Assembly: GCA_963745035.1 (NCBI GenBank)
Contig: CAVUVW010000013.1
Coordinates: 1,536,001-1,600,000 of the forward strand
Reading direction: 5' to 3'
DNA from: an uncultured delta proteobacterium
GTDB taxonomy: Bacteria > Desulfobacterota > Binatia > UBA9968
Length of the DNA stretch: 64,000 bases
Below the pieces are notes generated by a model that worked only from the letters and a program-made list of their open reading frames with translations, was not told the DNA's origin and ran no database searches. Positions 1 through 64,000 of the stretch are shown piece after piece (the first letter of the stretch is position 1; each line of letters opens with the position of its first letter). The position numbers and the translations under genes are program-made.

Positions 1-163
1 CCATGATCATTCGCCTCCCTAACCCGAAATGGACTTATGCAGCACGTCCCGCAATGCGCCACTGAACGGGTGATTACTAGGCCAGTGAGCGCGAGCGGTC
101 AAGGACGAATTTCACCATCCATCTTTACAAGCTCCGGATATTTGGCCTAGAGTCGAAGCGACT

Positions 164-1190
164 ATGATGGATCTGGGCAGTCGAACCATTTTGCTTGTCC
201 TGCTTCTCTCGGTCTCGGCGTGGGCCAATCCCTACCTGCCTAAACCCGGCGACCGGCCGGCAATGATCCGCGTTGCAACCTCCGCGGTCACGGGCGGATT
301 TGTGCATCTCTACGCCGGACTCGATTATGGAATTTTCGAGAAATACGGCCTCAAGTGCGAGCACATCTATATCCGCGGCTCAGCGCCGACGCTTTCTGCG
401 CTCGCGGGCGACCAAGTCCAGTTCAGCTATGGCGCGGCCGACGGCAGTCTTCCCGGGCTGGCCACCGGCGTCGAAGCAAAGGTCGTCGCTTCGCCTCTTG
501 TCAAGCTTCCCTACGTCATGGTCGCGCGCAAGGAGATCCGCCGGCCCGAAGACCTCAAAGGCAAATCCATCGGCGTTACCCGGCCGGGCGACTTGAGCGC
601 GCGCCTGTCACGCCAAGTCGTGAGAAAAGTCGGTCTGACGACCGATGAAGTGACGATCCATCCGATCGGCGGCAGCCAAACGGAGCGCTATCAAGCCATG
701 GTCGGCAACGTCGTTCAAGCGATCCTCGTCACTCCGCCCCTGGATGTCCGCGCCAAGCGCGACGGCTTCAACGTCATCTACCGTCTGATCGATCTCGAAA
801 TTCCGTTCATCTACAGCTCACTGCTCACGAGCCACAGGATGCTGCGCGAACGGCCCGAGACCGTGCAGCGCATGGTCGCAGCGCTCGCCGAGGCGGTGCA
901 CTTCGTCGAGAAAAATCCGGACAAAGCAAAAGCCGCCATCGCCAAAGCGATGCGCGTCAAAGACGAAGAAGCGCTGCAATCGTCCTATAACGTGTACGCC
1001 AAAGAAATCGTCGACCGCACTATGAGTCGTGCCGGGCAAATCTGTCAGCGAAGCCGTCGATATCGCCCGCGAAACCGGCACCGTAGTTAGAAGAAAACCG
1101 GAAGAGCTTTACGACAACAGCTTCGTCAACAATCTGGAGAAAAGCGGCTTCCTCAAGGAGCTTTGGGGCAGCGAAAATTACCGGCGATAA
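164..1190 (+). CDS. ABC transporter substrate-binding protein, NMT1/THI5/SsuA-like (frameshift near 1025)
   Basis: Signal peptide, GIFEKYGL and EDLKGKSIGVTRPG motifs; C-terminus (ELYDNSFVNNLEKSGFLKELWG) continues in another frame to TAA at 1188-1190. Confidence 0.85.
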
Positions 1191-1323
1191 ATATTTGCAA
1201 TCTCGAACGGACTATCTCCGGTACCAAACCCTGGCTAGCATCCCCTTTGTGCATACGGAGGTCCGAGTGGCTATCAACTCGAAAACGATCTTTACAAGCC
1301 AATCCTGTTTGTCTAATCCTCGC

Positions 1324-2338
1324 ATGAAACTAGGAATTATCGCTTCCTTTCTTCTTGGCCGCCGCTTTCGCCAATCCCTATCTTCCCAAGCCGGGCGAAA
1401 AGACGCTTTCGATGCGCGTGTCCACCTGCGCCGTTTCGGGTGGCTTCGTGCATCTCTACACCGCCCTCGACAACGGCCTGTTCGACAAGTATGGCATCAA
1501 GCTGGAGAATATCTTTATCCGCGGCAGCGCCCAGAACCTGACCGCGCTCGCGACCGACGAAGTCCAGTTTACCTATTGCGCTTCCGACGCGATTATCCCC
1601 GGCATGGCCGCAGGCATCGAAGTCGAAAATCGTTGCGTCGCCGCTGGTGAAGCTGCCGTATGTTTTGGTGACCCGCAAAGAAATCAGGCGGCCGGAGGAT
1701 CTCAAGGGCAAAGCTTTGGGCATCGCCCGCGCAGGAGACTTGAGCGACCGGCTGTCGCGCGCGGTCGTAAAAAAACTCGGCGTTGCCCAACGAAGCAGTA
1801 ACGATTCGGCCCATCGGCGGCAGCCAGGGCGAGCGCTATCAGGCGATGGCCGCCGGCATCGTTCACGGCGTGATCATCACGCCGCCGCTCGATGTCCGCG
1901 CCAAGAACGAAGGCTACAACGTCATGTATCGCCTGATCGATCTGAACATTCCGTTCATCTACAGCTCGCTCCACACCAGTCATAAAATGCTGCGCGAGCG
2001 TCCCGAGATCGTCCAGCGCATGGTCGCCGCCTTCGCCGAAATCGTCCATTTCGTCGAGAAAAATCCCGACAAGGCCAAAGCATCGATCGGCAAAGCCATG
2101 CGCACCAACGATCCGGCAAGCGCTGCAATCCGCCTACGACGTCTACGCCAGGGAAATCCTCGACCGCACCATGGTCGTCCCCGGCAAGGCAGTCGCCGAA
2201 ACCATCGAGCTCGCCCGTCAAGAGGGCGCTCCGGTCAGAAGAAAGCCGGAAGAGATCTACGACAACACTTTCGTCAACAATCTGGAAAAAAGCGGATTCA
2301 TGAAAGAGATCTGGGGAAGCGAAAATTACAAGAGGTAA
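1324..2338 (+). CDS. ABC transporter substrate-binding protein, tandem paralog of 164..1190 (several frameshifts)
   Basis: ORF pieces 1355-1801, 1647-1985 and 1783-2415 join into a protein collinear with the upstream gene (ANPYLPKPG, KLPYV, RPEDLKGK, PFIYSSL, EKNPDKAKA). Confidence 0.85.
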
Positions 2339-2359
2339 ACGCCCGGATCGAGTACAAGC

Positions 2360-3329
2360 TCACCGTCCCTGCACCTTTCTTAGCAAACTCATATCCTCCA
2401 AATCATCCGGCGTGAAAGTCTTCGCGACTTTCAATGCATCGCGGTAGATCTCGATCTCTTTTTCCACCGCGGCGCGCGGCTTGGTGCCGTCTTTGCTGAA
2501 GCCCAGCATCTGCGCGGCAAAGGCTTTCTCGGCCAGCGCCAAATCGATCTTGTGGTAGGTGGAAACGTACTGAACCACTTCGTTGCGATTGGCCGGATTC
2601 ACAATGTAGTTCATCGTCCGGTGCAGCGCCGCGATCATGCCGTAAACTTTTTGCGGCGTTTTCTTCACGGTTTCCGTCGCGCTGACCAGTCCGATAAAAC
2701 TCAGGGGTGCATAGGTTCTCGCTTCCGCCAGCTTCACGTAACCTTTCGCTTGCAACTCCTCCACGTACGGCGGCGCGAGCAACGTCGCCGCGACTCTCTT
2801 CGTGACCAACGATTGGATCAAGTTGTCGGTGACCTGCAAGCCGAGCAATGTAACTTTCCCGGCTTCGATCCCATTGGCGCGGAGCATCACATTGGCCGAC
2901 ATGCCCACGGCGTCGGTCAACGCCGTCACGCCGATGCTCTTGCCGACCAGATCTTGAATCGATTTGATCTCCGGCTGCGCCAGCAGCACATGCACGGGGT
3001 CCTGCTGGACGTAGAACATGCGTCGCAGCGGCAAGCCGCGCATGATCGCCGAAGTCGCCGCTCCGGTGGTCGACGAAAAGTCCAATTCGCCGGCCACCAG
3101 CGCAGCGATCGCCGTGGGCGGCGCCATCATGACGAGCTGCGGCTCGATCTGCTCGGCGGCGAAGAAACCTTTATCCTTGCCGAAATAGTACGGCATGATC
3201 GACAAGCTCTTCGATGGCATATGAATGGTCACCTTTGTCGGAGCCGAGGCGGCGAAAACCGGCTGTGCTACAAGGACCCATGCGCAAGTCAGCGATCACA
3301 CGCAGACAACATCGAACCTCCCACATCAT
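2360..3329 (-). CDS. ABC transporter substrate-binding protein, NMT1/THI5-like (start approximate)
   Basis: KDKGFFAAEQIE, ALVAGELDF, IKSIQDLVGKSIGV motifs; signal-peptide region frameshifted. Confidence 0.8.
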
Positions 3330-3350
3330 CAACGATCGTTCATCTCGCCT

Positions 3351-3942
3351 CTATTCATGAAACCGGCTCGCCGCCGCTGCGGCCACTTCCTTGACAGCCG
3401 GCAACGGGCAAAAGCCTTGCGCTTCCACGGCGAAAACCGGATTGAACTTGCTGCGGAAATTTTCCAGCGCGATGATCGCCGCCAATTCGACCAACTCTTC
3501 TTCCGAAAAATGCCGCTTTATCCGATTGAAAAAGCGATCCGTCACCCGTTTGTTCGTGTAAGTCATTCGCTCGCATAATTCCAACGCGAGCTTTTCACGC
3601 GCCGAAAACAGCGGGCTCTTTTTATAGTCGCCGAGAGCCGCTTCCACTTTTTCCGCCGACGCACCGTTGCGCATCCCACTGGACGCGTTGATGTCAATTC
3701 AATACGGGCACCCGTTGATGCTGGCGGCTTTCATGCACAGCAGATGGCGCAGATCGCCGCTGATCAGGCCCGACGCGAGAATCCCCGCTTGCAGCGCCTG
3801 GACGCCTTTTTGAATTGTCGGCCGCAGGCCATAGACTTTCGCCGTGTTCAGAATCGAGCCGTATTGCCTTTCTTGTTCTTCGAAGATCTTTTCGAGTCTC
3901 TTCGGATGCTTCATCCTTGGTGACGCCTTTGATGCGCAACAT
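3351..3942 (-). CDS. Carboxymuconolactone decarboxylase/AhpD-like protein, probable selenoprotein (C-P-Y-U)
   Basis: ASINGCPY then TGA (3699-3701), then in-frame IDINASSG-MRNGAS...; downstream half has AhpD-like FSAREKLAL, HFSEEELVEL, ALENFRSKFN; one frameshift near 3890. Confidence 0.8.
3658..3698 (-). promoter_or_regulatory. Putative bacterial SECIS element directly 3' of the UGA
   Basis: CGCGUCC-AGUG-GGAUGCG hairpin (3687-3670) with a G-containing apical loop about 19 nt after the UGA; possible lower stem GAC/GUC plus AUC/GGU. Confidence 0.6.
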
Positions 3943-3963
3943 GCCATTCTCCTGTTCTGCCGT

Positions 3964-4942
3964 CTAACGGCCGAGTTTGAGCAGGCTCGCCGCCGTCCCG
4001 CCGAGCATGCCTGCTTTGATTCTTTCATCCAGCGGTAAACGCGCGAATTTCATCGATATATTCCTTGATGCCGTCCACGCTCTTTCCTTGCTTTGGATCG
4101 CTGTTGTTGAAGTTCTGCGGATAGTCAGTGGCGAAAACCAAGCGCTCCGGCTTGATGCCTTCCAGCGCGCAGCGCAGCGCAATCGGGCTGCCTTCGAAAC
4201 CGGCCATGTCGAAATAGAGCCGGTCAAAATAGTCATCGAACGATTTGGGCAACTTGAAGCGATAGGACGAACGAGAGATTCGCTCTTTGTAGCCTGCCAA
4301 GCCGCCGCCGAAGTGAGCGAAGACAAACTGCAGATCGGGATAGCGTTCCACCACGCCGCCGGCGATGAGCCGAGTAACCGCCACACCGAGGTCGAACTCG
4401 CGCGTGAGAATCACGGGCAGCATGTAGTCTTGCATCAAACTATAGCCCTTGGGCGACAACGCCGGATGCACGAAGATCGGCACGCGCAGCCTGTTCATTA
4501 GATCGTAGAACGGCGCGAACTCCTTAGCATCCAGCGAAAGGCCATTGACCTGCGAAGAGATCGTCACGCCCTTCAAGCCGAGCTGGCTGACGGCACGCTC
4601 GAGCTCGCGTAAACCAGCGTCGCCGTCCAATACCGGCGCATGGGCCAGACCGACGAACCGGGCGGCATAATCCTTTTGCAGCCGAGCCGTGCAGTCGTTG
4701 AGCAGTTGGCAGTTGTCCAACGTCGTATCCCAGCCAAGAATGCAGCTTTGGACGGCGATGTCGATGCCGGCGCGATCCATGTCACGGAGCTGCGCTTCCA
4801 TGTCGAACAATTGCGAATGCACCGATGCATCGCGCGTGCGCACCGCTTCTTTCCTGGTCGGATCCATCCCGAGGCGCCGGCCCAATTCCGCGGGAATGTA
4901 GTGATGCTCGAAGTCGATGACCATCGCGCCTTCCTCCGCCAA
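3964..4942 (-). CDS. Amidohydrolase 2 family (ACMSD/decarboxylase-like) protein
   Basis: IDFEHH, PIFVHP, FAHFGG, RLVFATDYP motifs; true C-terminus (IKAGMLGGTAASLLKL) in a shifted frame ending at 3964. Confidence 0.85.
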
Positions 4943-4948
4943 TCTCGT

Positions 4949-5812
4949 CTAAACACCGTATACGATGTTGTCCGATTCTGTAATCAAGCAAACCGGCATA
5001 TGGGTTGTATTTCGCGCGTAGCCGATTTTACCCCGGCTATCTATCAAAATGATGCCCCCGGTGCTTTGGATCCTTTCGTCTTCGAGATACCTCATTGCCA
5101 CCTTGGCCGCCGTCTGAGCGTCGAGGCCCTCCTGCAAATGGCCGACAGCGCTCTTCGCCAACAGAACCCGGATAATGGCTTCACCATGGCCGGTTGCCGA
5201 AGCAGCGCCGTAATCGTCGGCATAGGTGCCGCAGCCAATCAGCGGCGAATCGCCAACGCGGCCCGGAAGCTTATTGAAGATGCCGCCCGTAGAGGTGGCG
5301 ACGGCAAGATTACCTCCGGAATCGAAGGCCACACAGCCGACCGTGCCTTGTTTGCTTTCCCAGCGCTTTCTTTCTCGCTGGACGATGAGCGATTCCGGCG
5401 AGCATTCCGGAAGCCCGCTTTGGCGCGCAAACAGCAGCGCCCCCTGCCCTGCGAGCATGACGTGGCGTCCGTCTTCCAAGATACGGCGCGCCACTTTGAT
5501 CGGATTCTTGACACCTGACAGCGCCGCCACCGCCCCGGCGCGAAGCGTCCGGCCGTCCATGATCGCCGCGTCCGTCTCGACTTGGCCGACGCTGTTCAAA
5601 GTCGATCCGGTGCCTGCGTTGAACAAAGGATCATCTTCGAGCACGACCACCGCCGCCTCAGCCGCGTCGAGCGCCGAGCCGCCCTGCTCGAGGATGTTCC
5701 AACCGGCAAGCGCCGCGTGCTTGCAGCCTTCGAGACGTGCGGGAAGGCTATCGTCTTTGATCGGCCCGGCGCCGCCGTGGACGATGATCGCCGGCCGATA
5801 TTCCACAGTCAT
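4949..5812 (-). CDS. iaaA: Isoaspartyl peptidase/L-asparaginase (type 2, Ntn hydrolase)
   Basis: IIVHGGAG, FNAGTGS, autocleavage GTVGCVA, ATSTGG, GRVGDSP, ATGHGE. Confidence 0.9.
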   Translation of the reverse strand: MTVEYRPAIIVHGGAGPIKDDSLPARLEGCKHAALAGWNILEQGGSALDAAEAAVVVLEDDPLFNAGTGSTLNSVGQVETDAAIMDGRTLRAGAVAALSGVKNPIKVARRILEDGRHVMLAGQGALLFARQSGLPECSPESLIVQRERKRWESKQGTVGCVAFDSGGNLAVATSTGGIFNKLPGRVGDSPLIGCGTYADDYGAASATGHGEAIIRVLLAKSAVGHLQEGLDAQTAAKVAMRYLEDERIQSTGGIILIDSRGKIGYARNTTHMPVCLITESDNIVYGV

Positions 5813-5827
5813 GAAGATTTCCTAACG

Positions 5828-6092
5828 CCACGAAGCACACGAAGATTACGAACGAGTTCATGGTTGCGTATGACTATAGTTCAAAAATCGCGTGGTCTGC
5901 GCAAATGAGTCAAAAGCTGATGGCACGGGGAACGGAAAATTCCTCTCGTTATGGCGCAAAGCCCGCCAAGCTTAGAGCTCGTAAGTTTCTTCATTCCTAA
6001 ACTCCGAACTTTGCGCCTTGGCGCCTTTGCGGGAAATATTCTGGGATTTGTCGCGGCTCTCCTGTGCTGTGCCCTTCGCGGCCTTCGTCGTG
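5828..6092. repeat. Nested intergenic palindromic repeats (REP-like)
   Basis: Outer arms CACGAAGCACACGAAG (5829) and CTTCGCGGCCTTCGTCGTG (6074); inner arms GGCGCAAAGCCCGCCAAG (5953) and CTTTGCGCCTTGGCGCCTTTGCG (6009). Confidence 0.55.
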
Positions 6093-6106
6093 ACGACCGT
6101 TCCTTT

Positions 6107-6733
6107 CTATCTGAGCTCCCGCAGCACCGCCCGGCACGGGGCGCCGTCCGAACCGGCCAGTTTGACCGGCGGACAAAAAAGCTCGTAGCGTCCCGGCGGA
6201 ACTTCCGCGAGATCCACGCCTTCGAGTAGAATCACGCCATGATCGAGAAAGGCGCGATGGACGGGAACTTGCTCGTTCGCTGCCGCAGCCGACAGATAAT
6301 CGAGGCCGACCAGCTTTACGCCTCGATCGACCAGCGCTTTCGCGCCATCGACCGAGAACGGGGCAAAGCTCGCGTCGTAGTCCCCCTTTTTCAAGAGTTG
6401 GGAGTTGCGCGTCTTGAACAGCACGCGGGTTTCACCATCGATGCCGGCCCTCGCCACATCCGCTGCCGTGATGTGAGTGCCGCATTCGACCGCGCATACG
6501 CGCGCAGGACCGATAAATAAGTCCAGCGGCAACTCCTCGATGGTGATGCCGTCGGATAGGAAATGAAAAGGCGCGTCGACGTGCGTGCCGGCGTGGACGC
6601 TGGTGTGGATCGAAGACGAATTATTGGTGTCGCCGCGGCTCATGCGCTTGCGCTCGATCAATTCGAGCGGTTGCGCGGTTACCCAACGGATCGACTGCGG
6701 AGAAAGCGTCAAAGAAATATCGTATATCTTCAC
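6107..6733 (-). CDS. Cyclase family protein (kynurenine formamidase KynB-like)
   Basis: HAGTHVDAPFHF metal motif, LVGLDYLS, GSDGAPCRAV; GTG start after GGAGG. Confidence 0.9.
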   Translation of the reverse strand: MKIYDISLTLSPQSIRWVTAQPLELIERKRMSRGDTNNSSSIHTSVHAGTHVDAPFHFLSDGITIEELPLDLFIGPARVCAVECGTHITAADVARAGIDGETRVLFKTRNSQLLKKGDYDASFAPFSVDGAKALVDRGVKLVGLDYLSAAAANEQVPVHRAFLDHGVILLEGVDLAEVPPGRYELFCPPVKLAGSDGAPCRAVLRELR

Positions 6734-6861
6734 GGCTCGACCTCCCGTTCGGATCTTATGCGAGGCGACACTGTGTGACAAGTCCATTACCACAGAACTC
6801 AAACCAATCGATCTATTTCACATTGCATAACGCCCACAGGCAATCGTAGTCAAAGACAGAA

Positions 6862-6888
6862 GGATTTCTCGCTCCGCTCGAAATGACA
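6862..6888. repeat. REP-like half element GATTTCTCGCTCCGCTCGAAATGACA
   Basis: Shares the TGTCAT/ATGACA terminus with the elements at 7920 and 45185. Confidence 0.45.
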
Positions 6889-6944
6889 ACGCCGTGATAA
6901 CGAGGATCGACAAACACGAAGTTACGATATGATCGTTCTGGTCT

Positions 6945-7827
6945 CTACTCATCGCCCGAAGTGAATGGCGAAATTACCGAGCGACGACACTGAGAATGCC
7001 CGCCACGATTTTCCAGTTGATCGATTCCACGCCGCGCAGGAAGATACGCGTTTCGATCAGCGACCACACCGGATAGCTCGCCGCGATCGGCGCGACAATG
7101 ACGACCCGGCCCAGGCTGATCGCGGTAATGATGAACAGGATGGAAAAGGTTTCGAACAATCCGGTGGCGATAAATGGCGCGATCGCCGCCCGGTTCCAGA
7201 CCAGTCGCTGGGACTGCGGCGAGACCGCTAAATAGATGAGAAATCCGCCCAGCGATACGGCGCCCATGAGAGCGGAAAAGAACAGCGGCTCGTTGGCCAT
7301 CGTCAGCACGTAGCGGCGGATGGGATGATTCATGCCCGTGAGCAACGCGGCCGCGATCGGCAGCAGCAAATGCCAGCGGCGAAAGTCGCGCAACTGCTCT
7401 TCCGGTTTCCACGAAACCAGGACGATCCCGCCGACGATCAACACGGTTCCGAGAAGAATGAGCAGCGAAGTCTCTTCGCCGAGAATCGTCACCGCAATGG
7501 CTGCGCTGAATAGCGGGCTCACCGACTGCAGTGCGCTGCTGCGCGAAGCGCCGATCTTTTCGACACCCGTGTAAGCGAACAGACGAACGCCGAGCTGAAA
7601 GATGCCGACAAGAGTAGAAAAGCAAGATTCCCGCGAGCGGCACGGCGTGGACGCCGCCGGTCACGAACACCGCCGCTCCACAAGAGGAGATTCTGCATCA
7701 GAATCGACACCAGGGTGACCGTGGTGGGCGTCGAATAGCGCAGGCCGACTCGCGCCGAAACCAGCGCCGAGGCGTAGAGGATGGAGGTGATGAACGCGAG
7801 AACCTGAGCGGTCGCCTCGGAAGTCAT
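6945..7827 (-). CDS. DMT/EamA family transporter (frameshifted)
   Basis: Two hydrophobic EamA repeats, SPLFSAAIAVTILGE, GRVVIVAPI. Confidence 0.8.
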
Positions 7828-7919
7828 GTCAGAGTAAATTTTTGCGTCGAGACGTTACCGCGATCACGGGATATTGCGGAATGGATCAGACTGTGTCGCA
7901 ATACTACAAATGTCATCGA

Positions 7920-8051
7920 TGTCATGCTGAGCCTTCGGTAGGACTCAGGATAAACTCGTGCGACGCATGCTATTTTCCAGCAGCCGACAAAAAAGCAGAA
8001 TCTTCGGCGGAGTTATCCTGAGCGCAACGAAGGGCCTCAGAATGACACTCT
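7920..8051. repeat. Palindromic REP/MITE-like element, about 130 bp
   Basis: Ends TGTCATGCTGAG...CTCAGAATGACA; inner CTCAGGATAAACTC/GAGTTATCCTGAG arms; related copy at 45185-45260. Confidence 0.7.
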
Positions 8052-8148
8052 CACATAATCTCCGAGAGAGAAGATCAAAACACAGCAGCTTCGGAGAGAA
8101 AACAACGCTAGCAGTGACTGCGCGGAGAAAGCGTTCAACGGCTAGTCT

Positions 8149-8718
8149 TCAGCTCTTCGCCAATGTTTGTCGAAACTTTTCCCGTGTGCTCGATGCTATA
8201 CAGGCGCTGAAAATTTTCCGGATAGGCTTCCCCGGGTTCGACCTTTAAGAGTGACGAAGATCGGGCCTTCCGATTTGAGAATCTCGGGCAGCTCGCGTTC
8301 CCACTCCGTCAAATCGGCAGATCTCGTAGGTCTTGCGATAGCCGGCGGTCTTCGCCAATTCAGCGAAGCGAATCTGTCCGGCGCGCGGCGTCGGAACCGA
8401 GCCATTGGTTTCGTAGCAGCCGTTCTCGCACAGGCAGTGAATGTAATTTTTCGGCGCCTGATTGGCGATCGTCACCAGGCTGCCAAGATTCATCAGCAAG
8501 CTGCCGTCGCCGTCGAATACGACGACTTTCTTGTCCGGGCGTCCGAGCGCCAGACCCAGCGCATGAGACGATCCCTGTCCCATCGCGCCGACGAAAGTGT
8601 AGTTCAAATCGTTCGGCTGGATATGCGTGATTTCCTGCGCGGCCATGTAGACCGCGACGACGATCTCGTCTTTGCGCTGGCGCGCGAAGGCTTTCAGCAT
8701 TTCATCCCGCTTCATCAT
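8149..8718 (-). CDS. TPP-binding decarboxylase beta subunit (sulfopyruvate/phosphonopyruvate decarboxylase ComE-like), frameshifted
   Basis: GAMG, VVVFDGDGSLLMNLGSL...CENGCYETNG TPP-binding motif. Confidence 0.8.
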
Positions 8719-8720
8719 GG

Positions 8721-9232
8721 TCAGCGCGGCTCCCTTCCGATCAAGATGGCGCTCGGCGACGAGTTGGCGAAGGACTTCTCGATCACCTGCCCGATTTTTT
8801 GCGTATCGGCGTCGCGCTCGATCAAGATGATGCTCGATGCCCATGACGTCGAGAATCGGCTCGATGATCTTCACGCCGTACTTTTTCGACTGCGTCGGCG
8901 CCACATCCGGCTCCTTACCGAGCAAGCCGACGACCATACAGACCGGGAAATGGCCTTCGACCGCGACGCCGCGGATGGCATTGATCGAGTCGAGAAACCC
9001 GGTGTACTGCATCATCAACACCGACTTGTGGCCGGCGGCGTAAAGCCCGCTGCAGATCGAAACACCTTCATCTTCCTTGCACACCTGCACGACATGAAAT
9101 TCAGGATCGGCAAGCAAGCCTCTTGAGCAAATAGTGACTCGTCACGCGATCCGGCAGCGCCACGACGAAGTGAATGCCGGCGCGTTTGAATTCTTTCTTG
9201 ATCGTCGCCGCCGTGAGTGGATAGTCCGCCAT
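8721..9232 (-). CDS. TPP decarboxylase alpha subunit (ComD-like), frameshifted
   Basis: GIHFVVALPD, CKEDEGVSICSG, LMMQYTGFLDSINA. Confidence 0.75.
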
Positions 9233-9249
9233 GGTTCCTCCCAGTCAAA

Positions 9250-9335
9250 ACGTCCGTTCAAGGTTCAACCGTCTCAAAGTTCAACGTTAGTCCGGATCTC
9301 CGACTTTGAACGTTTGAACCTTGAACTTTGAACAG
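9250..9335. repeat. Heptamer-unit inverted repeat (GTTCAAG.. / ..TTGAAC)
   Basis: gttcaag-gttcaac...gttcaac, spacer, then tttgaac-gtttgaac-cttgaac-tttgaac; related tract at 10922-10958. Confidence 0.65.
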
Positions 9336-9338
9336 CCG

Positions 9339-10863
9339 CTACGCGACCTCCTGCACGAAATCGGCCAGCCGCTCGCCGATCATGATCGACGTCAAGTTCG
9401 TATTCGCCCGGCTCACCACCGGCATGATCGATGCGTCGCCGACCCAGAGATTTTGCATGCCGTGCACGCGCAGGCGCTGATCGACGACGGCCATCTTGTC
9501 CGAAGCCGGGCCCATTTTGCAGGTGCCCGACGCCGTGGTGGTAGCTGTCGTAGGTCTTGCGCGCGAACTCGCCCCAATCTTCGCCCGGCCCGGGTTGAAT
9601 CAGCGGGCCGTAGTATTCTTTGATCTGCGGCCGGCGCACCAGCTCGTCGATGAACTGCATGGATTCGACCATCGCCTTCAAATCTTCCGGATGTTCGAGC
9701 ATGCAGGAATCGATGCCCAGCTGATCGTGCGGATCGGCGCTCTGGAGAAAAACCCGGCCGCGGTTGCGCTGCTCGAGCAGATGCGACGAGATCGGCATCA
9801 TGCGCTTGAGGCCGGTCACTTCCGTCGGCGGCCGCATGTTGATGTGAAAATTCGCCGCCTCGCTGATCGGATTTTTGCGGATGATCAGGCGAAAGCGCGG
9901 CACGACCCAGTCGACCTTTGGATTCTTTCGGCCCCTCGTAGGTCATGAACACCACCGGGTGGTCCTGATAGTTCTCGCCGATGCCGTTGAGCTCATGCAC
10001 GAGCGGGAATGCCGTGTTTCTTGAGCTCCGCCGACGGGCCGATGCCGGAAAGCATCAGAATCTGCGGCGAACCGTAGACGCCCGAGGTGACAAGAATCTG
10101 TCCGCCCAGCGCCGTGTGCATCTCGCCTTCGCGCTCGTAGTTGACTCCTTCGGCTTTCTTTCCGGCGAGCTTGAGCGAATGCACCTGTGCTTGATCGATG
10201 ATCGTCAAATTTTTGCGCCCGCGCGCCTGATTCAAATAGGCGATCACAGTGGATTGGCGTTTGCCGTCTTTAATGTTGTACGGCGACGCGCACACGCCGT
10301 AGGGTTCCGCCACGTTGAGATCCGGACACTTGGGCAAGCCCATGCCGTAAGCGGCGTTGAGAAACGCCTTGACCGGCGGCGCCGCGTCCCCTTCCATATC
10401 GAGCGTAAAGTTGCGCTTGACGTAGAGCGGCCCGTCTTTGCCGTGGATCGGGACTGTCGGGATAATCCTGATCCGACTCGATCTTTTTCATGAACGGCAA
10501 ACATTTCTCATAGGTCCAATCGGGATTGCCCGCGGCCACCCATTGATCGAGGTCGTAGCGCTGCGGCCGCAGCACCGACATCACGTTGACCGACGAGCCG
10601 CCGCCCATGATGCGCCCGGCGAGCGCGTAATAGGTGCTGCCATCCAGATGACGCTGGGTCGGATACATCGCGACGAAGTCGGATTCCAAAAGCAACCGCG
10701 TTTGCTTCGAGGCATCGGCGACCAACTCCGGCAGCGGCCACGGGTCCGGTCCCGCTTCGAGCAACAAAACTTTGCGGTTCGGATCTTCCGAAAGCCGCAT
10801 CGCCGCCACGCAGCCCGCCGACCCGCCGCCAACAATGATCACGTCATACTTCTCGTCCGCCAT
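9339..10863 (-). CDS. GMC family oxidoreductase (choline dehydrogenase-like), several frameshifts
   Basis: [54 protein letters not shown]. Confidence 0.9.
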
Positions 10864-10969
10864 TAATGTCTCCTGATAAATCCTGACAGCTGCTCCTGTT
10901 GTTCGTTTTTCTTAGTCCATCCGCTTGAGCGCTTCAACCGTTTGAACGGTTTGAACGTTATCTGCTCAC

Positions 10970-11422
10970 TCATCCTTGCTCGCCAAGTCCCTTATGCAAG
11001 CGCTTCGTGAACTCCTGCAGGATCAACGTCGCCGTCGCACGCAACACCATATCGCCGAGGATACCGAGCCGGCCTTTGATCTTCACGTCGGCCTTATAAT
11101 CCATCTGCGACGTGGTGTCCGAAACCCGGCGCAGATCCACGGTCATGTCGGCGTTCACGGTGCTTTTGGTCACCGTATCCGTTCCTTCGGTCCGTACCAC
11201 CATCTGCTCCGGCGGCCGGCTTTCGACAATCGTTGAGCGAAAATTGAATTTTCCCGAAATCGGCCCTACGTTCGCCGAAATAATCCCATCGAAGGTCTTA
11301 TCGTCGATCTGCTTGACTTCGTCGATACCCGGTAAGCAGGTGGAAAATTTATTGATATCGATCAAAAAGTCCCAGGCTTTCTCCGCCGAAACATCGAGAT
11401 CGATCTTACCGTCAAGAATCAT
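10970..11422 (-). CDS. CoxG/SRPBCC domain protein
   Basis: AWDFLID...CLPG, ANVGPISGKF, VKIKGRLGILG; GAGGAG RBS. Confidence 0.8.
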   Translation of the reverse strand: MILDGKIDLDVSAEKAWDFLIDINKFSTCLPGIDEVKQIDDKTFDGIISANVGPISGKFNFRSTIVESRPPEQMVVRTEGTDTVTKSTVNADMTVDLRRVSDTTSQMDYKADVKIKGRLGILGDMVLRATATLILQEFTKRLHKGLGEQG

Positions 11423-11643
11423 CGTGTGGATCGCTCCTCAGACAAATTCACGCGCGATCTTATGTGAGAAAAAAACGCGTGACAAGTCCGGATCAAAAAT
11501 TCAGTTGCCAAGCCCACCGGACTTATTCTAAATTGAAGCCGCCCTTCAGAGCTGGATGATGCCGCTTCGGTAAGACCACGATGCTCGCAACCTACGCTCT
11601 CCCCAGTCCAAATCAGGATTCTGTTGACAGCAAGAGGTTCTAG

Positions 11644-13682
11644 ATGCCGAGACTGCAAGGTACGAAGAAGTACTGCGCTCACGCGTTACGGCTTGTGACA
11701 ATCCTAGCTTGGCCCGTCTTACTGGAGGGGCAAACCACCGCGGGCTTGAGCGTTTCAATTACCGGTGCGAGGGTGGCGGCCGATCACCGCCCGGTTGTAA
11801 CCTTCAAACTGAACGACTCAAGGGGAACGCCGCTTGACGTTACCAATGTCGATGGGAACAGCCTCAAATTTACCATTGCCGTTATCAAGGAGGAGAAGAG
11901 CGGCGCGACGAACTATCACAACTACATCCTTACCAAAGTCAGCGGCAAGGAATTCGTCTTCCGAGGCGAACCCAAGCAACCGACGCTTGCCGAAACGCTT
12001 CAACCGCATTTCGACCAGGGCGGCACCGTGACCAAACTCAAACCCGGTCTGTTCAATTACACTTTCAAGACCGCGCTGCCGGCAACTTACGATCGTAATG
12101 CCACTCATGTCGTCGGCGCAGAGTCGACTCGCGAAAATGGCAGATACGTCGGCAATGCGCTTTTCGAATTCATCCCATTCGGCGGCAAAGTCAAAACCAG
12201 CCGGTCGGTCATCGATACCGCCTCATGCAACACCTGCCACGAACCCCTCAAGGCGCACGGCGGCACGCGGCACGAAGCGAGCTATTGCGCGCTTTGTCAC
12301 ACCTCGCAACTTACCGATCCGGAGAGCGGAGAAAACCTCGATTTCAAAGTTCTCGTCCACAGAATACATCGCGGCAAGCTACTGCCGAGCGTGCGTGAAG
12401 GAAAACCTTTTTTCACGGTGGGAGAAAATCAACGCGTCAGCGATTATTCGACGATCCGCTATCCGCAAGTGCTGATGACCGACGGAACGCACAAGGATCT
12501 GAGAAACTGTAATGCTTGTCACACGAGCTCGGCGCAGACCGACCATTGGAAGAGGTTTCCAAGCGTGGCCGCGTGCACTTCCTGCCACAGCAATGTTGAC
12601 CTGGCGACCGGCAAAAACCACAAGCTCGGACCGGCGGCCGACGGGACCTGCATCGGCTGCCATCCGCCGGACGGACCCGAGTTCGGCCCGTCGATTACCG
12701 GCGCGCACACGTTCCCTGGAAATTCAGCGCAACTTCCGGGTGTCGTCTTTGACATCTTGAAGATCACGGACAGCCAGCCGGGCAAGAATCCGCTGGTCAC
12801 ATTCAGCCTCAAAAACAAAAAGGGCGAGCCGCTCGATCCGACAAAGATGCCGAATCTCCGGCTCGTAGTTGCGTGGCCAACCACGGACTACAAAGTTGCA
12901 GTCGAAGAGGACGCCAGAAAAGCTCAGGCGGCGGGCAGCGGCGTGTACACGCTTCAGATTCAACTATACAATTCCTAACGACGCCAGCGGTTCGGGCGCC
13001 GTCGGTATCCAAGGGTTCACCTTCGTCGATCTGAAAAAGCCCAACGGCGAGACCATCAAGGGACAAAGAGACGTGGGATTCAACGTCGTCAAATACTTCT
13101 CGATTACCGATAAACAACCGGTAGAACGACGCAAAGCGGTCAAGATCGAAAACTGCAACGTCTGCCACTTGAAACTAGCGACCCATGGTGAAGCGAGGAA
13201 CAACAGCGAATTTTGCGTCATGTGTCACAACGCCAGCCAGAACCGATGGAGATAAGCGAAAGGCGGCCAAAGGCACCGAGCCCGCCGAGAATGTCCATTA
13301 CAAGAGGCTCATTCACCGGATCCACACGGGCGCAAACCTTGGAGAATCATGGATCGTGTACGGCGGTACCCCCGCAAAGCCTGGACCGATCGAGTTCGGC
13401 GACATCCGTTTTCCAGGCGATCGGAGAAATTGCGTCAAGTGTCACGTACCCGGCGCCAATGAATTGCCGTTGCCCGCGGGATTACTGGCGACGATCATTC
13501 CCCAAAAAGACGGTAGCACGACAGCGCTCCAGCCGATCACCAGCGCCTGTATCGGATGTCATACTCAAGATCACGCCAGGCTCCACATGGATACGATGAC
13601 CGCATCCAATGGCCAGGAAAGTTGCGTGACATGCCACGGCGCCGGCCGCACGTTCGCGGTGGACAAAGTGCATCAAAAATAG
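11644..13682 (+). CDS. OmcA/MtrC-family decaheme c-type cytochrome (frameshifts near 12955 and 13240)
   Basis: Ten CxxCH motifs in 5+5 layout (CNTCH, CALCH, CNACH, CTSCH, CIGCH; CNVCH, CVMCH, CVKCH, CIGCH, CVTCH), each set after a beta-rich domain; HGGTR and VHRIHRG motifs. Confidence 0.9.
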
Positions 13683-13809
13683 AAGGGGCCTACGGATTGC
13701 CGAAGAGGATTTCCCGCGCCGCACTGTGGTGCGCGCGCGACGAAGGCTCAGCATCTAGAGCGGCGGGAAAATTTATGACCGGTTAATTTGGGCAGTTGGC
13801 CCACTTAGG

Positions 13810-14000
13810 TCAATCCCTGATCTCGTACTCCCGCTCGTTCAAAATAATTTTCCCCGAGACCGGCATGCGTTTACGCATCGAGTTGACCGTGTGACAGCCC
13901 TTATCGGCGAGCTGCGCAACTTGAATAACCCTTTCCACCGGCGGAGCGGTCTTGATGTTAAAAAAATAGCTGAGCCCTCGCGCAGCTTGTGAAAAATACT
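13810..14000 (-). pseudogene. Duplicated 3' end of the OsmC-family gene (attachment-site copy)
   Basis: FSQAARGLSYFFNIKTAPPVERVIQVAQLADKGCHTVNSMRKRMPVSGKIILNEREYEIRD matches the C-terminus of 34807..35355; 13864-13943 is identical to 34861-34940. Confidence 0.9.
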
Positions 14001-14253
14001 CCATTTCGAGATCGTCGCCACTGCCGCTTTCGCCAGCGCCACGAGGCTTGGTCGGCGGCGCTATTGCTAACGGAGCCCACTTCGCTCATTGGCAGAATCA
14101 ATAGCGTCCGTGGCTCGGCGCGTCTCCAGCGTCAACGCCGATCTGGCTTAGCTTGAGACCGCTGAGAATCCTTTTTATGGAGCCCGTCCGTCAAGATTTA
14201 TAGCTTGCTTTCAATGGCCGTCCAAATATATTCTCACCCATGCGTGACGCGCT

Positions 14254-17200
14254 ATGATCTGCCCGCAGTGCCAATCCGAAAACTCTAATATTGTCGCCTT
14301 TTGCGACCAGTGTGGAACACAGCTGGAAGCACCCTGCCCACGGTGCGGCGAGCCAAATCGGCAAGGAGCCAAATTCTGCAGACGCTGCGGTCAAGCAATC
14401 GGTGAAACACCCGTCAGGTCTTCTCCCCTCAACGTCGGGACACCGGCACCCGATACCTATGTCCCAAAACACCTCGCTGAAAAGATACTGGCTTCCCGCC
14501 ACAAGCTGGAAGGAGAACGGAAACAGGTGACCGTTTTCTTTGCAGACATAAGAGGATCGACAACTTTAGTGGAGGGGCTCGATCCTGAAGAGGCTCAGAA
14601 GCTAATCGACCCGGTTCTGCGCATCATGATGGACGCAGTCCACAAATACGAAGGGACTGTGAATCTGGTCGCAGGCGATGGCATCATGGCGCTGTTCGGC
14701 GCACCTTTAGCGCATGAGGATCACGCGCTACGTGCATGCTATGCGGCGCTGGCCGTGCAAGAAGAGATGCGTCGCTACCGACAAGGGCTCGGCCAATCCG
14801 AAGAATCGGGCCTACACATCGGCGTGGGAATGAACTCTGGCGAAGTCGTGCTCCGTTCGATCGATACTGATCTCACCATCGACTACTCGGCTATAGGCTA
14901 CACTACGCATCTCGCAGCTCGGATGCAGGAGCTCGCAGGCCCGGGTATCGTTCTCATGTCGTCCACTACGCTGCGGCAAGTCGAAGGCTTTGTTCAGGTT
15001 GAATCCCTCGGTCCCGTGCAAGCCAAGGGTATTTCGCAGCCGTTCGAGGCTTATTCGCTCATTGGTACAACCTCCGCCCGCACCCGCTTCCAAGCTGGTG
15101 TGGGTCGTGGGTTGACACCGCTGGTCGGACGCAACGCGGAAATCGATATTTTCAACAAACTGGTCGAGCAAACCGCGGCGCGCCACGGCCAACATATTGG
15201 CGATGGTTGGCGAGCCCGGTATGGGAAAATCGCGTTTGGTCCACGAATTTACGCGACACCAGCTGCCCGCCGGCTGGCTCGTCTTGGAAGGCGCATCGGT
15301 GTCTTACGGCAGGGCTACCCCATTTTTTCCACTGATCGAAATGCTGCGCCGCTACTTTCAAATCATCGCCGGCAATGGACAGCAGGAAATTCAAGAGCGA
15401 GTGGTCAATTATGTTTTGGAATTGAGCAACATGCTCAAAGATGCCATTCCACCAATCCTTTCATTATTCGGAGCACTCCCGGAAAAAAACCATTCGCCGC
15501 CCTCCGGCGAGCCGGATTGGCTATCAAAACATCAAGATGTAGTCGAGATGGTCAAACGATTCGGCGCGATGGATCCACAACAGCGGCAGCGCCGTATCTT
15601 TGATGCGGTAAAGCGGGTACTTATCCGTGAGAGTCAGCGGCAGCCGTTGCTCATCGTTTTTGAGGACCTGCATTGGATCGACAGCGAAACGCAGGCATTT
15701 CTCGATGGCTTCGTAGAAAGTCTGCCCTTGTCGCAGATTCTTCTCCTGGTGGATTACCGCCCCGAGTACAGTCACTGCTGGAGCGATCGTTCATTCTATA
15801 GCCATCTTCACGTGGATCCGTTAAATCCCAGTAGCGCGGAAGAACTCTTGCAACACCTGTTGGGACGCAACCAGGACCTCCTGCCACTAAGGCAGTTATT
15901 GGCGGAACGTACCGTAGGAAATCCTTTTTTCGCAGAAGAGAGCGTGCGTTCTCTCGCGGAAGAAGGAGTTCTGCTGGGCGAGAAGGGGGCCTACCGGCCG
16001 AGCCTGAAAATTGATGAGATCCGTATCCCGAGCACCGTGCAAAACGTCGTGGCGGATCGTATCGACCGATTGTCTATTGCGGAAAAACATCTGCTGCAGA
16101 CCGCCGCCGTCATTGGCGTAATTGTTCCCTTACCACTACTTCGTGCTGTTGCCGGGTTGCCTGAAGATGAGCTGCAGGGTCAGCTTGCTCACCTCCAGGC
16201 CGCCGAATTTCTCTATGAATCAAACCTTTTCCCCCAGTTGGAGTACAAGTTCAAGCATGCTCTTACCAATGAAGTGGCCTACGGGGCTTTGCTTCACGAG
16301 CGCAAAACTTCTTTGCACGCAAAAATCGTGAGCGCGCTCGAAAAGAGCGTAACCGACAATTTGCGCGATCACATTGAAACGCTTGCTCATCACGCTTATC
16401 AGGGAGAAATTTGGGAGAAAGCCGTAGGCTATTCGTGGCAGGCGGGCGGAAAAGCCTCGCAACGTTCGGCGAATCAGGAAGCACGAGAATTTTTCCAGAC
16501 CGGTTTGAGGGCGTTGGAGCATCTTCCGCAGAGTCGCGCCAATCTGCAACTGGGCGTCGATCTTCGGTTAGAACTTCGCAATCCCCTTTATTTTCTCGGC
16601 GAGTTCGATGAATTACACCTTCGCCTACGTGAAGCCGAATCCATGGCGCAAAGACTTTCAGACGATCGTAGACTGGGACGAGTGGTCAATCTTCTAACCT
16701 CGTACTATGGCCTTGTGGGGAAGCACGATCGCTCCATCGAATTCGGGACGCGTGGCCTAAAAGTCAATCGAGGCGACGTGGAGCTGAGTACAGCTACCCT
16801 CTACTATATGGGCGCAGAATCCCATCTCGTCGGGCAATATGAACAAGCGATTGCCTTTCTCAAGCAAGCTCTCTCAGTCACGGAACTGGAGCGCTTCAAA
16901 TACGAACGATTTGGCACGGCATTTCCCTTATCGGTAAGCTGCCGAATTTGGTTAGCTCAATCGTCGGCTCAACTCGGGCGCTTCAAGGATGGTAAAGCGA
17001 CTGCCGGAACGCGATAGCAATCGCTAAAGAAGCCGTCCACAACTCCAGTCTTGCTTACGCTTATATCAGTCTGGGATATGTTTATCTCGTTCAAGGAAAT
17101 ATTGGTTCCGCGATAAAGGCATTAGAAACCAGTCATGAGATTTGTGGCACCAATAATATTCAAGTATTGATGCCTCACATCGGCTCAAATTTGGGCTATG

Positions 17201-17693
17201 CATACGCTCTCGCCGGACGCCTTGATGACGCTCTGCCCCTAATGGAGAAGGCCGATAAACAGTCGGAGCTGATTGGCCGTAAATCAGCATGGGCATTGCG
17301 GCTCGCTTGGCTGGGTCACGCAAGTTTGTTAGGGGGTCGGCTCAGCGCAGCACGAGAGCAAGCGGAGCGCGCCGTGGCTTTGGCCATGGATACCGGTGAA
17401 CGCGGAAATGAAGCGTGGGCGCGTAAGCTCTTGGGGGACGTTATCAAGAAAAATCATCAGGCCCCATAGAAGCCCTTACACATTACGCTGAGAGTATGGC
17501 ATTAGCGACAGAATTAGCCATGGGCCCACTTCAGGCACAAATTCACTTGAGTCTAGGACGTTTGCACCGTCGTGAGGATCAAATCGAGAAAGCCAGCGAT
17601 GAATTATCTATGGCTCTCACGTCTTATCGCGCGATGGGAATGTCTTTCTGGATAGACGCAGCGGAGCGCGAACTCAGCACTTTAGTTCATTGA
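14254..17693 (+). CDS. Double zinc ribbon + class III adenylate/guanylate cyclase + STAND/AAA ATPase + TPR protein (frameshifted)
   Basis: CPQC/CDQC/CPRC/CRRC; ERKQVTVFFADIRGST, GDGIMALFGAP, HLAARMQ; Walker A GEPGMGKS, Walker B LLIVFEDLHW, GNPFF, YKFKHAL; helical TPR tail. Confidence 0.9.
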
Positions 17694-17714
17694 CGATTAA
17701 AGAGGGCACTCGCC

Positions 17715-20700
17715 ATGATTGTTGAAACGCAGAAACAATCGAGCGTTGTTGCGCCAGCAGGGTCTCAAGTTACGCCCTCCAATCCTTTTATCGAATTTTC
17801 CAAGCACGATATCGAGCAGTCGATCGGCAGCCGGTTTCAACAAATAGTTGACCGAGATCCGTCGCGAATTGCAATTAAGACACGAGAACCGACTCACGAC
17901 CTACGGCGCGTTAAACAAAATGGCGAACCGGGTCGCCCATGCTCTTCGATCGGCAAGCGGTACCAGCAATGAACCCGTTGCGTTGTATGGAGGAAACGAT
18001 GTAAGCACAATTGCCGCGATCCTGGGCGTTGCCAAAGCCGGTAAAATTTATGTTCCTCTCGACAAGTCGTTTTCCGAAGCATGGACGAAGTTCATCCTTG
18101 AAGATACACGGGCAAAGATCGTACTTACCGGAAGTGGCGGGCCAGAGGCAATTAAACCATGGCTACGATCTGAACACATACTAATCGACTTCGACTCACT
18201 CGATCCCCATTTGAGCGAGGAAAATCCGGTTGGGACGGTTTCCCCCGACGATCTTTTACAGATTCTCTACACCTCCGGAACAACGGGCCAGCCGAAAGGA
18301 GTGATGGATAACCATCGCAACATGCTTCATAACACGATGAGATTGACGAACGTGGCGCATATTTCGCCAGATGACCGCATGACATTGGTGCGTCCGCCCA
18401 GCAGCGGCGGGGGGCTGTGTAATCTGTACCTGAGTTTACTGAACGGCTCGGCAATATACCCGGTAAACATTAAGCGCGTAGGATCGACAGCAATCGTGGA
18501 TTGGCTCCGGCACGAAAAGATTACAATCTTCCATTCCCGTGCAGCGAGTATCGTCGTTTTGTCCATCAACTGACTGCCGAAAACACATTTCCTGGTTTGC
18601 GCATCATTCGGGTGGGCAGCGGTCAGCTCTTCGACAAGGACGTGGAGTTATTCAAGCGCTATTTCCCCGACACTTTGCTGTTCCACACTTTTACGTGCAC
18701 GGAAATTCACATCTATCGAGTTCTTTTTCTGAGTAAAGATTCGCAAGTTCCCCGCGGCGCCTTGCCGGTAGGCTACGCAGTCGAGGATGTAGAAGTCTTG
18801 ATTCTCGACGATTCGGGGAACCCGCTCGGAGTAAACGAGATCGGCGAGATCGCGATTCGCAGTGCTCATCTATTCCGAGGGTATTGGAATAATTCGGCGT
18901 TGACGGATGCCGCATTTGTCGGGAGGCCAAATGACCACGGTGAGAGACTTTTTCATACCGGCGACTCCAGCACTACAGCTGGATGGCTGCCTTGAATTTT
19001 TGGGGCGTAAAGATTTTCATACTAAAGATCCGCGGCCACAGGATACACGCAGAGGAAGTTGAGTTGGCGCTGCAACGGTTGGCGGAAATAGGTCAGGCTG
19101 TGGTGACGTCGTACAAAGACGATTATGGCGATGAGCGGCTAGTGGCGTATGTTACACCATCCGGCAGCGAGTTTCCGACGACAAGTGCAAATCCGCAGCT
19201 CGCTGAAAGAATCGCTCCCGGATCATATGCTGCCAAGTAAATTTGTATTTCTTGAGAGCTTGCCATTAACTGCTAGCGGCAAAATCGATCGTCGGGCATT
19301 ACCAAAACCTAACTTACAACGGCCCAAACTCGTCACCCGTTTCAGCGCACCAACCACGCCGGTAGAATCCGTGCTCGCCCAGATCTGGGCAGAAACTTTG
19401 GGCCTAACCAGCGTGGGAGTCCACGATCTTTTTTTCGATCTTGGCGGCGACTCAATAATCGCCTCGCGAATCGTTTCGGCTATCGGCCGAATTTTTCCCT
19501 GGGAACTTACGTTGGCGGAGTTTTACGACACTTGCACCGTGGCACAGACTGCGGAATGGCTGAATCGAAAAGCACCGAGTCCAGAACAGGCGGAGAGAGT
19601 TGCCCTTTGTATTTAAGAGTGCAGTCGATGTCTCCCGAGGAAGTCGAAACCGTACTAGCCGATGAACGGAACAAACGACAAAGACTAACGAAAGCCCAGC
19701 ATCTAGAAAAGGCTAGCGCATTGAACCAAAGAGATGAGCTATATATTTATCTTCTAGAGCGAGAGGGATTCGAGCGACAGCCCAAATTTACCGTCCCACA
19801 CAGGGAAAATCATGATGCTCCGCCTCCTTTGTCGTTTGCCCAGGAACGTTTCTGGTTTCTAGATCAATTCGAGCACGCCCATCCTATCTATAACGGTTGC
19901 AAAGCCGTTCGGCTCATTGGCCGACTGAACATCGAGGTTTTGCAGGAATGTCTTAATCTAATCGTGCACCGGCATGAAGTTCTGAGGACTACCTACCCTG
20001 CTCGGGATGGTAAGCCGATCGCGCGCCTTATACCCTCCTGTTCCATCGAAATTCCGATTGCAGACTTCGGAGAACATCCACAAATTCGAGCTACCCTACA
20101 TAGTTCAAGAATTGACTCGAAAAGAGTGGCTGCAGCCAATAAATCTCGCGGAAGAGTTACCAATCCGTTCGCGATTGTTCAGATAGACGATGCACACTTT
20201 GCTCCTCTTGACGCTGCATCAAATCGCCTCTGACAGTCAATCCGTGCCGATATTTTATCGCGAACTATGGACCGCATACAAAGCTAAATTGCACGGCAGA
20301 GATCCTCAGTTGTCGGCGCTGCCGATTCAATATGGCGACTTCGCCAGTTGGCAACGCCGGCGTGTTTTAACTGACGGTTTTAAGGCGCACCGTGAATACT
20401 GGCGTCAGCGACTGAACGGATCGCCGCCAGTTTTGAACTTGGCTGCCGACAAGCATCGACCTCACGTGCAAAGCTTTGACGGATCGAGGTTGCCAATTCA
20501 TTTCACTCAGCTGATGCAGCAAAAACTTAAGGTATTGAGTGGAGAGAACGGAGTTACGCTCTTTGTAACGTTGCTTACGGCATTTAAGACTTTGCTCTAC
20601 CGTTATACCGCTCAGACGGATGTCCTAGTCGGCTCTCCCATGCTGAATCGCGGACTGTCCGAATTGAGAAAACTTGATCGGGTCGTTTCTCAATACTCTT

Positions 20701-23700
20701 AGTGCTGCGCACGAACTATGCGGACAACCCCAGTTTTCACAAGACGTGCTCCGACGAGTCCGGAAGACTTGTAGAGACGCATTTGAGCACCAAGAATTTC
20801 CGTTCGAAAGGATAGTTCGCGGAATTACGACCCCAGCGCGACTTCAGCGAGACCCAATTTTCAAGTCATGTTCTCTTTCCAAAACGCGTGTTGACACCGG
20901 AGCTTAAACTGGCGGGACTTCGATCCGAAGCAATCGAAGTTGACAGCGGCATGACAAAATTCGATCTAACCCTGTCGCTTGTTGACAAGGAAAATGAAAT
21001 CGGCGGCCATGTTGAGTACAGCACCGACTTATTCAATCGCAGAGACGATCGAGCGTATGGTGGGACATTTTCAAACGCTGCTTGAATCCATTGTTATCAA
21101 TCCTGCCCAATCGATCGCCACATTACCCATACTCACCGGAGCCGAACCGCGCCCGGATAGCGCATCGAATTGAACGACAGAACCGCCGAGTACCCCAAGG
21201 ATAAATGCATCCACCATCTTTTTGAAGCACAAGTCGAGCGCAGCCCGCAAGCCATCGCCTTGGTATTTGAAGATAAACAGATCAACTACCGAGAGTTGAA
21301 TCGCAAAGCTAACCAGCTAGCGAATCACTTAATCACGTTCTAGGCATCGGCCCGGAAAAATTCGTCGGCATTTTCGTCGAGCGCTCCATCGAGATGGTGG
21401 TTGGGTTGTTGGCGATACTCAAAGCGGGCGGCGCCTATGTGCCGTTAACACCAGCGTATGCCTAAAGAGCGGCTGCGTTTCATGCTGGAAGACTCCCAGG
21501 CATCGGTACTGCTCGCCACGAAAGACATAATTAGAAGCGAGAATTGAGGATTGAGGGTCACGCAGTTGCCAGGGAGATAACGAACGGTGGATATTCGGCG
21601 ATCGAAAATTTCCATCCTCCACCCTCGACCCTCGATCCACAAGCTCCAGAGTGGGTTTGCCTCGATCGCGACTTGGCCAAGTATCGAGCAACAAAGCAGT
21701 GACAATCCATCACTTACACTCCAGTCTCACAACCTTTGCATACGTGATCTACACCTCCGGCTCTACTGGGCAGCCGAAGGGAGTGCAAATCGAACACCGC
21801 TCGGTCATTAATTGCCTTTCCTGGGTTTTCGGCACACAGATTAACCTTACGCTGCAGGATACGTGGCTGGCAGTCACGACGATTTCTTTCGACATCGCCG
21901 CTCTGGAGCTTTATTTGCCGCTAATCACAGGGGCAAAGCTTATTTTGGCCAATCGCGACGGGGGTATCGACGCTGTTCAGCTACTCGCGCGAATCAGAGC
22001 TTCGGGAGCGACGGTGATGCAGGCGACTGACCATCGATGTGGAAGCTTTTGTTTCCAACGATTGCGAAACGTCCCGGCAAATTCACGATCCTCTGTGGCG
22101 GCGAAGCGTTATCGCGTCAGCTAGCCGACTGCCTATTGGATGGCGGCGCAGATTCCGTTTGGAATCTCTATGGACCCACGGAGACGACGATCTGGTCGGC
22201 GATCTACCGAGTTGAACCCAGTGATCGACCCGTTTATATCGGGCGGCCGATCGCCAATACGCAGATCTATATTCTCGATAACTACCTGCAGCCCGTGCCC
22301 ATCGGCGTACATGGTGATCTCTATATCGGCGGCGACGGCGTGGCGCGCGGTTATCTGAACCGTGCCGAGTTAACCGCGCGGAGAAAGATTTTGTTCGTTA
22401 TCCGTTCAGCGACGATCCCTGATGCACATCTCTACCGAACCGGCGATCGCGCTCGTTATCGTCCCGGCGGCAATATCGAGTTTCTCGGGCGCAGTGACCA
22501 TCAAGTCAAAATCCGCGGCCGCCGGATTGAGCTTCGGCGAGATCGAAGCCGCGATGGTTCGACATCCGTCGGTCAAAGAAGCCGTCGAGATAGTAGCGGC
22601 TCATGATCGTGGCTCGTCTGAGGAAAATGAATTGATAGGTTATGTCGTCAGCCGTCACGACCCCGCGCCGACCGTCGGCGAACTGCGAAGCTTCCTCCAG
22701 GAAAAAGTTCCTGAATACATGTTCCCGTCGTTGTTCTTATCTTCTCGACGCCCTACCGCTCACTCCCAACGGCAAGGTTGACCGCAATGCCCTGCCGCCA
22801 CCTGACGCAAACAAACTTACAATCGACAAAGGAATTATTGAGCCGCGCAGCGAGTTGGAGGAACTGGTCGCCCAAGTCTGGCGAGAAGTGCTCCAAAATC
22901 GACAAATCAGTATCCACGACAACTTCTTCGAACTCGGCGGACATTCCCTCCTGGCTACTTCAGTTGCCGTCGCGCGCTTGCGCGCGAACTTCAATATAGA
23001 TCTCCCTCTTCGCAAGTTATTCGAACTGCCCACAGTAGCGCGATTGGCGGATCATCTGAAAGTGTCCGCCGGCATGACCGGGGCCTTCGCATCCCGCCAA
23101 TAGTGCCGGTACCCCGTAATCGACCCATCCCGTTGTCATTCTCTCAGCGTCGGCTTTGGTTCTTGGAAAAGCTTGATCCTGGGTTACCGGGTTATAACAT
23201 GCCAGCGGCGTATGAAATCAAAGGCGCGTTGAATATTTCGGTCTTGCGGCAAGCACTAAACGAAGTCACTAGTCGGCACGAATCTTTGCGTACGCGTATC
23301 GTCGAAGTGGGCGGCCATCCCTATCAAGAAGTCGTTTCCACTTTAGATTTTACCTTAAGAGTCGTAGAGCTTACTGATCTGTCCCCACCGCTCGCTAGGC
23401 TCGAGGTCGAGCGGCTGGCGAGCCAAGGATGCGTGGGCACCGTTTGATTTAGCAACGGCCCCGCTGTTGCGGGCGAAACTCTTGCGATTGAGTGAAAACG
23501 ACATTGCTTGCTGATCCTCGAATTTTGGCCAGTATCGTGTCGGATGGTTCCTCCGTGGTTGTATTCTTCGAGGAATTGGCAACGCTTTACGGATCATTCC
23601 TAGAGGGAAAGCCTTCTCCGCTCAATCCCCTCCTAGTGCAAATATGCAGATTACTCCGTTTGGCAAAACGAAATGCTTCAAGAAGGCCCCGAGATTAGCT

Positions 23701-26377
23701 TGCAGCTTCAATATTGGCGGAAGCAACTGGAGATGTGCCAGTCTTCGCTAAATCTGCCGATCGACCACCGCCGTCCTTCGTTGGTGAGCTACCGCGGGGC
23801 GAAGCAGTCCGTTGTGCTTTCCGCCGAGCTTACCAGACGGCTCAGGGAAATAGGCCGGCAGGAAGGCGCCACAACGTTTATGATTTTGCTCGCGGTTTTT
23901 ATCTTGCTGCTCTCGCCATGGCTGGCCAGCGAGATCTCATCGTGGGGGCTACGATCGCCGGCCGAAACCAGTCGGAAATCGAGAGATCGATAGGATTTTT
24001 TATTAACGTTTTGGCGCTTCGAGCGGAAATTCCGGCTGACATTACGTTCCTTGAGTTTATACAGCAGGTAAGGGAGACCTGCCTTGATGCGTATACTCAT
24101 CAAGACTTGCCTTTCGAAAAGATCATCGAAAAAGTCAAACCGGAACGCGAATTCGGCCGCCAACCGCTGGTGCAAATGTTGTTCAATTTGGCCGATACCT
24201 CAGAGCGGCTTCTCGCGCTGCCCCGCTGCGACGTCGTCAAGTTTGCGCCGTTCGCGCTCGCGGCAAAATATGAACTCGTGTTGTCTGCTCCCGAAGTCGA
24301 CGGGAAAATCCAATTGAATATTGTCTACAATACCGAGCTTTTCAGTGAAAGCCGGATCATTGCCATGCTGCGCCAATTTGAGTTCCTGTTGTCTCAGGTT
24401 TCATAGAACCCAACAGAAAGACTTGATCGATTATCGCTCGTCGCTCCATCTTCATGCAGCGATATTGCCGGACCCTAGGAAGGCTTGGGAGAAACCTGGC
24501 AGGGCCCGTGCATGACACAGTAGCGAGCATGGCTCTGCCGCCCCTAATCACCTGGCAGTTATCGATACGAACGGGTATTGGACCTACGCGGAGATCGACT
24601 CATAGCCGTCTGATTACCGCTTACCTGGCAGATATGGAAATTCAACCTCGAGACTTGGTCGCGGTCTATGCTCATCGAAGCGCGACCCTTGTGCCGATCT
24701 TACTAGGGATTTTGAAAGCGAGTGGGGTCTTCCTTATTCTGGATCCGGCATACCCGCTGCTCGGTTAATGGATCTTTACGTGTCGCTCGGCCAAGGGGCT
24801 GGATAGAAATGGCGGGGGCCGGCCCCCCGGCCAAGGAGCTGCCGATTACATCGACAAACTTGATTTACGCTGCCGGATGATCGTGCCAAATAGCAAACAC
24901 CAATGGCTAATCTGCTCCGGGAGATTCACCTCAAAAGGCATTTCCGGAAATTCTCGCAGACGTCCTGCATATGTCGCATTTACCTCCGGGGAGACTGGGG
25001 AACCCAAAGGGGTGTTATGCTGCCACGGGCCGATGACCCATTTCTTACCGTGGCAAGAAACGAGATTCATCACCGCTCGAACGATCGATTCTGTTTCTGT
25101 CTGGCCTTGCCTACAATTACTTGCAGCGCGAAATATTTACCGCGTTGTGGCTAGGAGCGACGGTATGTCTTCCCGGCCGGAAATCGTGGAATCCCGGCTC
25201 ACTAATAGATTGGTTACAGCAAAACGAAATCACAATTCTTCACCTCACCCCGGCTTTAGCGGAATTCTTAGGAACGTTCACGGGCCAGCTGTTAAACTCG
25301 GTGCGGCGTATTTTCTGTGGCGAGGATGTACTTACCAAACAAACGCTGGCCGTCCTCCGAAAGCTTGCCCCAACGCCAAGATCACAAATCTGTATGGCGT
25401 GACAGAGACCCAGCGTGCATCAGGATACTTCGAGATTCCAGAGGGGATTTTATCGCAAAACAGATGCAAAGGAAATTGTTCCACTAGGACGGGGGGTTGA
25501 AGATGTTCAGTTCCTGTTGTTAACACCGAATGGAAGATTGACTGGGATTGGCGAAATCTGCGAACTGTTTGTCCAGTCCACACCTTGCGTTGCGATATAT
25601 CAACGATGAGCAGCTCGCTCGGGAAAAATTTTTGGTCAATCCATTCGGAACGGCGGAGACCGATCGGATGTTCCAGCCGGGGAGATAGGTCGATATCTGC
25701 CAAATGGAGATGTCGAGAGGGTGGGACGCAACGACCACCAAGTCAACATCCGCGGTTTTCGCGTCGAACTCGAAGAAATTGAAACAATCCTAAAGCAGCA
25801 TCCAGTCGTCACCGACGCCGCCGTGATGATGCCGCCTTCCGAGACGGCGCCTGTAACAAAGAGGGCGAGATCTAAACCGTGCGAGAACCTGGTTGCATAC
25901 ATAGTTTCGAACGAAGAAGACTCCCAAAGCTTAAGGGACCTAGTTCATTCATATGTCCGGCTCGCCTCCCCGATATATGGTGCCTTCACGGCAAATCTAT
26001 TGCAAGCGATTTCCGCTAAATCCCAACGGCAAAGTAGATTATCGCGCGTTATCTGCGATTCCTCGACCCGAGGTTGAACTTTCCACGTCATCCATTGCGC
26101 CACGAAACCCTGTTGAAGCAAAAGTGTGTAATATTCTCGCTGAAGTGCTTGGCCAAACGAAGATTGGAATGGATGAGAACTTTTTCCGCCTCGGCGGACA
26201 TTCCTTGCTCGCAGTTCAAGCGGTCGTGCGTATCCAAGAGTCATTCGGCATTACATCGATTTGCGCGTGTTTCTCGATGCGTCACGATAGCGGCGCTCGC
26301 ATGGGAAATCGACCTTCGACTAAAAGCAAAAAGCGCGGCGCCAAATGAACAAGATAATGGCCGAGAGGAGATTGAGT

Positions 26378-26382
<5 letters not shown>
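17715..26382 (+). CDS. NRPS 1: A-T-C-A(Gly)-T-C-A-T with C-terminal REEIEL docking tail (heavily frameshifted)
   Basis: [30 protein letters not shown]; LSFAQERFW; [28 protein letters not shown]; LSFSQRRLW; [30 protein letters not shown]. Confidence 0.85.
21015..22959 (+). repeat. ~1.9 kb direct repeat, copy 1 (C-domain tail, A domain, half T domain)
   Basis: From AGTACAGCACCGACTTATTC to GGCGGACATTCCCTCCTGGCTACT, near-identical to 27773-29699. Confidence 0.9.
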
Positions 26383-31209
<4,827 letters not shown>

Positions 31210-31217
31210 CCGCGGTT

Positions 31218-32939
31218 ATGGGGGCTATCACTATGTTACACGCAATCTTGTACGGAATCGTGATGATTGTTTTGGTGGCATGTTCCGTGCCAAAATCAGC
31301 GACCTGGTTGCCGGACGAGCGTACCGGACTAGGTACGGGAGAGGGATCTTTGTTTTTCGGCAAGAGGCTTCCGATAATAGGTACGGGAAAGGGATTTCCG
31401 CTTTTCGATAACAGGCTTCTGATAAAAGGTATCGAGCGCGTAATTAAGCGGCCGCTCGACACGCATAATGTATCGAGCGGAGAATTTGATCTCTATTATT
31501 TTATTCGCAGGCCCGTTAACCGGAGGGGGGCTAAAACTGTTCTATTCATCGCGGGCGGGCCGGGGTTTTTTAATCCCGGACCCTTCGAGGATTTGACGAT
31601 GGCTGATTTCTTGCTCCAGAATGACGAATACAACGTGGTGCACTTTCATCCGCGAGGCGCAGGATTCAGCCAAGTTCCGCCGAACAATTATTATGACAGG
31701 TTCCTCAAGACTTCTTACGTTGTAGAAGATATCGAATCGATTCGCGAGGACTTAATCAGACTGGGATTTCTCGATCAGGACGGTCGATGGGACGCAGTTA
31801 TCGGCTACAGCTACGGTACCGTTGTGGCACAACAATATGCGGGCACGTATCCACATAACGTCAAAAAAATGCTTCTAATTGGAGTCCAATCGCGGCATCT
31901 GTTTGAGAGTACCAATGAAGCCTTTTCGCAAATTATGCTTGAGATTCGTGATACAAATCGCTATACGCTCGCGACAATTCTTCAGTCGTCGGCGTTTGAC
32001 GACATTCCGCAAGACGATAAACAACATGTTGTCGATCGTGTCTTCGGTATCGGTGAAACTGAGGGGGATTTTCAAAAGGCCGAAAGAATTTTCGGCGGTC
32101 TCCCTTTCCTGATTGCTTCTTTCTGTGAACCGGCGGTTGTGCAGGAACTAAAAAACTCTGGATTAGACCGATTTAGCAAGAAATTCTTTATCGCCCTTAG
32201 GGGATTGCGTCAAGTTGGTTGGAAGCCAACGTCTCCGGATCGGCGTGCTCAGATAGAATACGCGGGACAAATTTTGCGTGAGATTGGCGGGATTACGCCA
32301 GAGGGTGTTGACTGTTCGAGCACCCCTGGACTTGATGATACCGGATCATCGGATCGCGTTTTCTACATCGTAACGACATATGACGGTATAAATATAAGGT
32401 TACTGGACGCATTGCAGAAGAGCGAAAAAAAACACGTGCTTGACGCGCTTCATAGAAGTGGCGGCGAAGCTCATTTTACCAAGCGTATCAACAAATTTCT
32501 TAACAAGGTAGGAATCGCCGATGATGAAAAAATCGTACCGTGGAACCCGGCGAAGCATCAATATGATGGACCGACGATGATTTTGCAGGGAAGCGCTGAT
32601 ACCGTAGGCGCGGGGGGAGCGGCCGAGCACTTTTTCAGCAATGCCCTTACGGGCGTACGTGTACTTATAAAGTATCCAGGCATCGGACACGAGTACCGGC
32701 TTCCGTTAATGTTTCTTAGATCGCTGCCTAAAACTTTTCCGAGTTCCGACCTGTGCGAGTTGGACGATGAAATCCGAGGAATTCGAGATTGCCTAATTTA
32801 TTCTTTTCTAAAAATGAGCCCTAAGGACTTTATCGATTCTTGTGTTAACAAGATTCTGCCTGTCATTATTGAGGACAAAGCGAGTGTGTTCTTCAAGGAC
32901 TCATCTAGCTCCAAGACTATTGCTGGCACATGTCCGTGA
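31218..32939 (+). CDS. Alpha/beta hydrolase, S33 (prolyl aminopeptidase/TAP-like), probable lipoprotein
   Basis: AGGPG oxyanion loop, HPRGAGFS, GYSYG nucleophile, QGSAD Asp, PGIGH His; hydrophobic N-terminus ending VLVAC; starts 8 bp after NRPS 2 stop. Confidence 0.75.
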   Translation: MGAITMLHAILYGIVMIVLVACSVPKSATWLPDERTGLGTGEGSLFFGKRLPIIGTGKGFPLFDNRLLIKGIERVIKRPLDTHNVSSGEFDLYYFIRRPVNRRGAKTVLFIAGGPGFFNPGPFEDLTMADFLLQNDEYNVVHFHPRGAGFSQVPPNNYYDRFLKTSYVVEDIESIREDLIRLGFLDQDGRWDAVIGYSYGTVVAQQYAGTYPHNVKKMLLIGVQSRHLFESTNEAFSQIMLEIRDTNRYTLATILQSSAFDDIPQDDKQHVVDRVFGIGETEGDFQKAERIFGGLPFLIASFCEPAVVQELKNSGLDRFSKKFFIALRGLRQVGWKPTSPDRRAQIEYAGQILREIGGITPEGVDCSSTPGLDDTGSSDRVFYIVTTYDGINIRLLDALQKSEKKHVLDALHRSGGEAHFTKRINKFLNKVGIADDEKIVPWNPAKHQYDGPTMILQGSADTVGAGGAAEHFFSNALTGVRVLIKYPGIGHEYRLPLMFLRSLPKTFPSSDLCELDDEIRGIRDCLIYSFLKMSPKDFIDSCVNKILPVIIEDKASVFFKDSSSSKTIAGTCP

Positions 32940-32970
32940 GCGAAAGCCTTTCGGAGTGACATTTTTACAG

Positions 32971-32999
32971 TTGACAAGGATAGAGCAATTCGTTATGCG
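32971..32999 (+). promoter_or_regulatory. Putative sigma-70 promoter for the small ORF
   Basis: TTGACA-17 nt-TATGCG; perfect -35, weak -10. Confidence 0.35.
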
Positions 33000-33034
33000 T
33001 AAGAAAACTTTCTTTGCGTGAAAGGAGCAACGTT

Positions 33035-33277
33035 ATGGGATTCGCCGCTGGCTTGTTAGCTGAGTCCCCCGCTGAGGAGGCCGTATTCTGGCAAACTTGG
33101 AACGCCATGCCTAGGCAAGAACGGCGAACGTTTCTCAAGCGGCTCGGAAGGGAAAGGGGCAGGCTCATAAATAATAGGGAGGCGCGACAAGAGCTAGCCA
33201 AATTCGTGAGGGAGAATGTGTTTCAGAGGCTGACCGACCGCGGTACTCGCGGTACTAGGGGCAAACGACGACGATAG
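33035..33277 (+). CDS. Small basic hypothetical protein (80 aa)
   Basis: AAGGAG RBS before ATG 33035; MGFAAGLLAESPAEEAVFWQTWNAMP...RGTRGTRGKRRR. Confidence 0.55.
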   Translation: MGFAAGLLAESPAEEAVFWQTWNAMPRQERRTFLKRLGRERGRLINNREARQELAKFVRENVFQRLTDRGTRGTRGKRRR

Positions 33278-33456
33278 CTTCTCAGAATCGCATTTTTCGA
33301 GATCTCCATACTGCTAATCGAACAGTCCAGCTCAGGAGAATCACCGACTGCTTCCTCTCCAGCCGCGTGGCTCCTCCGTGTTGCGTTCGTGAACAAGATC
33401 TTCGATAAGAGAAAATTACCCTTCTAAAAACGCGTAGGTCGGTGTCACAGACGTCA

Positions 33457-33730
33457 AGCGTCGAGTAGAATCGACGCTATTGACCGCGTTGAGTTGTTCC
33501 AGTGATGCTTCTTTCGGGCGTCTTCGACCATACACCGTTCAATTTCACCAACGACTTTGTCGATGGTTTTGCCGTCAAACGAACTCTCTTTTTTTCACTG
33601 GTTGTCTCGATGCTCTGGCTCGGCAGATCTAACTGATCGCTACCTATCGTCAGGCCTCTGATCGATGCGACGAGCCGTTTCACTTCATTTTCTAGTTGCC
33701 GCCCGTTTCCCAGGCACGAGCAATTTTTAA
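33457..33730 (-). pseudogene. Remnant of a sigma-54-dependent activator (AAA+ C7 motif plus Fis-HTH start)
   Basis: LGNGRQLENEVKRLVAS resembles WPGNVRELEN; shifted frame IDKVVGEIERCMVEDARKKHHWN resembles the HTH_8 lead-in; no N-terminal part. Confidence 0.6.
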
Positions 33731-34140
33731 CTATAGCGCCATTCCCTTTTAAGTTGCTCACCTTAATGTCCGGCGCCGTGGACTCCGCCGTGATGTCGCG
33801 TAATGCAAGCCTGCGGGTGCATTCGGCTTTGCGCCGAAGTTAGCGAAAGCTCGTTTTGCGTCGGGACGGCTACATGATACTTGGATCTCACATTGTTTCT
33901 CCATCGCTCGTCGTTAGACGACTGCAACCCAAGATGTACTGACACGCCTACGTTAGACCGGAGGGTGTCAACAAAAGTGGCGGTCCGTAAGCTTAGTTGA
34001 CGACCGATTACGTTTTCACTGGATGAACCGCATTTTCCGGTACCCAAGCTATTGAAAACACGCTGCGATGGTTCTTCATTGTGCGCCCAAAAGACTGGCC
34101 TCCGCTTTGCTCCGCGAAAGTTTCAGAGGAGTTTAAGCCG

Positions 34141-34611
34141 ATGCCCAAAACAATTCTTGTTGTAATGAAATTACAAAAGAATGTTGAGCTTTTGCTGCGC
34201 CGACTGGAAAGAGCAGTAAAGCCCGGCAATCGAATCGTGTTTCTCTTCGAATACCAGCAGGATGTTCCCACTTGGCTGTTGGCCCAGGTCACAGCGCTGC
34301 AAACGGGCTGCGACACGGGAATCGCATGGCAGGAGCAGAGGGCATGGCTTTCATGGGACGAGCAAAAAGCACGTGCGGAAAAAAATATCGGCGAACCGGC
34401 GCGCCGACTATTCAGCCGGATCAGGGTGGAAGTCGTGGTGGATCTTTATTCGCGCTCTCTGAGTGCTATCGTGAAGCGCTATTTGGAAACTGGCGAGATC
34501 GGGCTAATTCTGGTGACGACCTCCTCCTGGCTGGAACGGCTGAAGATCGTGCCGATCAGCGTAAGGAACTGGCTTGTTCGGCAGCTGCCCGAGCAATTCT
34601 CTTTGCGCTGA
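34141..34611 (+). CDS. Hypothetical protein, weakly universal-stress-protein-like
   Basis: KTILVV beta strand, RIVFL, VEVVVDLYS...IGLILV pattern resembles the USP fold. Confidence 0.45.
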   Translation: MPKTILVVMKLQKNVELLLRRLERAVKPGNRIVFLFEYQQDVPTWLLAQVTALQTGCDTGIAWQEQRAWLSWDEQKARAEKNIGEPARRLFSRIRVEVVVDLYSRSLSAIVKRYLETGEIGLILVTTSSWLERLKIVPISVRNWLVRQLPEQFSLR

Positions 34612-34640
34612 TCGGCCGGTTAACCCTAATTGGCCGGTCA
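34609..34640. terminator. Hairpin between convergent genes
   Basis: TGATCGGCCGGTTA-ACCC-TAATTGGCCGGTCA stem-loop with G-U pairs. Confidence 0.45.
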
Positions 34641-34806
34641 CCCTAAACCCAATCTCTTCAATTTCTTTGCCAACCCTTGGCGGCTAAGGCCCAGCGCTTG
34701 AGCCGTTTTTTGCTTGTTCCAATGATGCTTTTTCAGAGCGTCTTGGATAATGCGCCGTTCGATTTCACCAATGACTTCGACGAAACTCGCCACGCCGCCA
34801 TCTATC

Positions 34807-35355
34807 CTAGTCTCTAATCTCGTACTCGCGATCGTTGAGAAGAAACTTGCCGGTAACGGTCATGCGTTTACGCATCGAGTTGACCGTGTGACAGCCCTTA
34901 TCGGCGAGCTGCGCAACTTGAATAACCCTTTCCACCGGCGCAGCGGTTTTGATGCTGAAAAGATAACTCAGTCCCCGCGCGGCCCGTGAGAAATCTTTGA
35001 GCGGAAACTTACCGGTCAGATCGTAGGTCATGCGCAGATCCATCTCGAGATCGTCCAGGAGAACCTCCGCATTTGCGGCCAGGCGTTTGAACTGGCTGAA
35101 CATGCAAAAACCGATCGAGGCGATGAAATATTGGAGCGCCGACGGGCGCTTCCCCGCCTGTTTTTTGAAGTTCTCGTCGTCGCAATAAACCGTGTAGTCT
35201 TCGGGTTGCTCGATCTTGACCAGCGCTTCGTTTAGACGAATGAGCGCGCGCTGCTGCAGGAGATAGCCGTCCGAGTCACCGGAACCATGCTCCCGCTCTT
35301 CCTCATAAACGACCCGAAACTTTCCGAGATCGATGGTTCCCGGAACGGTGGGCAT
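34807..35355 (-). CDS. OsmC/Ohr-family protein
   Basis: PSALQYFIASIGFC ... ADKGCHTVNS two-Cys pattern; starts 3 bp after the Mo-enzyme gene. Confidence 0.75.
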   Translation of the reverse strand: MPTVPGTIDLGKFRVVYEEEREHGSGDSDGYLLQQRALIRLNEALVKIEQPEDYTVYCDDENFKKQAGKRPSALQYFIASIGFCMFSQFKRLAANAEVLLDDLEMDLRMTYDLTGKFPLKDFSRAARGLSYLFSIKTAAPVERVIQVAQLADKGCHTVNSMRKRMTVTGKFLLNDREYEIRD

Positions 35356-35358
35356 GAA

Positions 35359-37585
35359 TCACTTCGCGCCGTGCAGCGCTTGGTAAATCTTTTCCGCCGT
35401 GATCGGCAGGCTCTTGATGCGCACGCCGCAGGCGTCTTCCACCGCATTGGCGATCGCCGCCGCCGTCGGGATATTGCCGGTCTCGCCGATCGGCATGCTG
35501 TCGTAAGGCCCGGCGCCGTGCGGCTCTTGAGTCACCGAGCCTCTGAATACGGGGACATCCTTGATCGTCGGGATTTTGTATTCACCGAAATGAGTCGTTG
35601 CGACTTTGCCGTCGTTGATGATCACTTCTTCCATCAAGGTGTAGCCGATGCCGGTCATGCTGGCGCCTTCGATCTGCCCCTGATGCATCAGCGGATTGAG
35701 CACCGTGCCGGTGTTATGGGTCGAAGTGAATTTCTTGAGCTCGACCTGTCCGGTTTCCGGATCGACTTCCACCTCCGCCACCTGGACGCACATGGAGGCC
35801 GCGTGGATTTTCGAATTGTCGTTGAAGGTCGCATCGACGGCGATCGGCGAGCCCTTGGCTTTGACGATTTCGCCATAGGTCAAGCGTCTTTCCATGCGCG
35901 GGTGCAGCGCTGCGCCTTTGGCCAAGGTGATTTGATCGGGCGCCGCGCCCATTTGCTCCGCCGCCGCCTGCTTTATCGCTTCGACCGCTTTGAGCGCCGC
36001 CGCGTAACCGGCGTTGCCGTAAACCCGCGTCGCCCGGCTGCCGCCGACACCGGTGTCTTTTACACCGGTCTGGGTGTCCAGTTGCTGAGTCTTGATCTGG
36101 CTAAGCGGGATCTTGAGCTCTTCGGCGACGATTTCGCTGAGAATCGTGTAGGTGCCCGCGCCTTGATCCGCCATCGCGGAGGAAATCGTCGCAACACCGC
36201 TCTCATCGAGCGAGATCGCTACCGTTCCGATGCCCCCGGCTGGCGTCCACTGTACTAGAGCAACGCCGCGCCCGACGTTCTTCGGCTTTGGCCGTTGGTA
36301 GCCCGAATCCTCCAGCGCCTTTTTCAGCGTCTCGTCGGTCTTGATGTAGCTGTACTCCTCGCCGGTAGGATCGATATCGCCGTCGTGCATGAAATTTTTC
36401 TGCCGCAGCTTGATCGGGTCCATACCCAGTCGCTTCGCGATCAGATCCATCTGGCTCTCGTTGGCGAAAAATCCCTGGGGATCGCCGGGCGAGCGCATAT
36501 GGCCGCAGGGAATTTTGTTCGTATAGACCATATGCTCTTCGAGGAATACATGGGGGATCTTGTAAGGCCCCGCCGACAGGTGCGGGCCGTTGAGAAAAGC
36601 GTTGGGCTTGAACGCGCCGTAGGCGCCGCTGTCGAAGATGAAATTCATGTGATGAGCGACTAGCGTCCCATCCTTTTTCACGCCGGTCTTCACTTGAATG
36701 ATCGAAGCATGCCGTGGATTTCCGGCGACAAACTCCTCTTCGTAGTCCATCACCAGCTTAACCGGGCGGCCGGCTTTTTTGGACAGCAGATACACCACGG
36801 CGAGATCCATGAAATCGCCCTTGCCGCCGAAATCGCCACCGATGTAGACGGGATTGAAGTTGAGCTTCTCCTGCGGCAGCTTGAGCGCGTTGGCGACCTG
36901 CTCGCGCACGCCGTACGGCACCTTGCTGCACGACCAGAACTCCGCCGAGCCGTCCGGCGCGGTGCTGACGACACAGGAGTGCGGCTCGATGTAGCTTTGA
37001 TGAACCACCGGCGTGGTAAATGTGTTTTCGACGATGATGTCGGCTTGGCGAAAACCGGTTTCCAGATCGCCCTTGCCCCAAGTCACGTAAACAAAATCAT
37101 TGGTCGGCTCTTTTAGGGGCTTGGGCAACCCCTTATAGGTAGTCACCTCTGGATGAAGCAATTTCGCGCCGGGTTTGAGCGCCTCGACCGGATCGAGCAA
37201 CGGTTGGGTTTCTTCGTATTCTATTTCGATTAGATTGAGCGCCTCCTCGGCGATAAGCTCGTCGTCCGCCGCCACCGCCGCCACTTTCTCCCCAATAAAT
37301 CGCACTTCGCCGTCCGCCAGAATCGGCATGTCGTATAGCCGCCGGCCGATTTTCAAGCCGGTACAGTCTTGGCCGGTGATCACCGCGCGCACGCCAGCAA
37401 GCGCCTCTGCTTTACTGGTGTCGATCCGCTTGATCTTGCCCGAAGGCGATCGGGCTGCGCAGCAGTTTCCCCCACACCATTCCCGGCACCGTGATGTCGA
37501 CGGCGTACTTCGCCTCGCCGCTGACTTTCAGCTCGCCTTCGACTCTGGGAGTTGGATTGCCTACGACTTGTTTCGACGATGCCAT
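35359..37585 (-). CDS. Xanthine dehydrogenase family molybdopterin-binding (CoxL-like) subunit (frameshift near 37440)
   Basis: KVSGEAKY, LLRSP, VRFIGEKVAAV, IGGDFGGKG, DQGAG, GGSR, VEVDPETG, GQIEG, IGE, AIANA. Confidence 0.9.
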
Positions 37586-37676
37586 CAGTAAACCTCCTGC
37601 CACCGCAAATTGTTTAGGATGATGCGCTGCGCTTGGTCGTGACCCGATTCAGGCCGTCCGATGCGCAGTGAAGAGC

Positions 37677-37752
37677 TGGCTCCCCGGGAGGGACTCGAAC
37701 CCCCGACCAATTGGTTAACAGCCAACTGCTCTACCGACTGAGCTACCGGGGA
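37677..37752 (-). tRNA. tRNA-Asn (GTT)
   Basis: TCCCCGGTAGCTCAGTCGGTAGAGCAGTTGGCTGTTAACCAATTGGTCGGGGGTTCGAGTCCCTCCCGGGGAGCCA; cloverleaf with encoded CCA. Confidence 0.97.
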
Positions 37753-37904
37753 AATGCATTTTCTTACAAGCAGCCTATTTTACAGACACACGCGATGAAG
37801 CGAGATTCTAGTTACAGCGAAGGGCTAGTAGAAGGTGAACCTAGGAGCAGACAGCGGCCATCTTTCTGGAAACCTGCGCGGATTCATTCGAATTCTCAGT
37901 TTAA

Positions 37905-38370
37905 CTAAGACCCAAGCTTCATCAGCTCCTCGAGCATCCTTTGATGATGCGTCGCCGGCCAGTAGACGCGGCGACAAGTCGGGCATGAGAAGAATTTCTC
38001 CTGCGATGAAAAGACATAGGGCGGGACAACTTTCTCCAAGGATTCCTTTGGCTTGGACTGGAGCACGAGCGTTGCATTCGATGCAGCGGGTAAACAAGTC
38101 GTCTCCCAATTTAAGGCCGCACTGGCTGACTACTTGGCGCAACTGGTCGCGATAGTGGTCGCTTTCGATGAATAAATAGGGCGGCGGCTGCTTCTGTTTC
38201 AAGCCGCGGTCGCGAGTGAGTATCAGGCGATTCTCGGCGCGCGCCGCCCGAATCAAGCCGTAGCCCGTCAAGTGCGGTCCGTAGATCACGTCCTGACCGA
38301 CGATACGGAGCCATTTCACAAGCCTGCCAAGCATCCGGTCGGCGGCGAATTTCACTTCGTTTGCTGCCAA
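37905..38370 (-). CDS. Mut7-C RNase domain (PIN/DUF82) protein, frameshifted
   Basis: FAADRMLGRLVKWLR, LILTRD, FTRCIECN, second CxxC and YW motif in shifted frame. Confidence 0.85.
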
Positions 38371-38427
38371 TTTATTCTCATTTTGATTGATCGGCTACGC
38401 TAAGCCATTACCATATTGACCTACAAC

Positions 38428-39882
38428 ATGCTTGTGAAGCGATCCATCGGTTTGGCCATCGTGCTTTTTTGGTGCGTGATGAATGTTCTCTTCATCAAGC
38501 GCCAGATTGAAGCGCCACCGCCGATCATCACAGTTCGCGGCACGGAAAAAATCACCGAGGATATCGAAGAATGGTGGGGCGTTTTTTTCCGCGGCGAGAA
38601 GATCGGCTACGCGTCGCAAACGATCACGCCGAAGACAAAAGGTTACAAGCTCTCCGACCGATCGGTGCTCAATCTGAATCTCATGGGGACCATGCAGCCG
38701 GCTACGACTCGTCTCGAAATGGAGGCCAATGAGGATTGGATTCTCGAAACGATTCGATTTCGAGCTCGCTTCCAAAGAAATTCGTTTCGCGGCGCGCGGA
38801 GCGGTCCATGAAAACAAGCTTAAATTGGAAATAGAGTCGGCCGGGCACAAGTCATCCCGCGAGCTTGTCTTGCCCCAGGCTCCCTACCTGCTTGCGGCTT
38901 TGAAACCGTACGTCGTCACCCAGCAACTGGAAACCGGAAAGAAATTCCTGTTCTCGACCTTCGACCCGTCGACGCTTTCGCAACAGGTTACCACCGTCGT
39001 GATCGAAGGCCGCGAGCAAATCCGCGTAGGCAATCGCAGCGAGGCAGCGATCCGCCTGCGCCAGAGTTTCCGCGGCATCTCGGTTGTGTCCTGGGTCGAC
39101 GGTCACGGTCGCACCCTCAAGGAAGAATCGCCGGCGGGCTTGTCGCTCGTGCGTCAAGACGCTCAAGAGGCGAAAACCTTACCAGGTCGCGCGGTAACCC
39201 TCGACATCGTCGCGCAAACTGCCATTCCGCTGGCGACGCCGCTCACCGATCCGCAAACAAGGGACGCAATTCGGCTCAAACTAAGCGGGGTCGATCTGGC
39301 CAATTTTCCGCTTAACGGCGGGCGGCAAAAACTCCAAGGCGACCAAATCGAAATTCGCCGGGAAAAGTTCAACGGGGTCGTCGCACAGAAAATCCCGGTG
39401 AAAGAAGCGCGACTGGCGTCCTTCTTACAACCCACGCCTTTTCTGCAAACCGATCATCCCGACATCCACGCGCTCGCGCGAAGATTACCGATGGCGAACC
39501 CAACGCCTACAGAGCCGCAGCTGAAAATCAAAGACTGGGTCTACAGGGAAATCTCCAAGGCGCCGACCGTGAGCATTCCCAATGCCCTGGAAGTTCTTCA
39601 GACCAGGAAAGGCGACTGCAACGAGCACACGGTCTTATTCAACGCATTGGCGCGGGCCGCCGGCATCCCCGCCAAAACCGTGGTCGGCGTCGTTCATCAT
39701 GCGCGGCGCTTTTTATTATCACGCCTGGTCCGAGATCTGGCTCGGCGAGTGGATCTCGCTCGATTCGGTATTGAATCAATTTCCGGCCGACGTGACCCAC
39801 ATCAAATTTCTCGAGGGCGAGATCGACCGGCAAATCGACCTGCTGCAACTGATCGGCAATCTTGAAAATCGAAGTCCTGTAG
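38428..39882 (+). CDS. Transglutaminase-like domain protein with N-terminal anchor (frameshifts)
   Basis: GDCNEH, LARAAGIPAK, YYHAWSE, WISLD giving a Cys-His-Asp triad. Confidence 0.85.
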
Positions 39883-39915
39883 ATAGGTCATCATTTTAGT
39901 TTCTGGAACGAAAAT

Positions 39916-39955
39916 TCTCCAATCCAAAATCGGCAATCCAAAATCTAAGATCGAA
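39916..39955. repeat. Heptamer tandem repeat (AATCCAA-type)
   Basis: AATCCAA-AATCGGC-AATCCAA-AATCTAA-GATCGAA immediately before the ABC start codon. Confidence 0.6.
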
Positions 39956-40715
39956 ATGATTCAACTCATCAACCTCACCAAACATTACGGCAAAGTGGCC
40001 GCCGTCGATGGACTCGACCTCGAAGTCCCTGCGGGCCAGATCTTCGGCTTTCTCGGCCCCAACGGCGCCGGCAAGACGACCACCATCCGCGTCATGATGG
40101 GCATCCTGAAGGCGACTTCCGGACAGCGTGCTGCTCGACGGCCATGACGTCGTGAGCGAAGCGCAGAAAGCCAAGGCGCTCGCCGGCTTTATTCCCGACC
40201 GGCCGTTTATCTACGAGAAACTCAGCGGCAGCGAATTCCTGCAATTTGTCGGCAAGCTGCACCGCTTGGAAAACGAGAAGCTCAGCCGGCGCATCGCCGA
40301 GCTTCTGGAGCACTTGGAGCTCTCACATTGGAAGGACGAGCTGGTCGAGAGCTATTCGCACGGCATGAAGCAGCGGCTGATCGTCTGCGCCGCCTTGATT
40401 CATCAACCGCGCATCCTTGTCGTCGACGAGCCGATGGTCGGCATGGACCCCAAGGGAGCGCGCACGATCAAGGACCTCTTCTGCTCGCTTTCGAAGAACG
40501 GCACCACCATGTTTCTCTCGACCCACAGCATCAGCGTTGCCGAAGAGATCTGCCACCGCATCGGTATCATCCAAAAAGGCCGGCTGATCGCCTGCGGCAC
40601 GATGAACGAGCTGCATGACCGGGCAGCCGGTCGGCACGGCAACCTCGAAAGCGTGTTCCTCGAGTTGACCCGCGAGCAGGAGCGCAATGCGATCGCGGCG
40701 GAGTTCCGGGGATGA
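39956..40715 (+). CDS. ABC transporter ATP-binding protein (frameshift near 40125)
   Basis: GPNGAGKTT, YSHGMKQR, ILVVDEP, FLSTH. Confidence 0.9.
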
Positions 40716-42404
40716 CCTCCATCGCGCTGCTGCTTTCTCCGGTTTGGCTGTCCTGGAAAAACAACTTCTTCCGCGGCGGAGGTTCTTGGGCGCGCCGGCT
40801 TCTCCTGGTTGCGCTTGCAGCCGGATTCTGGGTCGGCACTTTCCTGGTGATCCGCCGGGTGCTGCGCTACTTCGAGACCGTCTTCGATCTTGGACCAGGG
40901 CTCGCCTATCAGCTCCTGCTTGATCATCCTGCTGACCTTCTTATCTATGCTGCTATTCAGCAATCTTGTCGCGTCGCTCTCGACCTTCTTTCTCGCGCGC
41001 GACCTGGAGCTGCTGCATGCGACGCCGGTGGCGCGGAGTTCCTTTTTCTATGCGCGTCTGATCAACACCACGGTCAACTCGTCCTGGATGGTGCTGTTTT
41101 TCAGCTTGCCGGTTTTTGCCGCTTACGGCGCGGTGTTCGGCGGAGGCGTGATCCTCTACCTCTGGGTCGCGCTGATCTTGCCGCTCTTTCTGGTGATTCC
41201 CGCGGCAGCGAGCATTTTGAGCACGCACCTGTTGGTCTATTTTCTTCCCGCCAAACGGATTCGCGATATTCTTTTTTTCATCGGCCTGCTTGCTTTTATC
41301 GTCATGTACTTTCTCTTCCGGCTCTCCCAGCCGGAGCGCCTCGTGCAGCCGGAGTCGTTCGGCAATTTCATGCAGTTCCTCCAGGCCATGGAAACACCGT
41401 CGTCGCCGTATTTACCGAGCAGTTGGTCGGCCGAAATCTTAGCCGGCACGTTGTTCAATCGCGATACCGAGCAGTTTTTTTTCTTTGCCATGCTTTCGAG
41501 CTACGCGCTCTTTCTGCCGTTGGCGACCTGCTGGGTCTGCGGCAAAATATATTTGGACGGCTGGTCCAAGGCTCAGGAGTCGCGCCAGGGCCGGCGCAAA
41601 ATCGTCTGGATCGACCGCACGCTCGAGCAGCTCACGAGGGTGTTTCCCGCGCAGATCCGCGCCCTGATGATCAAGGACATCAAAACGTTCCTGCGCGATA
41701 CGACGCAATGGTCGCAGCTTTTTCTGTTGGCGGCGTTGATCGTCGTCTATCTCTATAACTTCAAAGTCCTGCCGCTCGACCGCTCGCCCATGCCCGCGGG
41801 CACCCTCCGTACCCTCGTTTCCTTCGCCAATCTGGCGCTCGCCGGTTTTGTCTTGAGCGCCGTCGCCGTACGCTTTGCCTTCCCCGCAGTCAGCTTGGAA
41901 GGAAAGGCTTTCTGGATTTTACAAAGCGCGCCGATCTCGCTGCGCGCGCTCCTCTGGAGCAAATTCTGGTTGATTTCGGTTCCTCTGCTCGTCTTGGGGG
42001 AATTGCTCGTTTTCCTCAGCAATCTGTTGCTGCAGGTACCGCCCTGGATGATGGCGCTCTCGCTCATCACGATTTGCCTGATGACCTTCGGCATCGCCGC
42101 CATCGGCGTCGCCTTTGGCGCGCTCTACCCGAATTTCAACTATGAGAACGCCGCGGAGATCCCGACAAGCTTCGGCGGCGCGGTCTCGATGATCGTGAGC
42201 ATCGCCTTCATCGCTTTGATTGTAATGATCGAAGCCTGGCCGATCTATCAGATCGCCAGCGCTTCTCTGCGCCGCGGCTCCTTAAGCGCGCCGACGGTCT
42301 CGACGATTGCCCCGTCCCTGGCTATCGTTGCGGCCTTGACCGCCGCCGTGATAGCGGTTTCCTTGCGAGCCGGCATTCGACGGCTCGAACAACTCAAAGG
42401 CTAA
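40712..42404 (+). CDS. Putative ABC-2 type permease (frameshift near 40920)
   Basis: Many TM segments, RDLELLHATPV, KDIKTFLRD, SLEGKAFWIL; overlaps the ATPase stop. Confidence 0.8.
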
Positions 42405-42423
42405 ATACTCTTCCGGAGGATTC

Positions 42424-43084
42424 GTGGAGCTCATTCATACGCTGTATCAACCGGCGGGCGCCGGACCATTTCCGTCGATTTTGACTTTGCACGGCCGCGG
42501 CGCCAACGCCTTCGACTTGCTCGGCCTGGCGCCCTATCTCTGCGCCGGCAAGTTCATGCTGATCTGCCCGCAAGCGCCCTTGGAAACACCCATCGGTCCC
42601 GAGGCGGTCGGCTACGCTTGGTATCCGATGAGCAGCGGCCGCATGCCCGATGTCGAGGCGATGGTGAGCTCGCAGAGGAAGCTCCAGGCATTCCTCGACC
42701 AGTGTTCGAACAACGTACCCGATCGATCCCAAGAAACTAGCTGTGCTCGGCTTCAGCCAGGGCGGCGTCATGTCTTACAGCCTTGCGCTACCCAATCCTC
42801 AGCGCTTTGCAGCGCTCGCGGTGTTGAGTAGCTGGCTGCCGAAAGAGTTGCTGCAGCGCCTGAATGTCACCGACGCGGCGCAGTCCTTGCCCACTCTTGT
42901 GCAGCACGGCACCGACGATCCGATGATTGAAGTCGCTCGCGCGCGCAGCTCAGTCGAGACCTTGCGCGAACTGAACGTGCCGCTGACTTTTCGGGAATAT
43001 CCAATGGGCCATGAAATAGGCGCGCGCAGCCTCGCTGATTTGTCGGCTTGGCTGGAAGAGAAGGTACTGCGGGCCCGCGGATAG
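42424..43084 (+). CDS. Phospholipase/carboxylesterase (frameshifted)
   Basis: TLHGRGAN, GFSQGG, QHGTDD, YPMGH. Confidence 0.85.
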
Positions 43085-43116
43085 AAAAAAAGGGGCGACC
43101 AGCCGGTCGCCCCTAC
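43085..43116 (-). terminator. GTAG-type REP hairpin doubling as intrinsic terminator of htpX
   Basis: Minus strand GTAGGGGCGACC-GGCT-GGTCGCCCC followed by T7. Confidence 0.75.
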
Positions 43117-43152
43117 GTCAATTTTGCCTTTGAACCTAGAACCGGCGCGCCA

Positions 43153-44031
43153 CTAAGCGCGCATGTAGCTCATACTCGTCGACATCGCCTCAAGCCGGCG
43201 GATGCGCTCTTCCATCGCCGGATGCGTGCTGAAAAGACTGGCCAAGCCTCTGCCCGTCAGCGGATTCACGATGAACATGTGCGCGGTGGAATTCGCCGTC
43301 GCGTCGCTCACCTGGAGCGGAATGTTCTGCGCGCCCATGTGGAGCTTGCGCAGCGCGCTCGCCAACGCCAGCGGGTCGCCGGTCACCTTTGCGCCGCCTT
43401 CGTCCGCCATGTATTCGCGCGAGCGCGACACCGCCATCTGGATCAGCATCGCCGCGAGCGGCGCGACGATGATCATGAACAGCAGGCCGAAAATATTGCT
43501 GCCGCCTTCCTCGCGGTCGCGGCTGCCGCCGCCGAAGATCGCCGCCCACTGGGCCATGTGCGCCAGATAGGTGATGGCGCCGGCCAGAGTCGCCGCAATC
43601 GAGCTGACGAGAATATCGCGGTTCTTGACGTGGCTCAGCTCGTGCCCCAAGACTCCGGCGAGCTCGCGCTTGTTGAGGATGCGCCGGATGCCGTAAGTAA
43701 CGGCCACCGCCGCGTGCTGGGGATTGCGCCCGGTCGCGAACGCGTTGGGCGTCTCCTCGGGAATCACGTAAACCTTGGGCATCGGCAGGCCAGCCCTTCC
43801 GGCCAAATCCTGCACGATTCCATAGAGCTCAGGATCATCGTTGGCGGTGATTTCCTGGCCGCCGTACATTTTGAGAACAATCTTGTCACTGAACCAGTAG
43901 CTGAAAAAATTCATCCCGCCGGCCAGAATCAGCGCCAGCACGGCGCCGTTGGGGCCGCCGAACATATGACCGATCCAGACGACCAGCGCCGTCAAAACCG
44001 CCAGGAGAATCGTGGTTCGGAAACCATTCAT
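43153..44031 (-). CDS. htpX: Zinc metalloprotease HtpX
   Basis: [30 protein letters not shown]. Confidence 0.95.
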
Positions 44032-44172
44032 TGGATTTTCCCCCTTTTGAGATATCCTATGTATACGAAACCTTAAGTCAAGTTGGGCTTTTAGCCCGCG
44101 GTAACCAATTTGTGTACGAAAAAGCGAAAAATCAAGGGGCTTGGTCAATAACGAATCCCAAAGGAGAGGCTC

Positions 44173-45045
44173 ATGCATATCGGCGTCGTCTTTCCTCAGA
44201 CTGAAATCGGCAGTGACCCTGCTGTGCTCAAAGCTTACGCCCAGACGGCCGAAGAGCTCGGCTATTCACACCTTCTCGCCTACGATCACGTGATCGGCGC
44301 CAATCCCGCGAGCCGACCCGGCTGGCGACCGCCTTATACCCACTTGGACCCGTTTCATGAGCCGCTGGTTCTGTTCGGCTATCTGGCCGGTCTGACGAAG
44401 CGGCTGGAACTCGTCACCGGCATTATCATCCTGCCGCAGCGGCAAACCGTTTTGGTCGCCAAGCAATCCGCGGAAGTCGATGTCTTGAGCGGCGGGCGGC
44501 TGCGCCTGGGCGTCGGCATCGGCTGGAACCCGGTGGAATACGAAGCTCTCGGCGAAAACTTCAAAAACCGCGGCCGGCGCTCCGAGGAGCAAGTCGAGCT
44601 GCTGCGCAAGCTGTGGACCGAAGAGCTGGTCACGTTCAACGGCCGCTGGCACAAAATCACCGACGCCGGCATCAATCCGCTGCCCGTGCAGCGGCCGATT
44701 CCGATCTGGTTCGGCGGCAGCGACGATCGCGCGTTGCGCCGTCTCGCCCGCCTGGGCGACGGCTGGTTTCCGCTCGTGGGCCCGGATGAACGATGCCGCG
44801 GGATGATCGAAACGATCCGGAGCTATGCGAAAGAGGCCGGCCGCGACCCGAGCGCGATCGGCATCGAAGGACGGATCGGCTACGGCGAGGGATCGGCGCA
44901 GACATGGCTCAAGGAACTTGAGGCGTGGAAGAAACTCGGCGCCACCCATGTGAGTCTCAACACGATGAAAGCCGGCCTGGGAACCCCCGCCGCCCACATC
45001 GACGCCATCCGCCGCTTCCAGACCGCCACCGCGGGCGCATGGTAA
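44173..45045 (+). CDS. LLM class (probably F420-dependent) oxidoreductase
   Basis: [43 protein letters not shown]. Confidence 0.85.
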
Positions 45046-45184
45046 AAGACGGGTCCGTCTCGCAAACCACGAATTTGCTGCGTGGTCACGGCCATTGTAT
45101 CTGAAAATCTTCCCTTCGCCTCTTTTCCAAAGAGGGGTTTAGAACCGCCGGATAGCTTTCATCTCAGTGCAAGAAGTGTGTGTC

Positions 45185-45300
45185 AGAGTGTCATTCCGAG
45201 GGCCTTCGTCGCGCTCAGGATAAACTCCGCCGAAGAATCTGTTTTTTAGGCCAGCGGAGAAGCAGATCTTCGCGGACTCATCTTGACCGAAGGACTGCGT
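45185..45300. repeat. Second copy of the 7920-8051 palindromic element family
   Basis: AGAGTGTCATTCCGAGGGCCTTCGTCGCGCTCAGGATAAACTCCGCCGAAGAATCTG matches the reverse complement of about 7995-8051. Confidence 0.7.
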
Positions 45301-45345
45301 CGGTTATCGATGAAACTTCTGAAACCCGAAACTCCCACGGAACGT

Positions 45346-46440
45346 CTAGCGCATCGCCGTGCCGTGATCGCCGGCCTTGTCGAGCCACACGCGCAGCGCT
45401 TCAAAAGGCTCGCGTTCTTTTTTCACGGCGTCGCGCATGACACCGATGGTGCGGCGCAGATTGCGGTCGCATTTTTGGTAGAGCGCCTCGAAAAGCGCGA
45501 GGTCCTTCAGATAGACGATGTAGTGCATCAGCGCGGCGTTGTTGAGCGGCTGCTGGCTGAACCCGCGAAAGCGGTGCAGCGGCCGGTCGGCGATGCGCCG
45601 CGCCCACTCCGCTTTGCTGCGCGCGAACACTTCTTCGCGCAGGCGCAGCTTGTCGTCGCGCGACAGATCGCCGGCGTAGAGCGCGGCGAGGTCGCGCGCG
45701 ACCTCGCCGATGAACGCGCCGAACTCTCGTTCTTCTTCCCACAAAAGAACTGCGCGCCGGTGCTCGGCGCTGTCCTCGCCGAACTTTTCGCGAAAAAACT
45801 CGATGGCCGCGCGATGGCCGGCGAAGTTGGCCGAGCTTTCGTTAAAGGCGCCGGCGCCGCTGATGTAGAGCGTGTTGTGAAACAGCTCGTGAAAAACGAT
45901 TTCGCTCAGCAGCACCTTGTCGTATTTGAGCAGGTGCGAGAGCAGCGGGTCGTCGAACCAGCCGAGAGTGCTGAAAGCGGCCGAAGTGCGCAGCGTGGTG
46001 TCGTAGCCTTCGGCCTTCAGCCGCTCGATTTCCGCCTCCGCTTCCGCCTTGGAAAAATAGCCCCGGTAGGGCACGCTGCCGACGATCAGAAACCACCATG
46101 TGTACGGCCGCAGCTCTGTCTTGGGTGCAGCGACGACGACGTAGGTGAGATCGGCGCGATCGACGTAGGAATAGCTGGCGTAGCTGCCGCCGACGTTGAA
46201 GTCGAGCCGATCGCGCGCATACTCGCGCGCCGCCAGCACCAGGCGCAATTTCTCCTGGGTCTCCGGCGTCACCTCGGGATTTTGCAGCAAGTCGGCGATC
46301 GGCTCGCGCCGCCAGAGAATCTTGCCCTCCTCGTAGGCGGCGCGCATGACGTAGAGCGGCGAACAGGCGGATAGGAGCGCGGCGGCGGCAAGCCCCGCGA
46401 CTCCAAACTTCGTGTAGCGCCGCAGGCGGCGCGAACCCAA
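45346..46440 (-). CDS. Putative zinc aminopeptidase lipoprotein (DUF2265-like)
   Basis: LSAC lipobox, VPYRGYF, FSTLGWFDDP, FHELFH, FNES. Confidence 0.8.
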   Translation of the reverse strand: MGSRRLRRYTKFGVAGLAAAALLSACSPLYVMRAAYEEGKILWRREPIADLLQNPEVTPETQEKLRLVLAAREYARDRLDFNVGGSYASYSYVDRADLTYVVVAAPKTELRPYTWWFLIVGSVPYRGYFSKAEAEAEIERLKAEGYDTTLRTSAAFSTLGWFDDPLLSHLLKYDKVLLSEIVFHELFHNTLYISGAGAFNESSANFAGHRAAIEFFREKFGEDSAEHRRAVLLWEEEREFGAFIGEVARDLAALYAGDLSRDDKLRLREEVFARSKAEWARRIADRPLHRFRGFSQQPLNNAALMHYIVYLKDLALFEALYQKCDRNLRRTIGVMRDAVKKEREPFEALRVWLDKAGDHGTAMR

Positions 46441-46478
46441 AGCCGCTGCGCGGTGCCGGCGCTCTGCTTTCGCTCCCG

Positions 46479-48299
46479 CTAGGCATTTGCTTTGAACGCC
46501 GCCGTTTCTTGGGCTCCCAACTGCAACTCCTCGCGCTCGTACTGCAACTGGTAGAGCCGGTGGTAAATGCCGCCCAGCTCCATCAACTCGGCGTGAGAGC
46601 CGACCTCGCGCACCTCGCCGTGGTGCAGCACGATGATGCGGTCGGCGTTGCGAATGGTCGAGAGCCGGTGCGCGATCAGGAGGCAGGTCCGGTTGCGCAT
46701 GACTTTTTCGAGCGCGTCCTGGATCAATCCTTCGGTCTCGGAATCGATGCTCGAAGTCGCCTCGTCCATGACCAGGATCTCCGGCCGGTAGACCAGCACC
46801 CGAGCAAGCGAAAGCAGCTGACGCTCGCCGCCGGAGAAATTGCTGCCGCGCTCGCGCACACGCGCGCCGTAGCCGCCGGGCAGCCGGCGGATGAAAGCAT
46901 CGGCGTTGGCGATCCGCGCCGCCTCTTCGATCCGTTCCAGCGGAATCGTCGGATCGCCGAGCGCGAGATTGGCGCGCACGTCGCCGGAAAACAAGAACAC
47001 ATCCTGCAAGACTACACCGATATGGCGGCGCAGCGCGCGCACATCCCAGTCGCGCACGTCGACCCCGCCGACTTTAATCGAGCCTTTTTCGATATCGTAG
47101 GAACGGTTGAGCAGCTTGATCGTCGTGGTTTTTCCCGAGCCGGTGGCGCCGACCACAGCGACGCGCTCGCCCGCTTCGATGCGAAACGACACGCCTTTCA
47201 ACACCGGCGCGTCGGCTTTGTAGCGAAACCAGACGTCGTCGAAGACCACCTCGCCGCGAAACGGCTTGGGCACCGAAGCCCTCGCGGGCGTGCGAATGTC
47301 CACCGGCGTATCGAGCAACTGAAAGATTCTTTCCGCCGATGCCATGGCCGACTGCATCACGGCGTATTTCTGGCTAAATTCGCGCAGCGGCACGAAGAAG
47401 CGGTGCAGGTACTCTTTGAACGCGACCAGCGTGCCGATGCCGATGGCGCCGTGCAGCACCTCGCCGCCGCCGTACCAGAGCAGCAAACCGACGCTCACCG
47501 CGCCGGCGGCTTCGACCATCGAGTAGAGCGCCGCTTCGTACAGGTTGGAGAGGTGATATGCGTCGCGATGGTCGGCGTTGAGGTCGTCGAACTCGCGAAA
47601 AGTCTTCTCTTCCCGGGCGAAGAGTTGAATCACCGCCATGCCGGAAATCGCCTCGCCGAGATACGCGTTGATGCGCGCGATGCGCTCGCGAATCTGCCGG
47701 TAGGTCTGGCGCGCCTTGACGCGGAAAAAGTTGATCGCGACGGCCATCGGCGGGATCAAGGCCAACGAGACCAGCGCCAGATCGACGTCGAGATAAAACA
47801 TGATGCCGATGATCCAGGCGACCATGATGAAATCGGCGACCAAAGTGACCACGCCCGAGGAAAACATCTCCTGCAGCACGTCGATATCGGTGGTCATGCG
47901 CGTCACCAGCCGGCCCACCGGATTGCGGTCGAAGTAGCCCATCTGGAGCTTTTGCACGTGCGCGAAGACCGCCACCCGCAAGTCGGCGAGACAGCGCTGC
48001 GCCACCAGCATGGCGAGATAATAGTGCGCGAACGCTGCGATCGTCTCGCCGACGAGCGCGCCCAAAAACAGCAGCATGACGTTCTGCAGACCCCACAGAT
48101 CTTTGCTCGCGATATACTGATCGATGCCGACCTTCATCAAGTAGGGCTGCGCCAGACCGAAGCCCTGCTGCAGCGGCAGCAGCAGCAGGCTCAAGAAGAA
48201 CAGCCGCTTGTAGGGAAGAATGAACCGCCAGAGCCGTTTGATCAGCCGGAAATCATAGGCTTTGCCGAGGATCTCTTCGGGGTGCGCTGCCTGGGCCAT
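46479..48299 (-). CDS. ABC exporter ATP-binding/permease (MdlB-like)
   Basis: TMD, GATGSGKTT, FSGGERQ, VMDEATS. Confidence 0.9.
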   Translation of the reverse strand: MAQAAHPEEILGKAYDFRLIKRLWRFILPYKRLFFLSLLLLPLQQGFGLAQPYLMKVGIDQYIASKDLWGLQNVMLLFLGALVGETIAAFAHYYLAMLVAQRCLADLRVAVFAHVQKLQMGYFDRNPVGRLVTRMTTDIDVLQEMFSSGVVTLVADFIMVAWIIGIMFYLDVDLALVSLALIPPMAVAINFFRVKARQTYRQIRERIARINAYLGEAISGMAVIQLFAREEKTFREFDDLNADHRDAYHLSNLYEAALYSMVEAAGAVSVGLLLWYGGGEVLHGAIGIGTLVAFKEYLHRFFVPLREFSQKYAVMQSAMASAERIFQLLDTPVDIRTPARASVPKPFRGEVVFDDVWFRYKADAPVLKGVSFRIEAGERVAVVGATGSGKTTTIKLLNRSYDIEKGSIKVGGVDVRDWDVRALRRHIGVVLQDVFLFSGDVRANLALGDPTIPLERIEEAARIANADAFIRRLPGGYGARVRERGSNFSGGERQLLSLARVLVYRPEILVMDEATSSIDSETEGLIQDALEKVMRNRTCLLIAHRLSTIRNADRIIVLHHGEVREVGSHAELMELGGIYHRLYQLQYEREELQLGAQETAAFKANA

Positions 48300-50039
48300 C
48301 TAGATTTGTTCCAGCTCCTCGCTCAGCCGCTGCTGCTGGTAGAGCTCGGCGTAGAGGCCGCCGCGCCGCGCCAGCTCGTCATGGCTGCCGCGCTCGATGA
48401 TCCTGCCCTCATCGAGCACGAGAATCTCGTCGGCCTCTTTGACGGCCGAGATCCGATGCGAAATGATCAGACAGGTTTTTTCCTTGAGGATGGCGCGCAG
48501 CTCGTGCAGAATTTCCGCCTCCGTCTGTGCATCGACGCTGGAAAGACAATCATCGAGAATCAACACCGGCGGATCGGTGATCAGCGCCCGCGCCAGGGTG
48601 GCGCGCTGTTTCTGTCCGCCCGAAAGAGTGACGCCGCGCTCGCCGACGATGGTGTCCAAGCCGTGGGGAAAGACCTCCAAATCGCGATCGAGGCTGGCGA
48701 TCTTCACGGCGCGCGCGATCTCTTCCGCGCTGCACCCGTCACGGCCAAAGATCAGGTTGCTTTTGAGCGATGTGGAAAACAGAAACGGCTCCTGGGGCAC
48801 GTAGCCGATCATCCTGCGCAGCTCGCCGAGCGGCAGCGCGCGGATATCCCGGCCGTCCATCAGAATGGCGCCCGATGACGCATCGAAGAGCCGCGGCACA
48901 AGCTGCGCGAGCGTGCTCTTGCCTGAGCCTACCCGCCCGACCAGCCCCACCGAGCGCCCCACCGGCAGCTTGAAATCGACGCTGTCGAGGGCCGGGTGGC
49001 CGTTTCTTTGCCGCTCGTAGATGAACGATACGTCGCGAAACTCGATGGCGTTTTTGAGCGCGTGGCTTTCGCCGCTCTCCGCTTGGTCGACGATCTCCGG
49101 TTTGCTTTCGAGAATCTCTTCGAGACGGCGCATGGCCGCGCGGCCGCGCTCGACCAGCGATAGCATCCAGCCGAACGCCGCCGTCGGCCAAGCCAACACG
49201 TTCAGATAGGCGATAAAGGCGACGATATCGGCGACCAGCAGATCGCCGCGCAGCACGCGCACGCCGCCGTACCAGATCACGATCAGCACGGTCAGCCCGT
49301 TGATGCCTTGCATGATCGGGTTGACGATGCCGCGCATCTTCGCCATTTCCATGCTTTTGACTTCGTAGTCCTTGTTGAGCGCGATAAATTGCTGGGTCTG
49401 GAAATCTTCCTGGGCGTAGGCTTTGACGACGTGCATGCCGCTCAGATTTTCCTGCACGTGGCTGCTCAACACCGACATCTGCTGCTGTACTTCGAGCGAG
49501 CTCTTGAGAATCCGGCCGCGAAACTTGCGCGCCGCGTACATGAGCAGCGGAAACGGCGCCAGCGCCGCGAGCGTCATGCGCACGTCCATCGACAGCATCA
49601 GCGCCACGGCGTAGACGTAATACAGCGGCGCGTTGACGAAATTGAGCACGCCCGGACCGAGCATCACGCGCACCGCGGAAATGTCGTTGATCACCCGCGA
49701 CATCAGGTCGCCGGTCCTTTGCCGGTGATAGTAGGCCGGCGCCAGCTTTTGCAGGTGGGCGAAGAGATCGTTGCGCAAATCGTACTCGATGTTGCGCCCG
49801 GCATTGAAGATCAGCGCCCGCGACCAGGTGCGCACGACACCCTGCAGAACCGCGGCAGCGATGATCAGCACGGCGTAATAGACCGCGTCGGACGCCGGAC
49901 CGCCGTGCTCGATGATGCGCACCGCCTCGCGAATCCACCAGGGGATCCACATGACCAGAGTCGCCGTGCCGAGCAGGCAGAGTCCGCCGAGGAGGTATTG
50001 GCGCCGGTAGCGCCGTAGGTAGCCGACCAATCGTCCCAT
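48300..50039 (-). CDS. ABC exporter ATP-binding/permease (MdlA-like)
   Basis: TGDLMSR, GRVGSGKST, LSGGQKQR, ILDDCLS. Confidence 0.9.
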   Translation of the reverse strand: MGRLVGYLRRYRRQYLLGGLCLLGTATLVMWIPWWIREAVRIIEHGGPASDAVYYAVLIIAAAVLQGVVRTWSRALIFNAGRNIEYDLRNDLFAHLQKLAPAYYHRQRTGDLMSRVINDISAVRVMLGPGVLNFVNAPLYYVYAVALMLSMDVRMTLAALAPFPLLMYAARKFRGRILKSSLEVQQQMSVLSSHVQENLSGMHVVKAYAQEDFQTQQFIALNKDYEVKSMEMAKMRGIVNPIMQGINGLTVLIVIWYGGVRVLRGDLLVADIVAFIAYLNVLAWPTAAFGWMLSLVERGRAAMRRLEEILESKPEIVDQAESGESHALKNAIEFRDVSFIYERQRNGHPALDSVDFKLPVGRSVGLVGRVGSGKSTLAQLVPRLFDASSGAILMDGRDIRALPLGELRRMIGYVPQEPFLFSTSLKSNLIFGRDGCSAEEIARAVKIASLDRDLEVFPHGLDTIVGERGVTLSGGQKQRATLARALITDPPVLILDDCLSSVDAQTEAEILHELRAILKEKTCLIISHRISAVKEADEILVLDEGRIIERGSHDELARRGGLYAELYQQQRLSEELEQI

Positions 50040-50164
50040 GAACTTGTTTAAGATACTCTACGGTGTTCCGGCCCGCAACAAAGCGTCGCGAAGCACGAGC
50101 CCTGGAACGCGCCTACGAAGAGCGCGGCTTGACAATGCGGGCACGCTCCCTAATAAACAAGGTG

Positions 50165-51997
50165 ATGCAACCGACTCCGAGCCGCCGCCAAGATATCCGA
50201 AACATCGCCATTATCGCCCACGTCGACCATGGCAAAACGACATTGGTCGACGGCATGCTGCGTCAAAGCGGCATATTTCGCGCCAACGAACATGTCGCCG
50301 ACCGGGTTATGGATTCCATGGACCTCGAACGCGAGCGCGGCATTACGATCATGGCAAAGAATACGACGATTTATTACGGCGAGGTCAAGATCAATATCGT
50401 CGACACGCCCGGCCATGCTGACTTCGGCGGGGAGGTGGAACGGACGCTGGCGATGGTGGACGGCGTCATGTTACTGGTGGACGCTTCCGAAGGTCCGTTG
50501 CCGCAAACCCGCTTCGTTCTCAAGAAAGCTCTCGAAGCCAAACTGACGCCGATTGTCTGTATCAACAAGATCGACCGGCCCGATGCGCGCGTCGACGCCG
50601 TGCTGGACGAGATCTACGATCTCTTCATCGACCTCGATGCCAGCGAAGAGCAGCTCGACTTTCCCGTCGTCTACACCAACGCCCGCGCCGGCACGGCAAC
50701 GCTCGACTTAAAAGCGCCGGGCGCAAATCTCAAACCGATGTTCGAGCTCATCGTGCAGACTTTGCAGGGTCCGGTCGTCGACCCAGCGGTGCCAACCCAG
50801 TTTCAAGCCAACAATCTCGACTACAACGACTACGTCGGGCGGCTCGCCGTCGGGCGAGTTAAGAATGGCACGCTGGCTGCGGGACAGTACACCCTGTGTC
50901 GCTCGGATGGCAGCCAACAACTGGTCAAAATCACGCAGGTCTTTGGCTGGCAGGGACTCAAACGAGTGGAAGTCGAGTCGGCGGGCGCCGGCGATATCGC
51001 CGCCATTGCCGGCATCGAGGACATCGGCATCAGCGACACGATTACCGATCGAGAAAAGCCTCAGGCGCTGCCGCCGCTGCGCATCGATGAACCGACCATC
51101 GCCATGCTCTTCTGCGCCAATAATTCGCCTTGGTCCGGCCGCGAAGGAGAGTTCGTGACTTCACGCAAGTTGCGCGAACGGTTGTTTTTTGAACAACGGC
51201 GCAACGTCAGTCTGCGCGTCGAGGAGACGGCGCAGCCCGACGCATTTCAAGTCACCGGCCGCGGCGAGTTCGCCTTGGCGATCGTGATCGAGACCATGCG
51301 GCGCGAAGGCTACGAACTGATGGTCTCGAAGCCCACCGTCATCACGCGTGAGATCGGCGGCGCGATCAACGAACCGATGGAATTGCTCGTGATCGATATT
51401 CCCGAAGATTTTATCGGCGTCGTGTCGCAGCTTTTAGCCATGCGCAAGGGCAAGATGACCAAAATGATTCACGCCGGCTCAAGCCGGGTGCGCTTGGAAT
51501 TCGCCGTGCCTTCACGAGGCTTGATTGGCTTTCGCTCGCGCTTTCTCACCGATACCCGCGGCACCGGCATCATGAACGCTTTGTTCAATGGCTGGGCGCC
51601 CTGGCATGGCACGATTCAAGCGCGGACGAATGCCGCGATGGTCGCGGACCGCGAGGGTCAAACCACCCCCTATGCGATTTTCCATTTGCAGGAACGCGGC
51701 GTGCTGTTTCTCGCTCCGGGAACCAGGGTTTACGAGGGCATGGTCGTCGGCGAGTATTCACGCGAAAACGATTTGAACGTAAACATTTGCAAGGAGAAAA
51801 AACTCACCAACATGCGCGCCGCCGGCAAGGACGAAAACATCATCATCTCACCGCACCGCGAAATGGGTCTGGAAGAAGGCATCGAGTGGATCGCCGACGA
51901 CGAGTTGGTAGAGGTCACTCCGCAATCGATTCGATTGCGCAAGAAGATCTTGAAGCAATCCGACCGCCCGCGGCGGCGCCACGAGGACGAGGAATAA
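50165..51997 (+). CDS. typA: Translational GTPase TypA/BipA
   Basis: [50 protein letters not shown]. Confidence 0.97.
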
Positions 51998-52000
51998 ACC

Positions 52001-52403
52001 CTATTTTTTCTTCTCGGCGCGCGGCGGAACCTTGTCGCAGAATTCCTTTTTGATGAACATGATCGCTATGCCCTCCGATGGCGCTCGCACTTCGACAGCG
52101 GGCCGCGTGCCAGCCTTGAACTCTTTCATCTCGGCCTTGTGCGCGCCACTCGCAGCTTCTCCACTAGCTGTTGCGGGCTCTGAAATGTCATTGTACTCCG
52201 GGCCCCTTCTTCGCCAGAATCGATGTCGGCGCGCACTCTCCTTCACGGCCGGCCAGGAGCCACGGCCCCGGATCTTCTTTCACAACGGGAGGCACTTTGG
52301 TGGTTTTGCTCTTGTCGGGCTGAGCTGCGCCGGCAAATGAGACGCCTCCCGCAAGCAAGAACATCAAAATCCACAGCAGCTTTCCACCTATAAAATCGAT
52401 CAT
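52001..52403 (-). CDS. Hypothetical exported protein (frameshifted)
   Basis: Signal peptide LLWILMFLLAGGVSFAGAA, then WLLAGREGEC...FIKKEFC across ORF pieces. Confidence 0.5.
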
Positions 52404-52428
52404 GCCGAATCTCCGCGCATTGCCAACG

Positions 52429-52790
52429 CTAGTCTGAATGCAGCGCGATGCGATTTCCTTCACTGTCGAGCACAATCGCGCGAAAGCCAAACGGCCCGAT
52501 CTCATGTTTAGGCTCGATGACTTGCCGCCGTGAGCCGAGACCGCGACGATGGCGTCGTCGAGTCGCCCGTTGACGTTCAAATAGATCATCACGCCCTGAG
52601 CCGACGGCTTCTCATCCGGACTGGTCAATAAACAACCGCCGGCTTCGCCGTCGCCGTGCGGTAAAACACCGACGGTCATGCCGGGAAAATCGTGTTTTTT
52701 CACGTCCTGCCCCAGCACCGCCGCATAGAACCTCACGGCCCGGTCCAGGTCCAAAACCGGAATATCGCACCAGACGATTTGATTGGCCAT
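52429..52790 (-). CDS. VOC/glyoxalase family protein (frameshifted)
   Basis: NQIVWCDIPVLDLDRAVRFY, IYLNV, HGGK, DSEGNRIALHS in shifted frame. Confidence 0.85.
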
Positions 52791-52998
52791 GAGCGTTCTC
52801 CTTTCTGACGATAAGGAAATCTTAGACGACAGGAAACGATGCTTCACTCAATGACTGAATTTCACACCCAGCATTTCACAATCTCACTATAAATATTGCC
52901 GCCGATTCGATTTTCGAAAGATGGCAATATTCGTCGCTTTCGCGCGCCATCTCGGGCTCACCGGGGCCGAGAATGACGGTCGGCGGATTGTCGCCGTA

Positions 52999-53997
52999 TC
53001 ATTTGGGCTGGGCTCCGCCCCAAAGCTTGTCCATGAAGCCGCTCTTCTCCATCTCGTCCAAGTAGCGCCGATCGAACAGTTCCTGCGGCTTGAATTTTTT
53101 CGCCCGCGGATCGGTGGCGGAGACGTCGTCGAGAATCGCCTGCACGGCTTCCATGCGAAGCTCCATGCGCGGCTCCAGCGCCTTGATTTCCGCGTTGTAA
53201 GCCTGCTCCAGCACTTTACGGTCTTCGATGCGCAGGTATTTGGCCAGCACTTTGAATACCACTTCCTTGTCGGTGTGCAAAATTTTTGCGGCTTCCGCCA
53301 TGGCGCGCATGAAGCGGCCGACGACCGGCGAGTTTTGGCCGATGAACGAACGGCGGGTGATCAGCGAGACCGCGACCTGCGGGATGCGCAGATCAGGGCC
53401 ATAGACGACGTAGCTGTATCCCTGCGAAATCGCGCGCGCGTCCCACGGCGCCGACATGGTGCCGGCATCGATGGCGCCGGAGAGCAAAGCCGCGAGCATT
53501 TCCGGCGCGCCGCCGGTTTGGATCATCGAGTAATCGCGTCCGGGCTCCATATTGCGCCGCTTGAAGGCTTGAATCGCGAAGTAGTGCGTGGTCGCGCCGA
53601 TACGTGTGACGCCGATCTTCTTGCCGCGCAAATCTTCGAGCCGCTTGATCTCCGGTTTGGCGAGAATGCTTTGCGTCAGATGATTCTTGATCCCGGCGAT
53701 AAACACGAGATCGTGGTTGCCGCCGACCACGGTGCGCACGACGCCGACGCCGCCGTCGATCATGACCTGCGCTTCGCCGCCGAGCATCGCCGCCGTCGCC
53801 AGCGGCGAGGTGCCGATATAGACCAACGGAAATTCCAAATTGTGCCTGCGAAAAATTCCGGTCTCCTGGGCGATCCAGGGCATCGACTGCGACATCACCC
53901 GGGCGGATTGCACGCCGACCAGACGATCGGCGCTCGAAGCCGGAACGGCATGAAAGGCCGCAAGCACGAACGCCGCGTTCGTTAGAAACTTTGCCAT
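52999..53997 (-). CDS. ABC transporter substrate-binding protein, NMT1/SsuA-like
   Basis: WIAQETGIF, EDLRGKKIGVTRIG, ALLSGAIDAG, EKSGFMDKLW. Confidence 0.85.
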   Translation of the reverse strand: MAKFLTNAAFVLAAFHAVPASSADRLVGVQSARVMSQSMPWIAQETGIFRRHNLEFPLVYIGTSPLATAAMLGGEAQVMIDGGVGVVRTVVGGNHDLVFIAGIKNHLTQSILAKPEIKRLEDLRGKKIGVTRIGATTHYFAIQAFKRRNMEPGRDYSMIQTGGAPEMLAALLSGAIDAGTMSAPWDARAISQGYSYVVYGPDLRIPQVAVSLITRRSFIGQNSPVVGRFMRAMAEAAKILHTDKEVVFKVLAKYLRIEDRKVLEQAYNAEIKALEPRMELRMEAVQAILDDVSATDPRAKKFKPQELFDRRYLDEMEKSGFMDKLWGGAQPK

Positions 53998-54000
53998 GGG

Positions 54001-54282
54001 CTACACTCCCTTTCTGGCCGAACCCCAACGCCGCCAAAACGCGCGGCCGCTGAGGCGCCTTGCCAACTCCTTTGCCCCGACTCTGTACTTGAACGCCTTT
54101 CTGCCGTTGATGAACAGCACCGGCACTTCTGCGCCGAAATCTTCTCTCAGTTCCGCCGAGCCCTCGACGTCGATCTCTTCCATCTCCAGCGGAATCTTCG
54201 CGGCGACCTGCCGGATCGTCTCCTTCATTTCCTCGCACAAACAACAATCGGCGCGCGAGTACAAGATCAATTGCGCGGTCAT
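54001..54282 (-). CDS. Glutaredoxin-like protein (DUF836)
   Basis: LYSRADCCLCEE, EVPVLFINGRKAFKY. Confidence 0.85.
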   Translation of the reverse strand: MTAQLILYSRADCCLCEEMKETIRQVAAKIPLEMEEIDVEGSAELREDFGAEVPVLFINGRKAFKYRVGAKELARRLSGRAFWRRWGSARKGV

Positions 54283-57200
54283 TTGCCGGCCGGCGCTTGT
54301 GCCGCCTCCTCTTTTTTCTCCCCTTCGCTCAGGCCGATCATGTTCTTCGGAATCCCGAGCACGCCCCAAAACCATTCCGCTAAGGTCCCCAGCGGCGCCG
54401 GCGTAATCGTCGGGTTGCCGATCGGTCCTTGGATGTTGAAGCTTGCCACCAGGAACGAGTTCTTGATCGCAGCGACGCCGCGCCCGAGCAGGGGAACATA
54501 ACTGAGCGCTGTGTCGATGCCGGCGAACGGCCGCACGGCGATGATAAAGTCCAACTGGTCCTGCGGCACGTCGATCTTGCCGGCGCCGGTCATGCGCAAA
54601 TCGTCGCTGTCCACCACCAGGTTCTCCGTCGCGTAAACTCCCTTGACGACTTTGAAGTCCCCCGCGATCGCGCGAAAACGGATGCCCTCTTTGGCGAGAT
54701 CGGGAAGCTGGAAGGTAAACCAGCGCGACAGATCGAGGAGATTGAGAATCTGCACCAGGATGCGCATGCGGTTGATCGTACCGTCCTCGATCTTTACGCT
54801 GAATGCGCCGTTTAGATTCTGCTTGCGCTCGGCGTCATTCTTGCCGACGGTCTCCAGTTTGCCGGCGAGGGACACTCGGCCGCTCATTTCGGTATTGGTG
54901 ATGTCAAACCAGCGCAGAAACGATTGCACCGGCACGCCCTGGACCTTGGAGTCTGCCGCCACCGCCAATGTGTCCGGCTTGTCGACTATCGTCGTCACGC
55001 CCTGGATCGTGCCGCCGGCGGACCGCGCCGCCATATTGGTCAAACGCCACACGCGGTGATCGATGCTGGCGTCGCTTCGTAAATCGCTGAACTCGAAGTT
55101 CTTGATGCGTCCCCGGCCGAGCGCGATTTTTCCCTCGGCGACCAGAGTCGCGTAGAAATCGCTCGACTCCGGGTCGATCTGCGAGATCAGATGAGTAATG
55201 TCGAGGTTCGGCGCCGCGAAGTCGAAAAGCAGCTGCGGTCTTTGGCCGAAGCGCCACCGCCCGCTGGCGCTTGCCGGCACGCCGACGAGCAGTGCTTTCA
55301 AGTTTTGAAACTCGATGCCCTTTTCATCGAGTTTGATTTTGCCGTTGAGCTCGCGCAGCGGCTGGAGCAAGGGACTGAACAAGAGCTGGACGTTGAGGAG
55401 ATCGAAATCGCCGGTGAGCTTGCGCCGCTTCGGATCGGCGAGCGCGCCGGAGTAGCGCATCGCGCCGCGCACGACGCCGGGATCCTGCGGGCTGCCGGTA
55501 TCGAGCAGCAGGCTCGCAATGACCCCCGTTTTCATCCCCGGCGACTCGATGCTCAGATCAAAGACGCCGTCCTCGCCGGCGTAATCCTTGAGCGCAAGCC
55601 GCGCCTGGATCGGCGAGCCGGCGAGTTGCGCACGGATGCGCTCGCCGGTGATCTCGTTGGGCGTCAACGCGAACTCGCCGCGCACTTCGCTGAGCGAAAC
55701 TTCGCCGTAGCGCAGCCGCGTTTGCTCGAGCGCCACCTTGCCGTCGAACTGGAGCGGCGTATTGGGCGAGCGCTTGAGCGCCACATCGGCTTTGCCCCGG
55801 CCGCTCAGCTCTTCGACCGATGCGAGAATTTTCGCGAGCTTTTCGTCCGGCTGCTGCGCCCGTATTTGTTCCTTCAGCTCCGCCAGGTTGACGTCTCCGT
55901 ACGCTTGAAGTTCGAGTTTGCCGGGCGCCGCGCCGGCCAAGTCATAAGCGCCGTCGACTCGAGTGAAGCGCGAATCGCCGTATGCGCCGCGGAAATCCGC
56001 AAAGCCCAAAATGCCATCGGCAAAATTTACTTTCCCGTGCACGCCGCGCAGCGCCAGGGGCGCGGCGTCTGGCTTGGCTGCGACATCGCGGAGCTCCGCT
56101 TCCACGGCGATTTGTCTGGACGCGGTTGCTGGCTCGCGCAGTTGGCTTAGAGTGGCCTGCACGATGGCTTTCTTGACTTCCACCTGGCCCGTTTGAACGG
56201 CGTTGAGGGCGCTTTCCAGTTGCGGCGAGCCGACGAGCTTAAGCGGCAGATACTTGAGCAGAGCGGCGGCCGGCGCCGGCGCAGCCGAGAGCGTCAACCG
56301 CAGGCGCGGGTCGTTGCCGTCGAGCGCCGCTACGCTTCCCTGAAGCGAAAGATGAACGTCCTTGATGCGCAGGTCGGCTTGCGTCAACTGCAGCTCCTGC
56401 GCTTTGCGCTCGATCGCGAAAGTCGCGCGCCCGTCGAGACCGCTCAGCGGCGAAAGAAAAACCTCGGGCGCGTCAATCACGAGCTGGCGAAACTCGACGG
56501 CGCCTTGGGCGCGCAAGCGCGTCGTGGGATTTCCCTCGATATGAATGCGCTGGGCAAAATAGCCGTCCATGGATTTTACCGGCAAGCGCGCGCCGGCAAC
56601 CTCCGCAATCAGGCCGGCGGGAAAATTCACGAGCTCGACATCGCCCTTCCAGTGGGCGTGGTGAAAATCTAAAATCTTTTGCGGGAACGCGATTTGTCCT
56701 TGCGCCTTCAGCGTCATGCGCGCGCCCTCTCGAAGCAGCGCGCCCGAGAGATCAAAGGCGAGCGCGGCGGCCTCGGCCTGGGCCGGCTCGCGCTTTAACA
56801 GATTTTTCAGGGAAGCGCCCAGGCGCGGGCCGCTGAGACGCTCGATATCCAGCTCGACGTTGTCGGCGCGCCAAGTGTCCGGCTGCGCTTCGCGACGTTG
56901 GTTGATCAGCGTGATATTGCCGTCCTGCACTTTGATCGAACGCAGATCCAAGCTGAACTCGCCGTTCCGCTCCTTCAAAAGCGGCAAGTTCAGCAACTTG
57001 TCGAGCAGCGGCAGCCGCCCGTCGCGATCGCGCACGAAACGCGCCGCCGGCTGCCGCACGCGGATCTCGTAAAAAACCAACTGCCGGCGCAGCAACGGCA
57101 GGAGCGCGATCCGGGCGATCACCCGCTGCGCAGTAATGGCCGGCGCCGTCGCGCCGGGCTCGGACAAAGCGAGGTCACCGAAAGCGATGCCGGTGATCCA

Positions 57201-57383
57201 GCCGAACTCCAACGCGGCGGCACCGAGCCGGGTATGAAGCCCGGTTTGCTCCTCGATCTGCGCGGTCAAAAATCGATGCACTTCGCCGACGCGCACCAGC
57301 CGGTAGACGGCTAAGCCCGCAACAATGATGAAGACAACAAGCAGCACCGTGAAAAAACCGATGAACTTGAGCGCTCTTCTCAT
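54279..57383 (-). CDS. AsmA-like family protein
   Basis: N-terminal anchor, beta-rich 1034 aa, C-terminal AsmA_2 signature (GKIDV, VPLLG, FNIQGPIGNPTITP). Confidence 0.85.
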   Translation of the reverse strand: MRRALKFIGFFTVLLVVFIIVAGLAVYRLVRVGEVHRFLTAQIEEQTGLHTRLGAAALEFGWITGIAFGDLALSEPGATAPAITAQRVIARIALLPLLRRQLVFYEIRVRQPAARFVRDRDGRLPLLDKLLNLPLLKERNGEFSLDLRSIKVQDGNITLINQRREAQPDTWRADNVELDIERLSGPRLGASLKNLLKREPAQAEAAALAFDLSGALLREGARMTLKAQGQIAFPQKILDFHHAHWKGDVELVNFPAGLIAEVAGARLPVKSMDGYFAQRIHIEGNPTTRLRAQGAVEFRQLVIDAPEVFLSPLSGLDGRATFAIERKAQELQLTQADLRIKDVHLSLQGSVAALDGNDPRLRLTLSAAPAPAAALLKYLPLKLVGSPQLESALNAVQTGQVEVKKAIVQATLSQLREPATASRQIAVEAELRDVAAKPDAAPLALRGVHGKVNFADGILGFADFRGAYGDSRFTRVDGAYDLAGAAPGKLELQAYGDVNLAELKEQIRAQQPDEKLAKILASVEELSGRGKADVALKRSPNTPLQFDGKVALEQTRLRYGEVSLSEVRGEFALTPNEITGERIRAQLAGSPIQARLALKDYAGEDGVFDLSIESPGMKTGVIASLLLDTGSPQDPGVVRGAMRYSGALADPKRRKLTGDFDLLNVQLLFSPLLQPLRELNGKIKLDEKGIEFQNLKALLVGVPASASGRWRFGQRPQLLFDFAAPNLDITHLISQIDPESSDFYATLVAEGKIALGRGRIKNFEFSDLRSDASIDHRVWRLTNMAARSAGGTIQGVTTIVDKPDTLAVAADSKVQGVPVQSFLRWFDITNTEMSGRVSLAGKLETVGKNDAERKQNLNGAFSVKIEDGTINRMRILVQILNLLDLSRWFTFQLPDLAKEGIRFRAIAGDFKVVKGVYATENLVVDSDDLRMTGAGKIDVPQDQLDFIIAVRPFAGIDTALSYVPLLGRGVAAIKNSFLVASFNIQGPIGNPTITPAPLGTLAEWFWGVLGIPKNMIGLSEGEKKEEAAQAPAGK

Positions 57384-57546
57384 GGCGGGCTACGTCGATG
57401 AAGTAAAGTTTCGCGGGCGATTTCAACCAGTGGACAATCTCTGGATCGAAAGATTCTCGCGCCATGCTAGAGGAAGTCCATGGGCGGCGCAAGGGAGATT
57501 GGGAGCGGAAGGCAAGCGCGCAACGCGCCCGGCAACGTCTGTTACC

Positions 57547-57575
57547 TTGACAGTCCGGAGTGAACTTGTTAGATA
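57547..57575 (+). promoter_or_regulatory. Putative sigma-70 promoter
   Basis: TTGACA-17 nt-TAGATA with extended TGn. Confidence 0.4.
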
Positions 57576-57625
57576 AAACAAACTTTTGTCCGATGGCCAT
57601 CTGGAAATCACTCGGGGGACAGTTT

Positions 57626-57820
57626 ATGTTTGAGAGAGAAGAGGAGTTGCTCAACAGCAAGCAAGTCGCCGTCATCCTGGACATCAGCCCAGATACGGTC
57701 AATGAATTCGCTCGAAAGAATATTCTGCCCGCCTTTAAAAAAGGCAAACAATGGAGATTTCGCAAGCGCGACATTTCCATTTTTTACAAGAAGCAGCCTA
57801 GGGATATTCGCGACGCTTGA
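57626..57820 (+). CDS. Excisionase-like HTH_17 DNA-binding protein
   Basis: LLNSKQVAVILDISPDTV...LPAFKKGKQWRFRKRDI. Confidence 0.8.
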   Translation: MFEREEELLNSKQVAVILDISPDTVNEFARKNILPAFKKGKQWRFRKRDISIFYKKQPRDIRDA

Positions 57821-57849
57821 CCTCTGCAGCTCTGTTTCAGGATTGAAAA

Positions 57850-58500
57850 ATGGCAGACATTGAGGCACACGAAAGCAAGCTTTACGCGGAATTCGCCCCA
57901 CTTTACGACAAAGTCTTTGGCAAGATATTTTACAATCGCCTGGAATACGTCATTGAGAATCTAGGCATCCCGCCCGGCGCCAAAGTCTTGGAAGTCGGCG
58001 CCGGCACCGGCACTTCGTTTCCGGCCTATCCGGAGCATTGCGAAATCACCGGGGTCGATCTTGCGCCCGACATGCTGGCGCGCGCGCGCCAGAAAATCGA
58101 GGAGAACCACTGGTCGCATTTGACGGTCATGGAGATGAATGCCCTGGACCTCGAGTTTCCCGACAACACATTCGATTATGTCATGGCGTTCCATGTCGTC
58201 ACCGTCGTGCCCGATCCCGTGCGCATGATCGCGGAAGCAAAACGGGTGTGCAAACCGGGCGGCAGGATCGTGATCGTCAATCATTTCACCAGTGAAGTGC
58301 CCCTGCTCGGTTCCCTCACTCAAGCCCTTGATCCCATTACGAGATGGTTGGGCTGGCGCACCGATCTCAGGCTAAAACCGTTTCTCCAAACCACCGGACT
58401 CCAGGTGGAAAGAAGCTACAAACTCAGTAAAGCGTCGCTTTACGACGTCCTTATCTGCCGCAAAGAGCCCCAACTCATCAGAACCCTCCGCGAGCTTTAG
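57850..58500 (+). CDS. Class I SAM methyltransferase, PmtA-like phospholipid N-methyltransferase
   Basis: APLYDKVFG, VLEVGAGTG, VVTVVPDP, RVCKPGGRIVIVNHF. Confidence 0.75.
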   Translation: MADIEAHESKLYAEFAPLYDKVFGKIFYNRLEYVIENLGIPPGAKVLEVGAGTGTSFPAYPEHCEITGVDLAPDMLARARQKIEENHWSHLTVMEMNALDLEFPDNTFDYVMAFHVVTVVPDPVRMIAEAKRVCKPGGRIVIVNHFTSEVPLLGSLTQALDPITRWLGWRTDLRLKPFLQTTGLQVERSYKLSKASLYDVLICRKEPQLIRTLREL

Positions 58501-58775
58501 CGTGGAGATTCATCGTCCAAGATAAACTCATCGCGGTGCAGGGCCATTTGCTCCGGCGGAGCCGCGCCTCGGCCGTGCCCTCGCATGAATAATGCGGGCT
58601 TCAGCCACCGGCTCAGGCCGACCGCTTTTGGTGAAGCTTTTCGTCAGCGGCACAGCGCCGCTCCTCAAACTCTAAAACCGGAAATCGTTAATGGCGTGGG
58701 CAGCGTCGTTCCGCCGATAGGAAGATGGGAAAGGCGCAATGCGGTAACTCTCGGCGTGAACGCTCGATGGTTGCA

Positions 58776-58973
58776 TTATCGGGGCAAGTCTTGCGGTGGA
58801 TCTTTCTTGGTTTCCTTGCCTGCTTCGTCGTCTTCGCCGCCGGTGACGCCCTTTTTGAAATCTCGGATCGCCTTGCCCAACCCGCTGCCGATTTGGGGCA
58901 GCTTGCTGGGTCCGAAAATAACCAGCGCGATCACCAGAATCACCATCAGCTCCGGTACGCCAAGTCCAAACAT
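58776..58973 (-). CDS. tatA: Sec-independent translocase TatA/E
   Basis: MFGLGVPELMVILVIALVIFGPSKLPQIGSGLGKAIRDFKK. Confidence 0.95.
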   Translation of the reverse strand: MFGLGVPELMVILVIALVIFGPSKLPQIGSGLGKAIRDFKKGVTGGEDDEAGKETKKDPPQDLPR

Positions 58974-58981
58974 GAAACCTC

Positions 58982-60409
58982 CTAGCTCTTCCGTTTCACC
59001 GAGAAGAATACCGCGTTGTCGCCGCGTTGCACAAGCAGCAGGATGCGGTCGCCGCGACGTCCCTGGCGCGCGGCGCGCTCGAACTCTTTGACATTGCCCA
59101 CCGGCCGTTGATTGATTTCCCGGATCACGTCCGCCGGCTCGATGCCGACCTGATCCGCCGGGCTGCCCGGCTGCACTTCGACGACAAGCACGCCCTTCAA
59201 CGAGCTCAATCCCAGGCGGCGCCCCGCTTCCGGCGTGATCCGCTGAACCCTGAGCCCGAGCTCGGGGTCTTTGGCCTCGATCTGTTGGACAAAGTCGCCG
59301 TCGTCGGGCAGTTCGCCGATCTTTATCCCGACCGTCTGCTCTTTCTTATCGCGCACGAGCTTGAGGGTAACTTTCTGGCCGGGCGCGGTTCCGGCGATGA
59401 TGCTCGGAAAATCGTGGCTCCGGGGCACCGGCTTGCCGTTGAATTCGACGATGATATCGCCCGCCTTCACCCCGGCTTCGGCGGCCGGGCTTGCTTCCGT
59501 GACTTCGGTCACCATCGCCACGTCGCCCGAGCTTTTCGTCAATCCGTGCGCGGCGGCGGTCGCGGCCGGCATGTCCTGCGCGCGCACGCCGAGCCAGCCG
59601 CGGACTACCCGGCCGTTCTTGCGCAGCTGCTCCACGACTTTGCGCGCCAAGTCGATCGGAATTGCGAAGCCGATGCCGACGTTGCCGCCCGATTGGCTGA
59701 AGATCGCGCTGTTGACGCCGACCACTTCGCCCGTGGCATTGATCAGCGGCCCGCCGCTGTTGCCGGGATTGATCGACGCATCGGTCTGAATAAAGTTGTC
59801 ATACGGCCCCGCGCCGATCACGCGTCCCTTGGCGCTGACGATGCCCGCGGTCACGGTGTGCTCCAGGCCGAACGGGTTGCCGATCGCCATGACCCAATCG
59901 CCCACGTCCAACTGGCTCGATGTCCCCAGTTTGGCGAATGGCAGGTTGCCTGAAGCTTTGCGAATTTTGATCAAGGCGAGGTCGGTGCGGCCGTCTTTGC
60001 CGATCAGCCGCGCCTCGTGCTCGCTGTGATCGGCGAGCTTCACCTTGATGACGTCGGCGTTGCGAACCACGTGATAGTTGGTCAGGATTTCGCCGTCGCC
60101 GCTGATCACGATACCGGAGCCGAGACTGCGCTGGTTGTTTTCCCGCGGCGCAGATTCGCCGAAGAAACGATTGAAGAACTCCTCGATGGGATCGTTCGAG
60201 GCCGAGCGCGAAGTGCGTTGGGTGGTGGTGGAAATGTTGACCACCACCGGCATGGTTCTCTTGGCGATGGCGGCAAACGAGGAAGGCCGCCCGCCGTCCA
60301 AAGCAGCGGCGCTTGCCGCGTAAGCGCCCGGCGCGGCGAGGAGCGCAATCAGGGATGCGGTTGCCCGCGCGCCGGCGACCCGCAAGCCCGATCTCAGAAT
60401 TTTCCTCAT
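58982..60409 (-). CDS. Do/DegP/DegQ family serine endoprotease with two PDZ domains
   Basis: LGSG, LTNYHV, TDLAL, IQTDASINPGNSGGPL. Confidence 0.95.
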   Translation of the reverse strand: MRKILRSGLRVAGARATASLIALLAAPGAYAASAAALDGGRPSSFAAIAKRTMPVVVNISTTTQRTSRSASNDPIEEFFNRFFGESAPRENNQRSLGSGIVISGDGEILTNYHVVRNADVIKVKLADHSEHEARLIGKDGRTDLALIKIRKASGNLPFAKLGTSSQLDVGDWVMAIGNPFGLEHTVTAGIVSAKGRVIGAGPYDNFIQTDASINPGNSGGPLINATGEVVGVNSAIFSQSGGNVGIGFAIPIDLARKVVEQLRKNGRVVRGWLGVRAQDMPAATAAAHGLTKSSGDVAMVTEVTEASPAAEAGVKAGDIIVEFNGKPVPRSHDFPSIIAGTAPGQKVTLKLVRDKKEQTVGIKIGELPDDGDFVQQIEAKDPELGLRVQRITPEAGRRLGLSSLKGVLVVEVQPGSPADQVGIEPADVIREINQRPVGNVKEFERAARQGRRGDRILLLVQRGDNAVFFSVKRKS

Positions 60410-60556
60410 TTGCGCACCAGCCTTTGGCTCCTTTTTCGTCCGCCTAAGCCTAGCAAATTTCACCGCGTGATTTAAATCGCCTTAAAGGCGAGTGTGATTT
60501 GCAAAACCACGTCTCTGTAGTAATGAAGACAAGATGACATTCACTCGAATCACGCG

Positions 60557-61909
60557 ATGAAACCGGCGCCGATCGACTACGATACCGTGCGCGAGATGCT
60601 GCGCACGGCTACGCCCGACCGGATTCTGCGCTTCATCGGCAAAAGCCATCCGGCGGATATCGCGCTTCTGTTCAAGGGGCTCGAAAGCGCCGAGATCCGC
60701 CAGCTTTTTGACATCCTGTTCACCGCGCGGCGCGCCGACAAAACGCTCAAAGAGCTGCCCCCCGAGCTCCTGCCCGATATTTTGGAGCTGATCGACGACG
60801 AGAAAGTCGGCCGCCTGATCGTCCGGTCCGATCCCGACGACGCCGTCACGTTCATCGACAGCCTGCCCGAAGAGCGGCGCGAAAGAGTGCTCGCGCTCCT
60901 CGACCCCGAGCGGCAGGCCGCGGTGCGCGAGATCATCAATTATCCCGAAGGCACCGTCGGGAGAATCATGACCACGGACTTCATGGCGCTCTCCCCCGAC
61001 ACCACGGCCCAAGGCGCGATCGATAGAATCCGCGAGCGCGGCGAGCTCGAAACGTTTTTTTATCTCTACGTCGTCGATGAGATCGGAAAACTTGTCGGGG
61101 TCGTGCCGATCCGCAATCTGGTGATTGCGCCGCCGGATCGCACGCTGAGAGAGATGATGATCGCCGATCCGGTCAAGGCCAATGTTTTCATGGACCAGGA
61201 GGAGGCGGCCCGCTTGGTTTCGCGCTACGAGCTGCTCGCCTTGCCGATCGTCGATGAGGCCGGCCGCCTGGAAGGCATCATTACCGTCGACGACGTCATC
61301 GACATCATCAATCAGGAAACCACCGAAGACATGTACAAGATGGTCGGCTTGGCCGAAGAGGATCGTGTCTTTACGCCGGTGTCCCGCTCGGTCAGGATGC
61401 GCCTGCCGTGGACGTTTTTGAATCTGCTGACCGCCACCCTCGCCGCCTCGGTGGTGGGCTTCTTCGAAGGCACCTTGCACGAGATCGTCGCGCTGGTCAC
61501 GTTCATGCCCGTGGTCGCGGGCGTCGGCGGCAACGGCGCCACGCAAACCGCCACGGTGATCATCCGCGCCATCGCTCTCGGCGAATTGGAATTTGCTTCG
61601 GCATGGAAGGCGATCGTCAAGCAGGTTTCGGTAAACATCTTTATCGCCCTGGCCGCCGGCACTCTGATCGCGGTCGCCGCGATTTTATGGAAGGGCAATC
61701 CCTATCTCGGCTTGGTCCTCGCCGCCGCGATGATCCTCAATCTCGGTTTGATGGCGGGTATCGCCGGCGCGGTGATTCCCCTGTTGTTGAAGGCGCTCAA
61801 GTTCGATCCGGCGCTTGGTTCCGGCATCATCGTCACCGCGTTGACCGATGCGTTCGGCTTTCTCGCATTTCTTGGCCTGGCGACGATCTTTCGCCAGTAT
61901 CTGATTTAA
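60557..61909 (+). CDS. mgtE: Magnesium transporter MgtE
   Basis: HPADIA, CBS pair, GIITVDD, RLPW, GGNGATQ, DPALGSG. Confidence 0.95.
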   Translation: MKPAPIDYDTVREMLRTATPDRILRFIGKSHPADIALLFKGLESAEIRQLFDILFTARRADKTLKELPPELLPDILELIDDEKVGRLIVRSDPDDAVTFIDSLPEERRERVLALLDPERQAAVREIINYPEGTVGRIMTTDFMALSPDTTAQGAIDRIRERGELETFFYLYVVDEIGKLVGVVPIRNLVIAPPDRTLREMMIADPVKANVFMDQEEAARLVSRYELLALPIVDEAGRLEGIITVDDVIDIINQETTEDMYKMVGLAEEDRVFTPVSRSVRMRLPWTFLNLLTATLAASVVGFFEGTLHEIVALVTFMPVVAGVGGNGATQTATVIIRAIALGELEFASAWKAIVKQVSVNIFIALAAGTLIAVAAILWKGNPYLGLVLAAAMILNLGLMAGIAGAVIPLLLKALKFDPALGSGIIVTALTDAFGFLAFLGLATIFRQYLI

Positions 61910-62875
61910 GCGGCTTCGGTCGCCTGGACTTGCTTGGAATTTTCTTTGAAAGAGAAAGAGCAGACCGCCGAGCAAGCTATCGAGCGCGACGATCAGGAAA
62001 AGCAAAATGCCAAACGCGATGCCTTGCTCCGTGCCGATGCCGATCACCGCCAGGAGAAAGATGTAACCGCCTTCGCGCAGTCCAAGACCATTGAGGCTGA
62101 TGGGAATGGCCGAGAACGTTCCGACCAGCGGATAAACAATCAGACAGAAAGAAAAAGGCACTTCCAGACCCAGAGCGCGCCCCATCACCGTATGCATCCA
62201 TGCTTGAATCAGATGGACCGTCAGCGAAAGCAGCGCCGCCGCCAGCAAGGCGCGCCAATGCAGCCGATAGCTCCTCAAAGCCATGCGTAATTTGACGGCG
62301 AGCTGATGGCCGTCTTCCGGCAGGAACCGCTTGAGCACGGGCAGGAGCAAGACTCCCGCCAGCAGCCCGAGCGCAACCAAAAAGGTCGCGGTGCGGGCGA
62401 CCTGTGGCACCCCGTAATTCGGAAACAGCAGCAGCGCGAATGCGCCAAGCCAGACCAACACCACCATGCCGATCGCCCGGTCCATCAATACCGACATGGC
62501 CGCGTGCACCGTCGTCACTGCCCGTCCTTTCGCCTGGGCTTCCTCATCTTTGACCAAATAGTAAACCCGGGTGACATCGCCGCCGACCGTGCTCGGCGCA
62601 AACAGATTGAAGAACATGCCGATCAGATAATATTGAATCAAATTCTTGAAGGGCGTTCTTATTCCGAGGGGTCTCGCCAGCATCGCCCAGCGTACCGCAG
62701 CAATTCCCTGCGCGATCAGGTAGACGCCGAGCGCCAAGGCGATATAAGAAACCTTTGCCGAGGCAAATGTCTCCACGAATTGTTCGAGGTGAATGCGCGA
62801 GACGAAATAGGCGATCAGCCCCGCGCTGATGAGAAGCTTGAGAAGAAAAATTATGACGGGCTTGGCTCGGCTCAT
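61906..62875 (-). CDS. Lysylphosphatidylglycerol synthase TM/flippase-like protein (3' end approximate)
   Basis: RW, GMFFNLFAPSTVGGD, SVLMDR, IPISLNGLGLREG. Confidence 0.85.
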
Positions 62876-63535
62876 GCTTCGAGCGGCGGTTGGACGAGCG
62901 CTTCGGTGTCGTCCTTCGCCAGATGCTCCACCATAACTTTGCGTCCGACGACCTTGAGGCGGCCCTCGGCGTAAAGCTGGATGGCCCGCGGGTAGATGCG
63001 GTGTTCCTGCTTGAGGATGCGCGCGGCGAGCGCTTCACCGGTGTCGTCGGGATAAACCGGCACCACCGCTTGAATGATGATCGGTCCCTCGTCGCACTCT
63101 TCATTGACAAAATGGACCGTACAGCCGGAAAAGCGCACGCCGTGCTCCACCGCTTTCTCCTGTACCTTCAAGCCCGGAAACGCCGGCAGCAGCGCTGGAT
63201 GAATATTCATGATCCGATTCGAATAGGCCTTGATGAAAACCGGTGACAGCAGACGCATGAAGCCGGCGAGCACGACGAGTTCCACGCCGCGTCCGCGGAG
63301 CAGACCGACCACCGCCTCATCATAAGCTTCCCGGCTGGCAAAATTTTTGTGGTCCAAGATTTCGGTCGGAATGCCGTGCCGCTGCGCGCGCGCCAAACCT
63401 TGGGCATCCGCCTTGTTGCTGAGAACGACTTCAATTTTGGCGTCGAGCTTGCCCGCCTCGATGGCATCGATGATCGCCTGCAAGATTCGTGCCGCTGCCG
63501 GAAATGAGCACGCCGATGGAAACTTTCCTTGCCAT
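62872..63535 (-). CDS. purN: Phosphoribosylglycinamide formyltransferase (frameshift near 63483)
   Basis: GVLISGSGTN, VLAGFMR, NIHPALLP, GCTVHFV, DEGPII. Confidence 0.95.
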
Positions 63536-63543
63536 GGCAGCGC

Positions 63544-64000
63544 TCACGGGCGAATGCGCGCGCCGCGCGCGCCCTTGCGAATTTCACCGACGATAAATGA
63601 TTCTTCGCCCAGTTTTTTGAGCGCCGCCTGGACGCCGCCCGCATGTTTGCGGCCGACCACAAGAATCAAACCCAGCCCGTTGTTGAAGGTGCGGTCCATT
63701 TCATCCTGAGAAACGCGCCCGATCTTTTGAATCAGATCGAAAACCGGTGGCACCGGCCAGCTGCCGCGTTGCAGCAGTGCGCGCCGGTCCTGCGGCAAAA
63801 CCCGCGGCAGATTGCCGACAATCCCGCCGCCGGTGATATGCGCCGCGCCTTTGATCGGAAACCCGGCGAACAAGCGACGAGTAATCTTAGCATAGATGCG
63901 CGTCGGTTCGAGCAGCTCATCTCCGAGGGTCCGTCCGAGCTCTGCAATCCTGCGGTCGACTTTCCAACCCGCCCGCTCCAGCAACACCTTGCGCGCGAGC
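63544..64000 (-). CDS. purM: AIR synthetase, 3' part (truncated by window)
   Basis: LLEPTRIY, AHITGGG, NLPRVLP, RTFNNG; adjacent to purN. Confidence 0.95.
   Translation of the reverse strand, partial: LARKVLLERAGWKVDRRIAELGRTLGDELLEPTRIYAKITRRLFAGFPIKGAAHITGGGIVGNLPRVLPQDRRALLQRGSWPVPPVFDLIQKIGRVSQDEMDRTFNNGLGLILVVGRKHAGGVQAALKKLGEESFIVGEIRKGARGARIRP

Follow-up and report, generated by a model that had tools for sequence, protein, structure and literature searches.

How does an island that carries no recombinase gene come to lie between an intact gene and a second, partial copy of the 3' end of that gene? This question is raised by a locus in a 64-kb window (the whole stretch of DNA analysed, from an uncultured delta proteobacterium of the Binatia), in which 20.8 kb (14005-34806) separate an OsmC' fragment from an intact OsmC-like gene. 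The intact gene (34807..35355, minus strand) lies directly downstream of a molybdopterin-binding subunit gene of the aldehyde oxidase / xanthine dehydrogenase family (35359..37392, minus strand), which forms the right backbone anchor. Its 182-aa product matches Pfam OsmC at 2.3e-9 and NCBIfam NF041052, 'OsmC-related (seleno)protein', with 95.9 bits against a cut-off of 95, and orthologues (66-84%) are found in 15 loci. The initial annotation had named this protein-coding gene, and not the nearby tRNA-Asn, as the target; the tRNA-Asn (37677-37752) is part of conserved backbone common to several relatives.

A repeat search detected a 184-nt direct repeat with 85% identity, 13814-13997 and 34811-34994, with a spacing of 20,997 bp and both copies on the minus strand. 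In an ungapped comparison 80 of 80 positions were identical between 13864-13943 and 34861-34940, while 28 mismatches fell on the other 104 positions; homology of gene and fragment ends at the stop codons. The right copy of this core spans the region of the protein's conserved active-site cysteine. Both the core and the flanks that diverge but still encode a similar peptide had been noticed at the outset, and both were recovered here, the differences lying mostly at synonymous sites. Full gene and fragment differ with pS 0.91 and pN 0.15 to the left of the core and with pS 0.66 and pN 0.10 to its right, so that synonymous divergence is saturating on both sides, with zero differences in between. 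The 80-bp identity far exceeds chance or sequence conservation: with 28 mismatches placed at random, a run of at least 80 arose in 2 of 1,000,000 trials, and among 136 pairs from 17 tail sequences the next-longest identical run was 50 nt, between two tails of 94% identity, and in the three remaining pairs of 80-90% identity no run exceeded 26 nt. Within the repeat, the core is the sole stretch long enough for RecA-type exchange.

The scar, the empty site and the sister island

The OsmC' fragment (13810..14004, minus strand) was initially described as a 3' piece of the gene. This stands insofar as it encodes the last 64 codons; the piece is, however, not a clean one, with a 45-bp internal deletion and an AhpC relic upstream. 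Three-frame translations and alignment to the sister locus L016 place a scar at approximately 14005..14095 (minus strand), consisting of a short OsmC piece, the joint of the deletion and a frameshifted relic of the AhpC 3' end. The fragment is thus a composite AhpC'::OsmC' scar that joins part of AhpC to the tail of OsmC; within it, 13944-14004 is of island type and 13810-13863 is a tail of the common type, unlike the full gene's own tail. The junction recurs in 5 of the 16 short database proteins fetched and partly in 2 more (27 were found overall).

An empty site is seen in 5 of 17 related Binatia-type loci, where the order is OsmC-AhpC-CoxG-GMC (L001, L003, L004 and L007) or OsmC-...-CoxG-GMC (L011). 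Measured against these relatives, the stretch 14005-34806 is a real island, inserted at their empty site. The left backbone anchor of this site is the CoxG gene (10970..11422, minus strand). Between CoxG and the fragment, in the place of AhpC, the window holds two MtrC/MtrF-like multihaem cytochrome genes (11644..13682, plus strand), which have no homologue in any of the 17 loci and are a separate, lineage-specific replacement.

A syntenic island of ~22 kb is present in another species, on a single contig of MFD08691 (loci L002 and L016), with the same AhpC'::OsmC' junction and the same 45-bp deletion. The scar, common to this species and to the metagenome proteins, was formed once, and the presumed homology arm moves along with the island and is no fresh duplication of the target. 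An identical core is missing from the sister island, where full gene and fragment share no exact match longer than 14 bp. The full gene there resembles L001 over the whole length, and homology to L001 continues beyond the OsmC stop for 136 bp, up to the right junction of that island. The sister copy therefore does not derive from a crossover at the same place, and the history of the island includes other events.

Only ~2.5 kb is recently shared by the two islands. This module (13944..16400) is 94-100% identical to L016 except for a patch of ~81% at 14700-15000, and it has sharp ends, one at the core and the other inside the AAA_16/TPR gene. The remainder is at most ~70% identical: the NRPS genes are ~70% identical, the hydrolase proteins 30-38% identical, and the two right ends bear no relation to each other. 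The MoCoBD genes of the two island genomes are only 87.5% identical, against the 94-100% of the left 2.5 kb, and the MoCoBD of the empty-site locus L001 is closer to that of the island-bearing L002 (91.5%) than the window's is, which points to lateral movement or precise loss. The flanks are discordant as well, L016 CoxG being closest to L003 and L002 MoCoBD closest to L001 and L017. What lies downstream of OsmC varies between lineages, and the OsmC anchor gene is most diverse, and mosaic, at its island-facing end.

Cargo of the island and the search for recombinases

The segment 14005-34806 is a flexible genomic island without a recombinase of its own, carrying a cyclase/STAND regulator, a four-module NRPS, an alpha/beta hydrolase and sigma-54 activator relics. 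Its GC content is lower than that of its flanks (0.517 against 0.573 and 0.597), a comparison that the initial annotation had suggested. The regulator gene (14254..17690, plus strand), a class III adenylate cyclase / AAA_16 / TPR protein of STAND type by Pfam, belongs to a very large family, with a best database match that is 84% identical, and has at least one frameshift, near 15195, as judged by frame comparison with L016. It is followed by the NRPS (17787..31010, plus strand; domain order A-T, C-A-T three times, C), in which ~47 frame switches over 13.25 kb split each domain among several frames. A comparison of two module copies (21012-22963 and 27770-29702) shows 58 mismatches and 41 indels. 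The NRPS is thus either dead cargo or a region of poor consensus. The hydrolase gene downstream (31218..32939, plus strand; 573 aa) is intact, with no frame switches. Two relics of sigma-54 activator 3' ends follow on the minus strand: a degraded one with AAA lid and HTH (33496..33719), and a second with an intact HTH_8 (34640..34778; Pfam 1e-14), which starts 29 bp after the OsmC stop and forms the right edge of the island.

None of the 49 ORFs in the non-NRPS parts of the island, the 95 ORFs of the NRPS region or the 43 ORFs in the rest of the window matched an integrase or transposase family, nor did NCBIfam and PHROGs scans of the right-end ORFs reveal one. The same was true of 81 ORFs over ~20 of the 21.9 kb of the sister island. 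No integrase adjoins OsmC in any of the 17 loci, and a Pfam search of 82 ORFs downstream of OsmC in 9 loci returned a single IS200-like Y1 transposase, in L013, and otherwise none of this kind. The early impression that no recombinase is recognisable is thereby extended from the island to the window and to most of the sister island.

Ancestry at the core and the origin of the insertion

The ancestry of the fragment changes sharply at the core. Compared with L016 it is 96-100% identical over 13944-14700 and 76-83% identical to the left of 13944; by segment the matches are 51/54, 62/80 in the core and 38/51. Between the window and sister fragments, pS is 0.16 to the right of the core, against pS 0.72 and pN 0.11 over the core and downstream of it. 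From the core leftwards the two are ~76% identical and almost all differences are synonymous (dN/dS ~0.05). Such purifying selection indicates that the tail still belonged to a functional gene when it became joined to the scar, and that it derives from a working resident allele.

The closest full-length alleles, with 2-10 differences over the first 116 aa, are dimorphic in the last 17 aa, exactly the residues left of the core. In P0149, P0150 and P0151 these are of the full-gene type (0-2 differences), while P0152, P0154 and P0156 have the common type, with 6-7 differences from the full gene and 2-5 from the fragment. The two repeat copies thus look like reciprocal chimeras joined at the core. 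The full-gene tail type, common to the three closest alleles, could nevertheless simply be native to that clade. At the nucleotide level the fragment's best matches to orthologues are 38-41/51, and the full gene has 27-36/51 across all of them; the segments flanking the core are only 51-54 nt long, and this comparison cannot tell which tail is native.

Our best reading, which we hold tentatively, is that homologous recombination within the core produced a reciprocal crossover, of Campbell or ends-in type. The island bears a fixed scar at its left end, the relic of the 3' part of OsmC from another lineage, and this relic may have served as a portable homology arm. One reciprocal crossover between the relic and the resident OsmC gene, probably within the 80 bp in which they are identical, would insert the island, either by Campbell insertion of a circle or by the equivalent ends-in insertion of linear DNA, and the exchange would depend on RecA-type functions of the host. 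The outcome would be an island downstream of a still-intact OsmC gene that now ends in the island version of its last 17 codons, with the resident 3' end displaced by 21 kb onto the scar; the reverse reaction might let the island exit. The initial proposal of a Campbell-type integration with a foreign allele agrees in part: insertion at an empty site, copies resembling reciprocal chimeras and dimorphic tails speak for it, but the arm is a composite scar and the 80-bp core is no conserved att site.

Further points weigh against a single crossover at the core. Eighty identical bases in deeply diverged alleles before the event would need heteroduplex repair or earlier rounds of exchange, and the boundary at 13944 could mark where a later import of 2.5 kb into an old island stopped. 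In the latter case island and scar would be old, inherited or exchanged together with their flanks, a recent homologous import of ~2.5 kb would have overwritten 13944-16400, and the core would be no integration joint but a separate, short tract of ectopic gene conversion between full gene and fragment. Sequence alone would fit the core either as crossover point or as such a later tract, and we consider this history unlikely, although much is compatible with it. The sister island lacks the core; the 81% patch at 14700-15000 resembles a mosaic import over an older, diverged background; the values of ~70% for the NRPS and ~76% for the fragment tail fall in the range of backbone genes under weaker constraint, for example the transglutaminase gene (71-77%); and in the population the OsmC tails form mosaics whose breakpoints lie around the conserved core. 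Moreover, on its right the shared tract stops where homology collapses (16400), so that a left end within the last 190 bp of homology is no strong coincidence. However, conversion from the resident gene does not explain why the fragment tail left of the core is not of the full-gene type, the pS and pN between the fragment tails are not what neutral decay of a relic after a common scar had formed would give, two or more independent events with abutting boundaries are required, and at ~73% identity there is equally too little uninterrupted identity for conversion.

Site-specific integration by a recombinase acting in trans would produce the same pattern, since reciprocal chimeras are the product of any Campbell-type event. 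The island would then be a parasitic, non-autonomous element with its att in the OsmC tail, exchanged within the core by an integrase from elsewhere in the genome or from a helper element; the microcin H47 island (PMC3191183) and e14 in icd (PMC13626634) offer precedents. With no integrase next to OsmC in the 17 loci or within the window, this is improbable; the sister island, lacking the core and joined differently on the right, also speaks against a fixed att site and a conserved att sequence. Still less probable is an assembly or polishing artefact, in which consensus building in a metagenome of several related strains created the identity or the juxtaposition. The frame switches of the NRPS next to an unbroken hydrolase, an indel-to-substitution ratio between module copies (41 to 58) more like consensus error than natural decay, and the metagenomic origin of the close relatives' assemblies would agree with it; but another species, whose genome was assembled independently, shows the same architecture of full gene, island and scar fragment, the 1.97-Mb length of the contig makes a misjoin by an 80-bp repeat unlikely, the core has sharp edges with 28 well-resolved flanking differences that preserve the reading frame, and the flanks and the shared module are largely without frameshifts. 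Hardly credible, finally, are two ancient paralogues of which one decayed without any insertion. The saturating synonymous divergence of the repeat flanks would suit them, but the fragment is fused to an AhpC relic with a deletion common to another species, loci with and without the island do not group as the MoCoBD similarity matrix would predict, and the empty-site alleles contradict this reading.

Comparison with known systems

Flexible islands and hotspots are exchanged by homologous recombination in conserved flanking genes, as at O-antigen and capsule loci with hitch-hiking flanks such as gnd. The locus studied here likewise holds variable cargo between conserved anchors, MoCoBD-OsmC and CoxG-GMC. 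Such islands, however, are usually swapped by double crossover in both flanks, which leaves no duplicated gene end, whereas here an anchor-gene relic and bracketing direct repeats are present, a pattern consistent with one crossover or an ends-in event. Homology-facilitated illegitimate recombination in natural transformation also needs no dedicated recombinase and uses one homologous anchor of ~200 bp; it joins the far end by microhomology and is not known to duplicate the anchor, while at this locus the two ends fall within one stretch of homology and the products appear reciprocal.

In the case of e14 and phage 21 in E. coli icd, insertion also occurs at the 3' end of a protein-coding gene, the element's substitute 3' end keeps the gene intact and the original end becomes a fragment on the far side, for e14 the displaced pseudogene icdC; loss of the element gives a chimeric gene (PMC13626634). 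The e14 element is a prophage with its own site-specific recombination system (PMC13626634), whereas in our island genes of recombinases or phages are absent, the fragment is the composite AhpC'::OsmC' scar, and a related island lacks the core. The microcin H47 island of E. coli is a 13-kb island without integrase, flanked by extensive imperfect direct repeats and recombining in identity segments between them without homologous recombination (PMC3191183). It thereby resembles our 21-kb island in being an integrase-less secondary-metabolite island of a similar size class with long imperfect direct repeats (PMC3191183). Its mobility was shown experimentally and a trans-acting site-specific enzyme inferred (PMC3191183), while the island described here is known from its sequence, and its repeats, unlike those of H47, derive from a coding gene and have diverged under purifying selection. 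Since the sister island has no identity segment, homologous recombination fits this locus better than mobility of the H47 type.

The duplicated OsmC end and the island it brackets

A repeat search of the window found a 184-nt direct repeat, with copies at 13814-13997 and 34811-34994 that are 85% identical and spaced 20,997 bp apart, and no inverted repeats flanking the island (14005-34806). The right copy lies in an intact OsmC-like gene of 182 aa (34807-35355, minus strand; the full gene), and the left copy in OsmC' (13810-14004, minus strand; the fragment), which comprises the last 64 codons; OsmC similarity between the copies stops at both stop codons. By profile cut-offs, the target gene is a predicted member of the OsmC/Ohr family: the protein scored 38 bits against Pfam PF02566 (cut-off 27.5; 2.3e-9) and 95.9 bits against NCBIfam NF041052, 'OsmC-related (seleno)protein', barely over the cut-off of 95. 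At the conserved position the full gene has a Cys, not a TGA codon.

In an ungapped comparison, 13864-13943 and 34861-34940 (the core) agreed at 80 of 80 positions, which bears out the 80-bp identical repeats 20,997 bp apart described in the initial annotation, and 28 mismatches were found among the other 104 positions. When 28 mismatches were placed at random, a run of at least 80 arose in 2 of 10^6 trials. Among the 136 pairs that can be formed from 17 tail sequences, no other identical run exceeds 50 nt, a length reached by a pair of 94% identity, and the other three pairs of 80-90% identity have runs of at most 26 nt. Synonymous divergence between full gene and fragment is saturating on both sides of the core (Nei-Gojobori; pS 0.91 and pN 0.15 to the left, pS 0.66 and pN 0.10 to the right). 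It was confirmed that the 80-bp identity is real and that conservation of the encoded peptide does not account for it. These 80 identical bases are the only stretch of the repeat long enough for RecA-type exchange.

Both genes being on the minus strand, their last 17 codons lie to the left of the core. The closest of 111 full-length alleles of 182 aa show 2-10 differences in the first 116 residues and fall into two types over the last 17, with the changeover between types at the core's left edge. The tails of P0149, P0150 and P0151 are of the full-gene type (0-2 differences in the last 17 residues), and those of P0152, P0154 and P0156 are of the common type, with 6-7 differences from the full gene and 2-5 from the fragment; P0123, from the short-protein search, shows the same tail behaviour as the latter three. 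When the 51-54-nt arms beside the core were compared with orthologues as a guide to which tail is native, the mean for the others was 64-74%; the arms are too short for this purpose, and the tail varies in every lineage, with no other part of the gene as variable or as mosaic.

The GC content of the island is 0.517, against 0.573 and 0.597 in the flanks. To the right of the fragment lie a class III adenylate cyclase/AAA_16/TPR gene (14254 to about 17690, with a frameshift near 15195), a non-ribosomal peptide synthetase (NRPS; 17787-31010, plus strand) and an intact alpha/beta hydrolase gene (31218-32939). The cyclase/AAA module belongs to a huge family, of which 8000 candidates were scored, and its identity to database proteins does not exceed 84%. 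The approximately 1.8 kb between hydrolase and OsmC has no family matches save two relics of a sigma-54 activator gene 3' end (33496-33719 and 34640-34778). These are in direct orientation, about 1 kb apart and about 75% identical over 86 nt, and the ORFs between them gave no family match; they are another partial 3'-end duplication around an insert.

On the right, the full gene is followed by a molybdopterin-binding subunit gene (MoCoBD, 35359-37392) and tRNA-Asn (37677-37752). On the left, CoxG (10970-11422, minus strand) precedes, in plus-strand order, two MtrC/MtrF-like multihaem cytochrome genes (11644-13682), which sit between OsmC and CoxG, where relatives have an AhpC/TSA gene, and have no homologue in any of the 17 related loci. 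The cytochrome genes are a second, independent replacement at the same hotspot.

Related loci, the empty site and a sister island

An OsmC protein scan with one genome per species gave 17 related loci (L001-L017), 15 of them labelled Candidatus Binatia or (uncultured) Deltaproteobacteria/Syntrophobacter MAGs, one Verrucomicrobiia and one Syntrophobacter sp. SbD2. The MoCoBD-OsmC pair is conserved among these relatives. In L001, L003, L004 and L007, the genes after OsmC are AhpC/TSA, CoxG and a GMC oxidoreductase gene, in that order, and in L011 approximately 2 kb separates OsmC from CoxG-GMC; these five loci are the empty site. As in an att-like arrangement, direct repeats with an identical core bracket the island, and the site is found empty in 5 of the 17 loci. 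The possibility that would undo the initial annotation, namely two ancient paralogues with no empty-site allele, was looked for and is contradicted by these five loci, and so does not apply. Farther downstream of OsmC the gene content depends on the lineage. At this one fixed point of the backbone, close relatives differ both in having or lacking an island and in what it carries; in its behaviour the island resembles a flexible island situated at a recombination hotspot.

A sister island is present in MFD08691, where L002 and L016 lie on one contig: the full OsmC gene and a fragment are about 22.1 kb apart, and the gene order (hydrolase-like gene, NRPS, TPR/AAA/cyclase, fragment) is that of the window. 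The two copies do not use the same core, the longest exact match between the sister full gene and its fragment being 14 bp. Along its whole length the sister full gene resembles that of L001, with homology extending 136 bp past the stop codon to a junction with a sigma-54 activator relic; the left flank (fragment tail, CoxG) is L003/L008-like. Given this right junction and these differing flank affinities, the sister copy has a different right junction from that of the window and a more complex past.

Some of the related loci show further features of this region. L002 has a sigma-54 relic beginning about 146 bp after OsmC, and L006 has an intact activator of this type on the downstream side of OsmC, at a distance of 1.8 kb. 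No relative is closer to the island-bearing L002 than L017 (MoCoBD 94.1%), whose contig stops inside OsmC at residue 36; this may be an assembly break at a variable region. In L015, a diverged direct repeat of 365 nt (11059-11423 and 12408-12773; 75-82% identical), made up of the AhpC 3' end and downstream sequence, flanks an insert of about 1 kb with an ORF of the 23S rRNA intervening-sequence protein family and without a recombinase. This is the window's pattern on a smaller scale and, beside the window's two sigma-54 relics, a further partial 3'-end duplication.

In both the window and L016, OsmC sequence upstream of the fragment tail runs into a 45-bp internal deletion, followed by a few more OsmC codons that abut a frameshifted piece of the AhpC 3' end. 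The junction of this scar is near base-for-base identical in the two, which indicates that it formed once. Among the 16 short database proteins fetched (27 were found in all), it is explicit in five and partly visible in two more; all seven have an L016-type tail, and one lies on a 572-kb contig. The tails joined to the scar have another history. Between window and sister fragments, pS is 0.72 and pN 0.11 over the core and downstream, and pS is 0.16 to the right of the core (Nei-Gojobori). The former values are not those of a relic that has drifted neutrally since the scar came to be shared, so each tail belonged, before its junction with the scar, to a working OsmC, and the lineages of the two differed.

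A sliding comparison with L016 gave 96-100% identity over 13944-14700, about 81% over 14700-15000 and 94-99% over 15000-16400, falling to about 45-55% right of 16400 and 76-83% left of 13944. The tract ends are thus sharp, and the left one lies within 2 bases of the core's right edge (segments of 51/54, 62/80 and 38/51 against L016). The backbones of the two genomes are 87.5% identical in MoCoBD, 84% in the first 350 nt of OsmC and 83% in CoxG. Since the shared tract is far more alike than this (94-100% against 87.5%), about 2.5 kb of the island appears to have moved recently between species-level lineages, a discordance found together with mosaic tail alleles. The empty-site L001 is closer to L002 (MoCoBD 91.5%) than the window is, and the presence of the island is out of step with similarity in the backbone. 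The 300-bp patch of about 81% at 14700-15000, in the cyclase domain and within 94-100% identical sequence, looks like a mosaic recombination tract.

Recombinase searches and the state of the NRPS

With Pfam, no integrase, recombinase or transposase was found in 49 stop-to-stop ORFs from the non-NRPS parts of the island or 95 ORFs of the NRPS region (both strands in each case), or in 43 ORFs of at least 150 aa elsewhere in the 64-kb window, and NCBIfam and PHROGs scans found none in the right-end ORFs. Within the island the only matches were to domains of the NRPS, the regulator and the hydrolase and to an HTH_8 relic. The earlier statement that no recombinase is recognisable held in all of these scans, and the island has no tyrosine or serine recombinase of its own of the prophage, ICE or IME type. 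None was found in the sister island either, in 81 ORFs covering about 20 of its 21.9 kb.

Two further candidates were considered and rejected. An OsmC-targeting integrase family in the relatives was sought with Pfam in 82 ORFs downstream of OsmC at nine loci, which yielded metabolic genes, AhpC, a sigma-54 activator (L006) and an IS200-like transposase (L013), and no integrase. The L013 gene (3550-4500), directly downstream of OsmC, encodes an IS200-like Y1 transposase fused to a DnaA-C-like HTH. The tRNA-Asn was ruled out as the true target: it belongs to the backbone shared by the relatives, in which homology runs unbroken from OsmC across it, in agreement with the initial choice of a protein-coding gene and not the tRNA as the target.

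The C, A and T domains of the NRPS are collinear on the plus strand in the order A-T, three times C-A-T, and C. Its frame is not intact, with about 47 frame switches in 13.25 kb against none in the adjacent hydrolase; the majority of the flanking genes are intact as well. Module 1 is read in frames 3,1,3,1,2,3 when set against the intact 1154-aa module of L016, and 58 substitutions and 41 indels, the latter mostly of a single base, separate the near-identical module copies at 21012-22963 and 27770-29702. The sister NRPS is likewise fragmented, save for one 1154-aa ORF. The indel-to-substitution ratio resembles that of consensus error. That the frameshifts are confined to the NRPS would fit decay, or a strain-variable segment with low coverage. 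Occasional frameshifts are also seen outside the island: the GMC oxidoreductase gene is apparently in two frames (N-terminal part 10270-10863, C-terminal part 9274-9903) and an ABC_tran_2 gene is apparently split (40128-40715 and 40890-42404). The NRPS is either dead or badly polished, and it should not be counted as biosynthetic potential unless the reads are checked. A literature search found nothing specific on NRPS islands in Binatia.

Possible origin of the architecture and known systems

We tentatively propose, with slightly less than even confidence, that the island entered by a single reciprocal homologous exchange within the core. The partners would be the resident OsmC gene and an OsmC relic on the incoming island DNA, which may have been a circle or a linear molecule recombining ends-in. 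In one product the gene would stay intact, its resident 5' part and the core being completed by last 17 codons brought in by the island; in the other, the fragment, the core would join the island scar to the last 17 codons of the resident gene. One exchange in the core would account for both products, for the sharp shift in ancestry at 13944, for the signature of selection in the tail, for the dimorphic alleles and for the absence of a recombinase. We infer the involvement of RecA-type recombination; the mechanism as a whole is a plausible and testable proposal.

The sister island speaks against a crossover in the core, which it lacks (its longest exact match being those 14 bp), and only the left 2.5 kb of the window island is recently shared with it. 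The latter point would suit a history in which an old island later received an import ending at the 13944 boundary and the core arose by a separate ectopic gene conversion; we consider this rather unlikely, as it leaves unexplained how the fragment came by last 17 codons of a functional type unlike that of the resident gene. The same products as those of the proposed exchange would also be expected if a recombinase acted in trans, which is what has been inferred for the microcin H47 island. On this point the visible sequence is 64 kb of the 1.97-Mb contig; that the core is not conserved and that integrases are absent beside OsmC in all 17 loci argue against such an enzyme and make it clearly improbable. 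That the architecture is an artefact is very unlikely indeed, given the same layout in an independent assembly and a contig of 1.97 Mb.

A broader form of the exchange reading can be imagined, an integrase-free Campbell cycle in which the sole mobility device of a biosynthetic cassette would be the pseudo-3'-end of a conserved host gene that it carries. The catalytic-cysteine region of OsmC would offer a landing pad in many species, and host RecA would insert the cassette, keep the gene intact and remove the cassette via the same repeat, leaving chimeric alleles. We regard such a cycle as unlikely; if it is true, the dimorphism of the last 17 residues would be the trace left in the population by recurrent gain and loss of the cassette.

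If the exchange within the core is the right reading, a large secondary-metabolite cluster of an uncultured soil lineage (Binatia-type) would be gained and lost with no dedicated mobility gene, a relic of a host gene serving as a portable homology arm. Such islands escape tools that seek integrases, transposases or tRNA targets, and they would account for the mosaic, unusually diverged ends of genes beside variable regions. The reading predicts that the OsmC tail type should foretell the presence or absence of an island.

Two known systems invite comparison. The mobility of the microcin H47 island is independent of homologous recombination; it and the window island are alike in having long imperfect direct repeats with segments of identity and no integrase inside (PMC3191183). 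The element e14 has its own recombinase, unlike the window island, and its insertion in icd, with the displaced icdC, has the same layout as that of the window (PMC13626634).

Follow-up and report, generated by a model that had tools for sequence, protein, structure and literature searches.

STAND ATPases in biosynthetic clusters are familiar as DNA-binding switches. In the LAL and SARP/AfsR regulators a P-loop STAND ATPase and a TPR sensor are encoded within the cluster, and a DNA-binding domain at one end of the protein acts directly on promoters. TIGR03903 (TOMM system kinase/cyclase fusion protein), whose name reflects an association with a natural-product (RiPP) system and which is not known to have an established function, also joins a cyclase to a long STAND/TPR region behind it. 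STAND/TPR architectures are frequent in defence as well. Proteins of the M. tuberculosis Rv0386 type consist of a class III cyclase with a Gln-Asn substrate pair, a STAND ATPase, TPRs and a LuxR HTH, in that order (10.1101/2024.03.06.583649).

The locus analysed here lies in a 64,000-nucleotide stretch of DNA from an uncultured delta proteobacterium (GCA_963745035.1 CAVUVW010000013.1:1536001-1600000), the whole of which we call the window. In it the STAND switch bears a nucleotide cyclase and has been inherited with an NRPS via duplication, horizontal transfer and module loss. We favour, with moderate confidence, the view that this is a mobile biosynthetic operon with a cluster-situated STAND sensor whose cyclic-nucleotide output replaces DNA binding. 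Its genes and domains, with positions counted from the first letter of the window, are as follows.

14254-17693, + strand: zinc-ribbon/class III cyclase/AAA_16/TPR (STAND) gene (Pfam; tblastn with the G012 orthologue)
about 14518-15060, + strand: class III cyclase domain (Pfam)
about 15176-15745, + strand: AAA_16 P-loop ATPase (Pfam)
to 17690, + strand: TPR sensor (weak Pfam matches and collinearity with the G012 orthologue)
17715-31209, + strand: four-module NRPS overall (A-T, three C-A-T, terminal C), read through
17715-26382, + strand: NRPS gene A, read through with at least 29 frame switches (Pfam, read-through frames, tblastn of G012 proteins)
about 17767-19186 and 19371-19562, + strand: A1 and T1, gene A
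19826-20865, about 21163-22740 and 22864-23058, + strand: C, A2 and T2, gene A
23127-24451, about 24595-25980 and 26121-26255, + strand: C, A3 and T3, gene A
26357-31209, + strand: NRPS gene B with docking N-terminus, read through with at least 23 frame switches (Pfam, tblastn)
26593-27795, about 27919-29571, 29598-29729 and 30057-30884, + strand: C, A4, T4 and terminal C, gene B
21012-22959, + strand: internal duplication copy 1 (A2-T2), near-identical to copy 2
27770-29699, + strand: internal duplication copy 2 (A4-T4), near-identical to copy 1
31218-32939, + strand: lipoprotein alpha/beta hydrolase, 573 aa, intact (Pfam)

The order, strand and junctions of these genes are those given by an earlier reading made from the sequence only. 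The cyclase-STAND gene ends at TGA 17691-17693 and is followed by 21 nt containing AAGAGGG, after which the NRPS begins at ATG 17715, a start that agrees with residue 1 of the intact loading module in the congener G012. The start of the second NRPS gene, at about 26357, lies ahead of the first gene's stop at 26380-26382, so that the two overlap; the last NRPS frame ends at TAG 31207-31209, and the hydrolase ATG at 31218 follows after 8 nt. Gaps of 21 bp and 8 bp leave no space for a terminator or promoter between the genes, and we infer co-transcription of the cyclase gene with the NRPS. Between 13700 and 33600 there were 11 promoter-like sites (15.5 ± 3.7 in shuffles) and 29 terminator-like sites (21.8 ± 5.1 in shuffles), neither count standing out from the shuffles. 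An Rfam scan of 11000-35500 gave 0 matches, and Pfam matches were absent from the 97-aa ORF at 32984-33277 and from the small ORFs at 13.8-14.2 kb and 33.4-34.6 kb. Gene A may correspond to two genes, as in G012, with a boundary near 19616/19721.

Profile searches resolve the first gene into a piece at 14254-15600 with a DZR zinc ribbon and a Guanylate_cyc domain (PF00211, 62.8 bits against a cut-off of 21.9) and a piece at 15116-17014 with AAA_16 (73.4 bits, cut-off 32.6) and weak TPR matches. The intact 1154-aa orthologue in G012 matches PF00211 at 62.9 bits, TPR_12 at 62.2 bits and TPR_2 at 43.1 bits. When used as a tblastn query it is covered over residues 8-1154 by four frame pieces at 63-76% identity; the window's TPR pieces, although below the Pfam cut-off, are collinear with it to residue 1154. 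The protein has the C-terminal repeat sensor and separate effector of a STAND protein, the effector being the N-terminal cyclase. With the Rv0386-type proteins, as the source cited above describes them, it has in common an N-terminal class III cyclase, a STAND ATPase, TPRs, a length of ~1100 aa and a non-canonical substrate pair starting with Gln (here in 72 of 86 family members). It differs from them in lacking the C-terminal LuxR helix-turn-helix (the 1154-aa orthologue has 11 Pfam matches, none to an HTH family), in gaining an N-terminal double zinc ribbon, in carrying His at the transition-state Asn and in opening an NRPS operon. The best NCBIfam match is TIGR03903 (288.2 bits, far short of the cut-off of 705.75), whose profile positions 281-1255 of 1267 align with residues 93-1100. 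The cyclase and the long STAND/TPR region are common to both; the kinase (profile 1-280) is missing, and the partner is an NRPS and not a thiazole/oxazole peptide system. As in the LAL and SARP/AfsR regulators, to which there are weak matches (AfsR 42 bits, TPR_MalT 34 bits), the ATPase and sensor are encoded within a biosynthetic cluster, but the effector here is a nucleotide cyclase, and any transcriptional control must therefore run via a second messenger.

The cyclase domain also shares the class III fold of Pycsar PycC, and PADLOC PycC models match it at 50-57 bits. Taken with the position of the module on an island and the frequency of STAND/TPR proteins in defence, this might suggest an anti-phage or conflict system in which an Avs-like STAND sensor would recognise an invader, a Pycsar-like cyclase would make an alarm nucleotide and the NRPS product would be the chemical effector. 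We regard this as very improbable. The domain scores no higher with PycC than with the generic Pfam cyclase model (62.8 bits), the STAND part matched 0 of 5027 PADLOC models and the locus classifies as neither Pycsar nor Avs. Unlike in Pycsar, the cyclase is fused to STAND/TPR, its neighbour is an NRPS and no cNMP-activated effector gene lies alongside; a 13-kb NRPS would, moreover, be slow and costly as an abortive-infection effector.

The window copy carries the Walker A motif GEPGMGKS and the metal-binding Asp residues in FFADIRGST and GDG. Across the family the two Asp are kept in 80 and 82 of 86 members (also aligned to 2w01 and 3r5g), the cyclase Arg in 84 and the Walker A Lys in 80. The transition-state Asn-Arg pair is incomplete: the Arg is kept, and the Asn is replaced by His in 76 of the 86 and in the window. 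The family has neither the pair for ATP (Lys-Asp/Thr) nor that for GTP (Glu-Cys/Gly), since the adenine-specifying Lys is Gln in 72 members and, in the assembled window copy, Leu, while at the partner position 56 members have Thr and 19 have Ser; we take these positions to act as they do in mammalian and bacterial cyclase structures. In view of this non-canonical active site the domain is a putative cyclase, with a cyclic nucleotide as its predicted product. The same family-wide changes (Asn to His, Lys to Gln) could mean that the protein does not signal at all and is an accessory, either serving the NRPS as TPR scaffold or chaperone or acting as an enzyme whose altered cyclase domain provides or changes a building block. 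Asp235 is missing from two of the four A domains, so that unusual substrates would be needed, and the tight spacing of the genes suggests stoichiometric co-production. This seems to us distinctly unlikely, as the metal Asp, the Arg and Walker A are retained in the manner of active cyclases and STAND ATPases, an NRPS is not near most members of the family and the titles and abstracts searched yielded no precedent.

As assembled, the cyclase and NRPS genes require at least 55 frame changes and are open only as read-through (minimal switches: 3 in the cyclase; 4, 25 and 23 in the NRPS parts, the first and last being N1 and N3; 0 in the hydrolase). The cyclase gene is broken at ~15191, 17010 and 17440-17466. 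Short-read contigs from 4 runs (3 studies) have flanks identical to the window and 0 differences from the hydrolase over 1103 nt, yet they carry 1-bp indels at the window's frame changes, 12 of them listed and 44 more; the base at 15191, for instance, is missing from them. Applying the 12 listed indels lowers the minimal switches from 3 to 2 in the cyclase, from 4 to 2 in N1 and from 23 to 20 in N3, and lengthens the open frames. Since the contigs match the flanks exactly and still differ at the breaks, most of the breaks are consensus errors. This does not extend to 24352-27586, where contig depth is 0 or <1; outside that segment the frame breaks are largely assembly errors. The need for re-polishing that had been foreseen is thus borne out by the indels and their effect on the frames, and a long-read MAG region that resembles a heavily decayed pseudogene can be an intact cluster. 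A pseudogene reading, suggested by the number of switches, was rejected on the same indels and the improved frames. No RNA run was among the sequencing runs containing the stretch.

The arrangement is intact in relatives. In G012:C63 the 1154-aa cyclase-STAND gene is followed after 25 bp by A-T (664 aa), then C-A-T-C-A-T (2216 aa), dock-C-A-T-C (1579 aa) and, 1.5 kb after the NRPS, a hydrolase (639 aa); in G015:C4 the gaps between genes are 10, 14 and 12 bp. Identical gene order was mapped in the loci of 8 relatives, a second locus with identical layout lies in the window's own genome (C13:814.7-833.3k), and DNA collinear with the locus is found in 10 of 24 other genomes of the genus, one of which (G005) is unpublished. 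Among 77 cyclase-STAND genes with downstream sequence, an adenylation/NRPS gene is the only recurrent neighbour on the same strand within 400 bp (12 cases; every other family has at most 2 members). A tree of 96 rows places the cyclases linked to an NRPS in two distinct clades, one of 9 rows, all linked, and one of 4 (Terracidiphilus, Limnocylindria and two Alphaproteobacteria MAGs) whose labels come from three or four other phyla and whose partner is a single A-T-C protein. The linkage label changes 4 times on this tree, and 0 of 500 shuffles were as low. ORFs after the A-T-C gene in the two Alphaproteobacteria loci had no Pfam or NCBIfam matches and resemble non-coding frames. In the reciprocal direction, metagenome NRPS loci with this loading module and a C domain downstream have a STAND gene upstream in 17 of 20 cases; the 37 metagenome loci with adequate flanks, to which this test was limited, divide into 17 with STAND and C, 1 with STAND only, 3 with C only and 16 with neither (Fisher p = 1.3e-6, kin not being independent).

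The linkage is not chance. The suggestion that two expanded families lie side by side by accident, or that a decayed NRPS relic adjoins an unrelated cyclase, draws on the frame changes in the assembly and on a cyclase-STAND family that is large and mostly not NRPS-linked: 73 of the best 80 loci have no adjacent NRPS, 3 of 5 full-length paralogues in the window's genome are not beside one, and one NRPS of that genome has no cyclase-STAND gene. It is nevertheless largely refuted, and hardly credible, in the face of intact collinear orthologues, linkage in two clades with the reciprocal test, and short-read contigs that match the flanks exactly and do not have the listed window indels. The sequence-only reading was to fall if the linkage did not recur or if a terminator or promoter separated the genes; the linkage recurs and the gaps are tiny. 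Its guess that Binatia would be the place to look was apt, the closest named record being Candidatus Binatia (86%). The titles and abstracts searched yielded no published description of a cyclase-STAND gene joined to an NRPS.

AMP-binding, Condensation and PP-binding matches extend across 17.8-31.2 kb, and within the window NRPS the PP-binding matches number 4 and the Condensation matches fall into 4 groups. GGxS is present in 4/4 T domains, one HHMMSDAWS is intact in the window and HH/HQxxxD occurs in every C domain of the intact relatives, in which the counterpart of gene B is 1579 aa long (TubC_N, C-A-T-C) and its terminal C keeps HHxxxDQ. The A2-T2/A4-T4 duplication comprises direct-repeat families D1-D18 at 85-100% identity, with a spacing that drifts from 6732 to 6758, and short-read contigs jump between the copies. 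As had been noted beforehand, the window holds no thioesterase (PF00975), PPTase or MbtH match, and the line ends in the terminal C domain; elsewhere the genome has 3 ACPS matches and 0 MbtH, and its only TE belongs to a different NRPS, at C13:611k. The specificity code of modules 2 and 4 is that of Gly (DILQLGLIW), and A1, which lacks Asp235, is compatible with a non-amino-acid starter; we take the code positions to follow the GrsA motifs. Of the peptide first proposed, acyl-Gly-(Glu/Aad-like)-Gly-X, the two Gly and the starter accord with these codes, and the Glu/Aad-like residue is not confirmed by the module 3 code of the intact relatives (NHRH.GFRAK). The identity of the product is predicted from these codes.

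The hydrolase (Abhydrolase_1, 54.6 bits, cut-off 25.8; also Hydrolase_4) is S33/prolyl-aminopeptidase-like with a large lid. It has a lipoprotein signal with the lipobox LVAC, and 4 of 5 relatives have a signal peptide, which supports the export predicted earlier for a peptidase here. G113-G116 (GGPG), Ser198, Asp461 and His491 are invariant in 31 sequences. An AlphaFold2 model (pLDDT 84) gave DM3, prolyl aminopeptidase, Hip1 and TnmK1 as best Foldseek matches. With Hip1 and the tripeptidyl/prolyl aminopeptidases it thus shares the alpha/beta fold, GGPG, the Ser-Asp-His triad, the large lid and a signal peptide, but TM-scores are only 0.3-0.5 and NCBIfam prolyl aminopeptidase scores of 32-36 bits lie below cut-offs of 168-260 (TIGR01249, 32.6 against 259.75; TIGR01250, 34.3 against 167.65), so no equivalog-level assignment follows. 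Sequence resemblance to proline iminopeptidases is confined to residues 101-224. The 89 homologues that were found all come from metagenomes and are uncharacterised, and the hydrolases of other loci are only 24-28% identical to the window's.

In the operon that we favour, a short peptide would be built on the loading A-T, with its A domain devoid of the amino-group-binding Asp, the three C-A-T modules and the terminal C, and would be released through the last condensation (the terminal C keeps HHxxxD) and not by a thioesterase. The exported hydrolase, S33 and prolyl-aminopeptidase/Hip1-like, would act extracytoplasmically on the product or a related substrate. A ligand would bind the TPR sensor of the cyclase-STAND protein, the AAA_16 module might then drive ATP-dependent oligomerisation, and this could pair the N-terminal class III cyclase domains as dimers and turn the cue into a cyclic nucleotide. 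The protein would fill the role of actinomycete LAL/SARP-type STAND regulators with a second messenger as output; the identity of the ligand and the target of the messenger we infer. If the link is regulatory, it would suggest that a second messenger controls secondary metabolism in these uncultured lineages from soil (Binatia and MAGs labelled Acidobacteriota, Chloroflexota, Alphaproteobacteria and Rokubacteria), and co-expression or activation of the cyclase would be a handle for waking silent clusters. Intact orthologues for expression exist, for example at the G015:C4 and G012:C63 loci.

The operon lies within inserted DNA, the borders and remnants of which are listed here.

11490-34807, no strand: inserted segment (island), ~23 kb (empty site in three congeners; lower G+C)
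13814-13997, no strand: direct repeat copy 1, duplicated 3' end of an OsmC-like gene, inside the island
34811-34994, no strand: direct repeat copy 2, 3' end of the intact OsmC-like gene, at the island's right border
34807-35355, - strand: OsmC-like gene, intact (OsmC Pfam match)
33517-33710, - strand: GAF/sigma-54 enhancer-binding protein (EBP) gene remnant, C-terminal residues about 421-486 (tblastn)
34644-34787, - strand: second EBP remnant (HTH_8 end, residues 470-517) abutting the right border (58% over 48 aa)

In G018:C6, G015:C2 and G012:C282, the counterparts of window positions 1-11489 and 34808-37600 run collinear with a separation of only 0.66-1.3 kb, and this empty site in three relatives indicates that the ~23 kb between them is an insertion, in keeping with the mobile module first proposed. 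The proposal had placed 14254-33277 inside one island; that DNA is indeed inserted, and the inserted segment is larger (~11490-34807). G+C is 0.48-0.56 in the island and 0.56-0.63 outside. The direct repeat copies are 184 nt long and 85% identical with an 81-nt identical core. The flanks of the window locus are not common to homologous loci.

Sensor and synthetase have stayed together where the cluster was duplicated, transferred or cut down to a single A-T-C module, and this also fits a signal-and-receptor pair, in which the NRPS peptide, exported and trimmed by the lipoprotein hydrolase, re-enters the cell and is sensed in a quorum-sensing-like manner by the TPR of the STAND cyclase, which responds with a cyclic nucleotide; the cyclase would then be the receptor for what its own cluster makes and would not sense an external cue. 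The hydrolase is exported and hence excluded as a release enzyme; a GAF/sigma-54 activator lies convergent to 6/6 type II loci examined, with remnants in the window island; and at one Rokubacteria locus peptide-type ABC importer genes follow the adenylation gene. The RRNPP family offers a precedent for TPR proteins that act as peptide receptors (10.1101/2024.03.06.583649). We consider the pair unlikely nonetheless. Importer and exporter genes are absent from the island, an absence of exporters already pointed out before, and are not conserved across loci, the Rokubacteria adjacency is a single case, nothing links the product to the TPR domain and the activator is degraded in the window. An extension of it, likewise unlikely in our judgement, is a portable cell-to-cell circuit of a kind not yet described. 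The NRPS peptide, or an acyl conjugate made by the single A-T-C protein in the reduced form (three or four other phylum labels), would be matured outside the cell by the lipoprotein hydrolase and received by the TPR of the co-encoded STAND protein; the resulting nucleotide, possibly non-canonical given the family-wide Gln/His active site, might feed back via the GAF/sigma-54 activator. The sequence-only reading had conjectured that the peptide could be ligand or output of the cyclase, for signalling or chemical defence, and that the peptidase matures or degrades it. If the peptide is the ligand, the circuit would represent signalling of a new type.

Neither locus has a cNMP-binding gene in its vicinity; of 12 such genes the closest is >100 kb away. 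Upstream of 9 cyclase genes, a CRP-like TGTGA-N6-TCACA occurred at 1 site (1.07 in shuffles) and a sigma-54 -24/-12 motif at 0 (0.66 in shuffles). The remnant at 33517-33710 is 66% identical over 32 aa to the intact EBP of the second locus, with a weaker continuation that contains a stop. A similar EBP remnant is found beside OsmC in another genome (G043:C50).

The window is G000:C13:1536001-1600000, part of a source genome of 7.43 Mb and 28 contigs. The cluster lies on the plus strand between 14.2 and 33 kb of the window and consists of three units: a cyclase-STAND gene, a nonribosomal peptide synthetase (NRPS) and a hydrolase.

14254-17693 (+): cyclase-STAND gene, TGA stop at 17691-17693; double zinc ribbon, class III cyclase, AAA_16 P-loop ATPase and TPR (Pfam)
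17715 (+): NRPS start, ATG 21 bases past the cyclase-STAND stop and preceded by AAGAGGG (sequence reading)
19371-19562, 22864-23058, 26121-26255 and 29598-29729 (+): NRPS PP-binding (T) domains (genome-wide Pfam search)
19826-20865, 23127-24451, 26593-27795 and 30057-30884 (+): four groups of NRPS Condensation (C) matches (genome-wide Pfam search)
31207-31209 (+): NRPS end, TAG (sequence reading)
31218 (+): ATG of an intact alpha/beta hydrolase of 573 aa, eight bases past the NRPS stop (Pfam)

We set the extent of the cyclase-STAND gene by its intact 1154-aa orthologue on contig G012:C63 of a genus relative, which aligns over residues 8-1154, split into four frame pieces that are 63-76% identical. 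The positions of the PP-binding and Condensation matches give the NRPS order A-T, C-A-T, C-A-T, C-A-T, C, where A is adenylation, and the Pfam search found no thioesterase (TE) in it. Three PPTase-type matches lie elsewhere in the genome and MbtH has no match genome-wide. The order, strand, intergenic gaps and missing accessory genes described in the sequence-only reading are therefore correct. By contrast, the third NRPS of the same genome (G000:C13:606000-622000) reads C-A-T-C-A-T-TE in a 2443-codon open frame, with a thioesterase and without a cyclase-STAND gene.

As assembled, the window cluster is heavily broken, with minimal frame switches of at least 3 in the cyclase and at least 52 in the NRPS and none in the hydrolase; frames elsewhere in the window are open for up to 1034 codons. 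We compared window 14000-33400 with Logan contigs from four public runs of soil and rhizosphere samples, drawn from three studies. The contigs are identical to unbroken parts of the window (no difference over 1103 nt of the hydrolase or over 472 nt of the cyclase domain, for example) and in the broken genes carry 1-base indels exactly at the frame changes at 15191, 18969/18972, 19021, 19187, 28091, 28094, 28182, 28346 and 28350. Twelve such indels were among the matches listed and 44 more were found, many recurring in two or three runs. When the 12 listed indels were applied by script, the minimal switches fell from 3 to 2 in the cyclase, from 4 to 2 in the loading module and from 23 to 20 in the last gene, and open frames grew longer (from 633 to 920 codons in the cyclase, for example). 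Modules 2 and 4 of the NRPS are near-identical copies (21012-22959 and 27770-29699) between which the short-read contigs jump, and these repeats may be the cause of the poor consensus. The breaks are thus mostly assembly errors, window 24352-27586 excepted, where contig depth is 0 or below 1; it is very likely that the cluster is intact in nature.

Several lines of evidence indicate that the linkage of cyclase-STAND and NRPS genes is real and recurrent. On G012:C63, where all genes are open, the 1154-aa cyclase-STAND is followed after 25 bp by an A-T protein of 664 aa, a C-A-T-C-A-T protein of 2216 aa, a dock-C-A-T-C protein of 1579 aa and a hydrolase of 639 aa. Searching 40 relatives at the DNA level, we found cyclase and NRPS matches collinear on a single contig in 10 of the 24 other genus genomes, including the unpublished G005, and domain mapping confirmed the order, full or truncated by contig ends, in eight of them (G012, G023, G019, G003, G018, G015, G006 and G020). 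Intergenic gaps on G015:C4 are 10, 14 and 12 bp. Domain mapping also revealed a second, paralogous cyclase-NRPS locus in the source genome (C13:814.7-833.3k); two of the genome's three NRPS loci carry both cyclase and hydrolase. The region upstream of the intact type I cluster on G012:C63 (L009:38-4882) holds ABC importer genes and, in addition, genes for an M24 (prolidase/creatinase-type) peptidase and a protein of the glyoxalase/bleomycin-resistance fold; the window has none of these in common with it.

Beyond the genus, the best 80 loci of the cyclase-STAND family on one-genome-per-species contigs come mostly from MAGs of Rokubacteria/Methylomirabilota, Binatia and Burkholderiales, and a record titled Candidatus Binatia is the nearest, at 86% identity. 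An adenylation gene lies directly downstream of the cyclase-STAND gene in 7 of these 80. The partner is a single A-T-C protein of ~1075 aa, 22-100 bp away, in MAGs labelled Terracidiphilus (one) and Alphaproteobacteria (two), whereas in a Limnocylindria MAG the adenylation gene is interrupted by the contig end; these four genes are L072:5812-9036, L073:13367-16600, L081:13375-16588 and L062:4450-6045. The A domain is FadD-like in the two intact A-T-C proteins, one of which has the C motif HQxxxDG while the other lacks both His. In a Rokubacteria MAG (L054:13158-16864) the cyclase-STAND gene precedes a stand-alone adenylation enzyme and then SBP_bac_5 and BPD_transp_1 genes of a peptide-type ABC importer.

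Downstream sequence is available for 77 family members, and in these adenylation/NRPS genes are the sole recurrent neighbour (12 cases; other families at most 2). In a 96-row FastTree phylogeny NRPS-linked genes fall in two clades, one of Binatia (9 of 9 rows linked) and one of mixed phyla (4 rows, next to which the Rokubacteria case sits); the linkage label changes four times on the tree, a value as low occurring in none of 500 shuffles. In the reciprocal test, relatives of the loading A-T module on JGI metagenome contigs gave 37 loci with enough flank: 17 had STAND upstream and C downstream, 1 STAND only, 3 C only and 16 neither (Fisher p = 1.3e-6, overstated since kin are not independent). 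All 11 close relatives of the module (at least 60% identity) with any upstream sequence have a STAND gene there. A lack of recurrent linkage, the outcome that the sequence-only reading had named as counting against it, is not what these loci show.

Aligned with the solved cyclases 2w01 and 3r5g, the cyclase retains the two Asp residues that bind metal and also the Arg; Gln stands at the adenylyl-cyclase Lys position, the partner position holds Ser or Thr, and the transition-state Asn is replaced by His. Across 86 family members the metal Asp residues are kept in 80 and 82, Arg in 84 and the Walker A Lys in 80, while Gln (72/86), Thr/Ser (75/86) and His (76/86) mark the non-canonical residues as family traits; the window copy as assembled has Leu at the family's Gln position. 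M. tuberculosis cyclase-ATPase-TPR-LuxR proteins have been reported to carry a Gln-led substrate pair (10.1101/2024.03.06.583649), which matches the Gln of this family. Pfam found no HTH in the 1154-aa orthologue. NCBIfam ranks 'TOMM system kinase/cyclase fusion protein' first, yet the score is far under the cut-off and the kinase is missing. PADLOC gave only generic PycC matches for the cyclase domain and none for the STAND part. Of the five full-length cyclase-STAND paralogues in the source genome, two are NRPS-linked. The three without an NRPS lie at G000:C13:200735-206344 and G000:C20:39038-41274, two in tandem; one of these three has a near-identical counterpart in a Nitrospiraceae-titled MAG (L058), which may reflect a binning or labelling issue.

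Judged from its domains, the NRPS is unusual in being TE-less with non-canonical A domains. We read A-domain codes from intact relatives at positions taken from GrsA motifs, and the readings serve as a lead, not as the output of a prediction tool. A1 reads AGSHRGVTYK or VGRSHGRAVK and A3 NHRH(L/F)GFRAK, both lacking Asp235; A2 reads DILQLGLIWK (Gly) or DLFNNALTYK, and A4 VDWV(S/F)SL(A/G)DK, which is beta-alanine-like. In the window both A2 and A4 read DILQLGLIW. The first C domain of intact relatives has HQxxxD; the terminal one keeps HHxxxDQ and is therefore probably active as the release step. The window hydrolase has a lipobox (…LVAC), and signal peptides occur in four of five relatives; an exported protein of this kind cannot act as the release enzyme in the cytoplasm. 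GGPG, Ser198, Asp461 and His491 are invariant across 31 hydrolase sequences, and a confident structure model (pLDDT 84) best matches the folds of DM3, prolyl aminopeptidases, Hip1 and TnmK1, with modest TM-scores.

Sensor-cyclase, NRPS and exported hydrolase thus form a conserved, tightly spaced, mobile unit. Class III cyclase domains are active only as dimers. From the general behaviour of such cyclases and of STAND proteins, we propose that a ligand on the TPR part would trigger ATP-driven oligomerisation, which would pair the cyclase domains, and that the resulting cyclic nucleotide would govern peptide production or the response to the peptide; the cue could be external or the cluster product itself. 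A role for cyclase-STAND as a cluster-situated sensor is somewhat favoured, although neither a sigma-54 nor a CRP-like motif turned up in front of the cyclase genes, no cNMP-binding gene lies near the cluster and no RNA run is listed as containing the stretch. STAND regulators inside biosynthetic clusters are of an already known kind; what would be new is a putative second-messenger output, and a literature search of titles and abstracts found no published description of the pairing.

A candidate receiver is a GAF/Sigma54_activat/HTH_8 enhancer-binding protein (EBP) gene, which lies close behind the hydrolase, in convergent orientation, in each of the six type II loci examined, the kind represented by the second source-genome locus (G000, G003, G006, G015, G018 and G019).

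L011:807-2366 = G000:C13:812806-814365: EBP, 520 aa; also L201:6591-8105, L202:6716-8230, L019, L020 and L024
33517-33710 and 34644-34787 (-): two C-terminal EBP remnants in the window island

The EBP could receive the cyclic nucleotide or be merely conserved context. Together with a similar remnant beside the OsmC gene in G043:C50 (L116:13991-14435), the two separate remnants in the island suggest that insertion and decay have recurred at this site.

Three relatives have an empty site: on G018:C6, G015:C2 and G012:C282 the left flank up to 11489 is collinear with the right flank from 34808 onward, with only 0.66-1.3 kb between them, so the intervening ~23.3 kb of the window is an insertion. 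G012 carries its cluster copy at another place than this empty site, and the flanks of homologous loci have nothing in common with those of the window. The inserted segment has lower G+C and also contains a partial gene copy.

13814-13997: 184 nt duplicated from the 3' end of the neighbouring OsmC-like gene

A Pfam search that included small ORFs found no integrase or transposase. A tRNA-Asn (37677-37752, minus strand) and a Mut7-C RNase-domain ORF (37825-38370, minus strand) lie 3 kb past the right border, with no link to the insertion seen. Within the insertion, and missing from the empty sites of the three relatives, are two plus-strand ORFs with MtrC/MtrF-like multihaem cytochrome domains (11644-12978 and 13185-13682; 444 and 165 aa), which an assembly error may have split from a single gene.
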